A stretch of DNA of 64,000 nt from an uncultured delta proteobacterium (lineage in GTDB: Bacteria; Myxococcota_A; Polyangia; Fen-1088): contig CAWCMR010000015.1 in NCBI GenBank assembly GCA_963796685.1, positions 352,001-416,000 on the forward strand, written 5' to 3'. The notes under the pieces were generated by a model. It saw nothing but the letters and a program-made list of their open reading frames with translations, ran no database searches and was not told where the DNA came from. Shown piece by piece: positions 1 through 64,000 of the stretch. Positions within the stretch are counted from its first letter, which is position 1. The number at the start of each line of letters is the position of its first letter. A program made the translations under genes and the position numbers.

Positions 1-120
1 GGGACATGGTTTCAAGCTACGCAAGCCCCGTGCCTGCGCAGGGTCGGAAAGAGCGATGGGCGAAACTTCTGGTGTTTTCGTCGGTGCGGAGCTTCCCGCG
101 AGCCCTGTCCGCGCCTCTTC

Positions 121-317
121 GTCGCGTTTCCGTCGTACCGGTCTTGACAGGCCGTCGGAGAACCGACGACCGGCAAGGGAGGGGTCGGCACAACATGGAT
201 ACCTTCCGGCGCATGTCAGGAGATTGTCGATCACCGTCAGGACGCACCGTTGCCAATGCGACAGTGGACGCACGAAACGATGATTTTGCGCGGGATATTT
301 CCGGCCCAGGTCTTGCT
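121..317 (+). promoter_or_regulatory. Putative sigma-54 promoter with paired upstream activator sites
   Basis: GTCGC-GTTT-CCGTC (121-134) and CGTCGG-AGAA-CCGACG (153-168); CGGCCCAGGTCTTGC (302-316) fits GG-N10-GC with TTGC. Confidence 0.5.
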
Positions 318-360
318 GTCAACCCAGCTGGCAACCATGACTGGCGCGGAGTATCGACTG

Positions 361-2572
361 ATGGCAGCAGGTGTAGAGGGCACGAGCTCTCGCCGTCTGC
401 GCACGGTGGACGACTTGAGAACAGGCGACCAGGCGTGTTTCATCTATGGCAAGGAGCAAGAGTACCAGGCAGTCATGGCTCCCTTCGTGCGTGCGGGGCT
501 CGAGCAGCGACAGCGTGTGCTGTACATCCACGATGCGCGCTCGCCCGAGAGCGTGCGTGCCATGTTGCGCGATGCGGGCGTGGACATCGATCACGCCGAG
601 TTCCGGGAACAGATCGTCTTCGTGCCAGCGAAACAGATTTACGCGCGCGGCGCAGGGTATTCCTTCGAACGGGTGCTCGATCAATTGCACGCCCTGACGG
701 CGATGGCGCTCGCCGACGGATGGAGCGCGCTACGCGTGACCAGCGAAATGACCTGGGTGCTCAGGCAAACGCAAGGCGTCGAGCGGCTGCTTTCCCAGGA
801 AGGCAGAATGGCCGCCTTCTATCGCGAGAGCGCTGCCCTTGGCATGGCTCAGTTCGACCGCGGAAAGTTCCCGGCGGAGGCGCTGCTCGATGTCTTGCTG
901 GCCCATCCGGTGGCCGTGCTGGGCACCGAGGCTGTCCACAATTTCTACCACACGCCGCAGGTCGAGGTCTCGGGCGGCTGGCGATCGGAAGCGACGCTCT
1001 CCAAATGGCTGTCGAACCTGAAAGAGCGCAAGCGGGCCACCGAGAACATGCGCGAGGCACTCCAGCTTCACCGCGAGGTGCTCGACAACGTGGGTTCCGG
1101 CATCATCGTTCTCGACCGCGACGGTCGGGCGATCCAGTGCAATCCTTTCGTTGAGCGCATTCTGGGAGTCTGTGGTTTGGACGTGCAAGGTCGCCATATG
1201 ACCGAGCTTTTCCCCGAGCTATGCTCGGGCGACTTCGAGGACACGCTTGCCAGGGTTCTCGCAGGCGAGATCGTCCTTTCTCCCGACATGAACGTGCACA
1301 GGGCAGGGATCCCCCACCCGTTCTGGATTATCGCGACCCTGGCCCCGTACCGCAATCCGGACGGTCTCGTCATCGGCGCCATCGCCGCCATCAGCGATAT
1401 CACCAGCCGCAAGGAAATGGAGGCTGCCCTGCGCTCCAGCGAGGATCAGCTTCGCGAAACGCAGAAGCTGGAGGCGGTGGGGCGCTTGGCGGGGGGGGTT
1501 GCCCATGACATGAACAACGCCCTCAACGCCATCATCGCTTTCGCGGATCTGGCCCTGCAAGCGGCTGGCGACAGCGAGGGGTTGCGCGAGGACATTGGCG
1601 AGATCCGCTTGGCCGCGGACCGCGCCGCGGGAATTACCCGCCGGCTGCTCGCGTTTTCGCGCCGGCAGATTTTGCAACCCCAGGTCGTCGAGGTGAACGC
1701 CATCGTCACCAGTGTCGAGGACATGTTGCGCCGGCTCATCGGGGATCAAGTCACCTTGTCTCTTCGCTTGGCGCCCGACGCCGGATGGGTGAGATCCGAT
1801 CCCGCACAGATCGAGCAGGTCATCATCAATCTGGCGCTCAATGCCCGCGATGCCATGCCCGAGGGGGGCCGTTTGACCGTCGAAACCGATGTCGTGCAGC
1901 TCACCACGGAGCAGGCCGGGGAGTTCGACACCATCGCGCCCGGGGACTACGCGGTTCTGCGCATCTTCGATTCCGGGTGCGGGATGTCGTCGGACGTTCT
2001 CGCCCATGCCTTCGAGCCCTTCTTCACCACCAAGGATCTTTCTCGTGGCAGCGGTTTGGGCCTACCCGTGGTGTACGGTATCGTCAAGCAGAGCGGTGGG
2101 CAGATTCGGGTGCACAGCGAGCCCGGCCAGGGGACACGTGTGGAAATCTACCTGGCCCACGTGCCCGAGCCCGACTTACCGGAAGCCGCCACGGGCACCG
2201 CGACCGGCGACGAAACCGTGCTGCTCGTCGAGGACGAGGATCTCGTGCGCAAGGTGGTATCGCGGATTCTCGAACGAGCCGGCTACCGCGTGCTGGTGGC
2301 AGCCTCGGGGGACGAGGCCCTGGCCATGTGCGTGCGCTCTCCAACGCGCATCGACGCACTGGTCACCGATGTCGTGATGCCAGGCATGGGCGGGCGCGAG
2401 CGCGGATTGCGTCCTCGAGCGATTCCCGAAGCTCAAGATCCTGTTCATGACCGGCTACACGGATGACGAGTTTCTGCGCCGGGGGATTCTGGATCAGGGG
2501 CGAGCCGTCATGGTCAAGCCCTTCTCGCCGAAGGATCTGTTGCGTCGATTGCGCGAGGTGTTGAATAGATAG
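361..2572 (+). CDS. Hybrid sensor histidine kinase (MEDS-PAS-HisKA-HATPase-REC); frameshift near 2400
   Basis: MEDS-like N-terminus (ACFIYG, ALRVTSEMTW), H-box GGVAHDMNN, G-boxes DSGCG/GSGLGL; REC continues in another frame as KILFMTGY...KPFS to TAG 2570-2572; start may be 250, 337 or 361. Confidence 0.85.
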
Positions 2573-2638
2573 CCGCTAGACCGTACGTCACGATTCAAGA
2601 CATCGGCCGCCCCTGCCGATTCCAAGTGGGAAGAGGCA

Positions 2639-4033
2639 ATGAAAGACGGCTCATTTTCGGGCAAGTCAGCGCTCGTCGCTGATGACGACGACGTCGTGCG
2701 CTCGACCCTCGGGCGACTCCTGCGCCATCTGGACATGTCGGTCCTGGATGCCGCGGACGGAGGGGAGGCCATGCGCAAGATCGACGAGCACCCCTTCGAC
2801 CTCGTCATTTCCGATCTGTCCATGCCCCAAGCCGACGGGTTCGCGGTGCTGGCGTCCGTGCGCAAGAAACAACCTCACACGCCTGTCGTCATCCTGACCG
2901 GCGCGGGTGGCGTGCCGGACTCGGTGCGCGCCATGCGCGAAGGCGCCTTCGATTTTCTGACCAAGCCCTTCCATCCCACGGCCTTGACCGAGGTGGTCCG
3001 CGCCGCGCTCAACCATGGCGGGGGGGGCGGCAACAAACCCAGGCTGACGCCGGTAGGCGGTAGTCCGACCCTTGCAGGCAGCGGCGCCATCCTGCTGGGC
3101 AAGTCGGCCGCTTTGCAGGATCTCCTCGCGCTCGTGCAGCAGGTCGGCCCGACCGATGCCACGGTCCTCATCTCGGGCGAGACCGGCAGCGGCAAAGAAG
3201 TGATCGCCCGTCTCTTGCACGCATCCTCGCCGCGCGCGGGGCAGCGCCTGGTGGCGGTGAACTGCGCCGCAATTCCCGAAAGCTTGATCGAAAGCGAGCT
3301 CTTCGGGCACGTCAAGGGAGCGTTCACCAACGCGCACGAGCATCGTATCGGTCGCTTGCGCGAGGCGGACGGCGGAACGGTGTTGCTCGATGAAATTGGG
3401 GAGCTGGCGCTGCCCATGCAGGCAAAGCTCTTGCGTGTTCTGCAGGATCAGTCGGTGACGCCGGTCGGGTCCGAACGGGCTTACCAGATCAGTGTGCGTT
3501 TCTTGGCGGCCAGCAACCGGGATCTGGAGGCCATGGCCAAGGCCGGGCGCTTCCGCCAGGATCTCTTCTTCCGGCTCAACGTCGTGCCCATCCACGTCCC
3601 GCCGCTGCGCGATCGTCTGGACGACGTGCCCACCCTGGCCATCCATTTCCTGGAGCAGGCCGCACGTCGCCTCGACCGCTCCATTACCCTCTCGGACAAG
3701 GCCATGGCCGTGTTGCAGATCTACGGCTGGCCCGGCAATGTTCGCGAGCTGGAAAATCTGGTCGAGCGCATGGCCATCCTGGACCGCGACGGTGTCATCG
3801 ATACCGACGACATTCCGCCCGCTCTCGGCGGCGAAACCGGCGAGACGGTGGCGCGTACCTTGTGGGACCTGTCCGAAAACGGTGTCGATCTTCCCACCGC
3901 GGTCTCCCGTTTCGAGCGCGCGCTCATCGGTACGGCCATGCGTCGGTCGAACAGCAACAAGTCCAGGGCGGCCACGATGCTTGGAATCGGAAGGACCACC
4001 CTCATCGACAAGCTCCGCAAGCTTGGAATGTGA
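2639..4033 (+). CDS. Sigma-54-dependent response regulator (REC-AAA+-Fis HTH)
   Basis: GETGSGKE Walker A, ESELFGH, GAFTNA, LLDEIGE, WPGNVRELEN, C-terminal GRTTLIDKL. Confidence 0.95.
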   Translation: MKDGSFSGKSALVADDDDVVRSTLGRLLRHLDMSVLDAADGGEAMRKIDEHPFDLVISDLSMPQADGFAVLASVRKKQPHTPVVILTGAGGVPDSVRAMREGAFDFLTKPFHPTALTEVVRAALNHGGGGGNKPRLTPVGGSPTLAGSGAILLGKSAALQDLLALVQQVGPTDATVLISGETGSGKEVIARLLHASSPRAGQRLVAVNCAAIPESLIESELFGHVKGAFTNAHEHRIGRLREADGGTVLLDEIGELALPMQAKLLRVLQDQSVTPVGSERAYQISVRFLAASNRDLEAMAKAGRFRQDLFFRLNVVPIHVPPLRDRLDDVPTLAIHFLEQAARRLDRSITLSDKAMAVLQIYGWPGNVRELENLVERMAILDRDGVIDTDDIPPALGGETGETVARTLWDLSENGVDLPTAVSRFERALIGTAMRRSNSNKSRAATMLGIGRTTLIDKLRKLGM

Positions 4034-4089
4034 GGGGGCTGGGTCGACGTCCGACCTAAGTCGCCGCTCAAAGATAACTTTAGCAGGCT

Positions 4090-4187
4090 CGCGGCCGATT
4101 CATCCCGGCTGGCTGCGTCGCTCGTCGCTCACATACCGACGGGTATGCTCGCTTCTCGCTCCTTGCCATCCGGGCGCCTCGGCCGCG
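4090..4187. repeat. Branched REP-like palindrome between convergent genes
   Basis: CGCGGCCGA...TCGGCCGCG outer stem with inner CATACC-GACG-GGTATG hairpin. Confidence 0.55.
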
Positions 4188-4217
4188 CTCTTTGCACAAG
4201 TTATCTTTTCGCGGGTC

Positions 4218-6653
4218 CTAAGGCTTCTTGCCGGTCGCGCCGGGATGCGTTAGCAGGTGTTCCTGCACCAGGTTTTTCAGGGTGGCCATATCGAAGGGCT
4301 TTTCCAGACGCTCGTTGGTGACGGTGTCGAGAAAACCGCGCGCCTTCGGGGTAAAGGCCCCTCCGGTCATGAACACGATGTCGGCCGCGCGCTCGGGCGC
4401 GAATTCCCGCAGCTCGTTGTAGAAGTCCACGCCGGTCACGTCGGGCATCATCAGGTCGCACAAGATGAGGTCGAAGTGTTCTCCGGCGCGAAGACGGTCA
4501 AGCGCCTTGCGCGCGCTGGTCTCGGTGACGACCTCGTTGTCCTTGCCAAGGACGCGCCGCAGAGCGGTGCCAACGATGGGTTCGTCGTCGATGGCTAGAA
4601 TGCGGGCGGAAAGCGCCGCGATGGGGCGGCGGATACGGCTGGTCTTGCGGATCGCGCTGGTGGCCTCGGACGGGGGCAGGAACACCCGGAAGACGCTGCC
4701 CTTGCCAACCTCGCTTTCCACGCTAATCTCACCGCCCAGGGCCTGCACGATCCGATTGCAGATGGAGAGTCCGAGCCCCGTGCCGACCCCGACCGGTTTG
4801 GTGGTGTAGAAGGGCGTGAAGAGGTGGCTCAGCACCTCTTGCGACATCCCGCAACCGGTGTCGCGGACCTCCACCTCGACCCGGCCCCGGGCATCCAGGC
4901 GCGTGGAAATCGTGATGGTGTTCCTGTCCGCGCGACCCTCTTCCATGGCCTGGACGGCGTTGACGATGAGGTTCAGGAACACCTGGCCGAGCCGCGATTC
5001 GTCCCCGTGAACCATGGGCACGGGCTGGAATTGGCGCACGATGTGCGCGCGGTGCTTGAGCTCGTTCCAGGCCATGCGTAGCGAGGATTCGAGAATGCGC
5101 TGCATATCGACCGGTCCCATGGAGGTTTCCGGCGTGCGCGAAAAAATCTTGAGGTCGCGGACGATGTCGCGCAACCGCTCGGACGCTTCGAGGGCGTCGC
5201 GTAGCTCTTCGTCGAGCTCGACCCGATCCTTTTCGCTGCTTCCGTCGAGCTTGAGGGTGGGAACGCATTCGACCGCCATGTGCAGGTTGGTGAGAACCGC
5301 GGCGAGCGGGTTGTTGATCTCATGCGCCACGCCGGCGGCCAAGATGCCCACGGAGGCCATGCGATCGGACACCATGAGCTGTTCTTGCAGACGTCGGTGT
5401 TCGGTGACGTCGAAGATGGTGGCCAGGTGACCCAGGCAGTTGCCATGCTCATCCACGATGGAATGGAAGGCGAGCATGCCCCACAGGGCGGTGCCGTCGT
5501 TGCGGCGCAGGCGGCATTGGGCGCGGTAGGTCTCGGTACCGTCTGTCTTGCCGTGCAGGTAACCGGTGATCGCCTCGACAACCTTGGTCTCGGCCAGAAA
5601 ATGCAGCAAGTCGGCGCCTCCCGCGTCGGCCTCCTTGAGTCCCAGCATGTCGGCCATGCGTCGGTTCATGTAGGTGGTTCGGCCGTCGCGATCGAGCATC
5701 CAAATGCCTTCGTGGGCGGTCTCGACAATGCGGCGGAATTTGATCTCGCTGGCGGCCAGGCTCTCCTCGGCCTTGCGGCGCGCGCGGCGCTCGGCGGCTT
5801 CGCGTAGCTCGCGCTCCACCGCAGGCGCCAGCCGGGCCAGGTTGTTCTTGATCAGAACATCGTGCGCTCCCGATTTCAGGACCTCGACCGCCGTTTCCTC
5901 GCCCACCGCCCCGGACACCACCAGGAAGGGAATGTCCGGTCCCGATTCCTTGAAGATGTGGATGGCGGCCAGGGCGTTGAGACCGGGCAGCGAGTAGTCG
6001 CTGATCACCACATCCCACGGCCCCGACTTGAGTGCAGCGCGGAAGTCGTCGGGCGTGTCAACACGACGCGATTCGACGGTGAAGCCCGCGCGGGTGAGCT
6101 GCCGGGCCACGAGCAGAACATCATCCTCCGAATCCTCGAGAAAAAGCACGTTGAGGTGGGAACCCTGGGAGGGTTCCCACACCCTCCCGCGCTCTGGCTC
6201 CGCCGGGCCAAGCCCGGCTACGCCACCGCGGCTGAGGTGGGAACCCTGGGAGGGTTCCGAGCCAATCCCGCGCTCTGGCTCCGCCGGGCCAAGCCCGGCT
6301 ACGCCACCGCGGCTGAGGTGGGAACCCTGGGAGGGTTCCGAGCCAATCCCGCGCTCTGGCTCCGCCGGGCCAAGCCCGGCTACGCCACCGCGGCTGAGGT
6401 GGGAACCCTGGGAGGGTTCCGAGCCAATCCCGCGCTCTGGCTCCGCCGGGCCAAGCCCGGCTACGCCACCGCGGCTGAGGTGGGAACCCTGGGAGGGTTC
6501 CGAGCCAATCCCGCGCTCTGGCTCCGCCGGGCCAAGCCCGGCTACGCCACCGCGGCTGAGGTGGGAACCCTGGGAGGGTTCCGAGCCAATCCCGCGCTCT
6601 GGCTCCGCCGGGCCAAGCCCGGCTACGCCACCGCGGCTGAGCGGGCCGTTCAT
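4218..6653 (-). CDS. Hybrid sensor kinase (REC-PAS-HisKA-HATPase-REC) with a 162-aa in-frame repeat insertion at the N-terminus
   Basis: ATG overlaps upstream TGA (ATGA); MNGPL-[27 aa]x6-NVLFLEDSEDD; AGVAHEINNP; GTGLGL; C-terminal REC (ILCDLMMP, KPF). Confidence 0.92.
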   Translation of the reverse strand: MNGPLSRGGVAGLGPAEPERGIGSEPSQGSHLSRGGVAGLGPAEPERGIGSEPSQGSHLSRGGVAGLGPAEPERGIGSEPSQGSHLSRGGVAGLGPAEPERGIGSEPSQGSHLSRGGVAGLGPAEPERGIGSEPSQGSHLSRGGVAGLGPAEPERGRVWEPSQGSHLNVLFLEDSEDDVLLVARQLTRAGFTVESRRVDTPDDFRAALKSGPWDVVISDYSLPGLNALAAIHIFKESGPDIPFLVVSGAVGEETAVEVLKSGAHDVLIKNNLARLAPAVERELREAAERRARRKAEESLAASEIKFRRIVETAHEGIWMLDRDGRTTYMNRRMADMLGLKEADAGGADLLHFLAETKVVEAITGYLHGKTDGTETYRAQCRLRRNDGTALWGMLAFHSIVDEHGNCLGHLATIFDVTEHRRLQEQLMVSDRMASVGILAAGVAHEINNPLAAVLTNLHMAVECVPTLKLDGSSEKDRVELDEELRDALEASERLRDIVRDLKIFSRTPETSMGPVDMQRILESSLRMAWNELKHRAHIVRQFQPVPMVHGDESRLGQVFLNLIVNAVQAMEEGRADRNTITISTRLDARGRVEVEVRDTGCGMSQEVLSHLFTPFYTTKPVGVGTGLGLSICNRIVQALGGEISVESEVGKGSVFRVFLPPSEATSAIRKTSRIRRPIAALSARILAIDDEPIVGTALRRVLGKDNEVVTETSARKALDRLRAGEHFDLILCDLMMPDVTGVDFYNELREFAPERAADIVFMTGGAFTPKARGFLDTVTNERLEKPFDMATLKNLVQEHLLTHPGATGKKP
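6152..6641. repeat. Tandem array of six 81-bp palindromic units bounded by TGAG
   Basis: Unit starts at 6152, 6233, 6314, 6395, 6476, 6557; closing TGAG 6638-6641. Confidence 0.97.
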
Positions 6654-7108
6654 GTCAATCCGCCCTCGGCGACAGGCAGTTGATTGAGCGCCAGCCAGTA
6701 GCTGCCGATCAGCTCGACGGCACCGGCGAACTCCACGAAGTCCACGGGCTTGCGGATGTAACTGTTGGCCCCCAGGTCGTAGCTCGTCGCGATGTCGGCT
6801 TGCTCGGTGCTGCAGCTCATGACCACCACGGGGATGTGCCGGCCGACGGGGCTTTGGCGCAGCTGGCGCAAGACCTCGAGCCCGCTCACGCATGGCAGTT
6901 TCAGGTCGAGAAGGATGAGCGCAGGGGTCTGGCCGGGATTGCGCCCCGCCCACTCCCCAAGCCCGAAGACATAGTCAAGCGCTTGCCGGCCATCACGCGC
7001 GCGAACGATTCTGCAGCTCACCCCGCTGCCGTGGAACGCGCGAAGGGTGAGGTCAGCGTCGTCTTCGCTGTCCTCGACCAACAGAATCACTCGTGTCTGG
7101 CGGCTCAT
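6650..7108 (-). CDS. Single-domain response regulator (Rcp1-like)
   Basis: ILLVEDSEDD, LILLDLKLP, SYDLGANSYIRKPVDF. Confidence 0.93.
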   Translation of the reverse strand: MSRQTRVILLVEDSEDDADLTLRAFHGSGVSCRIVRARDGRQALDYVFGLGEWAGRNPGQTPALILLDLKLPCVSGLEVLRQLRQSPVGRHIPVVVMSCSTEQADIATSYDLGANSYIRKPVDFVEFAGAVELIGSYWLALNQLPVAEGGLT

Positions 7109-7198
7109 CCCGGGTATTCCAGCGCCCTTGCAGACTCAGTGTATCGCGGCGTGGAGGTCGCCGCTACCTTGCCACCGTCGGAATGGAGCTGGCGCCGT

Positions 7199-7558
7199 TC
7201 AAAACTCGATATTCAGGGTCTTGCCGTTCTCGGTCGCCGCAATCTGCGAGTGGGGCAGGGTGACGGTGCCGACCGGGGCCAGGACTTGCGAGCTGTTCAG
7301 CAGGCCGATGCTGGGGCGGGCGCTTGAGCTGCAGCGCAGCTTGAGATCGAGGGATTCGCCACTTTGGCTGTTCGCGGTTTCGACCCGGCAGGTAGGGACC
7401 ACTTGCACGGAGACGAACACGAGTGCGCTGCGACTGCCCGCAATGACCGGCCTGGAAAACAAGGTGACGGGGACCATGGCCAGGAGGCACGGGAGCAGCC
7501 ACCGTCCGGTTTGGGACCAACCACCAACCTGATTCGCGCGACGCCGTTGATTGAGCAC
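7199..7558 (-). CDS. Small secreted pilin-like hypothetical protein
   Basis: Signal-like segment then AGSRSALVFVSVQVVPTC and terminal LNIEF, like the neighbouring pilins; start uncertain. Confidence 0.55.
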   Translation of the reverse strand: MLNQRRRANQVGGWSQTGRWLLPCLLAMVPVTLFSRPVIAGSRSALVFVSVQVVPTCRVETANSQSGESLDLKLRCSSSARPSIGLLNSSQVLAPVGTVTLPHSQIAATENGKTLNIEF

Positions 7559-7570
7559 GAAGCAAGGAAG

Positions 7571-7696
7571 AGCAGAATCCGTGCCCTGGCTGCAGCGACG
7601 CGTAACTGCGCGTACTTATTTGGTATTCTAAATTACACCTTATAGACATGTCGTAATGCCGACGAATCGGCTTCGGTGGAGTGTCGGCCACCCGAC
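7571..7696 (-). promoter_or_regulatory. Putative sigma-54 promoter with paired activator sites
   Basis: Minus strand GGGCACGGATTCTGCT (7571-7586); AT-rich spacer; GTCGT-AATG-CCGAC (7650-7663) and GTCGG-CCAC-CCGAC (7683-7696). Confidence 0.55.
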
Positions 7697-7716
7697 GGCA
7701 GACATGCCAGTTACTA

Positions 7717-7851
7717 CTCAGTACCGCCGCCGGGCCGATGGCCCGGATCCTTCAGGCGTGAAACGTGACAGCCCCTCACCCGCCTCGCTGCGCTCGGCGA
7801 CCTCTCCCCGCTTCGCTTCGCTACGCGGGGCGAGGTGTTTCAGGTCAGGAC
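7717..7851. repeat. Single copy of the repeat module of the 17-19 kb array, with an empty IS110 target
   Basis: GGCCCGGATCCTTCAGGCGTGAAACGTGACAGCCCCTCACCCGCCTCG...TTTCAGGTCAGG matches the array units. Confidence 0.93.
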
Positions 7852-7858
7852 GAGAGGC

Positions 7859-8317
7859 TTAGAAATTGATCGTCGCGGTTATGTTGTCCGTGTAGTTTCC
7901 CGCCGGAACATCTTGACCTTGAGGGATCAGGCCGTAAATCGTCAGGGTTACGTCCGGGTTGTTGGCCGTGGCTGTGACCCTGTAGCTATAGGGGTTTGGA
8001 TCTCCCCAGATCTGGCTGTGGGCTGCGTCCAGGTAGAGGTTGTAGCTCAGCCGGTTGGCTCCAAAGGCCATCTGTCTGGGGTTGTTGCTCGGCGCCACGC
8101 CACGACTCAGGTACACGGTCCTCGTGGTCACCTTGCCAGAGCACCAGTAGTGCACGGTGCCGGTGCTGGCGAGATCGGTGCTGTTGACCGCGTTGTAGCT
8201 CCCGAAGGCCACCGGGGTCGTGCTGATCCAGCAACCCGCCGCAGACGCCGAGGGCCCACCGATGACCAGCGCCGCACCCACCACAGAGAGCGACAGCAAC
8301 CAGCGTATGCCTCTCAT
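7859..8317 (-). CDS. Spore coat protein U / Csu-type pilin
   Basis: Signal peptide, VAFGSYN, LSYNLY, IYGLIPQGQDVPAGNYTDNITATINF. Confidence 0.92.
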   Translation of the reverse strand: MRGIRWLLSLSVVGAALVIGGPSASAAGCWISTTPVAFGSYNAVNSTDLASTGTVHYWCSGKVTTRTVYLSRGVAPSNNPRQMAFGANRLSYNLYLDAAHSQIWGDPNPYSYRVTATANNPDVTLTIYGLIPQGQDVPAGNYTDNITATINF

Positions 8318-10963
8318 TTCGTCTCCTTCTTGGGAAGAATACATCGGATCGTTCCCACGTTGACCAAAGCCGTGGCACCAGATGGGACTGCGAGCGAGAA
8401 TGCACATGTGCCGGTCTCGTATTGCACCTCGGCCGAATACGATCCGGGTGGAACATTCTCGAGGTAGAAATTGCCAGCCTCGTCAAGAGGCGAAACCGTC
8501 CGCAGCTTGTCGACGAGGACGATGATCTGCCCATACGCCGGCAGGATGGTCTTGCCCTTGTCGTCGATGACCACGATCCCCGAAACGCTCTGCACCCGCC
8601 GCACCGGGAAGGTCACGATCGCGCCACCACGCGAAGGGGGCGCGATGATTCTTTCGGTGGCCCCGATATCGTGGTCGAGGGGAATGTCCTTGTCGTCGAT
8701 CCCGACCCGGTTGCCGTAGTAGTGGAGCATGCTGGGAATCAGCAGATCCCCTTTGCTGTCGGTCGTTCCGACGACCTGATTGCTCACCAAACCGTGAACG
8801 CCAGGGACACCCGGCACGCGGATGAGGGCGTAGCTGTCCTGGAGCGGCCGGGACAGGTAGGCGCGGCCACCGATGAGAACCAGGCCTCCGGTCGCGGTCA
8901 CCATGGCATGCCCGCGGTCCTCCGTGCCCACTCCCTGGTGTTGATAGTCGGCTTCGATTCGGCCATAGGCGCCTTGGTACTGGGCGTCGGCTTCGTTGAT
9001 GGCGTTCTCTCCCTGGGCAGCCACCAGGCGGTAGCCAACCCCCGGCCCCAAGGGCAACGACTGCTGAAGCGTGGCCTGCGTCGTGCCACCGTGTCCAGCC
9101 TGACCGCCGACGTGATCGCTGCGGGTGGCGCCTGCCGTGACCCTCTCCGCGGGCACGAAGCTCAGGCCCACGAACATGTCGTACTCGGCCGGATAGGCGC
9201 GGGTGTAGATATTGGTCAGGGTTGCGAAGGCATACATCCAACGCGTGACGGTTCGGTTGGCCGCCAAGGTGATTCGGTTGTTCCAGCCCGCATCGCGCCA
9301 CTCGGTCGCCTCGTCCTGTAGGGACAAGCTGGCGACCTTGCCGATGTTGCGAGCGATCGACGCCAGAACATCCGTGCGCTGCCTATCGCTCGACGAGGAA
9401 ATCCCGGGCGGCTCGGCATTCGGAGGCGGAAGGCTGGAGGGATCCAGGTTCAAGGTTGCGTAGTCCACGCTCTGATAGCGAAGGCCGACTTGAAAGTTGA
9501 GCAGACGCCCGACATAGGAATAGGACACGAGCGCGGCTCCGCCGGCGTAACCGCTGTGAGCGCTCGCCGCAACCGCAGCCCCCAGCTCTCCGACGGGCAA
9601 GCGGAGCGCGAGATTGGGACCACCACTCACCATGTACCGGGATCCCTCGGCACGACCACCAAGAGTCAACCAGTCGGTGAGGCCGTAGCGATGACGAATC
9701 AGGAAGGCCGGCTGGCCATAATTCCAACTCTCCGTGCCATAGTTGATGCGTGCGAATCCGGCGTTGTAGCTGAAATCCTGTAGCCCCTTGCTTAGCGTGC
9801 CGAGGGCCAGGTAGTAGGGGGTCTCGATCGTCTGCGCCTGGCCGAAGGCATCTCGAATGACAACTCGGGTCTCGCCGCTGCCGCTGGTCACGGGCAGGTT
9901 CTGCATGTTGAACTGCCCGGGCGGCAGCGCCTCGCGGCGCACGAGTTGGCCATTGACGTAGACCTCGACCATCGAGGGCGTCAGTGCCGTGCCTGAGAGT
10001 TGCTGGGTGGGCAGAAACACATAGTAGGGGTCGAGGCCGAAATTGCGCGTGACGCTCACTCCACCGAGCATGGCGGTCCCGCCGAGCGCGTCACCGGTGC
10101 CGTTCATGTCGCCGAGGATGATGCTGGTGAGGCGATCTCGCCAGTCGAAGGTCAGGTTGGTCAGAAGTCGCTCCCACGACCCATCGACGGCGCTACGCTG
10201 GCCGCTGGCATAGAGCAGGTGACCATGTATGCTGAGCCCGGCCTCGCTGAATCCGTTCCAGGCCATTTCAGGCCTGCTCTGTAGGTTGCTGGCGCCGAGC
10301 GAGTAGTTGACGAACATGCTCGGCGCGTTGTCGTAGATGATGCCCGCTGGCCGCCTGGCGCGAAAATCGAATGTGGTGGCCTCGAATAGCTTCGAGTCTG
10401 CGGTGATGGTCAAACCCAGGCCACGTTCGTCGAAGACGAAGGTTATCTGAGGCGCGAGGGACTGCAGTGAGACCAGGATGTCTCCCTCGTGCTTTTCGCG
10501 CTTGCCTTCGGGAACCCGCAGGCCGGGCTTCTCGAGATCCGACACTTTCGATCAGCACGTCTTTCTCGCGCAGGATGACGAGCACGTCGCCGATGTCGAC
10601 TTGATTGACGGTGGCGTGCAGGAAGGCCGGGGTGTCCTCGGCGGCGGAGGTCATTCCATGAGGAGAGGCCGGGCCGGCTTCTTGGGTAGGGGCGCTTGGC
10701 TGTGCCCCGGTTTCGGGCTCGACGTCCAGACGGTCGAGGGTTGCGCCCACGTCCTGCCCGGCATCCGGGGGAGCTGCGTCCTGCGGCGCACGCTCGAACG
10801 GTGCCGGTTCGAGGCCCGCGGTTTGTGTGGCCACCGCCGAGTCTTCACGTTCGCCGCCATCTGTCGAGGGCAGCGTTTCGGCCGGGGCAGGGGAAGCCAT
10901 CCCAGCCACGAACGCGGCTGGCAGCAGAGCGGGCCACCGGTGGCGTTTCGGGGCCCTGTGCAT
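8314..10963 (-). CDS. Fimbrial outer-membrane usher; frameshift near 10547
   Basis: LSGTALTPSMVEVYVNG, LPPGQF, IRDAFGQ, RYGLTDWLT; N-terminal part lies in ORF 10268-10963. Confidence 0.9.
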
Positions 10964-10981
10964 CCTCCGCGCTCGGTTCGT

Positions 10982-11738
10982 CTATGGAGCGCAGCCAGCG
11001 ACCGCCACGTCCACGTGGCCACCGAAGTTGACCTCGGCTGACTGCACTTCCACCGACAAGGTTTTCGACTTGGCGCAGGCGTCTTTGGGAACCTGAACCT
11101 CCCACACCCGCGTTCCACCCGCCAACACATACCAGCCCTCGAGGTTCTTCTCGAACGTGCTCGCGCCCGCGCTGTTGAGAGCCTTCACGCGCACCGACTG
11201 CACCAAGAAATAGACATTGCCCGTGTTCTTGACCGTGAAGGTGAGCTTGCCCTTGGCGAGGGTCATGCCGTCCACCGCGCCCGCAGCCACCGGCTTGGCC
11301 GGGGAAACGAAGATGGGGACGCCCATCTTGGTCAGCACCTTGACCTCGGACTTGCCCGATGTCTGGGGTGCTCGCAGGGGGGCAGTCCTCGACGAAGACC
11401 CGGTAGCTTCGCTCGACGGCGCCCGCCGGTACGGTCGAACCGATGCGCAGCTTGCGCTCTTCGTTGGGCGCCAGGGTGAGGAGACCGGGATAGACCACGA
11501 TGTCCTTGGTGTCCTTGAGCTGCATCTCGCCTTGCGGGCTCTGTTTCCACTCCTGGACGAGAATCTTGAAGCGGATCTCTTCGTTGGTTTGGCTCTGCAG
11601 GGTGAGCAGGGCGCTCTGGTTCTTGCCCGAGAGCGAGACCTTGATGGGGTTGACGGTGAACGAGCTGGCGTCCGCGCTACCGGCCAGACCAACCAGACAG
11701 CCAAGCAGAAGCAGCGATGAAAGTGTGGCTTTCCTCAT
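10982..11738 (-). CDS. Periplasmic pilus chaperone (PapD/CsuC-like); frameshift near 11385
   Basis: FTVNPIKVSL, ERSYRVFVE, MGVPIFVSP, VKNTGNVY, WYVLAG. Confidence 0.9.
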
Positions 11739-11788
11739 GGCAGGTCAGGATACGCTGGTTTGCCGGCTTTGGAAATTTCGCGTTTCCG

Positions 11789-12337
11789 CTAGAAGTTGAT
11801 GGTCGAGACGAGGGTGTCGTTGTAGGTGCCCGCGGTTGCTGCGAGCTGGGCCGGGGGTATGCGACCGTACATGGTCACATACACGACAGAACCCGTGCCG
11901 TTGAGGTCCGCGCCCGAGCGAAGTGTGCCGCTGTCACCAACGCCCCAAACGCTGGTGCGGCCGGTGTCTTGGTACACCTCGTAGTTGATGAGGGTGGTTG
12001 CCGAGCCCATGTTGATCATGCGCCGCTGGCTGCCCGTGTTGTGCGCCCCATTGCCGAGATCGATCGTGATCCCGGTGGTCCCCTTGGTGCATCGAATGAT
12101 GATGTCGCCGGTCTGATCGTCGGGAACGGTCGCGTGCGTATTCACAGGATCGTAGGGCGCGAAGGCAATGATCGCCGTGCCGATGGTACAGCTCGGAGAG
12201 ACCGAGGTGGAAACGTCCACGATGCTGGTTTGGCTGGCGGCGCTGGCGTTCTCCGATTTGCCGCCAAGGAAGACAAACAACAACGAAATTCCGGCGAGCA
12301 CCATTCTTGACGTTCTACGTTCCATGGGAGCAGTCAT
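11789..12337 (-). CDS. Spore coat protein U / Csu-type pilin
   Basis: SCTI, FAPYDP, CTKG, YGRIP, AGTYNDTLVSTINF. Confidence 0.92.
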   Translation of the reverse strand: MTAPMERRTSRMVLAGISLLFVFLGGKSENASAASQTSIVDVSTSVSPSCTIGTAIIAFAPYDPVNTHATVPDDQTGDIIIRCTKGTTGITIDLGNGAHNTGSQRRMINMGSATTLINYEVYQDTGRTSVWGVGDSGTLRSGADLNGTGSVVYVTMYGRIPPAQLAATAGTYNDTLVSTINF

Positions 12338-12383
12338 TTCTCCTGGATCTTGAAGTCACTGGACGCGTGAGCTGCGTTTCCTA

Positions 12384-12440
12384 GCGTGCGTTTCGCAGCT
12401 CGGCCGGGCGAAGAAATCCAGGCCGGGCTGCTTCGCACGC
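12384..12440. other. Intercistronic stem-loop in the pilus operon
   Basis: GCGTGCG..GCAGCTCGGCC / GGCCGGGCTGC..CGCACGC imperfect inverted repeat. Confidence 0.5.
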
Positions 12441-12493
12441 ATCAGGGATAGTCGGCGGACGTCACCTGGACGATTGCGAGAGTTGGACGGGGT

Positions 12494-13003
12494 CTAGAAA
12501 TTGACCGTCGCCGTCACGGTGTCGGTGTAAGCTCCGACCGAAACATCCTGATTGGCGCCAATCGTTGCCAGAATTGCAAAAGTCGCCCAAGCCGTGCTTT
12601 TGGGTGACGCGGGTGGGATCAGCCAGGAACCTGAGGCGTTTCCCCAGACGTCGTTGGGGGCCTTGTACAGTTCATACGAGAGATAATCGGAGCCGCTGGC
12701 GCTGGGCCCCTTCATCTGGCGAGTTCCGTTTGGACTCTTACCGAGGTCGAGTCCAATGGGAGTGACACTCCCTTTGCTGCACTTGATCTTCACGCTCCCT
12801 TCGTTGTTGTTTACGGCAGTCCCGGCGGTTGGATCGTAATCTGGGAAGGTGACCCCAACGGTATCGATTGTGCAACTGGTCTTCACATTCGCGCTCACTG
12901 CAAGATCCTTCGTTGCGGACTGAGTGTAGGTTTGTGCCATGGCCGTGCCAGACGCGAAAATGCTCAACGACGCCAAGACCGGAAACAGTTTCGTAAATTT
13001 CAT
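12494..13003 (-). CDS. Spore coat protein U / Csu-type pilin
   Basis: SCTI, FPDYDP, CSKG, LSYELY, GAYTDTVTATVNF. Confidence 0.92.
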   Translation of the reverse strand: MKFTKLFPVLASLSIFASGTAMAQTYTQSATKDLAVSANVKTSCTIDTVGVTFPDYDPTAGTAVNNNEGSVKIKCSKGSVTPIGLDLGKSPNGTRQMKGPSASGSDYLSYELYKAPNDVWGNASGSWLIPPASPKSTAWATFAILATIGANQDVSVGAYTDTVTATVNF

Positions 13004-13085
13004 CTCTCGTCCTCTCTTTCTTTGTCCACCGTTTTGTTTTCAGCGAGCCAGGTCTTGCCTGGGGGAGATCCAATCGTTGGGGAAA

Positions 13086-13604
13086 TCAGAAGTTGACCGT
13101 GGCAACCACGGTGTCCGCGTAGGTCCCGGCGGGAACATCCTGTGCGGCAGGGATCCGGCCGTAGACCGTGAAGGTGCGCGGAGCCTTGCTGGGGGCCGAG
13201 CCTGCCGAAAATAGGGCCGTGCCGCCGTTGCCCCATACGTTTGTTCTGCCGTTGTCCTGATAGAGCTCGTACGTGAGGTAGTCCGCCGTCGCGTCCTTCA
13301 TGCGGCGGGTGGTGCCGGACGGATTTGAACCGAGACCGAGACCGATGGTGGCCGAGGTGCCCTTGGTGCACGTGACGATCACGGTGCCGACGTCGTCGTC
13401 ATTCGCGGTGGCATTCGTCACGATGGGGTCGTAGGCGCCGAAGGCGACGGGCGTCGTCGAAATCGCGCAGTTCGCACTGACGTTGGCGCTCACGTTCAGA
13501 TTCGCCGTCGAGCTGCCAGCGGAGAGCATGCGCGCGGATCCCATCACCACCGCGCTGCTCATCGCCAAGCAGAGGAAGATTCTTGCCGTTTTCAGGTTGG
13601 TCAT
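13086..13604 (-). CDS. Spore coat protein U / Csu-type pilin (probable major subunit)
   Basis: LNVSANVSANC, AFGAYDP, CTKG, YGRIPAAQDVPAGTYADTVVATVNF. Confidence 0.93.
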   Translation of the reverse strand: MTNLKTARIFLCLAMSSAVVMGSARMLSAGSSTANLNVSANVSANCAISTTPVAFGAYDPIVTNATANDDDVGTVIVTCTKGTSATIGLGLGSNPSGTTRRMKDATADYLTYELYQDNGRTNVWGNGGTALFSAGSAPSKAPRTFTVYGRIPAAQDVPAGTYADTVVATVNF

Positions 13605-13718
13605 GGTTCGGCTTGCTCCGTCTTGGCGGTGGAGACTCATGTCAAAAATCCCGCGCTTGGGTTGTCATCGTGGCGGCTTGAAGCCTCAGGCCGGCCACGT
13701 ATCGCTCGCGCGCAACCT

Positions 13719-13799
13719 GGTGCCCCTCACCCGCCTCGCTGCGCTCGGCGACCTCTCCCCGCTTCGCTCCGCTATGCGGGGCGAGGTGTTTCAGGTCAG
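13719..13799. repeat. Partial repeat module with an empty IS110 target in the pilus operon leader
   Basis: GCCCCTCACCCGCCTCGCTGCGCTCGGCGACCTCTCCCCGC...GCGGGGCGAGGTGTTTCAGGTCAG. Confidence 0.92.
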
Positions 13800-13829
13800 A
13801 GGCGTCGAAGAGCGAAGGGGATTTCATGT

Positions 13830-14039
13830 GCGCGAACAATGCCAAGATTCTATTTTCATAAAATGAAAGGTGCAATACATTTTTTCAAGCTAGAACAAAA
13901 GACCAATATCTTCCGTGGTCTTGCGCAGTCGGACAATGTCTTATTTTTTCTCCAAAATGCGTCGATAGCGAATTTTGTACCCTGCCTTTTCGTCGGTCTT
14001 CCGCCACCCCGAGGCGGTTTTCCGTATCGCTTTTCCGAC
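13830..14039 (-). promoter_or_regulatory. Putative sigma-54 promoter of the pilus operon with paired activator sites
   Basis: Minus strand TTGGCATTGTTCGCGC (13830-13845); AT-rich tract; GTCGG-TCTT-CCGCC (13992-14005) and ATCGC-TTTT-CCGAC (14026-14039). Confidence 0.5.
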
Positions 14040-14113
14040 GGCTGGGGCGCGAGCGCAGGCTCGGAATCGCTCGGTCGAAACGCGCCTCGGTCAGCCGAGG
14101 CAGGTGGCTTGCG

Positions 14114-16129
14114 CTACTTGCGCGACGGCCGATCAGGCTTCTTGCCGGGGCTGTTCTTGCTCGCGGCCTTGCTGCGTTTCTCGTCGAGATCGGCGAAGGA
14201 CTCCGCGGTGTCGACTTTGTACAGATCCGCCTCGCGCTCGAAGAAGTCCCTTTCGAGCGGCGAGAAGCTTCCGCTCTGCCGCCTCTTTTCCGTCGGCGCG
14301 ACGGCCGGCTCGCCAGGGCTCGACGCAGCCTCATGGCCCGTCGGCATGTGGGGAGCCGTGGTCAACGATGGATCGATCTGAAACGACGACGAGACACGTT
14401 CCAGCCTGCGTGAAATCTTGCCCGAGGGCGGCACCTGGATCTCGCCGGTCACGAGCGCGGCGCTCGGCTCGGTCTCGGGAACGGAGGAGGCCACGGCTGG
14501 CGTGCCAGCATTGGCCGGCTCGGAGGCCAGGGTCGCATCGAGCTGGATCGACATCCGTGCCGCTGGCATCTGTTGGCTGGTCCTGCGCGAGGGCGCGGCT
14601 TGGATTTCACCCGTGATCCGTACCACGGGGCCAGCAGCCGCCAGTTCCGACGAGGGACTTGGCGCCATGGGGCTTGGGATGGCAGGATCCGCTGTGGCCG
14701 ATTCGTGCGCCCTTGCCATGGCGATTGTCGCGGTATCCACCACGATGGAGGTTCGCTCGGGAACGGCGCGTGGATTGGAACGGGTTCGTCGCTCGCGTGG
14801 CTCGATGATCCCGCTGGCCTGCGCCCCCGTCGACGTCATCTTGTGTACCGCCGTGAACGGCGTATGGACGATGCCGGATTCGCCTGGGCCGATTCCCTGC
14901 GTTCCGGTGGCAGGCGAAGGCGCGGCCGGCGCCGGATCAGCTTCGGGCGTGCGTACGGAGGTCGTAACGATCTCCAGGGTCTTCTTGTGCGTGTGACCCA
15001 TGCCTTGGCCGGGCAAGGATTCGTTGCGAGCCTCGGGGGGGGCGCGCAGCTGCGAATCGCCTGGCTGCGGCGTTGGCGTCGTGCCACCGTCGGCGCGTGC
15101 CGGGGGCGTGTGGGGAGTCGCCGACCCCACGATGCGGGCGGTCTCCCAGAACTCCTCGATCGGCAGGCGCGCGGGCTTGGCATCCGAGTCTGGCTTGGGA
15201 TCGCGGCGCGCCAGGATCGCTAGCTCGACCAGTCTTGCCACGATTCGAATGGTGTCGAGAACACGAAAGGGGCTTTCGTCGATGATGTCCGAAAGTGTCC
15301 GCTGTCCGTCGCACAGGCGAACGACGGGCGTCACCTCTGCGGGAACAGCGTTGGCCGAGCTCTGGAGACGTTCCTCGATTCTCGAGTAGACGGTGGAGGG
15401 CGGGCCGACATCCTTCATCGCGTGGGCAAAATCACGCTGGAACCGATCGAGCTCCTCCAGGAACTCCTGGGCGGTCTGGTGCAACTGCCCGCGCCGTACG
15501 ATCGGGCGAAGATGCAATTTCAGCGCGCCATCGTTCCAGACCAGGACGTGCTGGACCGCTGCCATGCCCTGGAGTTGGTGGACCTGGGCCGCAGTCAGCT
15601 CGCCTTGATGAAACAGGATTTCGCCATGTCGGCCCTTGCGCTCGAGCTCGAGCAGGCCGGAACGCCCTAGCCCGCACAGGGTTCGAATCAGCGACAGCGT
15701 GGTCGCGGCCGTGATGGGGAGCCCGAAGGAAGGCTCATCACCCGGGTTTTGCGCCATGGACGCGCCCGCCTCGACCAGCAACTGACTCGCGGTCAGAACG
15801 TCGCGCACGAAGGCCGGCAGCGGCAGCAGATCCGCGTCACCGCTCTCTTTGAGCGTCTTGCGCAACTCCTCGGGGCCGAGAACCAGCAAGGGTAGGGTGC
15901 GGAATGCCTCCTTGCTGCGTACCTGGCGAATGAGCGAATGAGCCTTGTCGTGGTCATTGCGCGACGCGACGACGACGATCTCGGCACCCGCGGCCCTGAC
16001 CAGCAGCGATGCGGTCTCGGGTGTCGGACAGGCAGTGATTCGCCAGTCCGCGCCTTGAAACCCATAGACCAGGGCTTCGAGCCCCTTTGGATCGGCGTCG
16101 ACGATGAGCGCGGAGTGCAAGCTGGACAT
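14114..16129 (-). CDS. Degenerate REC plus DUF4388/PatA-like domain protein with a long low-complexity tail
   Basis: ALIVDAD N-terminus; RSGLLEL..GEILFHQGEL..A, VLVWNDG; LCDGQRTLSDIIDESP. Confidence 0.75.
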   Translation of the reverse strand: MSSLHSALIVDADPKGLEALVYGFQGADWRITACPTPETASLLVRAAGAEIVVVASRNDHDKAHSLIRQVRSKEAFRTLPLLVLGPEELRKTLKESGDADLLPLPAFVRDVLTASQLLVEAGASMAQNPGDEPSFGLPITAATTLSLIRTLCGLGRSGLLELERKGRHGEILFHQGELTAAQVHQLQGMAAVQHVLVWNDGALKLHLRPIVRRGQLHQTAQEFLEELDRFQRDFAHAMKDVGPPSTVYSRIEERLQSSANAVPAEVTPVVRLCDGQRTLSDIIDESPFRVLDTIRIVARLVELAILARRDPKPDSDAKPARLPIEEFWETARIVGSATPHTPPARADGGTTPTPQPGDSQLRAPPEARNESLPGQGMGHTHKKTLEIVTTSVRTPEADPAPAAPSPATGTQGIGPGESGIVHTPFTAVHKMTSTGAQASGIIEPRERRTRSNPRAVPERTSIVVDTATIAMARAHESATADPAIPSPMAPSPSSELAAAGPVVRITGEIQAAPSRRTSQQMPAARMSIQLDATLASEPANAGTPAVASSVPETEPSAALVTGEIQVPPSGKISRRLERVSSSFQIDPSLTTAPHMPTGHEAASSPGEPAVAPTEKRRQSGSFSPLERDFFEREADLYKVDTAESFADLDEKRSKAASKNSPGKKPDRPSRK

Positions 16130-16267
16130 GGTGTTGGGCTGAAAGGCGGCAGCCCAAGAGCCAGTATATCGGCGACACGGATTTGCCGCACGAACGAATC
16201 GCGTTGGAAGAGGATCAATCGGTGTGATCGCCGTAACCGAACCCCGAGGCTCCGGTCGAGTTTCCAG

Positions 16268-16735
16268 AGTAAGGCATCCCCCGGCAAACCCGGGTGCTTT
16301 TCCCATAATCCCGCGATAGGCGCGGGAGGTCGTGGCCGTGGTCTTGGCCGTGGCCGTGGTCGGAGTGATCTTCGTCGGCCACGGCCACAGCCACGACTAC
16401 GACTACGACCACCACTCGCCGTTCCGATTGGGTGCGAGCATCCATCGTGGAAAGGTGTCTCTTTCTGCCGCCTTCCGCGAGAGCACTGCGCTTGTCGCGG
16501 GATTAGGGCATTTCCGTCGCTGGCTCTGCAAAGGGGCCCCTTCGGCGACGGGGCACGGAGCCGGACCTGAATGCGACCAACCGAGGTCAACCCGCGCTCA
16601 GCAACGGTCGACAGATCGCTGGGCAAGTCCAGACGCTCTGCACCGGGCCCACACTTCCACTTTTTCTCGCGTTCACCTCGGTAGCGGCTCCCTGATCAAA
16701 CCTTGGACGCCTCCCCGGCAGAGCCGGGGAATCTG
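16268..16735 (-). mobile_element. Possible non-autonomous IS200/IS605-like remnant
   Basis: Two related hairpins, CCCCGGCAAACCCGGG (~16278-16294) and TCCCCGGC-AGA-GCCGGGGA (16712-16730), bracket ~400 bp with no transposase. Confidence 0.3.
16308..16416. repeat. Hexamer-based (GTGGCC/CACGAC) palindromic repeat, copy 1
   Basis: ATCCCGCGATAGGCGCGGGAGGTCGTGGCCGTGG shared with 36755; inverted GTGGCC/GGCCAC runs. Confidence 0.7.
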
Positions 16736-16750
16736 GTTAGTCTATCGTTG

Positions 16751-16822
16751 AGGTGCCGCCCGGATTTGAACCGGGGAATGAAGGTTTTGCAGACCTTTGC
16801 CTTACCACTTGGCCACGGCACC
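16751..16822 (-). tRNA. tRNA-Cys(GCA), CCA not encoded
   Basis: GGTGCCGTGGCCAAGTGGTAAGGC...CTGCAAA...GGTTCAAATCC...CGGCACCT cloverleaf. Confidence 0.96.
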
Positions 16823-17851
16823 GAGGGTGACTTCCCTTATGTAGCACATCGATCGGCTAGACGGTCAACCCGTATTGAGCGTGGTCGAAGCAAGACCTCG
16901 CCTGTCGAAATCCCGCCTGGCACGGTACGCGACAGCCTTGAGCTGGAGCGGGCGATGGAGTGGCCCGCTTTCCGTCCTCCAAGCACGCGAAGGCTGCGCC
17001 TGGTTTTGCCAGGGCCAGAGCGCGCGAGGCCGAGCGAAGCGAGCGGGGTGGTGGGTGGTGGTGGCGGGTAGGGGCCGAGGGTTTGGCGAGGCCGCGCGCA
17101 GCGCGGGGGGTGGCAAGCGGGGTGGCGGGTGCCGAGCAGGAGGGTATGGGAACCCTCCGAGGGATCCCATCACCCGCGTAGGCGAAGGCGAGCTTTGCTC
17201 GGCTCCGCCAGAGCGCGCGAGGCCGAGCGAAGCGAGCGGGGAGGAGGGTGGCGGGTAGGGGCCGAGGGTATGGGAACCCTCCCAGGAACCCTCCCAGTAC
17301 GGCCGCCGGGGCGAAGGCCCGGATCCTTCAGGCGTGAAACGTGACAGCCCCTCACCCGCCTCGCTGCGCTCGGCGACCTCTCCCCGCTTCGCTTCGCTAC
17401 GCGGGGCGAGGTGTTTCAGGTCAGGGATCCCATCACCCGCGTAGGCGAAGGCGAGCTTTGCCCGCCGGAGCCAGAGCGCGCGAGGCCGAGCGAAGCGAGC
17501 GGGGAGGAGGGTGGCGGGTAGGGGCCGAGGGTATGGGAACCCTCCCAGGAACCCTCCCAGTACCGCCGCCGGGGCGAAGGCCCGGATCCTTCAGGCGTGA
17601 AACGTGACAGCCCCTCACCCGCCTCGCTGCGCTCGGCGACCTCTCCCCGCTTCGCTTCGCTACGCGGGGCGAGGTGTTTCAGGTCAGGGATCCCATCACC
17701 CGCGTAGGCGAAGGCGAGCTTTGCCCGCCGGAGCCAGAGCGCGCGAGGCCGAGCGAAGCGAGCGGGGAGGAGGGTGGCGGGTAGGGGCCGAGGGCATGGG
17801 AACCCTCCCAGTACCGCCGCCGGGGCGAAGGCCCGGATCCTTCAGGCGTGA

Positions 17852-19096
<1,245 letters not shown>

Positions 19097-19781
19097 CCTT
19101 GACTAGGAACACAGATGCTCACCCGCCTCGCTGCGCTCGGCGACCTCTCCCCGCTTCGCTTCGCTATGCGGGGCGAGGTGTTTCAGGTCAGGGATCCCAT
19201 CACCCGCGTTGGCGTAGGCGAGCTTTGCTCGCCGGAGCCAGAGCGCGCGAGGCCGAGCGAAGCGAGCGGGGAGGAGGGTGGCGGGTAGGGGCCGAGGGTA
19301 TGGGAACCCTCCCAGTACGGCCGCCGGGGCGAAGGCCCGGATCCTTCAGGCGTGAAACGTGACAGCCCCTCACCCGCCTCGCTGCGCTCGGCGACCTCTC
19401 CCCGCTTCGCTTCGCTACGCGGGGCGAGGTGTTTCAGGTCAGGGATCCCATCACCCGCGTTGGCGTAGGCGAGCTTTGCTCGCCGGAGCCAGAGCGCGCG
19501 AGGCCGAGCGAAGCGAGCGGGGAGGAGGGTGGCGGGTAGGGGCCGAGGGTATGGGAACCCTCCCAGTACGGCCGCCGGGGCGAAGGCCCGGATCCTTCAG
19601 GCGTGAAACGTGACAGCCCCTCACCCGCCTCGCTGCGCTCGGCGACCTCTCCCCGCTTCGCTTCGCTACGCGGGGCGAGGTGTTTCAGGTCAGGGATCCC
19701 ATCACCCGCGTTGGCGTAGGCGAGCTTTGCTCGCCGGAGCCAGAGCGCGGGAGGGTATGGGAACCCTCCCAGGGTTCCCAT

Positions 19782-22165
19782 CTAGATCGTCTCGTTCCTG
19801 TCATCTGTCTCTGGGCGCACCGGGGCGCCGGTTCGCAGGTAGCGCGAGGCCATCTCGAATTCGAAGAACGAGATCATTTTGGTCTCCACGACCTTGCCCC
19901 ACAGGGCGTGGGCTTCTTCGCGCTGCCCGTTCGACAGTCGCCGCATGGCCTCGTAGAAATACGCCTCGGCGCGCTTGCCACGGGTGTCGGCCTTGGCAAG
20001 CAGGTTGGCATCGTCGATCTGGCCGATCGCGTATCGGGCAAGCTCGGTGTACCAGGGGGCGGCGCGCGATGGGCGTAGCAGGATCTTCCGGCCGGCGATG
20101 GTGCGCAGGTAGGCCATCGCGCCCGCGTCGGGAACGTTGGAGCTGCGCCGGGTGAGATCGAGAATCCACAGCGAGGCGTAGACTTTCACGTACTCGGACA
20201 CCGCCCGCGTGGACTTGGCGAGGGCACGACGGTAGATGTCGAGGGCGGCCTCGCTTTCTCCCCGCTGCACCAAGAAGGCGATAGCGTCGAGGTAGCTTTG
20301 ATCGCGATCCTCGTCCTGTGCGATGGCTTCGTCGAGCTTGCGCAGTCCTTCTTCGCGGCGACCTAGCAGGTAGTACAGCCGACCAACTTCGAAGGTGGCC
20401 TCGGCGGAATAGGAAAGATTCTTGCGCCGCATCTGTTCCATCATCAGCCGTTCCCAGCCGCGTGCGGAAACGCTCCAGGCCTTGCGCGCGTCATCCATGT
20501 CGGCCGTGATCTCGTAGGCATTGCCAAGCAGGTAGGACAATTTGGCCTGACCCTCGACGTACGGGATGGTGTCCTCGGCCGGCGCGTTGCGCTCGCGGGA
20601 ATCCAGGGATTGGCGCAAGAGCACGATGGCCTTCCGGGGTTCGCCGCGCTTGATGAACAAGCTGGCCAGTTGCCGGGTGATGTCCACGCTCGCATCGCCG
20701 CGGCGAGCTCGCGACAGCAGCGGGGCGGCTTTGTCGATTTGTCCGGCGTCGACCATGCCGCCGGCCAGGACGTAGTCGATATCGGAATCGTCGAGCTTGA
20801 AATGGGCCGCTCCGTACCGGCCGCGCGCTTCGGCGAACTCGGTGCGCAGACGTTCGGCTTCGCGCTCGGACTCGGCAATGCGATCCGGATCCATGTGCAT
20901 CTTGAGGCGCAGGAAGGCCAGCTCCATGCGTTCCTCGGCGAGCTCCGCGAGCAAGTCCGGGTCGGCTTTGCGCGAGGCTGCTGCCGCCGCTGCCTCGTCG
21001 AGGTAGCGCAGCGACAGCAGCGGCGCAGAAATCATGCGCGCGACCCGTGAGGCCAGGAGCAGAAGGTCGGGATCGTTGGCGTAGACCGCGAGCCCCTCGC
21101 GCAGAACTCCCATGGCCGTCTGGGGGTCGATGCGATCCGTGGAGGTTCCGTGCAGCATCTCGTTGCGCGGCAGAAATCGTCGGGCCAGTGCCAGGTAGTC
21201 GGCAGCCTTGGCGCGGGGCGAGGCCACCGCGAGGGTGAGCTGACGGAGCTTCCGGGTCGTCGCCGGGCTTGTCCGCGAAGTGCTCGGCCGCCTGATTGGC
21301 CTTGGCCAACTGCCCGCAGCGCAGGTAGATGGCCGCCGCGGATACCGACATGGCCGAAAGGGATTCGGTGTCGAGAAGCAGCTCGCTGAGCAGGCCGCGT
21401 GGTCCTTCGCCGGAGCCGATGGGCCGCCTCAGGAACCCGGCCACCTTGTCCTGGTGGGCGAACACGAGGCGAGCCAATCGATCCACCACATCGGGCGCTG
21501 GCCAGACCGCCGCGACGCTCTCGAGAACGTCGGTCGTCGAGGCCAATCGGCGAGGCTGCCCGCCTCCGAGCTGCGCCCCGGAATCGAGCCAGGAGAAGAG
21601 CTGCTCGAGGCGGGATGGCCATTCGCGATTGGCACCGTCCGTCGATTGCAGGACGAACAGCGACGTGGCCACGGGAAGCTCGTTGCCGCGTGGGGAATAG
21701 GCGGCCAGGACGAGCTTCGCCGACTTTTGCAAGAGCTGTCGTTCTCGTTCGGAGAGTCGCGGCCCACCCGCCGCCCACAAGGCGCTCGGCGGAAACAGAA
21801 TCGAGCGCATCCCGAAACGAGTCCTGCAAGCGATCGAAATCGTCTTCGCCACCCAGCAACGAAGGGTCACGCCGCAACTGTTCCGCATCGAGCGCCGCGA
21901 TGGGGGCGAGCAGGTAGTCGAGAAGCCTGCCGCGCAGGCGGGCGCGCTCGAGCGTGTTCTCCGGAAGCGCCTGGTAGAGCAGCCTGGCCTCGAAAAAGTC
22001 TTCTTCGCAGGTGATGGCACCGAGGGTGTCGGCTTCGTTCGCGAGCGCTCGCGAGGTCGGGCTGAGGTCGGCGGGTTTTCCGGTGGTGCCGTGGGCGCAG
22101 CCAAGCAGACCGGCAAGGCCGAGGGAAACGATCAGGCAAGGCCTGCGTGGCAATTGGGTCGACAT
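19782..22165 (-). CDS. Large TPR-repeat lipoprotein; frameshifts near 21800 and 21250
   Basis: Lipobox LLGC; three overlapping ORFs (21032-22165, 20491-22116, 19782-21227) give one helical protein ending AEAYFYEA...FFEFEMA. Confidence 0.75.
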
Positions 22166-22215
22166 GGCCGAAGTCTAGCGCGGAGAGGTTCCCGCGCGCT
22201 ATAAAGCGGTGCTCA

Positions 22216-23016
22216 ATGGCGAGGCAATCGCTCCGACGGAGACCTTTCTTCCCAGAGCGGGGCGAGGGGCCGTTGATTTTTGCCCACCGGGGCGCCAGCG
22301 TTCACGAGACCGAGAACACCCTGGCCGCCTTTCGGCGCGCCATGGCCGACGGCGCGGACGGCATCGAGCTCGACGTTCAGCGCTGCCATGGCGGCGAGGT
22401 CGTGGTGTTCCACGACGATGACTTGACGAGACTGGTAGGAAGACCCGAGCGCATCGAACAGCTCTCTCTCGCCGCACTCCGTGATGCGCGACTCTTGTCC
22501 GGCGGCCAGATACCAACCCTGGCCGAGGCGCTCGAAGCGTGCGGGGCCACGGCCTTGGTCAACATCGAGATCAAACACACGGGACTCTTGCCCGGGGGTT
22601 GCCGAGCCTTGGTAGACGCGGTGGCCGAGGTCGTGGACCGGGCCGATGCCGGTTGGCGGGTGATCGTGTCGTCGTTCAGTCCGGGCGCGATCTGGCGGTG
22701 GCGAAGGATTCGGCCCGAGGTAGCCTGCGGCCTGCTCTTCGAGCGACCGCGGCCGTTTCATCGCCCCTGGCCCCTGCGCGCCGATGTCTTGCTGCCGATT
22801 CTCCGGCCGCTGGCGGTTCATCCCGAGCACGTCCTTTGTACGCGCGACAGCGTGGCGCGCTGGCTGCGTCTCGGGTTTGCGGTGAACGCGTGGACGGTGG
22901 ACGATCCGGTCCGTATCGCGGCCCTGACGGCCATGGGTGTGTGCGGCATCGTCACCAATGACCCCGCCAAGGCACGATCCGGGTTGCCCTTGACCCGGCG
23001 ATCCGAGGGTGGCTAA
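22216..23016 (+). CDS. Glycerophosphodiester phosphodiesterase (GDPD family)
   Basis: FAHRGAS, ENTLAAF, GIELDV, VFHD, NIEIK, AWTVD, IVTNDP. Confidence 0.95.
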   Translation: MARQSLRRRPFFPERGEGPLIFAHRGASVHETENTLAAFRRAMADGADGIELDVQRCHGGEVVVFHDDDLTRLVGRPERIEQLSLAALRDARLLSGGQIPTLAEALEACGATALVNIEIKHTGLLPGGCRALVDAVAEVVDRADAGWRVIVSSFSPGAIWRWRRIRPEVACGLLFERPRPFHRPWPLRADVLLPILRPLAVHPEHVLCTRDSVARWLRLGFAVNAWTVDDPVRIAALTAMGVCGIVTNDPAKARSGLPLTRRSEGG

Positions 23017-23028
23017 CATTCAGTCACC

Positions 23029-24326
23029 ATGCGAGCACTGGTTCTGGTTGGGTTGCTGACATTCGCGCTTTCGGCGTGCGAAAGCGTCACCTCCGAGCGG
23101 ATCCAGGAATGGAAGGGCACCCAGAAAGGGCCGGACAAGATCGAGGCGGCGTTGCGCGGCGGAAACGTGCCGGCCAACCTGCGCGCCGAGGCTGCGGCGG
23201 CAATGGTCGACATCGGGCGGGCCGAGAAGGTCGACGAGATCATGGCCTCGCTGGAGGCTGGTGAGCGTTGGGAGATCCTGAAGACCCTGGTGGAGCTCTA
23301 CATCAAGGGCATGCAAAGCCCGAACCTGCCCAAGGCGCGCGACGCGCGGGACGCCCTCTTCAGTGTGCGCCAGTACGCGCCGCCCGAAGAACAAAAGGAG
23401 ATCGACGGCGCTCTCATGGCGTCCATCGAAAAGGATCTCGTCGGAGGGCCGATTCACCGGCGGGCGGCACTCGTTGGACAAGATGCTGTCGGCCATCGGC
23501 CCGGCTGCGGGTCCCATGCTGGTCAAGCTGCTCGGCGATCCCAAGTCGCCCTACGAGGGGTTGGCCGAGTTGTTGGTGAAGGTGGGGGACGAAGCGGCGC
23601 GCGACAAGGGAGGCGCCGCCTTGCTTGGCCGGATTCTCGCCTGGCAAGGACGTCCCCATCGATATGTGGTTGGCCCTCGGCCAGCTCGGCGGTCCCACGG
23701 TCACGGCTTACCTGGCGGGCAAGATGCAAAAGGGCAGCCCCGACGAGGCCGTCATGGCCGCCAGGGCCTTGCAGCAGGCTCGTTTCCCGACGGTGTTGCC
23801 CCTGGCGCTCAAGATCGCCGGCGACGCCAAGGCCAACAAGGAGCTGCGCGACGAAGCCTTCGGCGTGGTCGAGAAGACCGGCGGTCCCGAGGCAGAACAG
23901 GGGCTCTTGCGCATCATCGCCGAGGACAAGAACGACCTGGTTCGCTACCGCGCCCACGAGGCGGCCCTGGAGGTCGGGAAGGCCGGCGCGATTGTTCCGG
24001 CCCTGCAGGCATTCCCGGCCAAGGTGTCCTTCAAACGGGAGGACGTGGTGGATTTCCTGGTCAAGGACATCACCAAGCTGGGTGCCAAGGCCAAACCGCA
24101 AGTCCTGGCAGCCCTGGCGTCGCCCTCGCCGCTGGCCCGCATGACGGCGATTTTGGCCTTGGAGGCGCCCCTTCCGTCCAATCCCAAGGGGCACCTGGGG
24201 GGACCCGAGGACGCCGCCGCGGTGCTGAAACTTGCGGACGACAAGGCAACGATCAAAGGATTCCCCTCAGGTGGGTCGGTTGGCGCGGAAGCCAAACGGG
24301 TCGCTTCACTGTTGCAAGGCAAGTAG
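23029..24326 (+). CDS. HEAT-repeat lipoprotein; frameshifts near 23445 and 23638
   Basis: Lipobox LSAC; continues through ORFs 23363 and 23625 with LVRYRAHEAAL, LARMTAILAL. Confidence 0.75.
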
Positions 24327-24368
24327 ACTAAGATTCGGAGAGAGAAGTCAGGAGAGCAAGGATCGACT

Positions 24369-24983
24369 ATGTCCACGGATCCGAATCGCAAAACCCTCCG
24401 TCATTTCTACTGCGCCGATGGCGTCTGGCAGATCTTCGAGCAGATGTCCGAGAGCATGGATCGCGGGCTCGACGAGCTCGTCAACGAGGCGATGCGGGCC
24501 TACGCCGAGCAAAACGGGTACCTGGCGGGTCCGGATACCGACGCGCAGCCGTCCGGGCTCTACGTCCCGGATCCGTCACGGCAGCCGACCATGCCGCCGC
24601 CCTTGCCCGCGGCCCGCATGACCGCGCACTTCGCCGGTCGGCCACCCTTGCCGCCCGCGGCGCCCGTGGTCATGCCGCCGCCCACCTCCGAGGGGGGGGC
24701 TATGCCACCGCTCTTTCTCGTTTTCGGCAACCAGAAGTACATCGTCGACAAAGACCAATTCATCATCGGTCGCGGGGCCAAGTCTTCCGACCTGCCTATC
24801 CGCGACGGGAACATCTCGCGTAAGCACGCCGCCGTGATCAGACGCGGGGGCTCGTACTACATCAAGGATCTGGGGTCGACGAACGGCATCGACTTCAACG
24901 GCGAGCGCATCGAGGCGCGAAAGATCGAAGAGGGCGACGTCTACTCGATCTGCGACTACCAGCTCAAGTTCACGTATAGATAG
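24369..24983 (+). CDS. FHA-domain protein with an RHH-like N-terminus
   Basis: IIGRG, ISRKHA, DLGSTNG; Pro-rich linker. Confidence 0.92.
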   Translation: MSTDPNRKTLRHFYCADGVWQIFEQMSESMDRGLDELVNEAMRAYAEQNGYLAGPDTDAQPSGLYVPDPSRQPTMPPPLPAARMTAHFAGRPPLPPAAPVVMPPPTSEGGAMPPLFLVFGNQKYIVDKDQFIIGRGAKSSDLPIRDGNISRKHAAVIRRGGSYYIKDLGSTNGIDFNGERIEARKIEEGDVYSICDYQLKFTYR

Positions 24984-24985
24984 CC

Positions 24986-27146
24986 ATGGCCGAAGTCCGC
25001 GCGGTGTCGCTCGACGATCCGCTGGAGGACTTGTCCGGCGCCGGTCCAGTGACCGCAGGGCGCATGGCTGCATGCGGGCTCTTGCGCGTTCGCGATCTGT
25101 TCGGCTTCTTTCCCAGGGCCTACGAGGACTACCGCCGGGTGTATTCCCTCGCCGAGCTGGGCGAGCTTGCACCGGGAACTTCGGTGGTGGTGCGTGGAAA
25201 GGTCGTTCGTGTCCACACGTTCTTCCGCCGCATGCTCGATGTTCATATCGAAGAGGGCGGCACCAGTCTGCGCGCGCGCTGGTTCAGGCCGAATGCCGGC
25301 ATGGTCAAGACCTTCGCAAAGGGGGCGAAGGTGGCCTTGGCCGGCACGTTGCGGCGGACCGAGACCGGCGAAGCCGAGCTGATCCATCCCAGCAACGTGA
25401 CCTCACTGTTGGCCGTGTCGGCCAGCGCCGGCATCCGGCCGCGCTATCCACAGATCGCGAGGGTTCCTGGCCGCACCGTCGAGAAGATCGTTGCGGCAGC
25501 CCTGGTCGCGGCGGGTTCTCGAGTGCCGGACCTGCTGCCTGAAGCCACCCGCCTGCGCCTGGGCCTGCCCGACGTGGCCCATGCCCTGGCTTTCGTGCAC
25601 CGGCCGCCCGACACGACTTCCGACGCCGAGCTGGCGGAGCTGCCTGGCGGGCACATCGCCGGCGCAGCGCAGGTTCGCGCTGGAGGAGCTGCTCGTCCTG
25701 CAAGTCGGTCTGGCGCTCGAGCAATCGCGCGTGAAGAAGCAGTGTGCGCCCGTTTGCCCGGTTGACCACGGGCGGATGCTCGCGGAGATTCGCACGGCGT
25801 TGCCCTTCACGCTCACGGAAGCGCAGGCGCGCGCGATCGGCGCCATCTTCGCGTCCATGGCGGCCCCCACGCCCATGCAGTGCCTTCTGCAGGGCGACGT
25901 GGGCAGCGGCAAGACCGCGGTGGCGTTCGCGGCCTGTGTTCGAGCCGCGCGGGCAGGGGGCCAGGCGCTGTTCATGGCCCCGACCGCCGTGCTGGCCGAA
26001 CAGCACCATCGGACCTTGAGCGCCTGGGGTGCGCGCGTCGGACTGCGAACGGGACTCCTGCATTCTGGCCTCGATGCGTCTGAAAAAAGGCGCGTTCTTG
26101 CGTCCGCGGCCTCGGGTGGCGTGGACATGGTCGTGGGAACCCACGCCCTGCTCGACGATCGTCTGCGCCTGTCGCGCCTGGCGCTGGCAGTCGTGGACGA
26201 ACAGCACCGCTTCGGCGTCCGCCAGCGCGCACGTCTGCGCCGCGCGGACGGCGGAGAAAACGACTGGCAAATCCGCGCGCAAGACGGCATGGTCCCGCAC
26301 CTGCTCGTGCTCTCCGCCACGCCCATTCCACGCTCCTTGGCCCTGACCCTCTACGGCGACCTCGACCTCGTCACGCTCGATGCATCGCCACCGGGGCGGA
26401 AGTCGATTCTTTCCCAGGTGTGCGTGGGGGAAGACGCCCGCGCCCTGGCCTACGCGGCAGTGAAGCATGTCGTGGCCGAAGGAGGGCAGGGGCTCGTGGT
26501 GTGTCCCGCCATCGCCGAAGGCGACGCCGGCGGACGCGCGCCGAGATCGGCGGTGGCACTGGCGCGAACCCTGCGCGCGGAGCTTCATCCCGCGCGCGTC
26601 GGCGTGCTGCACGGTCAGCTCACGGCGGACCGCCAGCGCAGGGCCATCGACGCTATTCGCGAGGGCGGGCTCGACGTCCTCGTGTCGACGACCGTGGTCG
26701 AGGTCGGCGTGGACCTGCCGCGCGCCCGTATCATGGTCGTCGAGGACGCGGAGCGATTCGGGCTGGCCCAACTCCACCAGCTTCGCGGCCGGGTCGGGCG
26801 AGGCGCGGAGCAAGCGCAGTGCTACTTCTTGACCGCGTCGGGCGATTCCGAGGCCCTGGACCGGTTGCGCGTCGTGGCCTCGACCCAGAACGGTTTCCGA
26901 ATCGCCGAAGAGGATCTTCGACGTCGCGGCGTGGGCGACCTGCAGGGCACGCGACAGAGCGGAACGCCCGAGTTGCGCTTCGCGGATCTTGGCGCTTACA
27001 TCGGACTGGTCGAGCTTGCGCACAAGGAAGCGGCGGCGGTGCTGAACGAGGATCCCGACCTCGCGCACGCGGAGCACGCGGCTCTCCGCCGCGCGGTGAA
27101 TGAGCGTTTCGAGGGATCGCGTCCTGTGGGCGAGGTGGCCGGCTAG
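24986..27146 (+). CDS. recG: ATP-dependent DNA helicase RecG; frameshift near 25643
   Basis: LLQGDVGSGKT, DEQHRFGV, SATPIPRSL, TTVVEVGVD, FGLAQLHQLRGRVGRG, GTRQSG. Confidence 0.96.
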
Positions 27147-27148
27147 CC

Positions 27149-29863
27149 ATGGGCAACGCGCGCCGGGCGATCTTCGCCGGGTTCTGGGGTGGCCTTTTGG
27201 CGGGCCTGCTCGACGCGCTCGCCACGCTCCGTGCCTCGCCGGACATGCTCGACCTGGCCAACCCATTCCACGTTCTTGTCATCGACGGCGGGATGGGGGC
27301 GCTCGCCGGCGCGTTGTTGGCGGTGGTCTTCGTGGGATGGACGCTGGCCTTTCAGCGCGAGCCCGCCCGCTCGCGTTGGCTGTCCGCCGCGCACGCGGTA
27401 ACCCTGGTCCTGGCCTTGCCGGTCGTGGTGTACGACGCCTTTGCGCTGTTCGGCGGAACCCAGGCCGCGCGCGTGCCCGGGCACCGGTTCTTGTCGGTCA
27501 TCTTGATTCTCGTCGGTGCCGCCACGATTTGGGTGGCCGTCACCCTCTGGGGCCGGCTGCTCGCCCGCGCCGAACCAACGGACGGTCCTGGCCACCTGCC
27601 GGGCCGGAGCAAGGTTCTGATCCTCTCCTGCGGGCTCGCGCTGGTGGCCGGTGCGCTGCTCGCTGGCTGGGCGAATCGCCACGTGTTGCCGCGCCTTTAC
27701 CCCTGGTTTCACCTGTCGCTGACCCTCTTTGCGCTCCTTGCCTGCATCCTCGCGGTTCGCTTGTTGCTGGGGCTCGGGCGTCGGCTTCTCGGCAAGCGCT
27801 CGACATGGCTACTCGCCGCCATCGCCGCGGTGGTCCTCGTAGCCGGGGCATTCGTCGAGCGCCCAATCCTTTCGCGCAGCCAAGGCCTGCGCTACTTCAT
27901 CTATGAAAAGACCCAGCTAGCCAGCCTCTTCGCGCGGCTGCTGCCCACACCCAAGCATCGCCCGGGACACGCGAGCACGGTCGCGGCTGGCGAGGGACTG
28001 CCGCCGCTGACCGGCGGTCCGCACCGCCCCGGCGCGGACATCGTGCTCATCACCATCGATGCCCTGCGGGCCGACCACCTTGGCTGCTACGGCTATGCGC
28101 GCGCCACCACGCCGAACATCGACGCCTTGGCCGCGCGCGGGGTGCGCTTCGAGCACGCCTACACCCAGGCGCCGCATACGTCCTTCTCCCTGGCCTCGGT
28201 GATGATTGGCAAATACTACCCGACGCTGGCCCGCCTGGCTTCGTCGGAGAAGCACGAAACCATGGCTTCCATCTTTCGTCGCTACGGTTGGAAGACGGCG
28301 GCCTTCTTTCCCCCCGCGGTGTTCTACATCGATGCCAACAAGATGGAGGCGTTCGAGGCGAGCCACTTCGATTTCGAGTACGTCAAGTACGAGTACCTGA
28401 GCGCCGAGGGTCGCCTCGGGCAAATCGAGGACTTCCTGCGCGCCGAGCACCCGGACAAGCTCTTTTTGTGGTTGCACCTCTTCGAGCCGCACGAGCCCTA
28501 TGAAAAGCACGCCGGCTTCGACTTCGGCGACGCCGACATCGATCGCTACGACAGCGAGATCGCCTACGCCGATTCGGTGGTGGGCAAGGTGGTGGCCTCG
28601 ATCGAGCGGCGGCGTCCGGGTGCCGTCATCATTCTTGCCGCGGATCACGGCGAGGAATTCGGCGAGCACGGCGGGCGCTACCATGGAACGACGCTGTTCG
28701 AGGAACAGGTGCACGTGCCGTTGATCATGGTCGTGCCCGGCCTTTCACCCCATGTGGTGTCGGGGCCAACCCAGCTCATCGACATCCCCGCGACCATCTT
28801 CGGATTGCTCGATTTTCCGCTGCCCGCACGCATGCGTGGCACCAATCTCGGTCCTTGGCTCGCGACGCCGCCTGCGCCGGAGAGTCGTTTGCCGCCGGCT
28901 TTCGCCGAGGTGGAGGACAAGCGCATGGTCGTGGCCGGCTCCGAAAAGCTCATCTGCAACGTCAGCAAGGACTATTGCTCGTACTTCGACCTGCGCGGCG
29001 ATCCGCGCGAGCAGCGCGACTTGGCCGACCGTCGCCCGGATCGCGTGGCCTTTTTGCGCCTGCAACTCGATCGGTGGCTGGGTGAACAGGCGCGCTACGA
29101 GACGAATCTCTTGGGCGCGGCAGGTGGCACCAGCCAGTTGGCGCGCGCCATCGAGCGCGGCCGCCTTGGTGAAGCCAGCGCCGCCCAAGCCCTGTCCGAG
29201 TCGTTGGTGGGAAACGGCCCCGTGGGAGCACGGCGGGAAGCCGCCAGTCTCCTCGTGACCACCTTGCCGGCAAGGCCGGAGACACTCGCAGCCCTGCGCG
29301 CGGCCGCGGACAAGTCCGACGACGAACGGGTGCGCGACTGGGCCGCGGTGGCGGCCTTGCGCCTGGGGGCAAGCGAGATGCGGGACCGCTTGCGCGCGCT
29401 CGTGGCGACGCCGGCGACCGAGGCAACGGGTCCTCTACACATTCACGCCGCCTTGGCCCTGGCCGAGAAGTCGGACAGAACGGGAACGCCTGTGCTAGAC
29501 GACGCGCTCGATTCCTGCGGCGGCGACGTGCTCCTGTGCAGGCGTGTCCTCTTGGCGTTGGGCGCGCTCAAGGATGCGCGGGCCGTGGCGGCCCTGATCG
29601 CGCATCTGGGCTTCGTGCAGACCCGCCGCGAGACCGTGGAAGCGCTGGGGGCCATCGCGGATCCTGCGAGCGTTCCCGCGCTCATCGGCTGCCTCGAAGA
29701 CGACGCGTACGTGCCCGTGCGTGTGGCCGCGGCCACCGCCCTGGGCCGCCTTGGCGGCGTGCGCGCCATGCAGGCCTTGCAGTCCGCGATGGTGCACGAA
29801 CGCGAGGAAGCCGTGCGATCGGCGGTGCGCAGGGCACTGGCGGCCCACGGGCGGGGCCAATAG
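27149..29863 (+). CDS. Multi-TM sulfatase-superfamily protein with C-terminal HEAT repeats
   Basis: Hydrophobic N-terminus, IDALRADH, TPNID, EPHEPY, YDSEI, ADHGEEF; HEAT-like VRVAAATALG. Confidence 0.9.
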   Translation: MGNARRAIFAGFWGGLLAGLLDALATLRASPDMLDLANPFHVLVIDGGMGALAGALLAVVFVGWTLAFQREPARSRWLSAAHAVTLVLALPVVVYDAFALFGGTQAARVPGHRFLSVILILVGAATIWVAVTLWGRLLARAEPTDGPGHLPGRSKVLILSCGLALVAGALLAGWANRHVLPRLYPWFHLSLTLFALLACILAVRLLLGLGRRLLGKRSTWLLAAIAAVVLVAGAFVERPILSRSQGLRYFIYEKTQLASLFARLLPTPKHRPGHASTVAAGEGLPPLTGGPHRPGADIVLITIDALRADHLGCYGYARATTPNIDALAARGVRFEHAYTQAPHTSFSLASVMIGKYYPTLARLASSEKHETMASIFRRYGWKTAAFFPPAVFYIDANKMEAFEASHFDFEYVKYEYLSAEGRLGQIEDFLRAEHPDKLFLWLHLFEPHEPYEKHAGFDFGDADIDRYDSEIAYADSVVGKVVASIERRRPGAVIILAADHGEEFGEHGGRYHGTTLFEEQVHVPLIMVVPGLSPHVVSGPTQLIDIPATIFGLLDFPLPARMRGTNLGPWLATPPAPESRLPPAFAEVEDKRMVVAGSEKLICNVSKDYCSYFDLRGDPREQRDLADRRPDRVAFLRLQLDRWLGEQARYETNLLGAAGGTSQLARAIERGRLGEASAAQALSESLVGNGPVGARREAASLLVTTLPARPETLAALRAAADKSDDERVRDWAAVAALRLGASEMRDRLRALVATPATEATGPLHIHAALALAEKSDRTGTPVLDDALDSCGGDVLLCRRVLLALGALKDARAVAALIAHLGFVQTRRETVEALGAIADPASVPALIGCLEDDAYVPVRVAAATALGRLGGVRAMQALQSAMVHEREEAVRSAVRRALAAHGRGQ

Positions 29864-29944
29864 CCTCTTGGCGATATTTTCGTGCGAGGCCTAACCTCCG
29901 GCCTGGGTTGGGGTAAGATGGCCGGAATTTTCCTTGGGAGGATG

Positions 29945-31355
29945 ATGACGATGCACGGTCCTGTTTCTCGCCGTATCCGTTCGAGCGTACTTGTTTCGGT
30001 GACCTTGGGAGCAGGGTTGTGCGTCGGCACCGCCCGCGCCGGGACCTGGCAGCCGGTGGGGGTGGGCGATTGCCCGGGAAGGGACGTGGCGGGCTCGCGC
30101 GGACCTCTACCCGAGGCGGGCAAGTGCGATGCCAGCTTCGCCGGGTACACGGCGGTGTGCTGGGCGGGCGGGTGCACCTACAAGAACGTGGCGACGGGTT
30201 CGTGCACGGGTGGCTCGAATCCGGGTCAGATGTACACCTGCGCAGCGACGGCCCCCACGCATTCGGCCGGCGGATGGCAGTCGGTGGGGCTTGGGGATTG
30301 CCCGGGCCGCGACGTTGCCGGCACCACGGGGCCGAACCCGGATCCCTCGAAATGCAACGCAAGGTTTGCGGGCAACACGGCGGTGTGCTGGACGACCGGC
30401 TGCACGTACAAGAACGTGGCGACGGGATCATGCACGGGCGGTGCGAATCCCGGCCAGATGTACACCTGTGCTGCCCAGCCGGTGACGACACCCGAGCCCG
30501 CGCCGACAGAGGGCACCTGGCAGTCCGTCGGGCTCGGCGACTGTCCGGGCCGCGACGTGGCGGGCAGCAGCGGCCCGAGCCCGGATCCGTCGAAGTGCAG
30601 CGCGAGCTTTGCGGGCAACACGGCGGTGTGTTGGACGACCGGATGCACGTACAAGAATGTGGCGACCGGCTCGTGCACGGGCGGGCCCAACCCCGGCCAG
30701 ATGTACACCTGTGCAGCGGTCCCGGCCCCCGTTCCCTCCTCCGCCACGGTGCCAACGCCGCCCCCGACCGGTCGCAACCACCGGCCGACCCCGGGAGTGC
30801 CGCCAACCAGTGCTTGGCAATCGGTGGGTATCGGAGACTGCCCGGGCCGGGACGTGGCGGGCAGCGCGGGGCCTACACCCGATCCCTCGAAGTGCGACAG
30901 CAATTTCGCCAGCGATACGGCGGTGTGCTGGGCCAGCGGGTGTACGTACAAGAGCGTCGCGACAGACTGCCTGTACGGGCGGCGCGAATCCCGGCCAGAT
31001 GTACACGTGTGCTTCGAAGGCCGCGCCACCGCCTCCCCCGGCGCTACCCAAGGTGCAGGGCAAGCGCTACTCCGTGGTCAACTACACCGGCGAAACCAAG
31101 AATCCCCACACCTTCGTCGTGGACTGGAAGTCGTGCAAGGTCGCCGAGCTGAACAAGGAATTCGAGAGCGGGACCGAGGACATCAGCGTCCTGGTCTGCC
31201 GGCCGGGAAGCCGCTTGGTCATCAAGACCGATGACCACGCGACTGGCTATTGGATCCAATACGACTGGATCATGCTCGACGGCGGGGCCACGATGGCTGG
31301 CGCGTATCGCGATCCAACGACTTGCGGACCTTCGGCCGGCAAGCGGGCAAGGTAG
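29945..31355 (+). CDS. Secreted protein with four 6-Cys tandem domains; frameshift near 30968
   Basis: Signal peptide ending ARA; WQxVGxGDCPGRDVAG...CTYK...NPGQMYTC four times. Confidence 0.85.
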
Positions 31356-31379
31356 CTGCGCGCCCGAGCGAGCGCGTGA

Positions 31380-31892
31380 TCAGCCGGTCGGCACACTCCG
31401 CCGGGAGCTGTTCGCGCGTTCCTTGCCAAGCACCCACAGCATGTAGCCGACGATCCCCAGGTTCACCAGCAGCGACCCGACTCGCAGCGCGGTGACCTTC
31501 TTGAAGAGCTCGGCCACCTCGAAGGGGACGTAGATTGCACCGCTGACGGCCGCGAGCCACTCGGCCCAGAGCTTGCCTCGCCAAAGGCCGTAGGCCTCGG
31601 CGAAGCGCAACGCCGAGTAGGCCACCAATCCGAAGGCCAGCGCCCAAAGCCAGCCGTCCGTGACCTTGGTCGTGAGCTCGAGAAAAATGCGCGGATAGTG
31701 GGCGGAGGGGCTGAGGTGAAGGTGTCGGACCAATGCCTCGCCGGCCGCCTGCACATCGCGGTGAATGAGCCTGAGCAGCCCCAAGCCGGCGAGTAGAACG
31801 AGCGCTCCCTTGGCGGCCTCGTAGCCGGCGATGGTGCGCAGCCCTGCCGCGGCCTTGCGCCCTGTCTTCCTGGACCTGGACGGAGAATTCAC
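31380..31892 (-). CDS. DUF2127-like membrane protein
   Basis: LRTIAGYEAAKG, EAYGLW, WAEW, YVPFEV; start uncertain. Confidence 0.85.
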   Translation of the reverse strand: MNSPSRSRKTGRKAAAGLRTIAGYEAAKGALVLLAGLGLLRLIHRDVQAAGEALVRHLHLSPSAHYPRIFLELTTKVTDGWLWALAFGLVAYSALRFAEAYGLWRGKLWAEWLAAVSGAIYVPFEVAELFKKVTALRVGSLLVNLGIVGYMLWVLGKERANSSRRSVPTG

Positions 31893-31930
31893 CTACCCAG
31901 CCTACAGGACAGGTTCGGCGCGGCAATGGC

Positions 31931-32284
31931 TCATGGCACGCGAGTTTCGTCGCGCAGCCAGGCCAAGTAGGGGGCACTGCCTTCGACCAGGGGCAAGGCG
32001 ATGATTTCCGGGACCTCGTACGGATGCAAAGCCGCCACACGTTCGCGAACGGCGGCGAAGAGCGCGCGCCTGGTCTTCATCGCGCAAAGGACTTCTCGCG
32101 CGTCGCACACCTTGCCTTCCCAGGCGTAGATCGAGCGCAAACCGGGCAAGATGTTCACGCACGCCACGAGCTTCTCGGCCACCAATGCCTTGGCGAGCTC
32201 CGCCGCTACGTCGGCGTCCGGAGTGGTGACGAGCACGACGACGAATTCGCCGGGCTGGGCGGCGTCAATCGGAACGGAAGGCAT
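31931..32284 (-). CDS. cutA: Divalent-cation tolerance protein CutA
   Basis: LVACVNI, SIYAWEG, HPYEVPEI, YLAWL. Confidence 0.95.
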   Translation of the reverse strand: MPSVPIDAAQPGEFVVVLVTTPDADVAAELAKALVAEKLVACVNILPGLRSIYAWEGKVCDAREVLCAMKTRRALFAAVRERVAALHPYEVPEIIALPLVEGSAPYLAWLRDETRVP

Positions 32285-32388
32285 GGCAGGATGCTACCTC
32301 GAAGCCGGGAAACATGCCCGCCACGCAACCCTCGCCCGGCTTCAACCCTGCACGCCTGTGTTGTGAAGATGGTACTCGCCTGACAGTG

Positions 32389-32967
32389 CTACTTCAGGTT
32401 CGCCGCCGCGAAGTCCCAGTTCACCAGCTTCCAGAAGGCTTCCAGGTAGGCCGGACGGGCGTTGCGGTAGTCGATGTAGTAGGCGTGCTCCCAGACGTCG
32501 ACGGTGAGCAGCGGCTTCTTCCCATCCTTGAGCGGCGTAGCCGCGTTGCTGGTCTGCTCGACGGCAAGCGATCCGTCGGGATTCTTGACCAGCCAGGCCC
32601 ACCCCGAGCCGAACTGGGTGATGGCGGCCGCGGTCAGCTTTTCCTTGAGCGCGGCGAACGAGGTGAAGTTCTTCGCCACGGCATCGGCCAAGGCGCCGCT
32701 GGGCTCGCCGCCACCCTTGGGCGACAGGCAGTTCCAGTAAAACGAGTGGTTCCACACCTGGGCGGCGTTGTTGAAGATACCGCCGGACGCCTTCTTGACG
32801 ATGTCCTCCAGGGACAGCTCGACGAACTCGGTGCCGGCGATGAGCTTGTTGAGGTTGGCGACGTAGGCGGCGTGATGCTTGCCGTAGTGGTACTCGAGGG
32901 TTTCGGCCGAGATGTGCGGGGCCAAGGCGCTTTTTGCATAAGGCAGTTCGGGTAGCTTGTGTTCCAC
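32389..32967 (-). CDS. sodB: Fe superoxide dismutase
   Basis: [37 protein letters not shown]; GTG start after AGGAG. Confidence 0.95.
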
Positions 32968-33071
32968 AACGGTCTCCTTGTTTTCGTTCAATCCACATTC
33001 GCGTGGCCAGCCCGCCGACCTTTGCCGGGAAAGCGTGGCGCACCACCGCGGGGGATCTCCCCCTACCAATG

Positions 33072-33926
33072 TCAGTCTGATGCTGGAGATGGGAGGCGCG
33101 TTACCACGGCTTCGAGCAATTCGCCCATGCGAGCCGCCCCAGCCGTCGCAGCGGCGGTGACATCTTCGTGCACGAGCGGTGCGCCTTGGATACCCGCCGC
33201 CGGATTGGCCACCATGGACAGACCCAACACCGCGAGCCCCGCGTGGCGCGCGGCGATGACCTCGTGGACGGTGGACATGCCGACCAGATCGGCGCCAAGA
33301 ATGCGCAGCATGCGCACCTCGGCCGGCGTTTCGTAGGACGGGCCGGACATGGCCACGTACACGCCCTCGCGCAGAGGAGCACCGAAGCGCTCCTTGGCGA
33401 CCGTCGCGGCCAAACCGCGCAGGGCAGGGGCGTAGGGCTCGCTCATGTCGATGAAGCGCGGGCCCAACCTTTCGTCGTTCGGCCCGACCAGCGGTGAGGC
33501 ACCGGTCAGGTTGATGTGATCGCGAATGGCGACGATCTCGCCCATGGAAAAGGACGGCTCGATGCCGCCCGACACGTTGGTGACGATCATGGTTTGTACG
33601 CCCAGGGTGGCGGCAACGCGCACCGGGAAGGCGATCTCGGACGCGGGATAACCTTCGTAGGCATGGACACGGCCGCAAAAGATCAGCACCTTCTTGTCGC
33701 CCCAATGGCCGCACAGCATGCGCCCAGGGTGGCCCGCTACCGTGGGCTCGGGAAAGCAGGGCAGGGCCGCGTAGGCGACCGAGCGGGCGTCGAGCAGGCG
33801 ATCGGCAGCACTGGCCAGGCCCGAGCCGAGAATCACCGCGACATCCGCCCCCTCGGTGTCGAGTTGGTGCGCCACGGCACCGGCGGCGGCGAGCACCCGG
33901 TCGTGCAGGCTGGACTCCACCTTCAT
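33072..33926 (-). CDS. punA: Purine-nucleoside phosphorylase (trimeric type)
   Basis: [39 protein letters not shown]. Confidence 0.93.
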
Positions 33927-34330
33927 CGCTTTCCCGGCCTCCGGCCAGGACGCGCACGACCGGGTTTGCGCGCGCGGCCTGCTTCAACGGTGTCGCGGGT
34001 CGTCGCCACCTTTTCGTACTTCGGCTTCTTGGGGTGGCGCTTGTACAGCAGGAGGGTACGGCCGAGGATCTGCACGACGTTCACGCCCGTTTCCGCGCCG
34101 AAACGCTCGGCGAGCTCGAAGCGGGTCTCGGGGCACTCGCTGCCGAGCTTGATCTTGATCAGCTCGTGGTCGAGCAGCGCTTGGCCGACCTGCTTGAGCA
34201 CAGCCTCGCTGGCGCCCTGCTTGCCGATCTGGACCACGGGGGCCAGGGGATGGCCTAGACCGCGCAAACTGCGGCGCAGCGGCGTCGAGGGCATGAGGGA
34301 CTTCTTGCGCGGACTGGTCGGTGCGGGCAT
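33923..34330 (-). CDS. yhbY: YhbY/CRM-domain RNA-binding protein
   Basis: [37 protein letters not shown]. Confidence 0.92.
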
Positions 34331-34339
34331 GCGCTGAAA

Positions 34340-36727
34340 ATGCCACAGGTCCGCTCGTTCTCCCAGCGTGATAACATCCGAATCCGCCCAGGCCCCGGTC
34401 GCCAGGGGCCAGTCAATGGAATGTGTGACTTGGAAAGACCATCGGAAAAGAGAAATCGGGCCACCACGGAGAGCACCAAGCTCGCGCTGCCGCCCGGTGA
34501 AATCATCCCGGGGACGCGCTACCGCATCGTCACGCGCGTGGGCGCCGGGGCCATGGGGGCCGTCTACCAGGCCGAGCACGTGGATCTGGAAAAACGCGTC
34601 GCGCTCAAGACTCTGCTGGCCAACTCGGCCCGCGATTCCGAGGTGGTCGAGCGCTTTCGCCAGGAGGCGCGCGCCGCCTCGAAGATCGGCAACCCCTTCA
34701 TCTGCGACGTCACCGATTTCGGCGAGCTCCCCGACGGACAGGTCTTCTACGTCATGGAGTACATCGACGGCCCGTCCTTGCGTCGCGTGCTCGAAGTGGA
34801 CAAGCACCTCACACCCGAACGCGCCATCCCCATTCTGCGCCAGGTGTGCAAGGCTCTCGGCGCTGCTCACGACAAGGGCATCATCCATCTCGACGTCAAG
34901 CCCGACAACATCATGCTGACCACCAGCGGTCGGCGCGGGGGGATGGTCAAGGTGGTGGACTTCGGCATCGCGGGGCTCATCAGCGCCGAGCCGCAGCCCG
35001 AGAGTAGCTCGGGCGAGGATCGCGTCGTGGGCACGCCCGACTACCTGTCGCCCGAGCGCATCCGGCGCAAGGGTTACGACAACCGCAGCGACATCTATTC
35101 GCTGGGCGCCATGGCCTACGAGATGCTGACCGGATCCTGCCCGTTCTGGCACGAGGATCTGATGACCACCATCACCAAGCACATCACGGACAAGCCGCAG
35201 CCGCCGCGCCAGCGTGCGCCCGAGCTGGATATTCCGGAGAAGCTCGAGACCGTGGTCCTGCAGATGCTGGAGAAGAATCCGGCCGAAAGGCCGCAGAACA
35301 TGGCGGTGGTGGAGGCGATGCTGTGCGAGGCGCAGATCGCGGCCGGCATTCAGACCGAATGGGACGATCTGGAATTGCCCGCGGTCGATGACGATTGGCA
35401 GAAGAAGCTGGCCGAACGCATGCCCTCGCCCCGCTCGCGGCGTATGCGGCGAATGGCGCTGGGATTGGGAATGGTGGCGGTGCTCGGTCTCGGCCTGGCG
35501 CTGTACTTCGCCGTGCGCCGACCCAAGGAGATCGTCACCTACACGCCGGTCTACGTCGAGGTCACCAAGACCGACGAGCCGGGAAGCGTCGCCCCCTGGC
35601 TGCGCAAGGCCGGCGTCGCCGCGGGCGCCGAGAAGTTCTTGGACCCGGCCAACGATTCGGCGCTGTTCTACATCCAGCGGGCCGAGACCGAGGCCAAGAA
35701 GCTGGGGGTGTCGTCGGGCGGCGCCGCGCTTCTGCGCAGGCTCTACGGAAATCAGTTCCGCAGCCTGGGCAATTCCCTGCTCGAGGCGAAGCTGAGCGAT
35801 CTGGCGGCGGTGCGTTTTGCCGAGGCGTTGCGTTTTCTGCCCGGCGATGCCGACCTGCGCGTCAAGCTGGGTCTGGCCGCCGAGGCACGCGCCGAACCCG
35901 GGTCCGCGTCCGGCGTCGCCCCCGTGGCACGGCGCCCGGTCGACGAGTCTGCGCGGGCGGCCGCGGATTTGTTCTCGACCGCGGCGGCGGGACGATTCTC
36001 GCAGGCTCGCGTGGCCTTGACCCACTTGCTCGCCGCAGACAAGGATGGGTCCCAGAGCGCACGGCTGGCCGACGAGTTCAGGCGGCGTGCCCAGACGTTT
36101 TGGGGCGCCGGCAAACGCGACGAGGCCAGGCCCTACTATCAGCTCGTCGCCGATCTCGATCCCAAGGACTCCGTGTCGCGCGAGCGGGCGGACAGCAAGG
36201 ACGAGCCGACGCCAGTCCCGATCGTGGCCGCGGTCCCCGAGCCGGCGCCTTCCCCGGAGCCCGCCAAGTCAGGAAGAAGGAAGGGCGTGACCGGGATCGC
36301 GTCGGGGGCCTCCACTTCGCCGGCACCCGCGTCGCCCCAGGACGATAATGCGCCGAGAGATCGCGCCGCGTCGGCCAAGGCTGCCGCGGAGGGGGCCGGT
36401 GCCCTGGCCCGCGGCGACCTGGTGAAGGCCCAGCTTGCATTCGACCGCGCCGTACGCGCGGATGCCAGCAATCCCGATGCGGTTGCCGGGTTGGCCGAGG
36501 TCGCCTTCGAGAACGCTCGCTACACCGAGGCGCTCGACTACGGTCGCCGCGCGGTCCGCTTGCAGCCCAAGGCAACCAAGAACCACATGATCGTCGGCGA
36601 CGCCTTCTTCAAGCTCTTGCGCTACGACGAGGCACAGGCCGCTTACAAGCGCGCGCAAGCCCTTTCGCCGAACGATGAAGGCATCAAGGCCCGCATCGGC
36701 CGCGTGAAGGCCCGCCTAGGCGAGTAG
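34340..36727 (+). CDS. Membrane Ser/Thr protein kinase with C-terminal TPR repeats
   Basis: GAGAMG, VALK, HLDVKPDN, DFG, GTPDYLSPE; one TM segment; start uncertain. Confidence 0.95.
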   Translation: MPQVRSFSQRDNIRIRPGPGRQGPVNGMCDLERPSEKRNRATTESTKLALPPGEIIPGTRYRIVTRVGAGAMGAVYQAEHVDLEKRVALKTLLANSARDSEVVERFRQEARAASKIGNPFICDVTDFGELPDGQVFYVMEYIDGPSLRRVLEVDKHLTPERAIPILRQVCKALGAAHDKGIIHLDVKPDNIMLTTSGRRGGMVKVVDFGIAGLISAEPQPESSSGEDRVVGTPDYLSPERIRRKGYDNRSDIYSLGAMAYEMLTGSCPFWHEDLMTTITKHITDKPQPPRQRAPELDIPEKLETVVLQMLEKNPAERPQNMAVVEAMLCEAQIAAGIQTEWDDLELPAVDDDWQKKLAERMPSPRSRRMRRMALGLGMVAVLGLGLALYFAVRRPKEIVTYTPVYVEVTKTDEPGSVAPWLRKAGVAAGAEKFLDPANDSALFYIQRAETEAKKLGVSSGGAALLRRLYGNQFRSLGNSLLEAKLSDLAAVRFAEALRFLPGDADLRVKLGLAAEARAEPGSASGVAPVARRPVDESARAAADLFSTAAAGRFSQARVALTHLLAADKDGSQSARLADEFRRRAQTFWGAGKRDEARPYYQLVADLDPKDSVSRERADSKDEPTPVPIVAAVPEPAPSPEPAKSGRRKGVTGIASGASTSPAPASPQDDNAPRDRAASAKAAAEGAGALARGDLVKAQLAFDRAVRADASNPDAVAGLAEVAFENARYTEALDYGRRAVRLQPKATKNHMIVGDAFFKLLRYDEAQAAYKRAQALSPNDEGIKARIGRVKARLGE

Positions 36728-36754
36728 CTCGGCGAGCAAGGCTGCGAAGCCCTG

Positions 36755-36822
36755 ATCCCGCGATAGCCGCGGAAGGTCGTGGCCGTGGCCTGTTGTGACT
36801 GCTGTCGGCCAAGGCCACGGCC
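36755..36822. repeat. Hexamer-based palindromic repeat, copy 2
   Basis: ATCCCGCGATAGCCGCGGAAGGTCGTGGCCGTGGCC...GGCCACGGCC. Confidence 0.7.
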
Positions 36823-36956
36823 TCGTTGCGGGAGCACGAGGGCAATATCGCGCTTGACGTTTTGGCTCCGGCTGGTGCAAGGATCTCGGGGGTGTGGGGA
36901 TTGCGGAATCACGGTGTCGGTTAACCCCTTTTACGGAACGAATGGCGGAGGTCGTG

Positions 36957-38727
36957 ATGAGATTCCCGAAAAACAGGGTCGTTCTCGCAGTCATGTCTTT
37001 CGTCACACTGGCTTCGGCCGACGCCCGGGCCCATTGGTGCGATGACCTCTGGAAGCTCGGGTTACGACATCGTGGTCAAACCGGACAGCGACACTTCGCC
37101 CAAGCAGCTCTATGTGGAAAACCGCTGGGGATACCAGCTGACAAACTTCAAGCTGACGGCCACGTCTTCAGGCGGCGGCACCATCACTTTGACCCCTCCG
37201 ACGAACCTCAAGGTGGCGAACACCCTGCTTCCTGGTGAGAAGGGTGTCTGGAAGATTGCGAGCGGCAACCCGGCGAAGATCGAGGACATCACCTTCGACG
37301 TGTCGTTCGGCGATACCTCGGGCACGAACTCCAAGCAGTGGGCGTGCTACCCGGTTCAGGGGGCAAGCCCCGTCATGGTCGTGAAGAACGACGGGAGTCT
37401 CTTCCCAACCGCCATCACGGGCATCGACAGTCCCAAGTCCAACACGGCCCGCGGTTGCTCACTGGGCGACGTCGGGCTGGGGACCTCGCTGCAAGACCAG
37501 ACCATCGCGGACTGGGAGGACGCAGACGCCGGATTCGACGCCCTGATGCATATCTACTGCTCGGGCCGTGGCTCGTGGGGCACCGCCGGTCCCGTCGGAA
37601 ACTACGCTGGCGAAGGCGTAAGCCCGAGTTACTGCAAGGATAGCTCCAGCACGACTTGCCCGGCCAGCAAGCCGACGGCCTCCCCGGGCTCGCGCTCCGA
37701 CTACATGCACCTCTGGGCGGCCGGCGCCCTCGCCATCCGCAAGTCGGCGCTGGGCGCCCGTCTTCCGGTAGTTCGCCAGCGTCTGAAGTGCGGGGCGAAC
37801 GACGGGGATCCAGGCATCGCCGGGTACACCCTCTTCGTCCTCGGATATCTGGGTGACGACCCGGACGCCAAGTCCTTCCTACAGAGCCAAGCCGGCGCGA
37901 GCGGTGACATCGGCACGATTGCCAAGGCCGCGCTGTATCTGATGGGCGACACGACCCAAAAGTCCGCCGTGCAAGCAGGCGTGCAGTCGAGCTCGGTTTG
38001 GGTCAAGGTCGCCTGCGCCGGGGCACTCGGCATCGTGGACAAGGACGATGCCTCGGTCAATTCGGCCATTATCCCCGAGGTCAAGTGGATCGAGCCAGAC
38101 ACGCTGGGCGGCACCACCGACAACGGCAAGGGTATGTACGCAGCGCACATCCTCGAAATTGTGGCCTTCGATCGACGTGGTTGGGTCTTCAAGGGCAATG
38201 CCGATGGACCGGTGACATTTTATGGGGAGACCGGCGGCGGTACTGGCGGAACACCGGGAACGGGTGGCTCGCCCGGCAGTGGCGGCACCGGTGGCTCTGG
38301 CGGGACTTCGGGCGCCGGTGGGGCCGTGGGCAGTGGCGGTCGATCGGGTGGCGGCGGTACCACGGCAGGGTCCGGCGGCTCGGGTGGCTCGGGTGCCTCG
38401 GGTGGCTCGCCAGGGGTTGGCGGAAGCACCAACAACGGCGGTCAGGGCGCGGGTGGCGCGCAGGTTGGCGGCTCGGTCGGCTCGGGTGGCTCGGTCGGCT
38501 CGGGCGGCCGTGGAGGAGACAGCTCCAGCAGCTCATTCGGCTCAGGCGGCGCGACCGTTTCCAGCGGCGGCAACACGACTTCGTCTGGTGGCACGACCGG
38601 GACAGGCGACAAGGCCCAGGGAGACGGCTGCAAGTGCAACTTAAGTGGGAGGCCCAATACGCCGGTCCTTCCGTTCTTGGTCACGGCCGGGCTGGCGCTT
38701 CTGCTCGTGCGCCGACGCCGTCACTAG
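36957..38727 (+). CDS. Secreted Cys-containing protein with Gly/Ser linker and MYXO-CTERM sorting signal; frameshift near 37050
   Basis: Signal MRFPK...ARA, HWCDDLW; C-terminal GCKC + hydrophobic stretch + RRRRH. Confidence 0.85.
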
Positions 38728-38809
38728 CCTGCCGATGTTGAAGTGATACGAAATGGACAATCGCCACAGGTTTCGGGGCCGATTCCACGGACCCGTGAAG
38801 GAGAAATCG

Positions 38810-39421
38810 ATGACTCGTTTTGACTCGCTCGTTCTCTGCGCCACCATGAGCGCTGGACTTCTGGCCTGCGGTAGCAACGGTACATCCAGCAAGGATCCCG
38901 TCAGCCTCATGCCCCTCGACAATGCCGTGTCAGGCTGGAACATCGACACCAGCCTCAACGGGAGCGTGCAGCCGATGACCGCAACCACGAAGGCTGAGGC
39001 CATCGGCCTGATCGATGGCGCAGCTGCTCCGTTTTACAAGGGCTCCTTAGCGCCCAAGGAGTTTGTCTGGCAGAACTATGTCAACACCAGTTTGCCCGCC
39101 GCTCCACCGCCCAAGGGAGCCGGCCTGGTCGCCTACATTTGGGAGATGCCGTCCGCAGATCAGGCGAGCGGGCTCTATACGGCCTTACTGCAGGAATCGG
39201 AGTACTCGGGCAATTGGCAGCCGACATCGCCACCCCTGGGCGTCGAGTCGCGTATCGAGGACACGAACACTGCCTGGTGGGTCAACTTCCACAAGGATGT
39301 ATTCTACGTCGAAGTCTTCCTCTCTCCTTCGTATGGACCGTCGCCTGACTACACACCTGGGAACACCGACCTCCAGGCAGAAGCCTTGCGTTTCGCCCAA
39401 GCCATCGCCTCGAAGATCTAG
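38810..39421 (+). CDS. Hypothetical lipoprotein
   Basis: Lipobox LLAC; AGGAG RBS. Confidence 0.8.
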   Translation: MTRFDSLVLCATMSAGLLACGSNGTSSKDPVSLMPLDNAVSGWNIDTSLNGSVQPMTATTKAEAIGLIDGAAAPFYKGSLAPKEFVWQNYVNTSLPAAPPPKGAGLVAYIWEMPSADQASGLYTALLQESEYSGNWQPTSPPLGVESRIEDTNTAWWVNFHKDVFYVEVFLSPSYGPSPDYTPGNTDLQAEALRFAQAIASKI

Positions 39422-39481
39422 CAACCGCCGGTGCCAGCGCGCACGGAACAAGCCTCCCGACGGTCTTTGGGAGCGTTCGCC

Positions 39482-40822
39482 ATGAGCACCTTGCCCCTCC
39501 GCTGGCGCGCGCTGGCGCTTGCCGTGATGTTGGGCGCCTGCCGCAGGCGTGCCCCGGCAGAGCCAACCATCGACTGGAAGCCCGGGGCAGGCACCCGTGC
39601 CGAAGCCGCGGCGCTGCTGTTGCTCGACAAAGACGGATTGGCCAAGGTCGTGTGTCTGCCCGGGCGCACGCAAGAGCGCCGGCTCTTTCCCGGTGTCGCC
39701 TTGGGGCGAGTCCTGGATGTCCGCTGGAAGGGAGGGCCTGTGGTCGCCGGAATCGCGGCCGCTCCTGGCGACCCGAACCAAAGTCCGGAAGACGAGCTCC
39801 TGCTGCTGGTACCGAACGGCGGCCCGCGCAGGCTCGCCAAGGGCGTGCGGACCGCTCGCTTCTCGCCCGATGGTGCGGCCCTTGCCTATGAGGTCGCTCA
39901 ACCTGGCAACAGTGGCGCAGCGGGGAAACTGCCAACGATCTACGTGCGCGACCTGAGTGCCGGTACCGTGACCGAGCTCGGCGCGTTTGCGGATCCCTTG
40001 TGGGGAGCCGATGGTAAGTATCTTTTCGCCACGAAGCTGCGCGCCATGGTCCAAGAGCGCCAGGCGTCGCCCGCGCCATGGACCTCGCTGCGGGTTCGCT
40101 GGGAACGCGAATCCGGTACCGTCACCATCGACGGCCCCGGCTCCGCTCAGATTCCTGCTCCGATCGGCGAGGCCGTCGCCTGGTCCGAAGAACAGCGACG
40201 CACGGTCGCTCCCAATCCGTGCGCCGTGCTTCTCAGCCGCAAGGGCGGGGTCAGACACTCTACCGTGGGGAGACTGTGCATGGGCATCGCCGACGACCGC
40301 GCCGCGCGCTGGTCGCCCGATGGGCGGTGGCTCGCCTTCCCTCACCCGGGGCCCGCACAGGGCCATGGAAAGACGGGTGGGGCCTTCGTCGATGTGGTGG
40401 GTGTCGAAGGCGGTCGCTATCCGGCTCTGTCTGCGCTGCGTGCTCGGGCCAACCCGGAGCAGCTTGCGATTGCCACCGCTCCGCTGACGGTGTGGTTCGA
40501 CTGGTCGCCATCGGGTCGCTTCTTGGCGCTGCACGACGGGAATAGCGATGTGCGCGTGTACGATTTCGAGGCGCATGGCACGGCCTCTTTGGGCAAAGGT
40601 CAAAGGCCCAGGTGGAGCCCGGGCGGTGCGTACCTGTTGCTCCTGGCACCTGGGCAGGTGGCTGCAATTTCCCCGGACCGGCGGGGCCAGACGGCCGATG
40701 CCTCCGCCTTGGACGCATTCGTGCTGTCCGGGGTTGCGCCAACGGCGAGGGTCGATCTCGGTCCGGTGCGAGACGCTCGCTGGTTGCCGGCCCAGGCATG
40801 CGAGAATGGCCAGGCCTTCTGA
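39482..40822 (+). CDS. TolB/PD40-like beta-propeller lipoprotein
   Basis: Lipobox LGAC; FSPDG, WSPDG, WSPSG, WSPGG repeats. Confidence 0.85.
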   Translation: MSTLPLRWRALALAVMLGACRRRAPAEPTIDWKPGAGTRAEAAALLLLDKDGLAKVVCLPGRTQERRLFPGVALGRVLDVRWKGGPVVAGIAAAPGDPNQSPEDELLLLVPNGGPRRLAKGVRTARFSPDGAALAYEVAQPGNSGAAGKLPTIYVRDLSAGTVTELGAFADPLWGADGKYLFATKLRAMVQERQASPAPWTSLRVRWERESGTVTIDGPGSAQIPAPIGEAVAWSEEQRRTVAPNPCAVLLSRKGGVRHSTVGRLCMGIADDRAARWSPDGRWLAFPHPGPAQGHGKTGGAFVDVVGVEGGRYPALSALRARANPEQLAIATAPLTVWFDWSPSGRFLALHDGNSDVRVYDFEAHGTASLGKGQRPRWSPGGAYLLLLAPGQVAAISPDRRGQTADASALDAFVLSGVAPTARVDLGPVRDARWLPAQACENGQAF

Positions 40823-40855
40823 GCTCATGGCGCGGCGGGCGGACCCGCGTTGCCG

Positions 40856-41860
40856 CTAGAACGACCCCGCGAAGCCCGCGCTGGCGCTCATGGTGGTGGT
40901 CCCTGGACGTGGCGCCAGATAGAGAAAAACGCCGCCGATCGTCCCTGCCGCCGCGCCCAAGCCGACCATGGTCGCCGCCCACCATTTGGTGGAACGAACC
41001 CACGGGCAATTGCCGTTGACGTCCTGCTGGTCGGCCGAGCAGGAGATCGGGTGGTTGTCCAAGGCCATGGTCACGATGCCCGCGACGAGCAGCGCGGCTC
41101 CGCCTGCCACGCCTCCCCATCCTGCCGCACGGTAGGGAAACTTCGACGGGATGGCCACCAGATCCAGATCCATGGCCTCGTCCACGCCGCTGACCACGGT
41201 GAAGGTGCGAGACAGGGAATCATGGCCGGGTAGCACCAGCTGTACGTGGTGCGGACCGCCAGCCAATTGTGCCTCGAGCGGCGTGACGCCGGTTTGTCGG
41301 CCATCCATGACCACGACCGCCCCGGCCGGACGCGAACGGATCGTGAATCGGGCCGGCGCGCGCGACACGGCTTCCAGGCGCTCGCGCAAGGCGGATGCGG
41401 CCAGACCCATCTTTTCTCCAGCCTCCTCGACGCCGCAGGTCTCGCAGCGCTCGCGGTTGCTGGCCAGCACGCCGCCCGTGCGCCCGTTGATGATCTCCAG
41501 GACCATGGTGTAGGTCTTGTTGCTCTCGGCGACGTGGGCCGTGATGAGGTAGCTCGCGGCCAGGGCGCTGGCCATGGCTGGATAGCAGGCGGCGTTTTGA
41601 CAGGTAGCCAGGGCCTGATTCGGTCCGGTCAGGGCCTGTTGCACGTCGCTGCTGCGCAAGACCTCGAAGCGCGCGGCGGACAGTCCCTGTACCAGGCGTT
41701 GGGCAAAAAGGTCCTGCAGGCCGTCGGGGATCTTGCCCTCGAAGTCCAGGCGCGCGATGGCCACGCGTTGCGAACCGGCGACTTCGGTCTGGGCCATGGC
41801 CGGGAGTGCGGCAAGGATCACAGCGCCCAGACACACGAGCGAGCGGGATAGGGTTGGCAT
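40856..41860 (-). CDS. PEGA-domain protein
   Basis: IRSRPAGAVVVMDG...GVTPL; signal peptide; C-terminal hydrophobic segments. Confidence 0.88.
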   Translation of the reverse strand: MPTLSRSLVCLGAVILAALPAMAQTEVAGSQRVAIARLDFEGKIPDGLQDLFAQRLVQGLSAARFEVLRSSDVQQALTGPNQALATCQNAACYPAMASALAASYLITAHVAESNKTYTMVLEIINGRTGGVLASNRERCETCGVEEAGEKMGLAASALRERLEAVSRAPARFTIRSRPAGAVVVMDGRQTGVTPLEAQLAGGPHHVQLVLPGHDSLSRTFTVVSGVDEAMDLDLVAIPSKFPYRAAGWGGVAGGAALLVAGIVTMALDNHPISCSADQQDVNGNCPWVRSTKWWAATMVGLGAAAGTIGGVFLYLAPRPGTTTMSASAGFAGSF

Positions 41861-41940
41861 GGCCGTTCATTTTACAAAGGAATCGGCATGAATTGCGCTC
41901 TAACTGCTAGAATCGAAGAACCTGGCGTAGGAGAAATAGC

Positions 41941-44224
41941 TTGAAAACGGAACGCATCTGCCTGGTCACGACAGGGCTCCTTCTTGGTCTGGTTGCGTCC
42001 GGTTGCCAAGAGCGCAACCCGGCCTACATTCAGAAGCCGGTGCCGTCCGACGCGGCCGTGGGCAGCGAGACGCCGCCGGATGCTTTCGAAGTTGGAGTCG
42101 TTCCGCCTGATACCGCGCCGTCACGCGCCGACGCGCGCGATGCGACCACGCAGAGGCTCGATGGCTTGGTCGACGGCCCTGTCGGCGAGGTCGGGGACTT
42201 TTGGGATGCGACATCGGGCGATGCGCGCGACGCCTTCCGGGATACGCGCGACGCGCGCCGAGCCGACGAGGTCGGTATGGATTCCTCGGGTTTGGACTCG
42301 GACGGGGACGGGATCGTCTTGGCAGATGGGCCACTCGACACTCCCTCGCCTTCGGAGGTTGGCCCGGATGTCGCGACTGAGTCGGACGTCACCGACGCGA
42401 GCGTCGATTTGCCGCCCCTTTGCACCGAGTCGGACACGCGTGCTTGCTCGTCGCCCGGCAACCCGTTGCTTGGCGCTTGCCACGCGGGTACGCAAACCTG
42501 CACCGATGGCGCTTGGGGGCCTTGCGTGGGCGAGACCCTGCCCGCGGCAACCGAGCTGTGCGACGGCCTGGACGACAACTGCAACGGCATCACCGACGAG
42601 GGGTGTGTCGAGGGCTGCGTGGTCGTGGCACCCGGTGGGGACGACACGACGGCTGACGGCACTCCGGGCAAGCCCTTCGCCACCATCGGGGCAGCCATGG
42701 TCCTGGCCGGTGCGCAGGATGGCGGCGCGCCAAGGCGGGTGTGCGTGGCGGGCGGCGCCACCTGCAGCGACCACAACACCTATGCCATGGCCGCGCCGTT
42801 GGTCATGGTGAGCGGCGGGCTCATCCAAGGCAACTACGCGCTGGCCGGTTCCGCGCTTTCGTACTGCCCGGACACCCGGCCGCCCACCACGGCCATGCAG
42901 TTCACCGCGTCCGAGCAGGGCGTGGTCTTCGACCCGAGCGTGGTTCTGCACACCGAGCTGAGCGGGTTCGCCATCGAGCGCTTCAGTCCGGCAAGCGGAT
43001 CGACCGCGGCCGGGCCTATCTCCGCGGTCCAGGTCAAGGGTGGTGTGAACATCACCTTGAGCGGGATCTTCGTCACCGATGCGCCCAGCAGCGACACCAC
43101 CTACGGCGTCGACGTCGAGAGCGGCGGCCAGGTCACCATCGTGGGATCGGCCATCGGGGGTGGGGCGGGGCGCTTGGCCGCCATCGGGGTGTACGTGAAC
43201 GGTGGGGTGGCGAATCTGCGCGGCAACTGCGATGGAGAATCGAACGGTCTGTGCAATTCGTCCTGCGCCGAGGGAAGCTCGGTACTGGGGATCCGCGGGC
43301 GTTCGGGCGCTGCCATCGCGAATGCGGCGGCCGACTCGTCGGCCGTGTACGTCACCGGAACGTATCCGGCCAAGACCTCGATCGTGGCAAACAATCTGTG
43401 CGGCGGCGCGGGCACCGCCGCCGATGCTGTCAGGGGGGCGAATCTCAGCCACCCTGCGCTGCGAAGCCGGAGCCTGCGCGACCATCGCCGGCAACAGCAT
43501 CGACAGCGGCAGCGGCCGCCAAACCATCGCGGTCAATCTCCTCGGGGGTGGGGCGTTCGTGGATGGCAATCTGATCGTTGCAGCTTGCGGAACCGATTCG
43601 TCGACCGGTGTGGTGCTCGACGATGCGCCCGCCAGGCTGCAGAACAACCGCATCGTCGCCAGCCCGTGCTCCGCCGGCACCACCGGGCTCTCCTACGGCG
43701 TACATATCTTGTTGGGCCCATCCACGGGAGAACCCGATTTGCATTCGAACGACATCGAGCCCATGGGCGCGTCCGGTGATTGTCAGAGCATCGGCGTGGC
43801 CATTGATAGGGCCTCGGGCGACGCCTCCTCGGTGGGCATTCTTCGCAACAACATCATCTCTGCCGGAAACTGCCGCAAACGCGTGGCCGTCGCGGAGCTC
43901 TCTGCATCGTCGGCTCGAATCGTCGAGAACAACGATCTCTATCCCGGCCCGATCTCCTCGGCCACCGACCCGGCTGTTCTGTACCGACGGGCAGGCACGG
44001 ACGCGCAGAGCGCGGCAGACGTCAACGCGCTCGCAGGCGCGGCGAAGAACATCTCGGCCGACCCGAGATTCGTCAACTACCCGACCGACCTCCACCTGTC
44101 GAGCACTTCACCCTGCGTCGATCGCGGGACCTCCGTCGGCGCCCCCGTGACCGACGGCGACGGCAACCCCAGACCGGAAGGAGCTGGATTCGATATCGGC
44201 GCCTACGAGCTCGTCGTGCCGTAG
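41941..44224 (+). CDS. Cys/Asp-rich surface lipoprotein with a beta-helix-like domain; frameshift near 43440
   Basis: Lipobox ASGC; ELCDGLDDNCNG; GTPGKPFATI; C-terminal NISADPRF...SPCVDRG...DIGAYE. Confidence 0.82.
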
Positions 44225-44267
44225 GCCTGCATGGCCACGGACACCGGTGCGCCGTTTGGTTCGTCGT

Positions 44268-46049
44268 CTACGTCGGCGATCCTAGCCACCTCGCCCTCAG
44301 TCGCCGCACCCGAGCCGACGCGTCCGCATCCACCGCGAAGGTCCACTTCCGTTCCGGATTGCGCACCAGCTTCAGCTTGGCCATGCGCAGGCGATCCCGG
44401 CGGAAGTACGCCACGGCGATTTCCTGTCCGACCTTGCCGTCGGCCAGGCGTTTGCCGACGGTGGCGCCGTTTACGCGGGCACCGTCGACGGCGATGACCT
44501 CGTCGCCGAAGGTGACGCCCGCGCGCCAGGCGGGCGAGTCGGGGACGACGTTCTTGACCACCGCGCTGTCGTGCTCTCCGCTATTTGCGAAGGAAATGCC
44601 GCTCCAGCCAAGCAGTCGGCGGGCCTTGACCCTGTCGTTGCGTTCGTGCTCGGCGGGCGCTGCGGCCTGCACCTTCACGCCAGCGCCGCGCAGTAGCTCG
44701 GGTACCGGCAACTCCACGGTGCCGTCGATGAAGCGATGGAAGTAGCTGGCGAGCGAGCGGCCGGCGAGGGCCTCGGCTTCGTCGCGGATGACGGCGTCGT
44801 CGATGGCGCGCTCGCGGGCGGCATGGCGCGACCACAGGCGCCTGAACAGATCGGGGAGGCCGCGCCGACCGGCGGTGGCCGAGCGCAGGATCAGGTCCAG
44901 CGCGAGGCCAGCCCAGCGGCCCTTGTCGTAGTAGCTGACCATGCGGTTGGCATGGTTGTCGGCGGGCTTGTATTGCTTGATCCACGCCTCGTACGACAGC
45001 TCGGATAGAGGCGTGACGTTGCGCCCGGGGCGGGCGGCGTAGCGGGTCCAGTCTTCGGCCAGATCCTTGAGATAGCGTTCGGGGGAGAGCAGGCCCGCGC
45101 GCAGCAGGATGAGGGCCTGCATGTGCTCGGTGAAGCCCTCGTGAAACCACAGCAGGCGCGTGTAGTTCTCCTGGGTGTAGTCGAACGGGCCGAGGGGGCG
45201 GTCGTGGATGCGCTTGACGTTCCAGGCGTGGAAGAGCTCGTGCGCGGCCAGCTCGGCGAAACTCTGGTAGCCCTTGTCGTCCTCGAAGGAGGTGCCCACG
45301 ATGTCGAGGGTGCACGAATCGGCGTGCTCGAGGCCGCCGCGCGTGGACAGGGCGTGGATGATGAAGAGGTAGCGCGCGAAGGGGAAGCCGCCGAAGATGG
45401 CGCCGGTGGCGCGCACGATGGCGCGCAGATCGGCGAGGATGCGCGCGAGGTCGGCGTTGGTGCGGCCGTGCAGCGCGATCTCGAAGCGTGTCCCGTCCAC
45501 GCGGAAGGCGAGCACATGGTGCGTGCCGACCTCGACGGGCGAGTCGACCAGCTCGTCGTAGTCGCGGGCGCTGAAGGTGTTGCGTCGGCCGCGCAGGGCG
45601 GGTAGGGCGGTGCTGATGCGCCAGCCGGTGGGGGCCTCGACGGCCAGCACGCACGGCCGGGTCAGCTCGCCGTCGACGAAGAAGAACAGGCTGGTGCCGC
45701 TCAGGAAGGCGTGGCTGTCGTCGAGAAACGAGGTGCGTACGCTGACCTCGTGCGCGAACACGCGGTAGCGCAGGAGCACCGGCCGGCCGCCTGTGTTCAA
45801 GCGCCAGCGCAGCTTGTCGATGCGTACGTGGGGCACGGGCTTCCCGCCGTGGTCGCGGATGTCGAGGTCGTAGACATGGCGGGAAAAGTCACGCACGAGG
45901 TAACTGCCCGGCGCCCAAGCGGGAAAGACCACGTCCAGGCTGTCGCGTTCGGGCAGCGCGGGGATCTGCATGGTGATGTGGAACTCGTGGCTTTGCGGCT
46001 CGGGCATGGCGGCGCGGTAGCGGACGGGCAAGCTGGGGATGTCAGGCAT
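44268..46049 (-). CDS. M61 family metallopeptidase with PDZ domain
   Basis: PAWAPGSY, GGLEH, AHELFHAWN, LWFHEGFT, SYYDKG, SPAWRAG. Confidence 0.95.
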   Translation of the reverse strand: MPDIPSLPVRYRAAMPEPQSHEFHITMQIPALPERDSLDVVFPAWAPGSYLVRDFSRHVYDLDIRDHGGKPVPHVRIDKLRWRLNTGGRPVLLRYRVFAHEVSVRTSFLDDSHAFLSGTSLFFFVDGELTRPCVLAVEAPTGWRISTALPALRGRRNTFSARDYDELVDSPVEVGTHHVLAFRVDGTRFEIALHGRTNADLARILADLRAIVRATGAIFGGFPFARYLFIIHALSTRGGLEHADSCTLDIVGTSFEDDKGYQSFAELAAHELFHAWNVKRIHDRPLGPFDYTQENYTRLLWFHEGFTEHMQALILLRAGLLSPERYLKDLAEDWTRYAARPGRNVTPLSELSYEAWIKQYKPADNHANRMVSYYDKGRWAGLALDLILRSATAGRRGLPDLFRRLWSRHAARERAIDDAVIRDEAEALAGRSLASYFHRFIDGTVELPVPELLRGAGVKVQAAAPAEHERNDRVKARRLLGWSGISFANSGEHDSAVVKNVVPDSPAWRAGVTFGDEVIAVDGARVNGATVGKRLADGKVGQEIAVAYFRRDRLRMAKLKLVRNPERKWTFAVDADASARVRRLRARWLGSPT

Positions 46050-46097
46050 GGGCGCTAGCATATCTGTTCCCGGCGAATCGCGTGCTCTCCGCCTGGA

Positions 46098-47627
46098 CTA
46101 CGAAACCGTTTCCGGCGGCGGCGTGGCGCCGGACTTGGGGTTGTCGTGGCCGGTGGGGTCGGCGGGGATGGGCAGGAACACGCGGAAGACCGCGCCTCCT
46201 CCGGGGCGATCGCCGACCTCCATCCAGCCGTCATGATCCTTGATGATGCCGTGGCTGACGGGCAGACCCAGTCCGCTGCCCTCGCCGGCGTCCTTGGTGG
46301 TGAAGAAGGCGTCGAAGATGCGGGCCCGGTCGGCCTGCGGGACGCCGGGGCCGGTGTCGCAAAACTCGATCACCAGGTAGGGTGAGGGCGGCGCCAAGTC
46401 GAGGCCCTCCTTGCGGCGGGTCACGGGGTGGATGTTGATGGTCAGCTTTCCGCCTTCGGGCATGGCCTGGATGGCGTTCATGATCAGGTTCAGGCACACC
46501 TGCTGGATTTCGTCGGGATCGCCGGGAACGGCGTGCACCTCGGGCTGGCTGTGCACCTCGACCTCGATGCGGTGCTGTTTCAGGTTCTCCTCGACGAACT
46601 CCAGGGTTTCGCGCACGGCCTTGACCACGTCCGCCTCGCTGGCTGCGGGGCGGTTCTTGCGGGACGAGTCGAGCACCTGGCGGATGATCTTGGTGATGCG
46701 GTCGACCTGGGTCGAGATGATCTCGGCGTTCTTCTGCACGTTGGCGGGGTCGTCTGCGCGCCTGGCCAGGGTGCGGGCGCGACCCCCGATCACGTTCAGG
46801 GGCGTGCCCACCTCGTGGGCGATTTCGGCCGCCATTTGGCCGATCGTCGCCAACTTCTCGGCCCGGCGCAGGTGCTCCTCGGTGGCCACGCGGGCAGCGG
46901 TGGCGCGCGCCTCCTTTTCGCGTGCCTCGCGTAGGTAGTTCATCATGTCGTTGAACCGGCCCGCCAGGGTGCCGATCTCGTCGTCGCGTTCGGGCAGCAC
47001 CGCGCGCGACATGTCGCCCTTGGAGACCCCGTCGATGGCCTCGACCAGACGGCGCAGTGGCGTGGCGACCCGGCGCATGAGCATCACGTACATCGCAATG
47101 GCGAAAGCCAAGACGAACACCAGCAGCATGGGGGCCAAGCGCTCGGCCGAGAGCAGGACCTCTTGACTGATGAATTCACCGTTGCGCACCAGGCCCAGAA
47201 ATGCCACCACCTGGCGCCTGGGCTCGCCCGGGGCCGCATTGTGCAGGGGAATCGCCATGGCATAGAAGGGCGAGATACCCTTGATGTCGAAAAGGCGGCC
47301 CACCGGCGCGTCGAGCTTGGTGGCTTCGTCGACCAGCCCGGCCCACGAGTTGTTCGGGCGTTGGGAGCCCCAGGCGATCGCCTCCAGGCGGAAGGAACCC
47401 GTCTTGGTTGCCTGGGCGGCCACGCGTTCTCTGAGCACCTCGCCCGCCCGGTCCCGTGGCAGGGGCTCGATGCCGGTGGTGAGCGCGTCGGCCAGCGCGT
47501 GTGCCTCGCGATCCATGTCGCGCAGCTGATCCGTCCGTAGGACGAGCAGCACGGCACCCACGGCCACCACGAGCACGGCGGCCATGAGAAGCGTGGTGAT
47601 GACGGCGACGCGTGGACCGAGCTTCAT
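46098..47627 (-). CDS. HAMP-domain sensor histidine kinase
   Basis: Two TM segments, DEIGTLA, IAHEVGTPLN, NLIMNA, GSGLGL. Confidence 0.95.
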   Translation of the reverse strand: MKLGPRVAVITTLLMAAVLVVAVGAVLLVLRTDQLRDMDREAHALADALTTGIEPLPRDRAGEVLRERVAAQATKTGSFRLEAIAWGSQRPNNSWAGLVDEATKLDAPVGRLFDIKGISPFYAMAIPLHNAAPGEPRRQVVAFLGLVRNGEFISQEVLLSAERLAPMLLVFVLAFAIAMYVMLMRRVATPLRRLVEAIDGVSKGDMSRAVLPERDDEIGTLAGRFNDMMNYLREAREKEARATAARVATEEHLRRAEKLATIGQMAAEIAHEVGTPLNVIGGRARTLARRADDPANVQKNAEIISTQVDRITKIIRQVLDSSRKNRPAASEADVVKAVRETLEFVEENLKQHRIEVEVHSQPEVHAVPGDPDEIQQVCLNLIMNAIQAMPEGGKLTINIHPVTRRKEGLDLAPPSPYLVIEFCDTGPGVPQADRARIFDAFFTTKDAGEGSGLGLPVSHGIIKDHDGWMEVGDRPGGGAVFRVFLPIPADPTGHDNPKSGATPPPETVS

Positions 47628-47677
47628 GACGGACCTGGACTATAGTACCGTCGTCTCGTCACCATGGAGGTGTCCAA

Positions 47678-48283
47678 ATGCGTCGAATGATCCTCGTAAC
47701 CAGCACATTCCTAGTCGCAGCATTCCTGACCACGCCTTCCGCCCAGGCCCAGAGCTCCACTGGGAGCGCCACCATCACCCCCGCCAGCTCCGGCCACGGG
47801 CGCGGCTTCGGCGTAGGCGCGGTGACCATGCTCAACGGCACGAGCGGTGCCATGGTCACCTGGGGCAGCGCCGGCGGCGGGTTGCATGCCGATGGGATCT
47901 TCGGCCTGCACCACTACCGAGACGGCAACGGCAACTACACCACCAGCTTCGCGATCGCGGGGCGGTTCTGGTACCACGTGCACGCTGCGGCCTTCGCCGA
48001 TTTCTCCCTGGGGGGCGGGATCGGTCTCACCTCCTGGACGAACGACCCAGGCAACCCAGGCTCGGATAGTCGGCTCGACCTTTCTCTCGAGGTCGGCGGG
48101 CAAATGCGCGCCTTCATCGTACCCAACGTGGCGCTGATCGCCGATCTCGGTCTGGGGGCGAACTTCGGTAACAATGACAACATCATCATCGGCGGCCATA
48201 GCGTCACGGGTGGGGGCGAGCCGGAGGGCCCCGGCAACCAATTCGTCCTTGGTACCCTGGGCATCGCCTATTTCTTCGAGTAG
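47678..48283 (+). CDS. Putative small outer-membrane beta-barrel protein
   Basis: Signal peptide, alternating beta strands, C-terminal GIAYFFE. Confidence 0.75.
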   Translation: MRRMILVTSTFLVAAFLTTPSAQAQSSTGSATITPASSGHGRGFGVGAVTMLNGTSGAMVTWGSAGGGLHADGIFGLHHYRDGNGNYTTSFAIAGRFWYHVHAAAFADFSLGGGIGLTSWTNDPGNPGSDSRLDLSLEVGGQMRAFIVPNVALIADLGLGANFGNNDNIIIGGHSVTGGGEPEGPGNQFVLGTLGIAYFFE

Positions 48284-48298
48284 ACCTTCCGCTCGGAA

Positions 48299-51175
48299 AT
48301 GAAGCACGAGCGGAGCGCCGAAGAACCCAATTTCGTCATCGTTCGCGGCGCGCGCGAGCACAACCTGCACATCGACGAGCTGTCGATCCCCAAGCGCCAG
48401 CTCGTCGTATTCACCGGGGTTTCGGGGTCGGGAAAGTCTTCGCTGGCCTTCGATACGCTGTATGCCGAAGGGCAGCGGCGCTACGTCGAGTCGCTGTCGT
48501 CCTACGCGCGGCAGTTCCTGGGCCAGCTCGAAAAGCCCAAGTACGACCAGATCCGCGGGCTTTCGCCCACCATCGCCATCGAGCAGAAGTCGGCGTCGTC
48601 GAACCCGCGCTCGACGGTTGGCACCGTGACCGAGATCTATGACTACCTGCGCGTGCTCTATGCGCGGGCGGGCGAGCAGCGTTGCCACTTGTGCGGCGGC
48701 GAGGTCGCGGCACGCTCGGCGGGCGAGATCGTCGGCGAGCTTTTGACCCTGCCGGCTAAGACCAAGGTGACCTTGCTGGCGCCCAAGGCGGACAACCGCA
48801 AGGGCGAGTTCTGCGAGATCTTCGACGAGGCTCGCAAGGCCGGCTTTGCGCGGGTGCGCATCGACGGGGTCGTGCGACGTCTCGACGAGGTCAGCGCGCT
48901 CGACAAGAAGAAGAAGCACTCGGTGCAGATCGTCGTGGATCGGGTGGCGCTCGACCACGCCGATCGCGCGCGCCTGTCCGATTCCATCGAGACCGCCCTG
49001 CGCGCCGGGGGCGGCACCTTGATAGCGGCGGTCGAAGGCGAGGAGCGCGAGCGCGCCTACAGCGAGGAGCGCGCCTGCCCGAGCTGCGGCGTGGGCCTGC
49101 CCGAGCTGTCGCCGCAGTCTTTTTCCTTCAACAGCCCGCTTGGCATGTGCGTGGACTGCAACGGCCTCGGTTCCAAGCTGGAGGTCGATCCGGATCTGGT
49201 GGTGCCCAACGGCGACCTGTCCATCTCCGAGGGCGCCATCGAGCCGTGGGGCGAACGCTTCGCGCGCGAAGAGGGCTGGACCACGCGCATCGCCGCGGCT
49301 CTCGAAAAGGAGATGGGCATTCCACTCAAGAAGCCGTGGAAACAGCTCACGCCACGCCAGCGCGAGATCGTTCTTTTCGGCACGGGTGAGCGCCGCGTGC
49401 AGGTGAGCTGGACGGGGAAGCACGGTGGCGGCTCGTGGGCTCTGCGCTTCGAGGGCGTGGCCAACAACATCAAGCGCCGCTGGCGCGACACGCACTCCGA
49501 GATGATGCGGCAGTGGCTGGGAAAGTACTTTCGCGAGCAGCTCTGCCGGGCGTGCAAGGGCAAGCGGCTGCGACCCGAATCGCGGGCGGTCTTTCTCGGC
49601 GGCAAGAGCATCGTCGACGTCACCGCCCAGACCGTGGGCGAGGCCGAGAAATACTTCAGCGAGCTTCCCCTGACCGGCTCGCGCGCGCAGATCGCGGCCG
49701 AGATTCTCAAGGAGGTGCGCACGCGCCTCGGCTTCCTGCTCAACGTCGGCCTCGACTACCTGACTCTCGATCGCGTGGCGTCGTCGCTTTCCGGCGGGGA
49801 GGCGCAGCGCATTCGTCTGGCCTCGCAGCTCGGCTCGGAGCTGTCAGGGGTGATGTACGTGCTCGACGAGCCGTCCATCGGTCTGCACCAGCGCGACAAC
49901 CTGCGCCTCATCGCGACCCTGCGCAGGCTGCGCGACCTCGGCAACAGCGTGATCGTCGTCGAGCACGATGCCGAAACCATCGAGTCGGCCGACCACGTGG
50001 TGGATTTCGGCCCAGGGGCCGGGCGGCAGGGTGGGCACGTGGTCGCGGCCGGCACGCCCAAGGAGATCGCGGCGAACAAAAGCTCCCTGACCGGGCGGTA
50101 CATGGCGGGCACCATGCGCATCGAGGTGCCTGCTTCGCGGCGCAAGCCCAAGGGGTTCATCACCCTGCGCGGGGCGCGCGAGCACAACCTGCGCAACCTC
50201 GACGTGGAGTTCCCGCTCGGCGTCCTGCTCGCCATCACCGGTGTTTCCGGGGCAGGCAAGTCGTCGCTCATCAACGGCATCCTGCACCCGGCCCTGCGGC
50301 GCAAGCTCTACGGCGGGATGGAGCAGGTCGGCGCGTACGGCAAGCTCGAAGGCATCGACCAGATCGACAAGGTCGTGGACATCGACCAGAAACCCATCGG
50401 CCGCACCCCGCGCTCGAACCCCGCGACCTACACCAAGTCCTTCGACCACATTCGCGAGCTCTACGCGGGCACCGCGGAGGCCAAGACCTTCGGCTTCGGT
50501 CCGGGACGATTTTCCTTCAATGTGAAGGGCGGGCGTTGCGAGGCCTGCGAGGGCGACGGGGTGAAGACCGTCGAGATGCACTTCCTGGCCGACGTGCACG
50601 TGACCTGCGAGGTGTGCCGCGGTCGGCGCTACAACGACGCCACCCTGCGTGTGAAGTGGAAGGGCCTGGACATCGCCGAGATGCTGGAAACCAGCGTGTC
50701 CGAGGCCCTCGCCCTGTTCGAGAACCATCGCCAGCTCTCGCACATCCTGCGCACCCTCGACGACGTGGGGTTGGGCTACATCGCCCTCGGCCAGTCGGCG
50801 ACCACGCTGTCCGGCGGCGAAGCCCAGCGCGTGAAGCTGTCGCGCGAGCTGGCCAAGCGCGACACCGGCCGCACGCTCTATCTTCTCGACGAGCCGACGA
50901 CGGGCCTGCACTTCGACGACGTTCGCCGCCTGCTCGCCGTCCTCGATCGTCTGGTCGCCGCCGGCAACAGCGTCCTCGTCATTGAGCACAACCTCGACGT
51001 GATCAAGACCGCCGACTACGTCATCGACCTCGGCCCCGAGGGCGGCGCCGCGGGTGGCGACATCATAGCCGCCGGCACCCCCGAGGAAGTCGCCGCCAAC
51101 CCGGGTTCCTACACCGGCCAGTTCCTGGCCGAGCTCCTGGGAAAGCGCTCCGCAGCCTCCCGTCGCGCCGGGTAG
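48299..51175 (+). CDS. uvrA: Excinuclease ABC subunit A
   Basis: GVSGSGKSS, EGQRRYVES, two LSGGEAQR, zinc-finger CxxC pairs. Confidence 0.99.
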   Translation: MKHERSAEEPNFVIVRGAREHNLHIDELSIPKRQLVVFTGVSGSGKSSLAFDTLYAEGQRRYVESLSSYARQFLGQLEKPKYDQIRGLSPTIAIEQKSASSNPRSTVGTVTEIYDYLRVLYARAGEQRCHLCGGEVAARSAGEIVGELLTLPAKTKVTLLAPKADNRKGEFCEIFDEARKAGFARVRIDGVVRRLDEVSALDKKKKHSVQIVVDRVALDHADRARLSDSIETALRAGGGTLIAAVEGEERERAYSEERACPSCGVGLPELSPQSFSFNSPLGMCVDCNGLGSKLEVDPDLVVPNGDLSISEGAIEPWGERFAREEGWTTRIAAALEKEMGIPLKKPWKQLTPRQREIVLFGTGERRVQVSWTGKHGGGSWALRFEGVANNIKRRWRDTHSEMMRQWLGKYFREQLCRACKGKRLRPESRAVFLGGKSIVDVTAQTVGEAEKYFSELPLTGSRAQIAAEILKEVRTRLGFLLNVGLDYLTLDRVASSLSGGEAQRIRLASQLGSELSGVMYVLDEPSIGLHQRDNLRLIATLRRLRDLGNSVIVVEHDAETIESADHVVDFGPGAGRQGGHVVAAGTPKEIAANKSSLTGRYMAGTMRIEVPASRRKPKGFITLRGAREHNLRNLDVEFPLGVLLAITGVSGAGKSSLINGILHPALRRKLYGGMEQVGAYGKLEGIDQIDKVVDIDQKPIGRTPRSNPATYTKSFDHIRELYAGTAEAKTFGFGPGRFSFNVKGGRCEACEGDGVKTVEMHFLADVHVTCEVCRGRRYNDATLRVKWKGLDIAEMLETSVSEALALFENHRQLSHILRTLDDVGLGYIALGQSATTLSGGEAQRVKLSRELAKRDTGRTLYLLDEPTTGLHFDDVRRLLAVLDRLVAAGNSVLVIEHNLDVIKTADYVIDLGPEGGAAGGDIIAAGTPEEVAANPGSYTGQFLAELLGKRSAASRRAG

Positions 51176-51286
51176 GAAGACACAGAGGACACAGAGAACT
51201 TAGAGACGGACTGAAGAAGGCAGGGTTCGGATTTGGGATCCGGATAACCCCTTCCTCTGTGTCCTCCGTGTCCTCTGTGTTTTCTT
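51176..51286. repeat. Inverted-repeat element built from ACACAGAGG nonamers
   Basis: GAAGACACAGAGGACACAGAG ... CTCTGTGTCCTCCGTGTCCTCTGTGTTTTC. Confidence 0.75.
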
Positions 51287-51327
51287 CTCCGTCGCGCCAG
51301 GAGATTGCGACGAAAGTGCTTCCCGTT

Positions 51328-51722
<395 letters not shown>

Positions 51723-51789
51723 AGCGGGAAGCAGGCAGAGTATAGCGCGAAGCGGAGTCGCGTGGGGCGTTCTCGGCAACGCCCCCCCG

Positions 51790-52530
51790 CTAGGTGCTGG
51801 GCTTGTCGCCGACCGGCTCGTCCTTCATCAGGTTTTCCCAATAGACGATGCGGTGGCAGTAGGGGCAGGTCTCGATCGAGGTGCCGCGCTGGAGGACGTT
51901 GTAGAGCTGCGGTGGCACGTTCATGTTGCAGCCCTGGCAAGTGCCGTTGCGAACCGTGGTGACGGCCAGCCCGCGGCGCATGCGAATGGCGCCGTAGCGC
52001 TTGAGCACGTCCGGGCGAATGCCGGCGGCGACCTTGTCGCGGTCGACCTTGATCTCGGCGATCTTGCCTTCCAGCTCGGCCATCTTCTTGCGCGCCACTT
52101 CCGCGTCCTTGTCGATGGACTTGCGCAGGACATCGAGCTCGGCGGCGCGTTCGGCGAGCAGCTTCTCCTTGGCCTGGACGGCCTCGATCAGCTTGGCGAT
52201 CTCTTGCTCGCGCGTTTGCACGCTTTCGCGGGTCGCCTCCATCTCGCGCTGCGCGGCGGCGTACTCCTTCGAATTCTTGGCCAGCGAGAGCTTGTGCTTG
52301 GCGCCGCTGGCCGTGCTCTCGTCGGACTGAAGCTGATTTTTCTGCTCGGAGTAGTAGCGCTGGGATTCGGCGAGCTGCGCGCGCTCGTTTTCGAGCAGGG
52401 TTTCGACCCGGGCAAAGTCGCTCTGGGAGGCTTCGAGCTTGGCGGGTATCGCCTTGTGTGCGTTGGTCAGTTCTTGAATCTGAGCGTCGTATCTTTGGAG
52501 CTCCTCGAGACGCTTAAGCTGATCGCGCAA
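51790..52530 (-). CDS. Coiled-coil C4 zinc-ribbon protein (DUF164-like)
   Basis: AGGAGG then TTG; CQGC...CPYCHRIVY. Confidence 0.92.
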   Translation of the reverse strand: MRDQLKRLEELQRYDAQIQELTNAHKAIPAKLEASQSDFARVETLLENERAQLAESQRYYSEQKNQLQSDESTASGAKHKLSLAKNSKEYAAAQREMEATRESVQTREQEIAKLIEAVQAKEKLLAERAAELDVLRKSIDKDAEVARKKMAELEGKIAEIKVDRDKVAAGIRPDVLKRYGAIRMRRGLAVTTVRNGTCQGCNMNVPPQLYNVLQRGTSIETCPYCHRIVYWENLMKDEPVGDKPST

Positions 52531-52605
52531 CTTTTCCTCCTGGGCTTTCGTGATGGCCCGATTCCTGACGACAAACGAAGGACAATCCGGCAGGCGCTTG
52601 TAGAG

Positions 52606-52678
52606 TGGGCCCACCTGGATTCGAACCAGGGGCCGAGCGGTTATGAGCCGCCAGCTCTGACCGCTGAGCTATGGGCCC
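52606..52678 (-). tRNA. tRNA with CAT anticodon, probably tRNA-Ile2; CCA not encoded
   Basis: GGGCCCATAGCTCAG...CTCATAA...GGTTCGAATCC...TGGGCCCA. Confidence 0.92.
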
Positions 52679-52830
52679 AGCCATGCTTAGGATTACCGTT
52701 AGCAAGCCGGCGAAGCATACTCAGCATGCCCGGCGGTGTCCAGGATTGTGAGGCACAAAACGAATCCTTTTCGAGGGATTGCGCTACTTGCCCGAAAGCA
52801 AACTCGTTTTGGGATGATGAGAAGAAATTG

Positions 52831-53095
52831 CTAGGCGCTCATTCCGCCGAGCACGGCGGCAATCAGAGCAAGACCCAGGATCACGCGGTAGACGACGAAA
52901 CCGTAGGTTGTGCGTGTGCGCAGGAAACGCAGGAGCGATGAGGGCATCGCGTAGGGTGAACGAGTCCAGGGTGCGCTCGTGGCGCGCGGTCTTCTCGACC
53001 ACCGCCATGAGGACGCCGACCGCGATCATCGAGATCGCGATCACGAGAATGGAGCGAAACGATCCCTCTACGAACGGACGCAGGGCGAAAGCCAG
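52831..53095 (-). pseudogene. uppP: Undecaprenyl-diphosphate phosphatase remnant (two joined fragments)
   Basis: PFVEGSFRS..IAISMIAVGVLM..E...TLRDALI then, in another frame, LLRFLRTRTTYGFVVYRVILG; N-terminus and PGxSRSG motif absent. Confidence 0.7.
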
Positions 53096-53901
53096 TTGAC
53101 TTCGCCGGCGTGGACCGGGACGACGGTGCCGTTGCCGGACCGGATCAGCAACGCGCCCGATGGGTCCACGCCCTCCGCGATGCCCTCGATGTGACGGCCA
53201 CCCCGTTCGATGGAGCACGGGCCGAGCACGGCGTGCTGGTTCCAGTTGGTCAGTGCGGCGACCGGGCCGTGGGCGATGAAATGGTCGTAGACGGGCTCGA
53301 AGGAGCGGACGAAAGCCACCAGCACTTCGCTGCGTTCGAGGAGCCGGCCGCGAGCGAGGCAAAGCGAGGTGGCGCGCGTGGCGAGCTCGGCGGGGAACCG
53401 CTCGGAGTTCACGTTGATGCCCACGCCGAGGACGATGTGGCGTACCCTGCTGCCCTCGCTGGCCATTTCGGTGAGGATGCCGGCGACCTTGCGCGGCCCG
53501 TCCGTGGTATCGAGCAGAAGGTCGTTTGGCCACTTGAGTCGCGGTGAAAAGCCGAGGCTCGCGAGCGCCGTGACCAGCGCGGCGCCGGCCAGCAGGGTTA
53601 GCGGCGCCGCTTGCTGCGCAGTCAGGGCGGGTCGAAGAAGGAGCGAGAAGGTCAGGTTCTCACCCGCGGGCGAAAGCCACACCCGCCCGCGCCGTCCGCG
53701 CCCGGCCGTTTGCTCGCCAGCCACCACCAACAGTCCTTCCTCGGCGCCGGCCAGCGCGCGTGTGGCGGTCTCGTCATTGGTCGAGGCGCAGGAAGGCAGG
53801 TACACGACCGGCCTCCCCAGGCGGCATGCCCCCATGGCGGCGAGCAGCGCCGAAGGCTCGAGATCGCGGAAGGTCACGCTTTGTTCCCGGCTAGCCCGCA
53901 T
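53068..53901 (-). CDS. birA: Biotin-[acetyl-CoA carboxylase] ligase (no HTH)
   Basis: STND, QTAGRGRRGR, KWPND, KVAGILTE, GVGINVN. Confidence 0.96.
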   Translation of the reverse strand: MRASREQSVTFRDLEPSALLAAMGACRLGRPVVYLPSCASTNDETATRALAGAEEGLLVVAGEQTAGRGRRGRVWLSPAGENLTFSLLLRPALTAQQAAPLTLLAGAALVTALASLGFSPRLKWPNDLLLDTTDGPRKVAGILTEMASEGSRVRHIVLGVGINVNSERFPAELATRATSLCLARGRLLERSEVLVAFVRSFEPVYDHFIAHGPVAALTNWNQHAVLGPCSIERGGRHIEGIAEGVDPSGALLIRSGNGTVVPVHAGEVNWLSPCVRS

Positions 53902-53979
53902 TATTCACCACGGTTGGATTGTCGGCGGCCATGATCAAACAGGCTGTCTCGTACTCACGGAAGGGGTGGCGGGCTAGCT

Positions 53980-54120
53980 CGTTTGTCATGCCCGCGAGGC
54001 TTCGCTGCCGGCGAAGCCGGCAGGCTCCGCACGCGTTTGTCATGGGAACCCTGGGAGGGTTCCCAAACCCTCCCGCGAGGCTTCGCTGCCGGCGAAGCCG
54101 GCAGGCTCCGCACGCGTTTG
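53980..54120. repeat. 81-bp plus 54-bp palindromic elements inserted at the 3' end of nadC
   Basis: CGTTTG at 53980, 54034, 54115; GGGAACCCTGGGAGGGTTCCC shared with the 6152 array. Confidence 0.9.
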
Positions 54121-54978
54121 GTCGATGGCGATGTCCAGGGCCAGATCCACCGCCGGAGCGGAATGGGTGAGGGCGCCCGCGGAGACGATGTCCACCCCCG
54201 TGCGTGCCAGAATCGCTATCTGTTCCAGGGTTACCCCGCCAGATACTTCAAGTAATGGATGATGTTTTCGCGCGTGCGCCTTGGCCGTCGCTTTTTCGAT
54301 GTCGGGGAGGCTGAAATTGTCGAGGAGAACGATGTCCGCGCCGGCGTCCAGGGCCTCGTCGAGCTGTTCCAGCGAGTCGACCTCGACCTCGATCTTTAGG
54401 CCGTGCGGGATCTTGCCCCGCGTTCGGCGCACGGCTTCGCCGACCCCGCCCGCCACGGCCACGTGGTTGTCTTTGATGAGGACGCCCGAGCCCAGGTCGA
54501 AGCGATGGTTGCTCGCCCCGCCCATGCGAACCGCGTACTTTTCCAGCAAGCGAAAGCCGGGCGTGGTCTTGCGCGTGTCGGCGATGCGAAGAGCCGTACC
54601 AGACGCGGCGTCGACGAAGGCCCTGGACAGGGTGGCCACGCCTGACAGGCGCTGCACGAAATTGAGCGCCGTGCGCTCGGAGGCCAGCAGCGATGCCGCT
54701 CTGCCGGTATAGGTCGCCACCCGCGCGCCCGCCGCCAGTCGATCTCCATCCTTGGCCAGCTCGGTCGCCGCGATGGACGCGTCCACGTGCTCGAAGACCG
54801 CCGTGCAGATTCCCAGCCCGGCCAGCACCAGTGGTTGGCGCGTGACCAGATGGGCCGTGGCCGTGGCGCCCGCATCGATGACGGCCTGGGTGGTGACGTC
54901 GCCGCGGCCCAGATCCTCTTCGAGCGCCAGGTCGATGAGGCGGCGGACGGCGTGGGTGTTGAGCAACGCGTCGAGCAT
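54040..54978 (-). CDS. nadC: Nicotinate-nucleotide pyrophosphorylase with a repeat-derived C-tail
   Basis: [40 protein letters not shown]. Confidence 0.97.
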
Positions 54979-55090
54979 GAGGCGAGCATAGCGTGCCTGA
55001 GCGGGTTGCGGAACTGGTCGTGGAGGCGTTCAAGCCCCGCACAGCCCAGCACGTTGACTACCGGGTACGTCCGCGGTAGGTACGACGCAA

Positions 55091-55654
55091 ATGCGGGTCA
55101 CAGCCGGTGCCGAACGCGGGCGCAAGCTTAGGGCGCCTCGGGGTGCCACAACCCGGCCCACCGGGGCAAAAGTGCGCGAGGCCATCTTCAACATTCTGGG
55201 GCCGCTGTCGCCGAATCCCGTGCTCGACCTGTTCGCCGGTACAGGGGCCCTGGGGATCGAGGCCTTGTCGCGTGGCGCCAGCCGGGCCACGTTCATCGAG
55301 CGCGATCAACGGGCCCTTGCCGCGCTTCATCGCAACCTACGCGAGTTCAACCTGGCCGAGCGGGCCCGCGTGCTGGACAGCAGGGTGGCTGCCGCCCTGC
55401 AACGTCTGTCGGATGAAAAGGGCGACAAGTTCAGTTGGGTCTTCGTGGATCCGCCCTATGCCGCGGGTGAGGTCGAGCCCGTGCTTGCCTTGCTCGCTGG
55501 CGGCAAGGTCTTGGACAACGGCGCCGTGGTTATCGTGGAGCACGACCGGCACCATCTGCCACCGGAGAGGGTCGGCGCCCTCGAAATGGTCGATCGTCGA
55601 TTCTACGGCGACACCGGCGTCTCGTTCTATCGCTGTCAGTGGGAGCTCGCCTAG
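55091..55654 (+). CDS. rsmD: 16S rRNA m2G966 methyltransferase
   Basis: TRPT, REAIFN, LDLFAGTG, DPPY. Confidence 0.95.
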   Translation: MRVTAGAERGRKLRAPRGATTRPTGAKVREAIFNILGPLSPNPVLDLFAGTGALGIEALSRGASRATFIERDQRALAALHRNLREFNLAERARVLDSRVAAALQRLSDEKGDKFSWVFVDPPYAAGEVEPVLALLAGGKVLDNGAVVIVEHDRHHLPPERVGALEMVDRRFYGDTGVSFYRCQWELA

Positions 55655-56154
55655 TGCCGGCCCGCAGACGCCTGGTCGCCATCTACCCAGGGACCTTCGA
55701 CCCCATCACCAATGGACACTGGGACATCATGCGCCGGGCGCTCGGCCTGTTCGATCAGGTCGTCGTGGCCCTGGCCGTGAACGTCAACAAGCGGCCGCTC
55801 TTTCCCTTGGCCACTCGCACGCGCATGATTCGCGACGTCGTGGGCGGCAACGATCGCGTGAAGGTGGAGGCGTTCCATGGTCTGTTGGTGGACTTCGCCC
55901 GCGCGCGTGGCGCCCGGTTCTTGATTCGAGGTCTACGCGCGGTGGCCGATTTCGAATACGAGTTTCAGTTCGCGCACATGAACCGCCAGCTGGCCCCGGA
56001 CATCGAGACCATCTTCCTGCCCACCAACGAGGAGAATTTCTACGTCTCCTCTTCGCTGGTCAGAGAGGTCGGGACGATGGGAGGCGACGTCTCGCGATTG
56101 GTGCCCAAGGCCATCATGCCGACGTTAAAGAAGAAGTTTAGAAAGATTCCATAA
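55654..56154 (+). CDS. coaD: Phosphopantetheine adenylyltransferase
   Basis: YPGTFDPITNGH, IRGLRAVADFEYE, VSSSLVRE. Confidence 0.97.
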   Translation: MPARRRLVAIYPGTFDPITNGHWDIMRRALGLFDQVVVALAVNVNKRPLFPLATRTRMIRDVVGGNDRVKVEAFHGLLVDFARARGARFLIRGLRAVADFEYEFQFAHMNRQLAPDIETIFLPTNEENFYVSSSLVREVGTMGGDVSRLVPKAIMPTLKKKFRKIP

Positions 56155-56155
56155 T

Positions 56156-57358
56156 ATGCCGCCTAGACTAGCGAATCGTCTGTCATCCGTGTCGCCGTCG
56201 ATGACCATGAAGGTGACCGCGAGGGCGGCCGAGCTGCGCGCCCAAGGCATCGACGTCATCAGCTTTGGCGCGGGCGAGCTGGACTTCGACACGCCAAGCT
56301 ACATCAAAGAGGCGGCCAAGAAAGCCCTGGATAGGGGGGCCACCAAGTACACCGCGGTAGAGGGTACGCCCGAGCTGCGCAAGGCGGTGGCCGGCTGGTT
56401 CGCCAAGGCGCACGGTTTCGAGGTGTCCGCTGGCGAGGTCATGGTCAGCGCTGGCGCCAAGCAGGTCATCCACAACGCCTTTCACACGCTCCTCGATGCG
56501 GGCGACGAGGTCATCCTGCCCGCCCCGTGCTGGGTCAGCTACGCCGAGATCGCCAAGCTGGCTGGCGCCACGCCGGTGCCGGTTCTGTCCCGCGCCGAAG
56601 ACGATTTCGCGGTGGATCCCGACGCCATCGCGCGGGCCATCACGCCTGCCACGCGCGTAATCGTGCTTTGCTCGCCTTCCAACCCGACCGGCGCCGTCTA
56701 CGACGAGGGCAGCCTGCGCGCCATCGCCAACCTGGCAATCGAGCACGACCTTTGGCTTTTGACCGACGACATCTACCGCAGCCTCTGCTACGGCGGCGCC
56801 CGCTGCGTGCAACCGGCCACCTTCAGCCCGGCGATTCGCAAGCGCACCGTCATCGTGGATGGCGTATCCAAGACTTTCGCCATGACCGGGTGGCGTATCG
56901 GGTTTTGCCTTGCCCCACCTGCGGTCATCGAGGGCATGGCCACGCTGCAAGGGCAATCGACGACCAACGCGGCCGCGGTCAGCCAGGCGGCGGCGCTGGC
57001 CGCCATCGTGGGCCCCGGCACCGAGATCGAGGCCATGCGCCAGGAGCTCGACAAGCGGCGCAAGTGCATGTTGTCGGCTCTGCGGGCCATGCCCGGCATC
57101 GCCTGCACCGAGCCCAAGGGCGCCTTCTATGCGTTCCCCGACGTCTCGGCGTTTCTGGGCAGGCGCACCAAGCAGGGCCGCCCCGTCGAGGACGATCTGG
57201 CTTTGTGCCAGTACCTCATCGAGGAAGCCAGGATCGCGGTCGTTCCCGGCTCGGCCTTCTTCGCGCCAGGGTTCATTCGCCTTTCCTTTGCCACGGCCCA
57301 GGTCAACATCGAGACGGGCCTGGCGCGCATGGCGCAAGCGCTGTCCGCGCTGGAATAG
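56156..57358 (+). CDS. PLP-dependent aminotransferase class I/II (aspartate aminotransferase-like)
   Basis: SPSNPTG, DDIY, GVSKTFAMTGWRIG, GAFY. Confidence 0.93.
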   Translation: MPPRLANRLSSVSPSMTMKVTARAAELRAQGIDVISFGAGELDFDTPSYIKEAAKKALDRGATKYTAVEGTPELRKAVAGWFAKAHGFEVSAGEVMVSAGAKQVIHNAFHTLLDAGDEVILPAPCWVSYAEIAKLAGATPVPVLSRAEDDFAVDPDAIARAITPATRVIVLCSPSNPTGAVYDEGSLRAIANLAIEHDLWLLTDDIYRSLCYGGARCVQPATFSPAIRKRTVIVDGVSKTFAMTGWRIGFCLAPPAVIEGMATLQGQSTTNAAAVSQAAALAAIVGPGTEIEAMRQELDKRRKCMLSALRAMPGIACTEPKGAFYAFPDVSAFLGRRTKQGRPVEDDLALCQYLIEEARIAVVPGSAFFAPGFIRLSFATAQVNIETGLARMAQALSALE

Positions 57359-57386
57359 GGAGACGTTCGCGAACCGCCGACCGCAC

Positions 57387-58775
57387 CTACTGGCTCGACG
57401 TCATCGCGGTGCGCTTGCGCCGCAGCTTCTCGACCAGCGTGGTGCGGTTGAGGCCCAGAAGCTCGGCCGCGCGGTTCTTGTTCCCCCCCGTGCGCTCCAG
57501 AGCCTCCGCGATCATGCGATCCTCGACCGATTCCAGAATCGATCGAAGGTCGGTTCCGTCGCTGGGCAGGTCGGGCATGGGCGTGAGCGGGGTGACGCGA
57601 CCGTGCGAAGCCTGGCGCAGGTTGGGCGGCAAATCCGTCAGTCCGATGGCTCCTGATCCCTTCAGAATGACCAGGCGTTCGATCAGGTTCTCGAGCTCGC
57701 GAATATTGCCCGGCCAGGGATAGCGCTTGAGCGCGGCCAAGGCTTCCGGTTGCAAGCCGAGAACGCTGCGTCGATTCTTCTCGTTGAAGCGGCGAATGAA
57801 GTATTCGCACAAGAGGGGAATGTCGCTGGCGCGATGGCGCAGCGGCGGAACCTCGATGGGGATGACGTTCAGGCGCCAGAAGAGATCGGCGCGAAACCGG
57901 CCCGAGGCCACGTCGGAATCGAGCTTGCGATTGGTCGCCGCCAGGATGCGGACGTCTATCCTCTGATCGATTTCGTCGCCCACGGGGCGCAAGACGCCGT
58001 CCTGGATCAGTCGCAGCAGCTTGGCCTGCACCGCCAGCTCCATCTCGCCGATTTCGTCGAGCAGGATGGTGCCGCCGTCGGCTTCGGCGAATCGCCCCAC
58101 GCGCGAAGAGGTGGCGCCCGTGAATGCGCCACGCGAGTGGCCGAACAGCTCGGATTCGACGAGGTTGACCGGGATGGCGGCGCAGTTGACGGCCACGAAC
58201 GGTTTCTTGGCACGGGAAGACCCCGCGACCAGGGAGCGCGCGACCAGCTCTTTTCCGGTCCCCGAATCGCCGGTGATGAGCACGGTGCAGTTGGTGTCCG
58301 CCACCTGCGCGAGCAACGAGAGCACGCTGACCATGGCCGGGTCGCTGCCCAGCAGCCAGGGCGCGTGTCGGTCACGCCACGCGATGGGGTCGGGACCGGA
58401 TGACGGGATCAGGGTGTTCGAGAACCCGAGAGCGCTGGCCAGGACCTCTTCCAGGCTGCGCAGCTCGACCGGTTTGACCAGAAAATCGCGTGCGCCGGCG
58501 CGCATCGCGCGAACTGCGTCGGTGACTTCTGCGCTGCCACTCATCACGATGACGGGGGTCATCGGAGATCTCAGCCGAACCGCGTCCAGAATACCGAAAC
58601 CATCCACGCCGGGCATGCGCAGATCGGTCACGACGGCGTCGAAGTTCTCACGCTCGAGTCGTTCGAGCCCGCCGGGACCATCCGCGGTAACCACCTCGTA
58701 CGAGACGGTACGGAGAAGTCGCGCCATTCCTCGGCACAGAGCTTCTTCGTCGTCACAGAGCAAAACCTTCGCCAT
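57387..58775 (-). CDS. Sigma-54-dependent response regulator
   Basis: GDSGTGKE, GAFTGA, WPGNIRELEN, NRTTLVEKL. Confidence 0.96.
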   Translation of the reverse strand: MAKVLLCDDEEALCRGMARLLRTVSYEVVTADGPGGLERLERENFDAVVTDLRMPGVDGFGILDAVRLRSPMTPVIVMSGSAEVTDAVRAMRAGARDFLVKPVELRSLEEVLASALGFSNTLIPSSGPDPIAWRDRHAPWLLGSDPAMVSVLSLLAQVADTNCTVLITGDSGTGKELVARSLVAGSSRAKKPFVAVNCAAIPVNLVESELFGHSRGAFTGATSSRVGRFAEADGGTILLDEIGEMELAVQAKLLRLIQDGVLRPVGDEIDQRIDVRILAATNRKLDSDVASGRFRADLFWRLNVIPIEVPPLRHRASDIPLLCEYFIRRFNEKNRRSVLGLQPEALAALKRYPWPGNIRELENLIERLVILKGSGAIGLTDLPPNLRQASHGRVTPLTPMPDLPSDGTDLRSILESVEDRMIAEALERTGGNKNRAAELLGLNRTTLVEKLRRKRTAMTSSQ

Positions 58776-59092
58776 ACAGATAGCCTCGAAGCGGCATTAC
58801 ATTCTACACGCTGACTCAACCAGAGGTACAGACAGCTTGTAGAGCTCACGCCGGAAACCGACGTAGTGTGACGTATCGGGGAGTGCAGGTCAACAAACTC
58901 GGACGCCCTTTTGTCGATAGTCGCGCGTGCCTTCTGGCTCTCGCGCCCGGCGTCTTGTTCGATTCCTTGCCGGATGTCTTGCGTCTCACCTGTCTCGACA
59001 TCCCGTATCACGCTCTTGTATCGCGCATGGGGATCCACGGTCGCCCTCTCGTATCACTTGCCTGCGACTTCCTGCGTGCGTATACCCCGTGC

Positions 59093-60919
59093 ATGGCGGA
59101 TCCCGTACGCACGCTCTTGCTCGAGATCGAGGAACAGTGTGAGCAAACACCCGGCTGCGAGCTGGCCAAGGCGCAGGGGGGCGAGTCTCGACTTGGCAAG
59201 TTGAGGACGCTCTTTTCTGGCGCAGTCTCCCCCGGATACGCAGCCTTCGCCGATCGCTACGACGGGGGAAAGCTGGCGCGCCCGAGCCCGGCGCTCGGCG
59301 AGCCTTCGCAGGAAGGCTCCTCGAAGGAGGCTTCCTGCGAATCCTCGGAACCATCGCCGGACGAAGGCGTGTACCTGCACCTCCTCGGATTCGAGGAGTC
59401 TCAGCGTATCTTGCGCGAGGCCGCACACCCTCAAGACTGGAAGGGGCTGTGGCCGGTGGCACGGCGTGGATTGCGTATCTTTGCGCTCGACTTCGAGGCC
59501 AGTCCCGACGGAGAGCAGCCGGTGGTGGAAGTGGGCGACCGCAGCGTGGACCGAGTGGGCAGCAGCTTTCTGCGCTTCCTATCGGCGTGCCTGGGAGAGA
59601 TCGCGCTCGGTGAAAACGCCGAAGCGCAAGTCCTGGCGCGCGAGCTGTGCCGCAGGGATCCCGGGCTGGCGGAACACTGGGTGCACCTCATCGACTTTCT
59701 CGAGGACGCCGGGCACAAGAGCGAGATCGACACGGTCCTCGACGAAGCCCTCCGCTGCGCCAGCCCGCCGGGGCCAGCCCTGGTCATCCAAGTAGCCTTG
59801 CGCGCCCTCGACAAGGGCGAGACCGGCCGAGCGCTGGCCGCCATCGAGGACGCGCTTGGGCTGGAGCCGCTCACGGCACGTGACGACGATGCTCGCTTGG
59901 ACGCAGCCGCGATCCTGCTGGTGCTGGCGAACCAACGTGGCGACAGCAAGGGCAAGCAGCGTGCCTTGGAGGCGCTGGGAGGCGCCGCCGCATCGACAGG
60001 GGCCTATTGGCGCGGCGAGGCCTTGCGCGCCCACGTCCTTGGCGATCTACCTCGGGCGAAGCTCGCGGGACAGGTTGTCGGGGTCCTGATCGAGGGTGAC
60101 GAGGATTTGCCACGTCTGGCGCAGCCCAATCCCAACCTTACGTCCGCCTTGCGTGCGCTGCTCAAGGCCCGCGATGCGCTGGAACAAGGCGAGCTCGACG
60201 AAGCCGTCCGCCAGGCCCGCATCGCGGTGGGCGAGCGGCCGGATCTCGGCGTATGCCAGGCGGTGCTCGCCGAAACCCTCAATGCTACGAGAGACCGCGG
60301 CGCGCTCGACGCCGCCCGGCGCGCAACCGAGCTGAACCCCGCGCTGGTCGACGGCTGGCGCGAGCTGGGCGATGCATACATGGAAGCACGCCAGGCCGGC
60401 AAGGCCGAGGCCGCTTATCGCGAGGCGCTGGCGCGCGACGAGAGCTATGCCCTGGCGCGGGCCAAGTTGGCGCAAGCGCTCCTCGAACAGGGGCGATCGC
60501 GCGAGGCCCTGGAGATGGCGCTGGCGGCGGAAGATCGGGGAGGGGATGCGTTCATGGTCGCCGCCATTCGCGGCGACATCCTGGCCGAAATGAGCCGCCA
60601 TGACGAAGCCGCGGAATCCTACGATCGGGCGTTGCACATGGAGCCGGAGGACCACTGGATTCTTCATCAGGCCGCCATCGCCCACAGCCGCGCCGGCAAC
60701 GACGACCGCGCCGCCGACCTATTCGAACAGGCGCTGCGCTACGACCACGATGGCTGCCACCAGACTCTCGTCGACTACGGCGATCTCTTGCGCCGGGTGG
60801 GCCGCATCGGCGACGCGGTCCGCATGTACCGCAAGGCCGTGGCCGCCGTGCCGAACGATCCTGACTGGCGGCGCGTGCTGCGCGAAGCCGAGCGCGAGCT
60901 CATGGCCGCGCCGAACTGA
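59093..60919 (+). CDS. TPR-repeat protein with an SMI1/KNR4-like N-terminus
   Basis: VSPGYAAFADRYDGG, FALD...GEQPVV, SSFLRFL; several TPRs at the C-terminus. Confidence 0.75.
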   Translation: MADPVRTLLLEIEEQCEQTPGCELAKAQGGESRLGKLRTLFSGAVSPGYAAFADRYDGGKLARPSPALGEPSQEGSSKEASCESSEPSPDEGVYLHLLGFEESQRILREAAHPQDWKGLWPVARRGLRIFALDFEASPDGEQPVVEVGDRSVDRVGSSFLRFLSACLGEIALGENAEAQVLARELCRRDPGLAEHWVHLIDFLEDAGHKSEIDTVLDEALRCASPPGPALVIQVALRALDKGETGRALAAIEDALGLEPLTARDDDARLDAAAILLVLANQRGDSKGKQRALEALGGAAASTGAYWRGEALRAHVLGDLPRAKLAGQVVGVLIEGDEDLPRLAQPNPNLTSALRALLKARDALEQGELDEAVRQARIAVGERPDLGVCQAVLAETLNATRDRGALDAARRATELNPALVDGWRELGDAYMEARQAGKAEAAYREALARDESYALARAKLAQALLEQGRSREALEMALAAEDRGGDAFMVAAIRGDILAEMSRHDEAAESYDRALHMEPEDHWILHQAAIAHSRAGNDDRAADLFEQALRYDHDGCHQTLVDYGDLLRRVGRIGDAVRMYRKAVAAVPNDPDWRRVLREAERELMAAPN

Positions 60920-61063
60920 CACGGGTGTCTCTGGATCTTTCCAAACCCGCCGGGAACGTGCTATCCCTGTCTCCTTCCTGCCCGAATGCGTACACTACGA
61001 GAACCAGGCAGGAAGACACTGCAGTAGAACGACTAGCCTAAATCAGCGTCCGGTATACGTTTC

Positions 61064-61104
61064 GCGCGAGTAGCTCAGCTGGTAGAGCATCGGCTTCCCA
61101 AGCC
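61064..61104 (+). pseudogene. 5' half of tRNA-Gly(CCC); probable att junction
   Basis: GCGCGAGTAGCTCAGCTGGTAGAGCATCGGCTTCCCAAGCC, then no T-arm or 3' acceptor strand. Confidence 0.88.
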
Positions 61105-61179
61105 TCGCAACGCTGCGCAGCGCTGACCAACGGTGAGCAGAGAACCGCAGGCACCAAGCGGACTTACAAGAGAATCACG

Positions 61180-61216
61180 ACCGGGTGCGTGCTCACGGGT
61201 GCGCACCCGGTTTTTC
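61180..61216 (+). terminator. Putative intrinsic terminator
   Basis: ACCGGGTGCG...CGCACCCGGT followed by TTTT. Confidence 0.5.
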
Positions 61217-61272
61217 ATGAATGAGCACCCAAACGGCAACGAATGACGTCAAGGTGGTGACACGAGGGCCGC

Positions 61273-61758
61273 CTACTTGGAGGCGTCCCTAATTGGCTCG
61301 TCGACGACGATGAGCGAGCACTCTGCTTTTCCGCAGACGTTCGCCAGGTCGCCGCCGGCGAACTGAAACGCGATCTGGACATTGGAGGCATAGGGCGCCA
61401 ACTCCTGGCAAGCCGCGAGCGACGCGGCCGACTTCTGTGTTTCGCGATTCAAGGCGTTCGCGTGGATACAGATCACCCCACCGCGGTGGGAGGCGTTGGT
61501 AAGCCAGACGTGGCCTGTGGCCGTGGTGCGGTTGAGGGAGCTCATGAAGGGCCCGACTGACTCAATGGAAATCACGGCCGGGTTCTTGGGTCTCAGGGCC
61601 TCTTCCAACTTCGCTTGAGTCTGGCGCAACGACTCATGCAGGCCGGCGTCCTCGCGGCGCTGATTTGCGTACGACAGGGGTACGCCAACGAGGAGCAACG
61701 AAATCGAAAACCACAGAACAAGCCTTCCCAGTTTCTCGAGACGATCGATCCACGGCAT
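61273..61758 (-). CDS. Hypothetical protein with an N-terminal TM segment
   Basis: GGAGG RBS; hydrophobic segment, short coiled coil, four Cys. Confidence 0.7.
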   Translation of the reverse strand: MPWIDRLEKLGRLVLWFSISLLLVGVPLSYANQRREDAGLHESLRQTQAKLEEALRPKNPAVISIESVGPFMSSLNRTTATGHVWLTNASHRGGVICIHANALNRETQKSAASLAACQELAPYASNVQIAFQFAGGDLANVCGKAECSLIVVDEPIRDASK

Positions 61759-61884
61759 CTTGAGGGGCCTCCCTTCGGAGAGGGTAAGCGCGGCCTACAG
61801 ATGAAACCCGCGTTTGGTCGCTCACGATTGTCGACCCAGTTCTTCACCGTGTCAAACGGGTCCCTTCTGCCTCAAGCGCAGCGA

Positions 61885-62448
61885 CTACTGCGTCCCGGAT
61901 TTTAGGCTCCGCCGTTCGACGTCGCGGCTCAGCGGTGGTAGCTGGACTGCTTTCCTGATCACGTCGCCAGCCTGGTAGATCTTGTCCCAATAGCCCGAAA
62001 GGTCCCTGCCCGTACTGCGAAGCTCTCTGACGGAGGCCGCCGCGTGTAGAGCCTCGCGGAAGGCGCTCCCGGCCTCTTCCGAGAGATAGAGACAGTGCTT
62101 GTCCCACCAGGTATCGCACCGCTGGATGAAAACGAACCCGTCATCTTTTGTGGCCTCGCTCGAGAGCTGCCGCCAAAGGAAATACGCCGTCTGGTGCGCC
62201 TGAAGGCGCCTGTCCAGCGCGGCCATGCTGAGCTGGTGACGTCTCTGCACAGCCTCTCGGATCAAGGTCTTCTCGTGTATCAGCGTGTGGAGATTTTCAG
62301 CGTACTCTGCGCGAACCTCCTCGACCTTGCGGGTGATCTCGGCGGTGTCCTCCTTGGTCGCGAGATTCTCGCCCTTCTTCCTGAGATACGACCTGAAGTA
62401 GAGAGCGGCGAGAACAACAACGATCGTCAAGATGTAGTTGGCTACCAT
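61885..62448 (-). CDS. Hypothetical TM plus coiled-coil protein
   Basis: GGAG RBS; N-terminal TM then YLRKKGENLATKED. Confidence 0.75.
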   Translation of the reverse strand: MVANYILTIVVVLAALYFRSYLRKKGENLATKEDTAEITRKVEEVRAEYAENLHTLIHEKTLIREAVQRRHQLSMAALDRRLQAHQTAYFLWRQLSSEATKDDGFVFIQRCDTWWDKHCLYLSEEAGSAFREALHAAASVRELRSTGRDLSGYWDKIYQAGDVIRKAVQLPPLSRDVERRSLKSGTQ

Positions 62449-62602
62449 TGCGAAAGATTCTCTCCCCGGCCGACAAGACCGTCAAACGCGGCGCGAACCG
62501 CAATAGGCTCGCGCCCGAGGCCGGGGCGCGAGAGCTTGGCTGTTCTGGCTCTGGCACTCCGCGGGGTGCGCGAACGGGGGCCCGCAGGCCCGAAAGCGGC
62601 AT

Positions 62603-63184
62603 CTAGGCGCAGTCGCGCATCTCGCCTCTCTGAAGCATGGTTTTCTTCATCGCGGCCAGGTTGGGGAGCGCGAGCCCCTGCGGCCGTTTCGTGGGAGGCT
62701 GGTGTCTCACTGCTTTGAAGACGGTTCCGAGTATCTCGCGCATCTGGTCTGGTTTGATGAGATCCGCCTCTACCAGCGAGCCCAGCGCGAACCCTCGGAG
62801 CATGTAATCGTACTCGGGTGAAATGTCTCGATCCCCTCGCTCCCAATCGGCCAGCGTCACGCGGTTTATTCCCATGTTGTGCGCTAGCTCTTCTTGGGTG
62901 GCATGCAGGCTGCGCCGGAGGTAACGCACTTCCGCACCGCCCAGGCGCCTCGGCTGCTTGGCGACCTGCGTGATCGTGTAGTTCATGACCATGTTCAGCA
63001 CAGCGCCGTCGATCGTTTCGCCTCCACACTTGGTGCACTTGAAGCCGTCGATGTCGCTGACCGTGACCTTCAGGCCGACGTAGTCCGAGAAATCGTAGAC
63101 ATCGAAATGCGCAGGGCGAAGCTCGCCCCCACAGTCGCAGATGATGACTCGGCTCGTTGCAGGCTTCTGTGGCTCGTTTTTCAT
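62603..63184 (-). CDS. MqsA-like antitoxin (zinc ribbon + XRE HTH)
   Basis: CDCGG...CTKCGGE; TQEELA..MGINRVTLADWERG; ATGA overlap with upstream gene. Confidence 0.88.
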   Translation of the reverse strand: MKNEPQKPATSRVIICDCGGELRPAHFDVYDFSDYVGLKVTVSDIDGFKCTKCGGETIDGAVLNMVMNYTITQVAKQPRRLGGAEVRYLRRSLHATQEELAHNMGINRVTLADWERGDRDISPEYDYMLRGFALGSLVEADLIKPDQMREILGTVFKAVRHQPPTKRPQGLALPNLAAMKKTMLQRGEMRDCA

Positions 63185-63507
63185 GGCATGTCCTTCGGTG
63201 GTAGCACCGTGCAAAGCATGAGTCTCTCTTCGCCTTCGGCGCCCTCAAAAGCTTCGATGCCGACGGCGATCTCTTTGTCTCCGTCGACGTTCCGCCCAAA
63301 GAAACGCCAACAGGTGCCACCGTTCTGCGGCATCGCGGCGTATGGCTCGACCCTCCGTGACCTGCCGATGACCGCGTCGACGTCGTTCGCTGTCACGCCA
63401 CGCTCGCGCAACCGCTGTCTGAAGTGGCCAGACATGTGGTACCGCCCATTTTCGATCGCTTCACGAACCCATCTCTTTGCATCAGCCACCTTCTCTGGGC
63501 CTGGCAT
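63181..63507 (-). CDS. DUF4258-like putative toxin
   Basis: MSGHFRQRLRERGVT..DV, C-terminal LCTV; coupled to the antitoxin. Confidence 0.78.
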   Translation of the reverse strand: MPGPEKVADAKRWVREAIENGRYHMSGHFRQRLRERGVTANDVDAVIGRSRRVEPYAAMPQNGGTCWRFFGRNVDGDKEIAVGIEAFEGAEGEERLMLCTVLPPKDMP

Positions 63508-63510
63508 TGT

Positions 63511-63549
63511 TTGTAGTTTAAGACTACAACAATCCCCTCGCACCGTCAA
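63511..63549 (-). promoter_or_regulatory. Sigma-70 promoter and operator of the TA pair
   Basis: TTGACG-N17-TAGTCT on the minus strand; TTGTAGT-N5-ACTACAA (63511-63529) overlaps the -10. Confidence 0.75.
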
Positions 63550-64000
63550 ACCTCGGTCTCGTAGGCCGGATCTCTACCCGCCCATTCTCCGACGGAGAAC
63601 ACCACGCGCCCCGCAAGCAGAGCCGCCAAGGCGCCGCCAAGGTACCGTCGACAACGCGCTTGACTCCGCCCCCTCTGGCCGCATCATGAAATCAGGGCAA
63701 GCGAGTCGGTTGATCCCCGGCGCGCGGGCCGTCCGGTGTCCGGCGGCCCTGCCCCAGCTTCTCCCAGGACACGGCCAAGGACACCATGCGAGCGGAAAAG
63801 ACGCAGGCAAAGCCAGCGGGCGCAGGCGAGACGATGGGACGACCTCGCACGAGGCGAGATGCCACCCAAGGCCGGAAGCCATGGCCACGCGGCGGGAAGT
63901 GGACCAGCGCGGACCTCACAGCGGCGTGCTGTCAGTTGCTGGAAGATTCCCTGCGCGTTTGCTTCGCCGACATTGAAGCCACGGCCTTGGAGCGGTTGCA

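Follow-up and report, generated by a model that had tools for sequence, protein, structure and literature searches.

The window analysed here, a stretch of 64,000 nucleotides from the genome of an uncultured member of the Polyangia (G000, the present genome), raises the question of how six head-to-tail 81-bp units (6152-6637, 486 bp) came to lie inside a hybrid histidine kinase gene and whether they are read as protein. Taken as a whole, the evidence is best explained by insertion of a mobile repeat, followed by local amplification in frame and read-through into a kinase with a tail. We regard this account as probable, jointly with its premise that the units belong to a lineage-specific, gene-less family of mobile DNA repeats of uncultured Polyangia.

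Tandem Repeats Finder reported a period of 81 with 6.0 copies and 98% matches at 6152-6641 of the window (Table 1). The units are placed between codons 5 and 6 of the kinase and occupy residues 6-167, and the product reads MNGPL, 162 residues of array and then NVLFLEDSEDD in a frame that is open throughout the array. The odd unit differs from the common unit at 5 of 81 positions (94% identity) and is 96% identical to a copy at the same site in G002, the closest relative; it is of the older type, similar to the G002 copies. In silico removal of the 486 bp gave MNGPLNVLFLEDSEDD, equal in length to real orthologues such as MSRPLNVLFLEDSEDD in L234. The sequence-only reading had described this restoration of a normal receiver start, along with five identical units and a different one, a unit of 81 bp, an array open in several frames on both strands and a CTCA repeat of 4 bp bounding the insert. 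All of these points held: TGAG at 6638-6641 equals the unit's first four bases, and the array is free of stops in four of the six frames, the consensus core in five. When the six bases flanking the 75-bp core on either side are compared, five match (GTTGAG and GCTGAG). A target duplication could account for this short flanking repeat, or else it could be the microhomology through which duplication began.

Table 1. Positions of the kinase array, its surroundings and related features. Positions refer to the window unless a contig is given.
Feature	Position	Strand	Remarks
Hybrid histidine kinase gene	4218..6653	-	Pfam: REC (about 5799-6152), PAS, HisKA, HATPase_c, REC
Odd unit	6152..6232	-	last in coding order, adjoins receiver domain
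Hairpin 1 of first unit	6157..6179		10-bp stem TGGGAACCCT / AGGGTTCCCA, 3-nt loop; present in every unit
Hairpin 2 of first unit	6188..6230		longer imperfect stem, GCCGGGC-nnn-GCCCGGC, closed by CGCG/CGCG
Five identical 81-bp units	6233..6637	-	each read as SRGGVAGLGPAEPERGIGSEPSQGSHL in frame with the kinase
TGAG (CTCA on the coding strand)	6638..6641	-	first four bases of the repeating unit
Single-domain receiver gene	6650..7108	-	152 aa; upstream of the kinase
Composite tandem repeat, 263 bp	17136..17866		family members and other modules
Intergenic family member	19706..19783	+	opposite to the kinase array; closes a composite tandem repeat of 251 bp
Array of 3 x 81 bp in an amidotransferase-like gene	G000:C3:23303-23537

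The site was found empty in 27 of 28 kinase orthologues. These included all 21 close metagenome orthologues and six of seven orthologues from genomes of the same genus (G010, G004, G006, G007, G012 and G011), where M or V and five residues precede VLFLEDSEDD, the stretch being longer in G012. The exception was G002, which carries 279 extra bases at the same site, in frame and without a stop, consisting of two copies and a nested second element (81 + 81 + nested 117). Copy number at the kinase site is accordingly six here, two in G002 and zero elsewhere, in agreement with the earlier proposal of a repeat of variable length ahead of the REC domain, and the segment is not a conserved domain carried by all orthologues. 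The comparison shows the kinase insertion to be derived. Although synonymous sites of the gene differ between G000 and G002 by a dS of 0.33, the copies in the two are 96% identical and must therefore be constrained, homogenised or younger than the species split.

The figure of six copies comes from one assembly, a metagenome-assembled genome of 88.6% completeness and 6.5% contamination, and one or two units could have been inflated to six in assembling. Short reads are unable to resolve five identical 81-bp units, and short contigs of three soil runs mapped on 5700-7100 cover little beyond hairpin 1, none of them spanning the array. The assembly, however, comprises 26 contigs, the longest of 2.1 Mb, and many other arrays are resolved in it, among them 11 x 80 bp and 6 x 372 bp. 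Arrays of the element are also present in the independent assemblies G001, G002 and G004. In addition, a 151-nt soil-run contig, which by its 11 differences comes from a related strain, joins a copy of the element to the upstream receiver gene. An artefact of assembly is on this evidence very unlikely.

A period of 27 residues, in frame and free of stops, could also mark a genuine protein-repeat domain of the kinase whose intergenic matches are decayed gene fragments. The genome-wide count of the unit that had been suggested as a check gave 287 nhmmer matches in 102 loci of the 7.3-Mb genome, with 87 full-length copies; about 94 of the loci lie outside genes, on both strands, and the other eight lie in genes, in frame. 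Scored for codon usage in frame with the kinase, the array has -0.06 per codon as against 0.40 for the remaining gene, the array peptide has no Pfam match, and arrays outside genes include periods of 79 and 80 bp. Extragenic loci, codon usage, periods and empty orthologues together refute a protein-repeat domain, to which we attach virtually no probability, and confirm the initial view that this is a repeat of DNA. Copies of the family are often in tandem, and the arrays are uniform internally while differing from each other in linker and loop, which fits local amplification. The intergenic member on the opposite strand had been described as the reverse complement of the unit at 19702-19782. 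It is indeed a family member in that orientation, but with identities of 85% to the common unit and 90% to the odd one it is not an exact reverse complement, and its position is slightly different (Table 1).

The core of the repeat is 75 bp and consists of two stem-loops. The earlier description of the unit as palindromic calls for correction, as two adjacent hairpins are present and not one palindrome. In 39 aligned copies, partly hand-chosen for diversity, 90.6% of the cells were paired, as opposed to 28-50% when partners were slid, and compensatory changes were seen in 10 of 27 pairs, a level reached by 0 of 500 shuffles. Hairpin 1 had 99% of its cells paired and compensatory changes in 2 of 10 pairs, and the inner helix of hairpin 2 had changes on both sides in 8 of 13. 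Two units folded as RNA gave a predicted energy of -111.9 kcal/mol (z = -6.1). The stems are conserved in extragenic copies too. A scan with Rfam placed no family on the element, the sole real match in 5500-21000 being a tRNA at 16751-16822. All 18 of the other genomes searched in this taxonomic family gave DNA matches to the repeat family, whose matches elsewhere in the class were limited to 1 of 12 further families. The hairpin-1 pattern occurred in named records mostly from Myxococcales or Polyangia MAGs; matches in Rokubacteria/Methylomirabilota MAGs, one Streptomyces and one Paraburkholderia were to hairpin 1 only and not to the whole element, and a wider spread was rejected.

Four insertions could be measured, three of which add 81 bp (75 + 6). 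Of the six bases on either flank, four agree for the copy in CoaBC and about one or two in a Ser/Thr kinase, compared with five in the histidine kinase. No match to PF01797, the RAYT-type (Y1) transposase, was found in G000 at its 88.6% completeness. This Pfam family was matched in 11 of the 31 genomes of the taxonomic family, unrelated to the spread of the element, and the seven Y1 copies of G033, considered as a partner, have no sequence in common with it. Half-sites of hairpin 1 outside the family loci numbered 58 and were in other short modules; in a limited look among these, none was seen at the ends of transposase genes, where a parent insertion sequence was sought. The PilZ host gene has a G010 orthologue with a 1.6-kb insertion close to the corresponding position, but this proved to be an unrelated element, with a 499-aa open reading frame without Pfam match and a flanking 8-bp duplication.

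The insertion could be real and the array nevertheless untranslated. The kinase would then be made from the in-frame GTG at 6149-6147 directly after the array, or made poorly, the 486 bp would be a structured intercistronic spacer and the open frame a by-product of high G+C. With so many frames open in core and array, openness alone means little, only five codons precede the array, and the available text of Di Nocera et al. (2013, PMC3733652) cautions that many repeats seemingly at gene N-termini are in fact extragenic. On the other hand, no Shine-Dalgarno-like stretch is present 5-10 nt before this GTG and hairpin 1 covers the region. The native start is intact: the kinase ATG (6653-6651) overlaps the TGA of the receiver gene (6652-6650) as ATGA, the ATG is preceded at a distance of 8-12 nt by a ribosome-binding stretch of GAGG type, and ATGA or GTGA coupling is common to most of the orthologues, so the coupling had rightly been described as kept and ribosomes should enter the array in any case. 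The three length events in G002 (81, 81 and 117) are all in frame and added no stop, and the arrays of an amidotransferase-like gene, described below, lie inside coding sequence with no alternative start. An untranslated spacer is thus an unlikely reading, and we favour translation of the array, which would yield the peptides GGVAGLGPAEPER and GIGSEPSQGSHLSR.

The kinase that follows the array has a dN/dS of 0.070 between G000 and G002, and that of the receiver domain adjoining the array is 0.03; these rates show the kinase to be still under purifying selection. An AlphaFold2 single-sequence model of residues 1-300 had a mean pLDDT of 44 and placed the first strand of the receiver fold, with low confidence, at residue 166. 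The array was below 50 and without secondary structure in the model, which weakly suggests a disordered array.

At least eight genes of this genome, the kinase and seven more, carry the repeat in frame, and all eight have orthologues without it. In-frame copies are found in CoaBC, where an interdomain linker holds the copy, and further in a Ser/Thr kinase, a BcrAD/DUF2229 protein, a PilZ protein, a Pyr_redox_2 protein and an M16 peptidase. These hosts bear no relation to one another, and the copies reside in linkers, tails and one likely propeptide. One reading frame is common to six of the eight in-gene loci (R-V-G-x-A-G-L-x-P-A-E-P-E-R-G-...-E-P-S-Q-G-S) and its peptide is rich in Gly, Pro, Ser and Glu; by hand calculation the probability of at least six of eight falling in any one of the five open frames is about 0.006. 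The strongest parallel to the kinase is the array in the amidotransferase-like gene, preceded by a conserved N-terminal peptide (M.D...LATRS.Y) and followed by the conserved body, whose first residue is Cys, with no in-frame ATG, GTG or TTG in the array or in the stretch after it. The same site holds 1 + 5 units of 78 bp in G001 and three units of 84 bp in G004, and is empty in G010, G011 and G012. As only five codons precede the kinase array, the case for an array inside coding sequence is weaker there than in the amidotransferase-like gene. Five independent in-gene length events (81, 117, 81, 78 and 84) are all multiples of three, whereas among the 10 extragenic arrays of G000 only 4 have lengths divisible by three. 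A peptide search of 1.84 billion representative proteins returned 24 matches at E <= 0.001, a count that says little since representatives at 50% identity hide most host proteins. Most of the matched proteins look like open frames read across arrays, without a Pfam domain, but two may be real host proteins: P0005, in which three 28-aa copies separate a 52-aa N-terminus from a hydrophobic stretch, and P0004, with two copies ahead of a NUDIX domain.

The favoured frame and composition of the peptide, together with the strong predicted RNA structure and an element that changes more slowly than synonymous sites of its host gene, could be taken to mean that the array is kept as useful, either as a tail of variable length that tunes the N-terminal receiver or as mRNA structure that sets the ratio of receiver to kinase. 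Yet 27 of the 28 orthologues do without the insert, the copies occur in unrelated hosts, at linkers, tails and one likely propeptide, and the peptide matches no Pfam family and is predicted to be unstructured in the low-confidence model. Conservation of the stems outside genes moreover assigns the constraint to the element and not to the kinase. Retention for a benefit to the kinase is for these reasons quite unlikely.

Under the preferred account of insertion, amplification and read-through, the common ancestor of G000 and G002 would have received one copy between codons 5 and 6 of its kinase gene. The gene would have stayed open since an addition of 81 bases amounts to 27 codons and no stop occurs within the core in that frame. 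Local duplication likely followed by slipped-strand mispairing or by unequal recombination between the short direct repeats flanking the hairpin-prone core, slippage being a mechanism that we infer. Further expansion, recently of one variant unit, would have led to the five identical copies seen here. With native start codon, ribosome-binding stretch and overlap with the upstream stop all intact, ribosomes should read through the array, and the product would be a kinase with an N-terminal tail of 162 residues. This tail is probably disordered, tolerated and dispensable for function, and its presence would be neutral.

A broader proposal, made tentatively and with doubt slightly outweighing confidence, is that a mobile hairpin element of 27 codons with a favoured frame builds peptide repeats of variable number in real proteins by amplification in place, that the number turns over between species, and that this amounts to transposon-driven variation of protein length in a free-living bacterium, by an element that may move without a known type of transposase. 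If true, such building of protein repeats is seen in the tail of a sensor kinase, in the N-terminal peptide of an amidotransferase-like protein and in the linker of CoaBC, which is normally essential. The natural series of 0, 2, 3 or 6 copies at the same site offers a tractable system for the tolerance of disordered inserts and for the expansion of hairpin repeats. In genome annotation, some N-termini near the arrays will be overlooked by gene callers and others will be called where none exist.

No such element in myxobacteria was found in the literature outside subscription journals. Palindromic repeats inserted in frame are best known from Rickettsia and are often treated as an oddity of reduced intracellular genomes. 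The sequence-only reading had taken the array for a Myxococcota analogue of these Rickettsia palindromic elements (RPEs) that also amplifies in tandem, and this is supported by the eight in-frame genes with empty orthologues and by the amidotransferase-like gene, whose arrays in three species number 3, 6 and 3 units. As far as RPEs are described in the available text of PMC10969869 and PMC3733652, the likeness is in the way of working. Both are small, dispersed, gene-less palindromic repeats confined to one lineage, and both lie in frame in unrelated, apparently functional genes, at sites that tolerate extra residues, with a conserved peptide and one preferred frame. The present host, however, is a myxobacterium living free in soil, in contrast to the reduced genomes of intracellular bacteria, and the element is 75-81 bp in length compared with about 150 bp for RPEs, with 8 of 102 loci in genes compared with nearly half in some RPE families (both PMC10969869). 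In addition it forms head-to-tail arrays, outside genes and inside them. RPE-like behaviour is thereby extended to large-genome soil myxobacteria, with clean filled and empty sites between species. What appears new relative to the available text of these two sources is that within coding sequence entire units are multiplied head to tail with the frame kept.

The element resembles REP sequences, as covered in the available text of Di Nocera, De Gregorio and Rocco (2013, PMC3733652), in its G+C-rich stem-loops with compensatory changes, its mostly extragenic location, its tandem reiteration with short linker DNA and its few intragenic copies of 20-30 residues in linkers or termini. It differs in that the unit is a fixed pair of different hairpins of 75 bp rather than a single palindrome of 20-40 bp, and the same text makes no mention of translated in-gene arrays of 3-6 whole units. 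The tag next to the stem of hairpin 2 reads G-N-A-G, with GTAG in about a third of the aligned copies, and the RAYT-type transposase (PF01797) was not found in the 88.6% complete genome. With bacterial MITEs that form in-frame fusions (intragenic ERIC, Coxiella QMITE and Correia elements, as available in PMC10969869) it shares a non-autonomous nature, a length below 300 bp, presence or absence between close relatives and occasional fusion in frame. It is without their terminal inverted repeats of 15-30 bp, as its sole inverted repeat is formed by the adjacent 10-bp arms of hairpin 1 at one end, and the limited look taken revealed no parent insertion sequence. Its flanks match at five, four and about one or two of six bases. 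Variable-number tandem repeats in coding sequence have a unit that is a multiple of three and a copy number that varies between relatives while the frame is kept. The kinase site, with 6, 2 or 0 copies, and the amidotransferase-like site, with 3 x 81, 1 + 5 x 78, 3 x 84 or 0, follow the same pattern, but here a dispersed mobile element supplies the unit that is copied, rather than a sequence that arose on site.

Tandem Repeats Finder resolved window positions 6152-6641, within a hybrid histidine kinase gene (4218-6653, minus strand), into 6.0 copies of an 81-bp period with 98% matches. Unit-by-unit comparison gave five identical copies at 6233-6637 and one, at 6152-6232, that departs from the common unit at 5 positions (94% identity), so that both methods returned the six units, five identical and one variant, of the sequence-only reading. 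The 4-bp repeat said there to bound the insert is likewise present, TGAG at 6638-6641 being the beginning of a seventh unit. The copy number is six in the one assembly that forms its basis. From its start codon the kinase reads five codons (MNGPL), 162 array codons and NVLFLEDSEDD, the opening of a receiver domain. Pfam domains REC, PAS, HisKA, HATPase_c and a second REC were detected in the kinase and none within the array. Stops are absent from the array in 4 of 6 frames, in line with its earlier description as open in several frames. A codon-usage score trained on 431 long ORFs from the source MAG (G000) came to 0.40 per codon in the kinase and 0.24 in the upstream gene; the array, read in the kinase frame, scored -0.06. 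As RNA, two array units had a folding energy of -111.9 kcal/mol (z = -6.1). In a single-sequence AlphaFold2 model that was poor overall (mean pLDDT 44), the array had no secondary structure (pLDDT <50) and the receiver fold began at residue 166.

The array units belong to an element that, in the 7.3-Mb G000 assembly (26 contigs, 65% G+C; the window is G000:C15:352001-416000), gave 287 matches at 102 loci in three rounds of nhmmer; 202 were left once overlapping opposite-strand matches had been resolved, 87 of them full length. The 75-bp core is made up of hairpin 1, with a 10-bp stem (TGGGAACCCT / AGGGTTCCCA) and three loop bases that vary between loci, and hairpin 2, which is longer and imperfect. 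In 39 aligned copies (3 window copies, 20 G000 copies selected in part for their diversity, and 16 copies of other MAGs) pairing held in 90.6% of cells, as against 28-50% with partners slid by 1-3 columns, and changes on both sides occurred in 10 of 27 pairs, a count as high as this being reached in 0 of 500 shuffles. On its 5' side hairpin 1 is commonly preceded directly by TTGA-, TGAG- or TAGTA-like bases. Many G000 loci are head-to-tail arrays with identical or near-identical units inside each, the linker and hence the period (77 to 84 bp) being particular to each array, and larger composite units of 124-372 bp are repeated in some. Dispersal over 102 loci, together with the array codon score and the lack of a Pfam match, bears out the view that this is a DNA repeat and not a protein repeat. 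The intergenic reverse-complement copy noticed earlier is indeed an opposite-strand family member, but not an exact copy (Table).

Elsewhere in the window, higher-order tandem repeats of the element with other modules occur at 17160-17866 (263-bp period) and 19118-19754 (251-bp period), within a long gene-free stretch adjoining a tRNA at 16751-16822, and Tandem Repeats Finder reported a 243-bp repeat at 30147-30718 (about 2.4 copies, 78-85% matches). A second repeat family has a terminal ATGGGAACCCTG in common with the element and continues with ACCTGAAAC... (kinase locus of the congeneric genome G002, L002:1300-1420, and several G000 sites); a third module type has the same opening as the second family, then ...TGCACTCGGCACC.

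Orthologues with an empty kinase site were sought and made up 6 of the 7 within the genus, namely those of G010 (94% identical protein), G004, G006, G007, G012 and G011, and all 21 close orthologues on metagenome contigs, a count biased to empty sites if short-read assemblies fail across arrays. Empty sites consist of the start codon, five residues (more in G012) and VLFLEDSEDD, the start usually overlapping the upstream stop (ATGA or GTGA). The G002 kinase (96% identical) carries 279 bases at the same site as the G000 array: an element copy split in the hairpin-1 loop by a nested 117-bp element of the second family, then a second copy; the whole stays in frame, without a stop, from its GTGA-coupled start. 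By these comparisons the kinase insertion is derived. The odd G000 unit, being 96% identical to the G002 copy, is of the older type, and the other five, all identical, are a recent expansion. Between the G000 and G002 kinases dN/dS was 0.070 at a dS of 0.33 (0.03 in the receiver domain beside the array), and the gene has thus remained under selection with the insert in place. In an independent data set, a 151-nt soil-run contig links the upstream gene to an element copy and matches window 6568-6718 with 11 differences, one of which changes the kinase ATG to GTG as in G002; the receiver-kinase junction of a related strain therefore also holds the element.

All G000 loci were screened for open frames and for the coding score on either flank, followed by Pfam and an orthologue search within the genus. 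This supplied the genome-wide count of in-frame copies inside genes: 8 of 102 loci, that is, the kinase and seven further genes (Table). Candidates in SecY, glycosyltransferase and lyase genes were excluded, their copies lying upstream of likely start codons. Six of the eight in-gene loci share one strand and frame, reading ...AGL.PAEPERG...EPSQGS..., and the consensus element is without stops in 5 of 6 frames; the chance of at least six of eight in any single one of five frames is about 0.006 (hand calculation). The PilZ orthologue of G010 (L312:192-1836, G010:C18) is split, almost where G000 has the element, by a 1.6-kb insertion that has a 499-aa ORF without Pfam match and is bounded by an 8-bp duplication, TGATGATA. 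G002 has two near-identical CoaBC loci (L133, G002:C19; L145, G002:C14), both with the insertion, and the neighbouring region is also matched twice, which suggests a duplicated segment or a mixed bin.

Table. Element copies in the window and inside genes, with the kinase start codon.
Feature	Position	Strand	Details	State in other genomes
Kinase start ATG	window 6653-6651	minus	overlaps TGA of upstream 152-aa receiver gene	
Intergenic element copy	window 19706-19783	opposite to kinase array	85-90% identity to array units	
Amidotransferase-like gene	G000:C3:23303-23537 (L215:304-538)		3 x 81 bp array; frame shared by 6/8 in-gene loci	
CoaBC	between Flavoprotein and DFP domains		81 bp in G002, 120 bp in G000	empty in 9 other genomes
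Ser/Thr kinase	right after kinase domain		81-bp copy	filled in G000, G002; empty in G010, G001
BcrAD_BadFG/DUF2229 protein	between domains		78-bp copy	empty in six genomes
PilZ protein			element copy	empty in G006, G012, G007
Pyr_redox_2 protein			element copy	empty in 8/8 relatives having the gene
M16 peptidase			element copy	empty in at least 9 genomes

The amidotransferase-like gene, of 944 aa with GATase_6 and GXGXG domains, holds a second array, and the region 3' of it gives a weak match to the glutaminase domain in GlmS structures. On the 5' side an ATG preceded by AAGGAGG is followed by 20 codons (MRDLPEQVLATRSQVYEEGD), a peptide kept in all orthologues; on the 3' side come EEGG, a Cys and then a body with 91-96% identity within the genus. 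From the array through to the Cys there is no in-frame ATG, GTG or TTG, and the array is therefore necessarily translated, provided that the protein is made. The same site holds one divergent and five 78-bp copies in G001 and three 84-bp copies in G004, all in the same frame, and is without the element in G010, G011 and G012. In amidotransferases of this class the N-terminal Cys that they use becomes exposed once leading residues or a propeptide have been removed; if such processing holds here, the array would lie within a cleaved-off peptide.

In the kinase, an in-frame GTG directly 3' of the array would, if used as a new start, place the array outside the coding sequence, and Di Nocera et al. 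2013 (PMC3733652) advise a caution on repeats at gene N-termini that applies to it. Translation is favoured by the native start, intact with its coupling, by the frame being open, by the events in G002 that kept it, and by comparison with the amidotransferase-like gene, and we infer that the kinase array is translated.

Five independent in-gene length events were each divisible by three: 81 for the kinase, 117 for the element nested in G002, and, for the amidotransferase-like gene, 81, 78 and 84. The probability of this by chance is (1/3)^5, about 0.004 (hand calculation). Ten G000 arrays outside genes, non-coding by codon score alone, have periods of 80, 80, 79-80, 80, 81, 81-82, 84, 79, 81 and 77-80, divisible by three in 4 of 10. 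Insertion length was 81 bp in three of four measured cases, which would fit duplication of six target bases in addition to the 75-bp core; comparison of the six bases on either side gave 5/6 and 4/6 matches at two sites and hardly any at a third. At one orthologous intergenic site G010, G001 and G012 have 0 copies, G000 has about 1.3 and G002 has 4. The first duplication may have occurred by slippage between short direct repeats either side of the hairpin-prone core, and later expansion and contraction by slippage or unequal recombination, a model with which the array unit of core and array-specific linker, its uniformity inside each array and the varying counts at one site are consistent. No mobilising enzyme was found, nor any Y1/HUH transposase in G000; Y1 genes are sporadic across the family, and the copies in G033, of the same family, share nothing with the element. 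The 9.3-Mb G033 (L165, L226-L231) gave 11 weak PF01797 matches, and seven aligned copies form at least two groups with 0.7-1.2 kb of shared sequence; one copy is followed by a GCTGA-type microsatellite.

Within the genus all 12 other genomes gave DNA matches, as did all 6 other genera of the family; beyond the family, 1 of 12 families of the class did. Most named records with the hairpin-1 pattern are soil and fen MAGs of uncultured Myxococcales, Polyangia or "delta proteobacterium", and a few from other phyla have hairpin 1 alone. Rokubacteria / Methylomirabilota MAG contigs (L015, L036, L048 and L063) have several exact matches to the 21-nt hairpin-1 palindrome, with the rest of the element absent; these may be due to chance, to contamination or to a different element that has this hairpin too.

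Literature searches returned nothing on such elements in myxobacteria. Of the features of REP/RAYT systems, no RAYT was found in G000, and the GTAG tag reads G-N-A-G in the aligned copies, with GTAG in about a third of them; the long terminal inverted repeats of MITEs are lacking. Its in-gene share (8/102 loci) is low compared with Rickettsia palindromic elements, to which it is likened by its behaviour. That behaviour agrees with Rickettsia palindromic elements as treated in a 2024 review (PMC10969869) and with the intragenic REPs and tandem REP clusters of Di Nocera et al. 2013 (PMC3733652), and the element forms a new family that works like one or the other. The proposed analogue of Rickettsia palindromic elements gains support from the arrays in two genes and several species, where tandem amplification within coding sequence keeps the frame, a feature added to those of the known systems.
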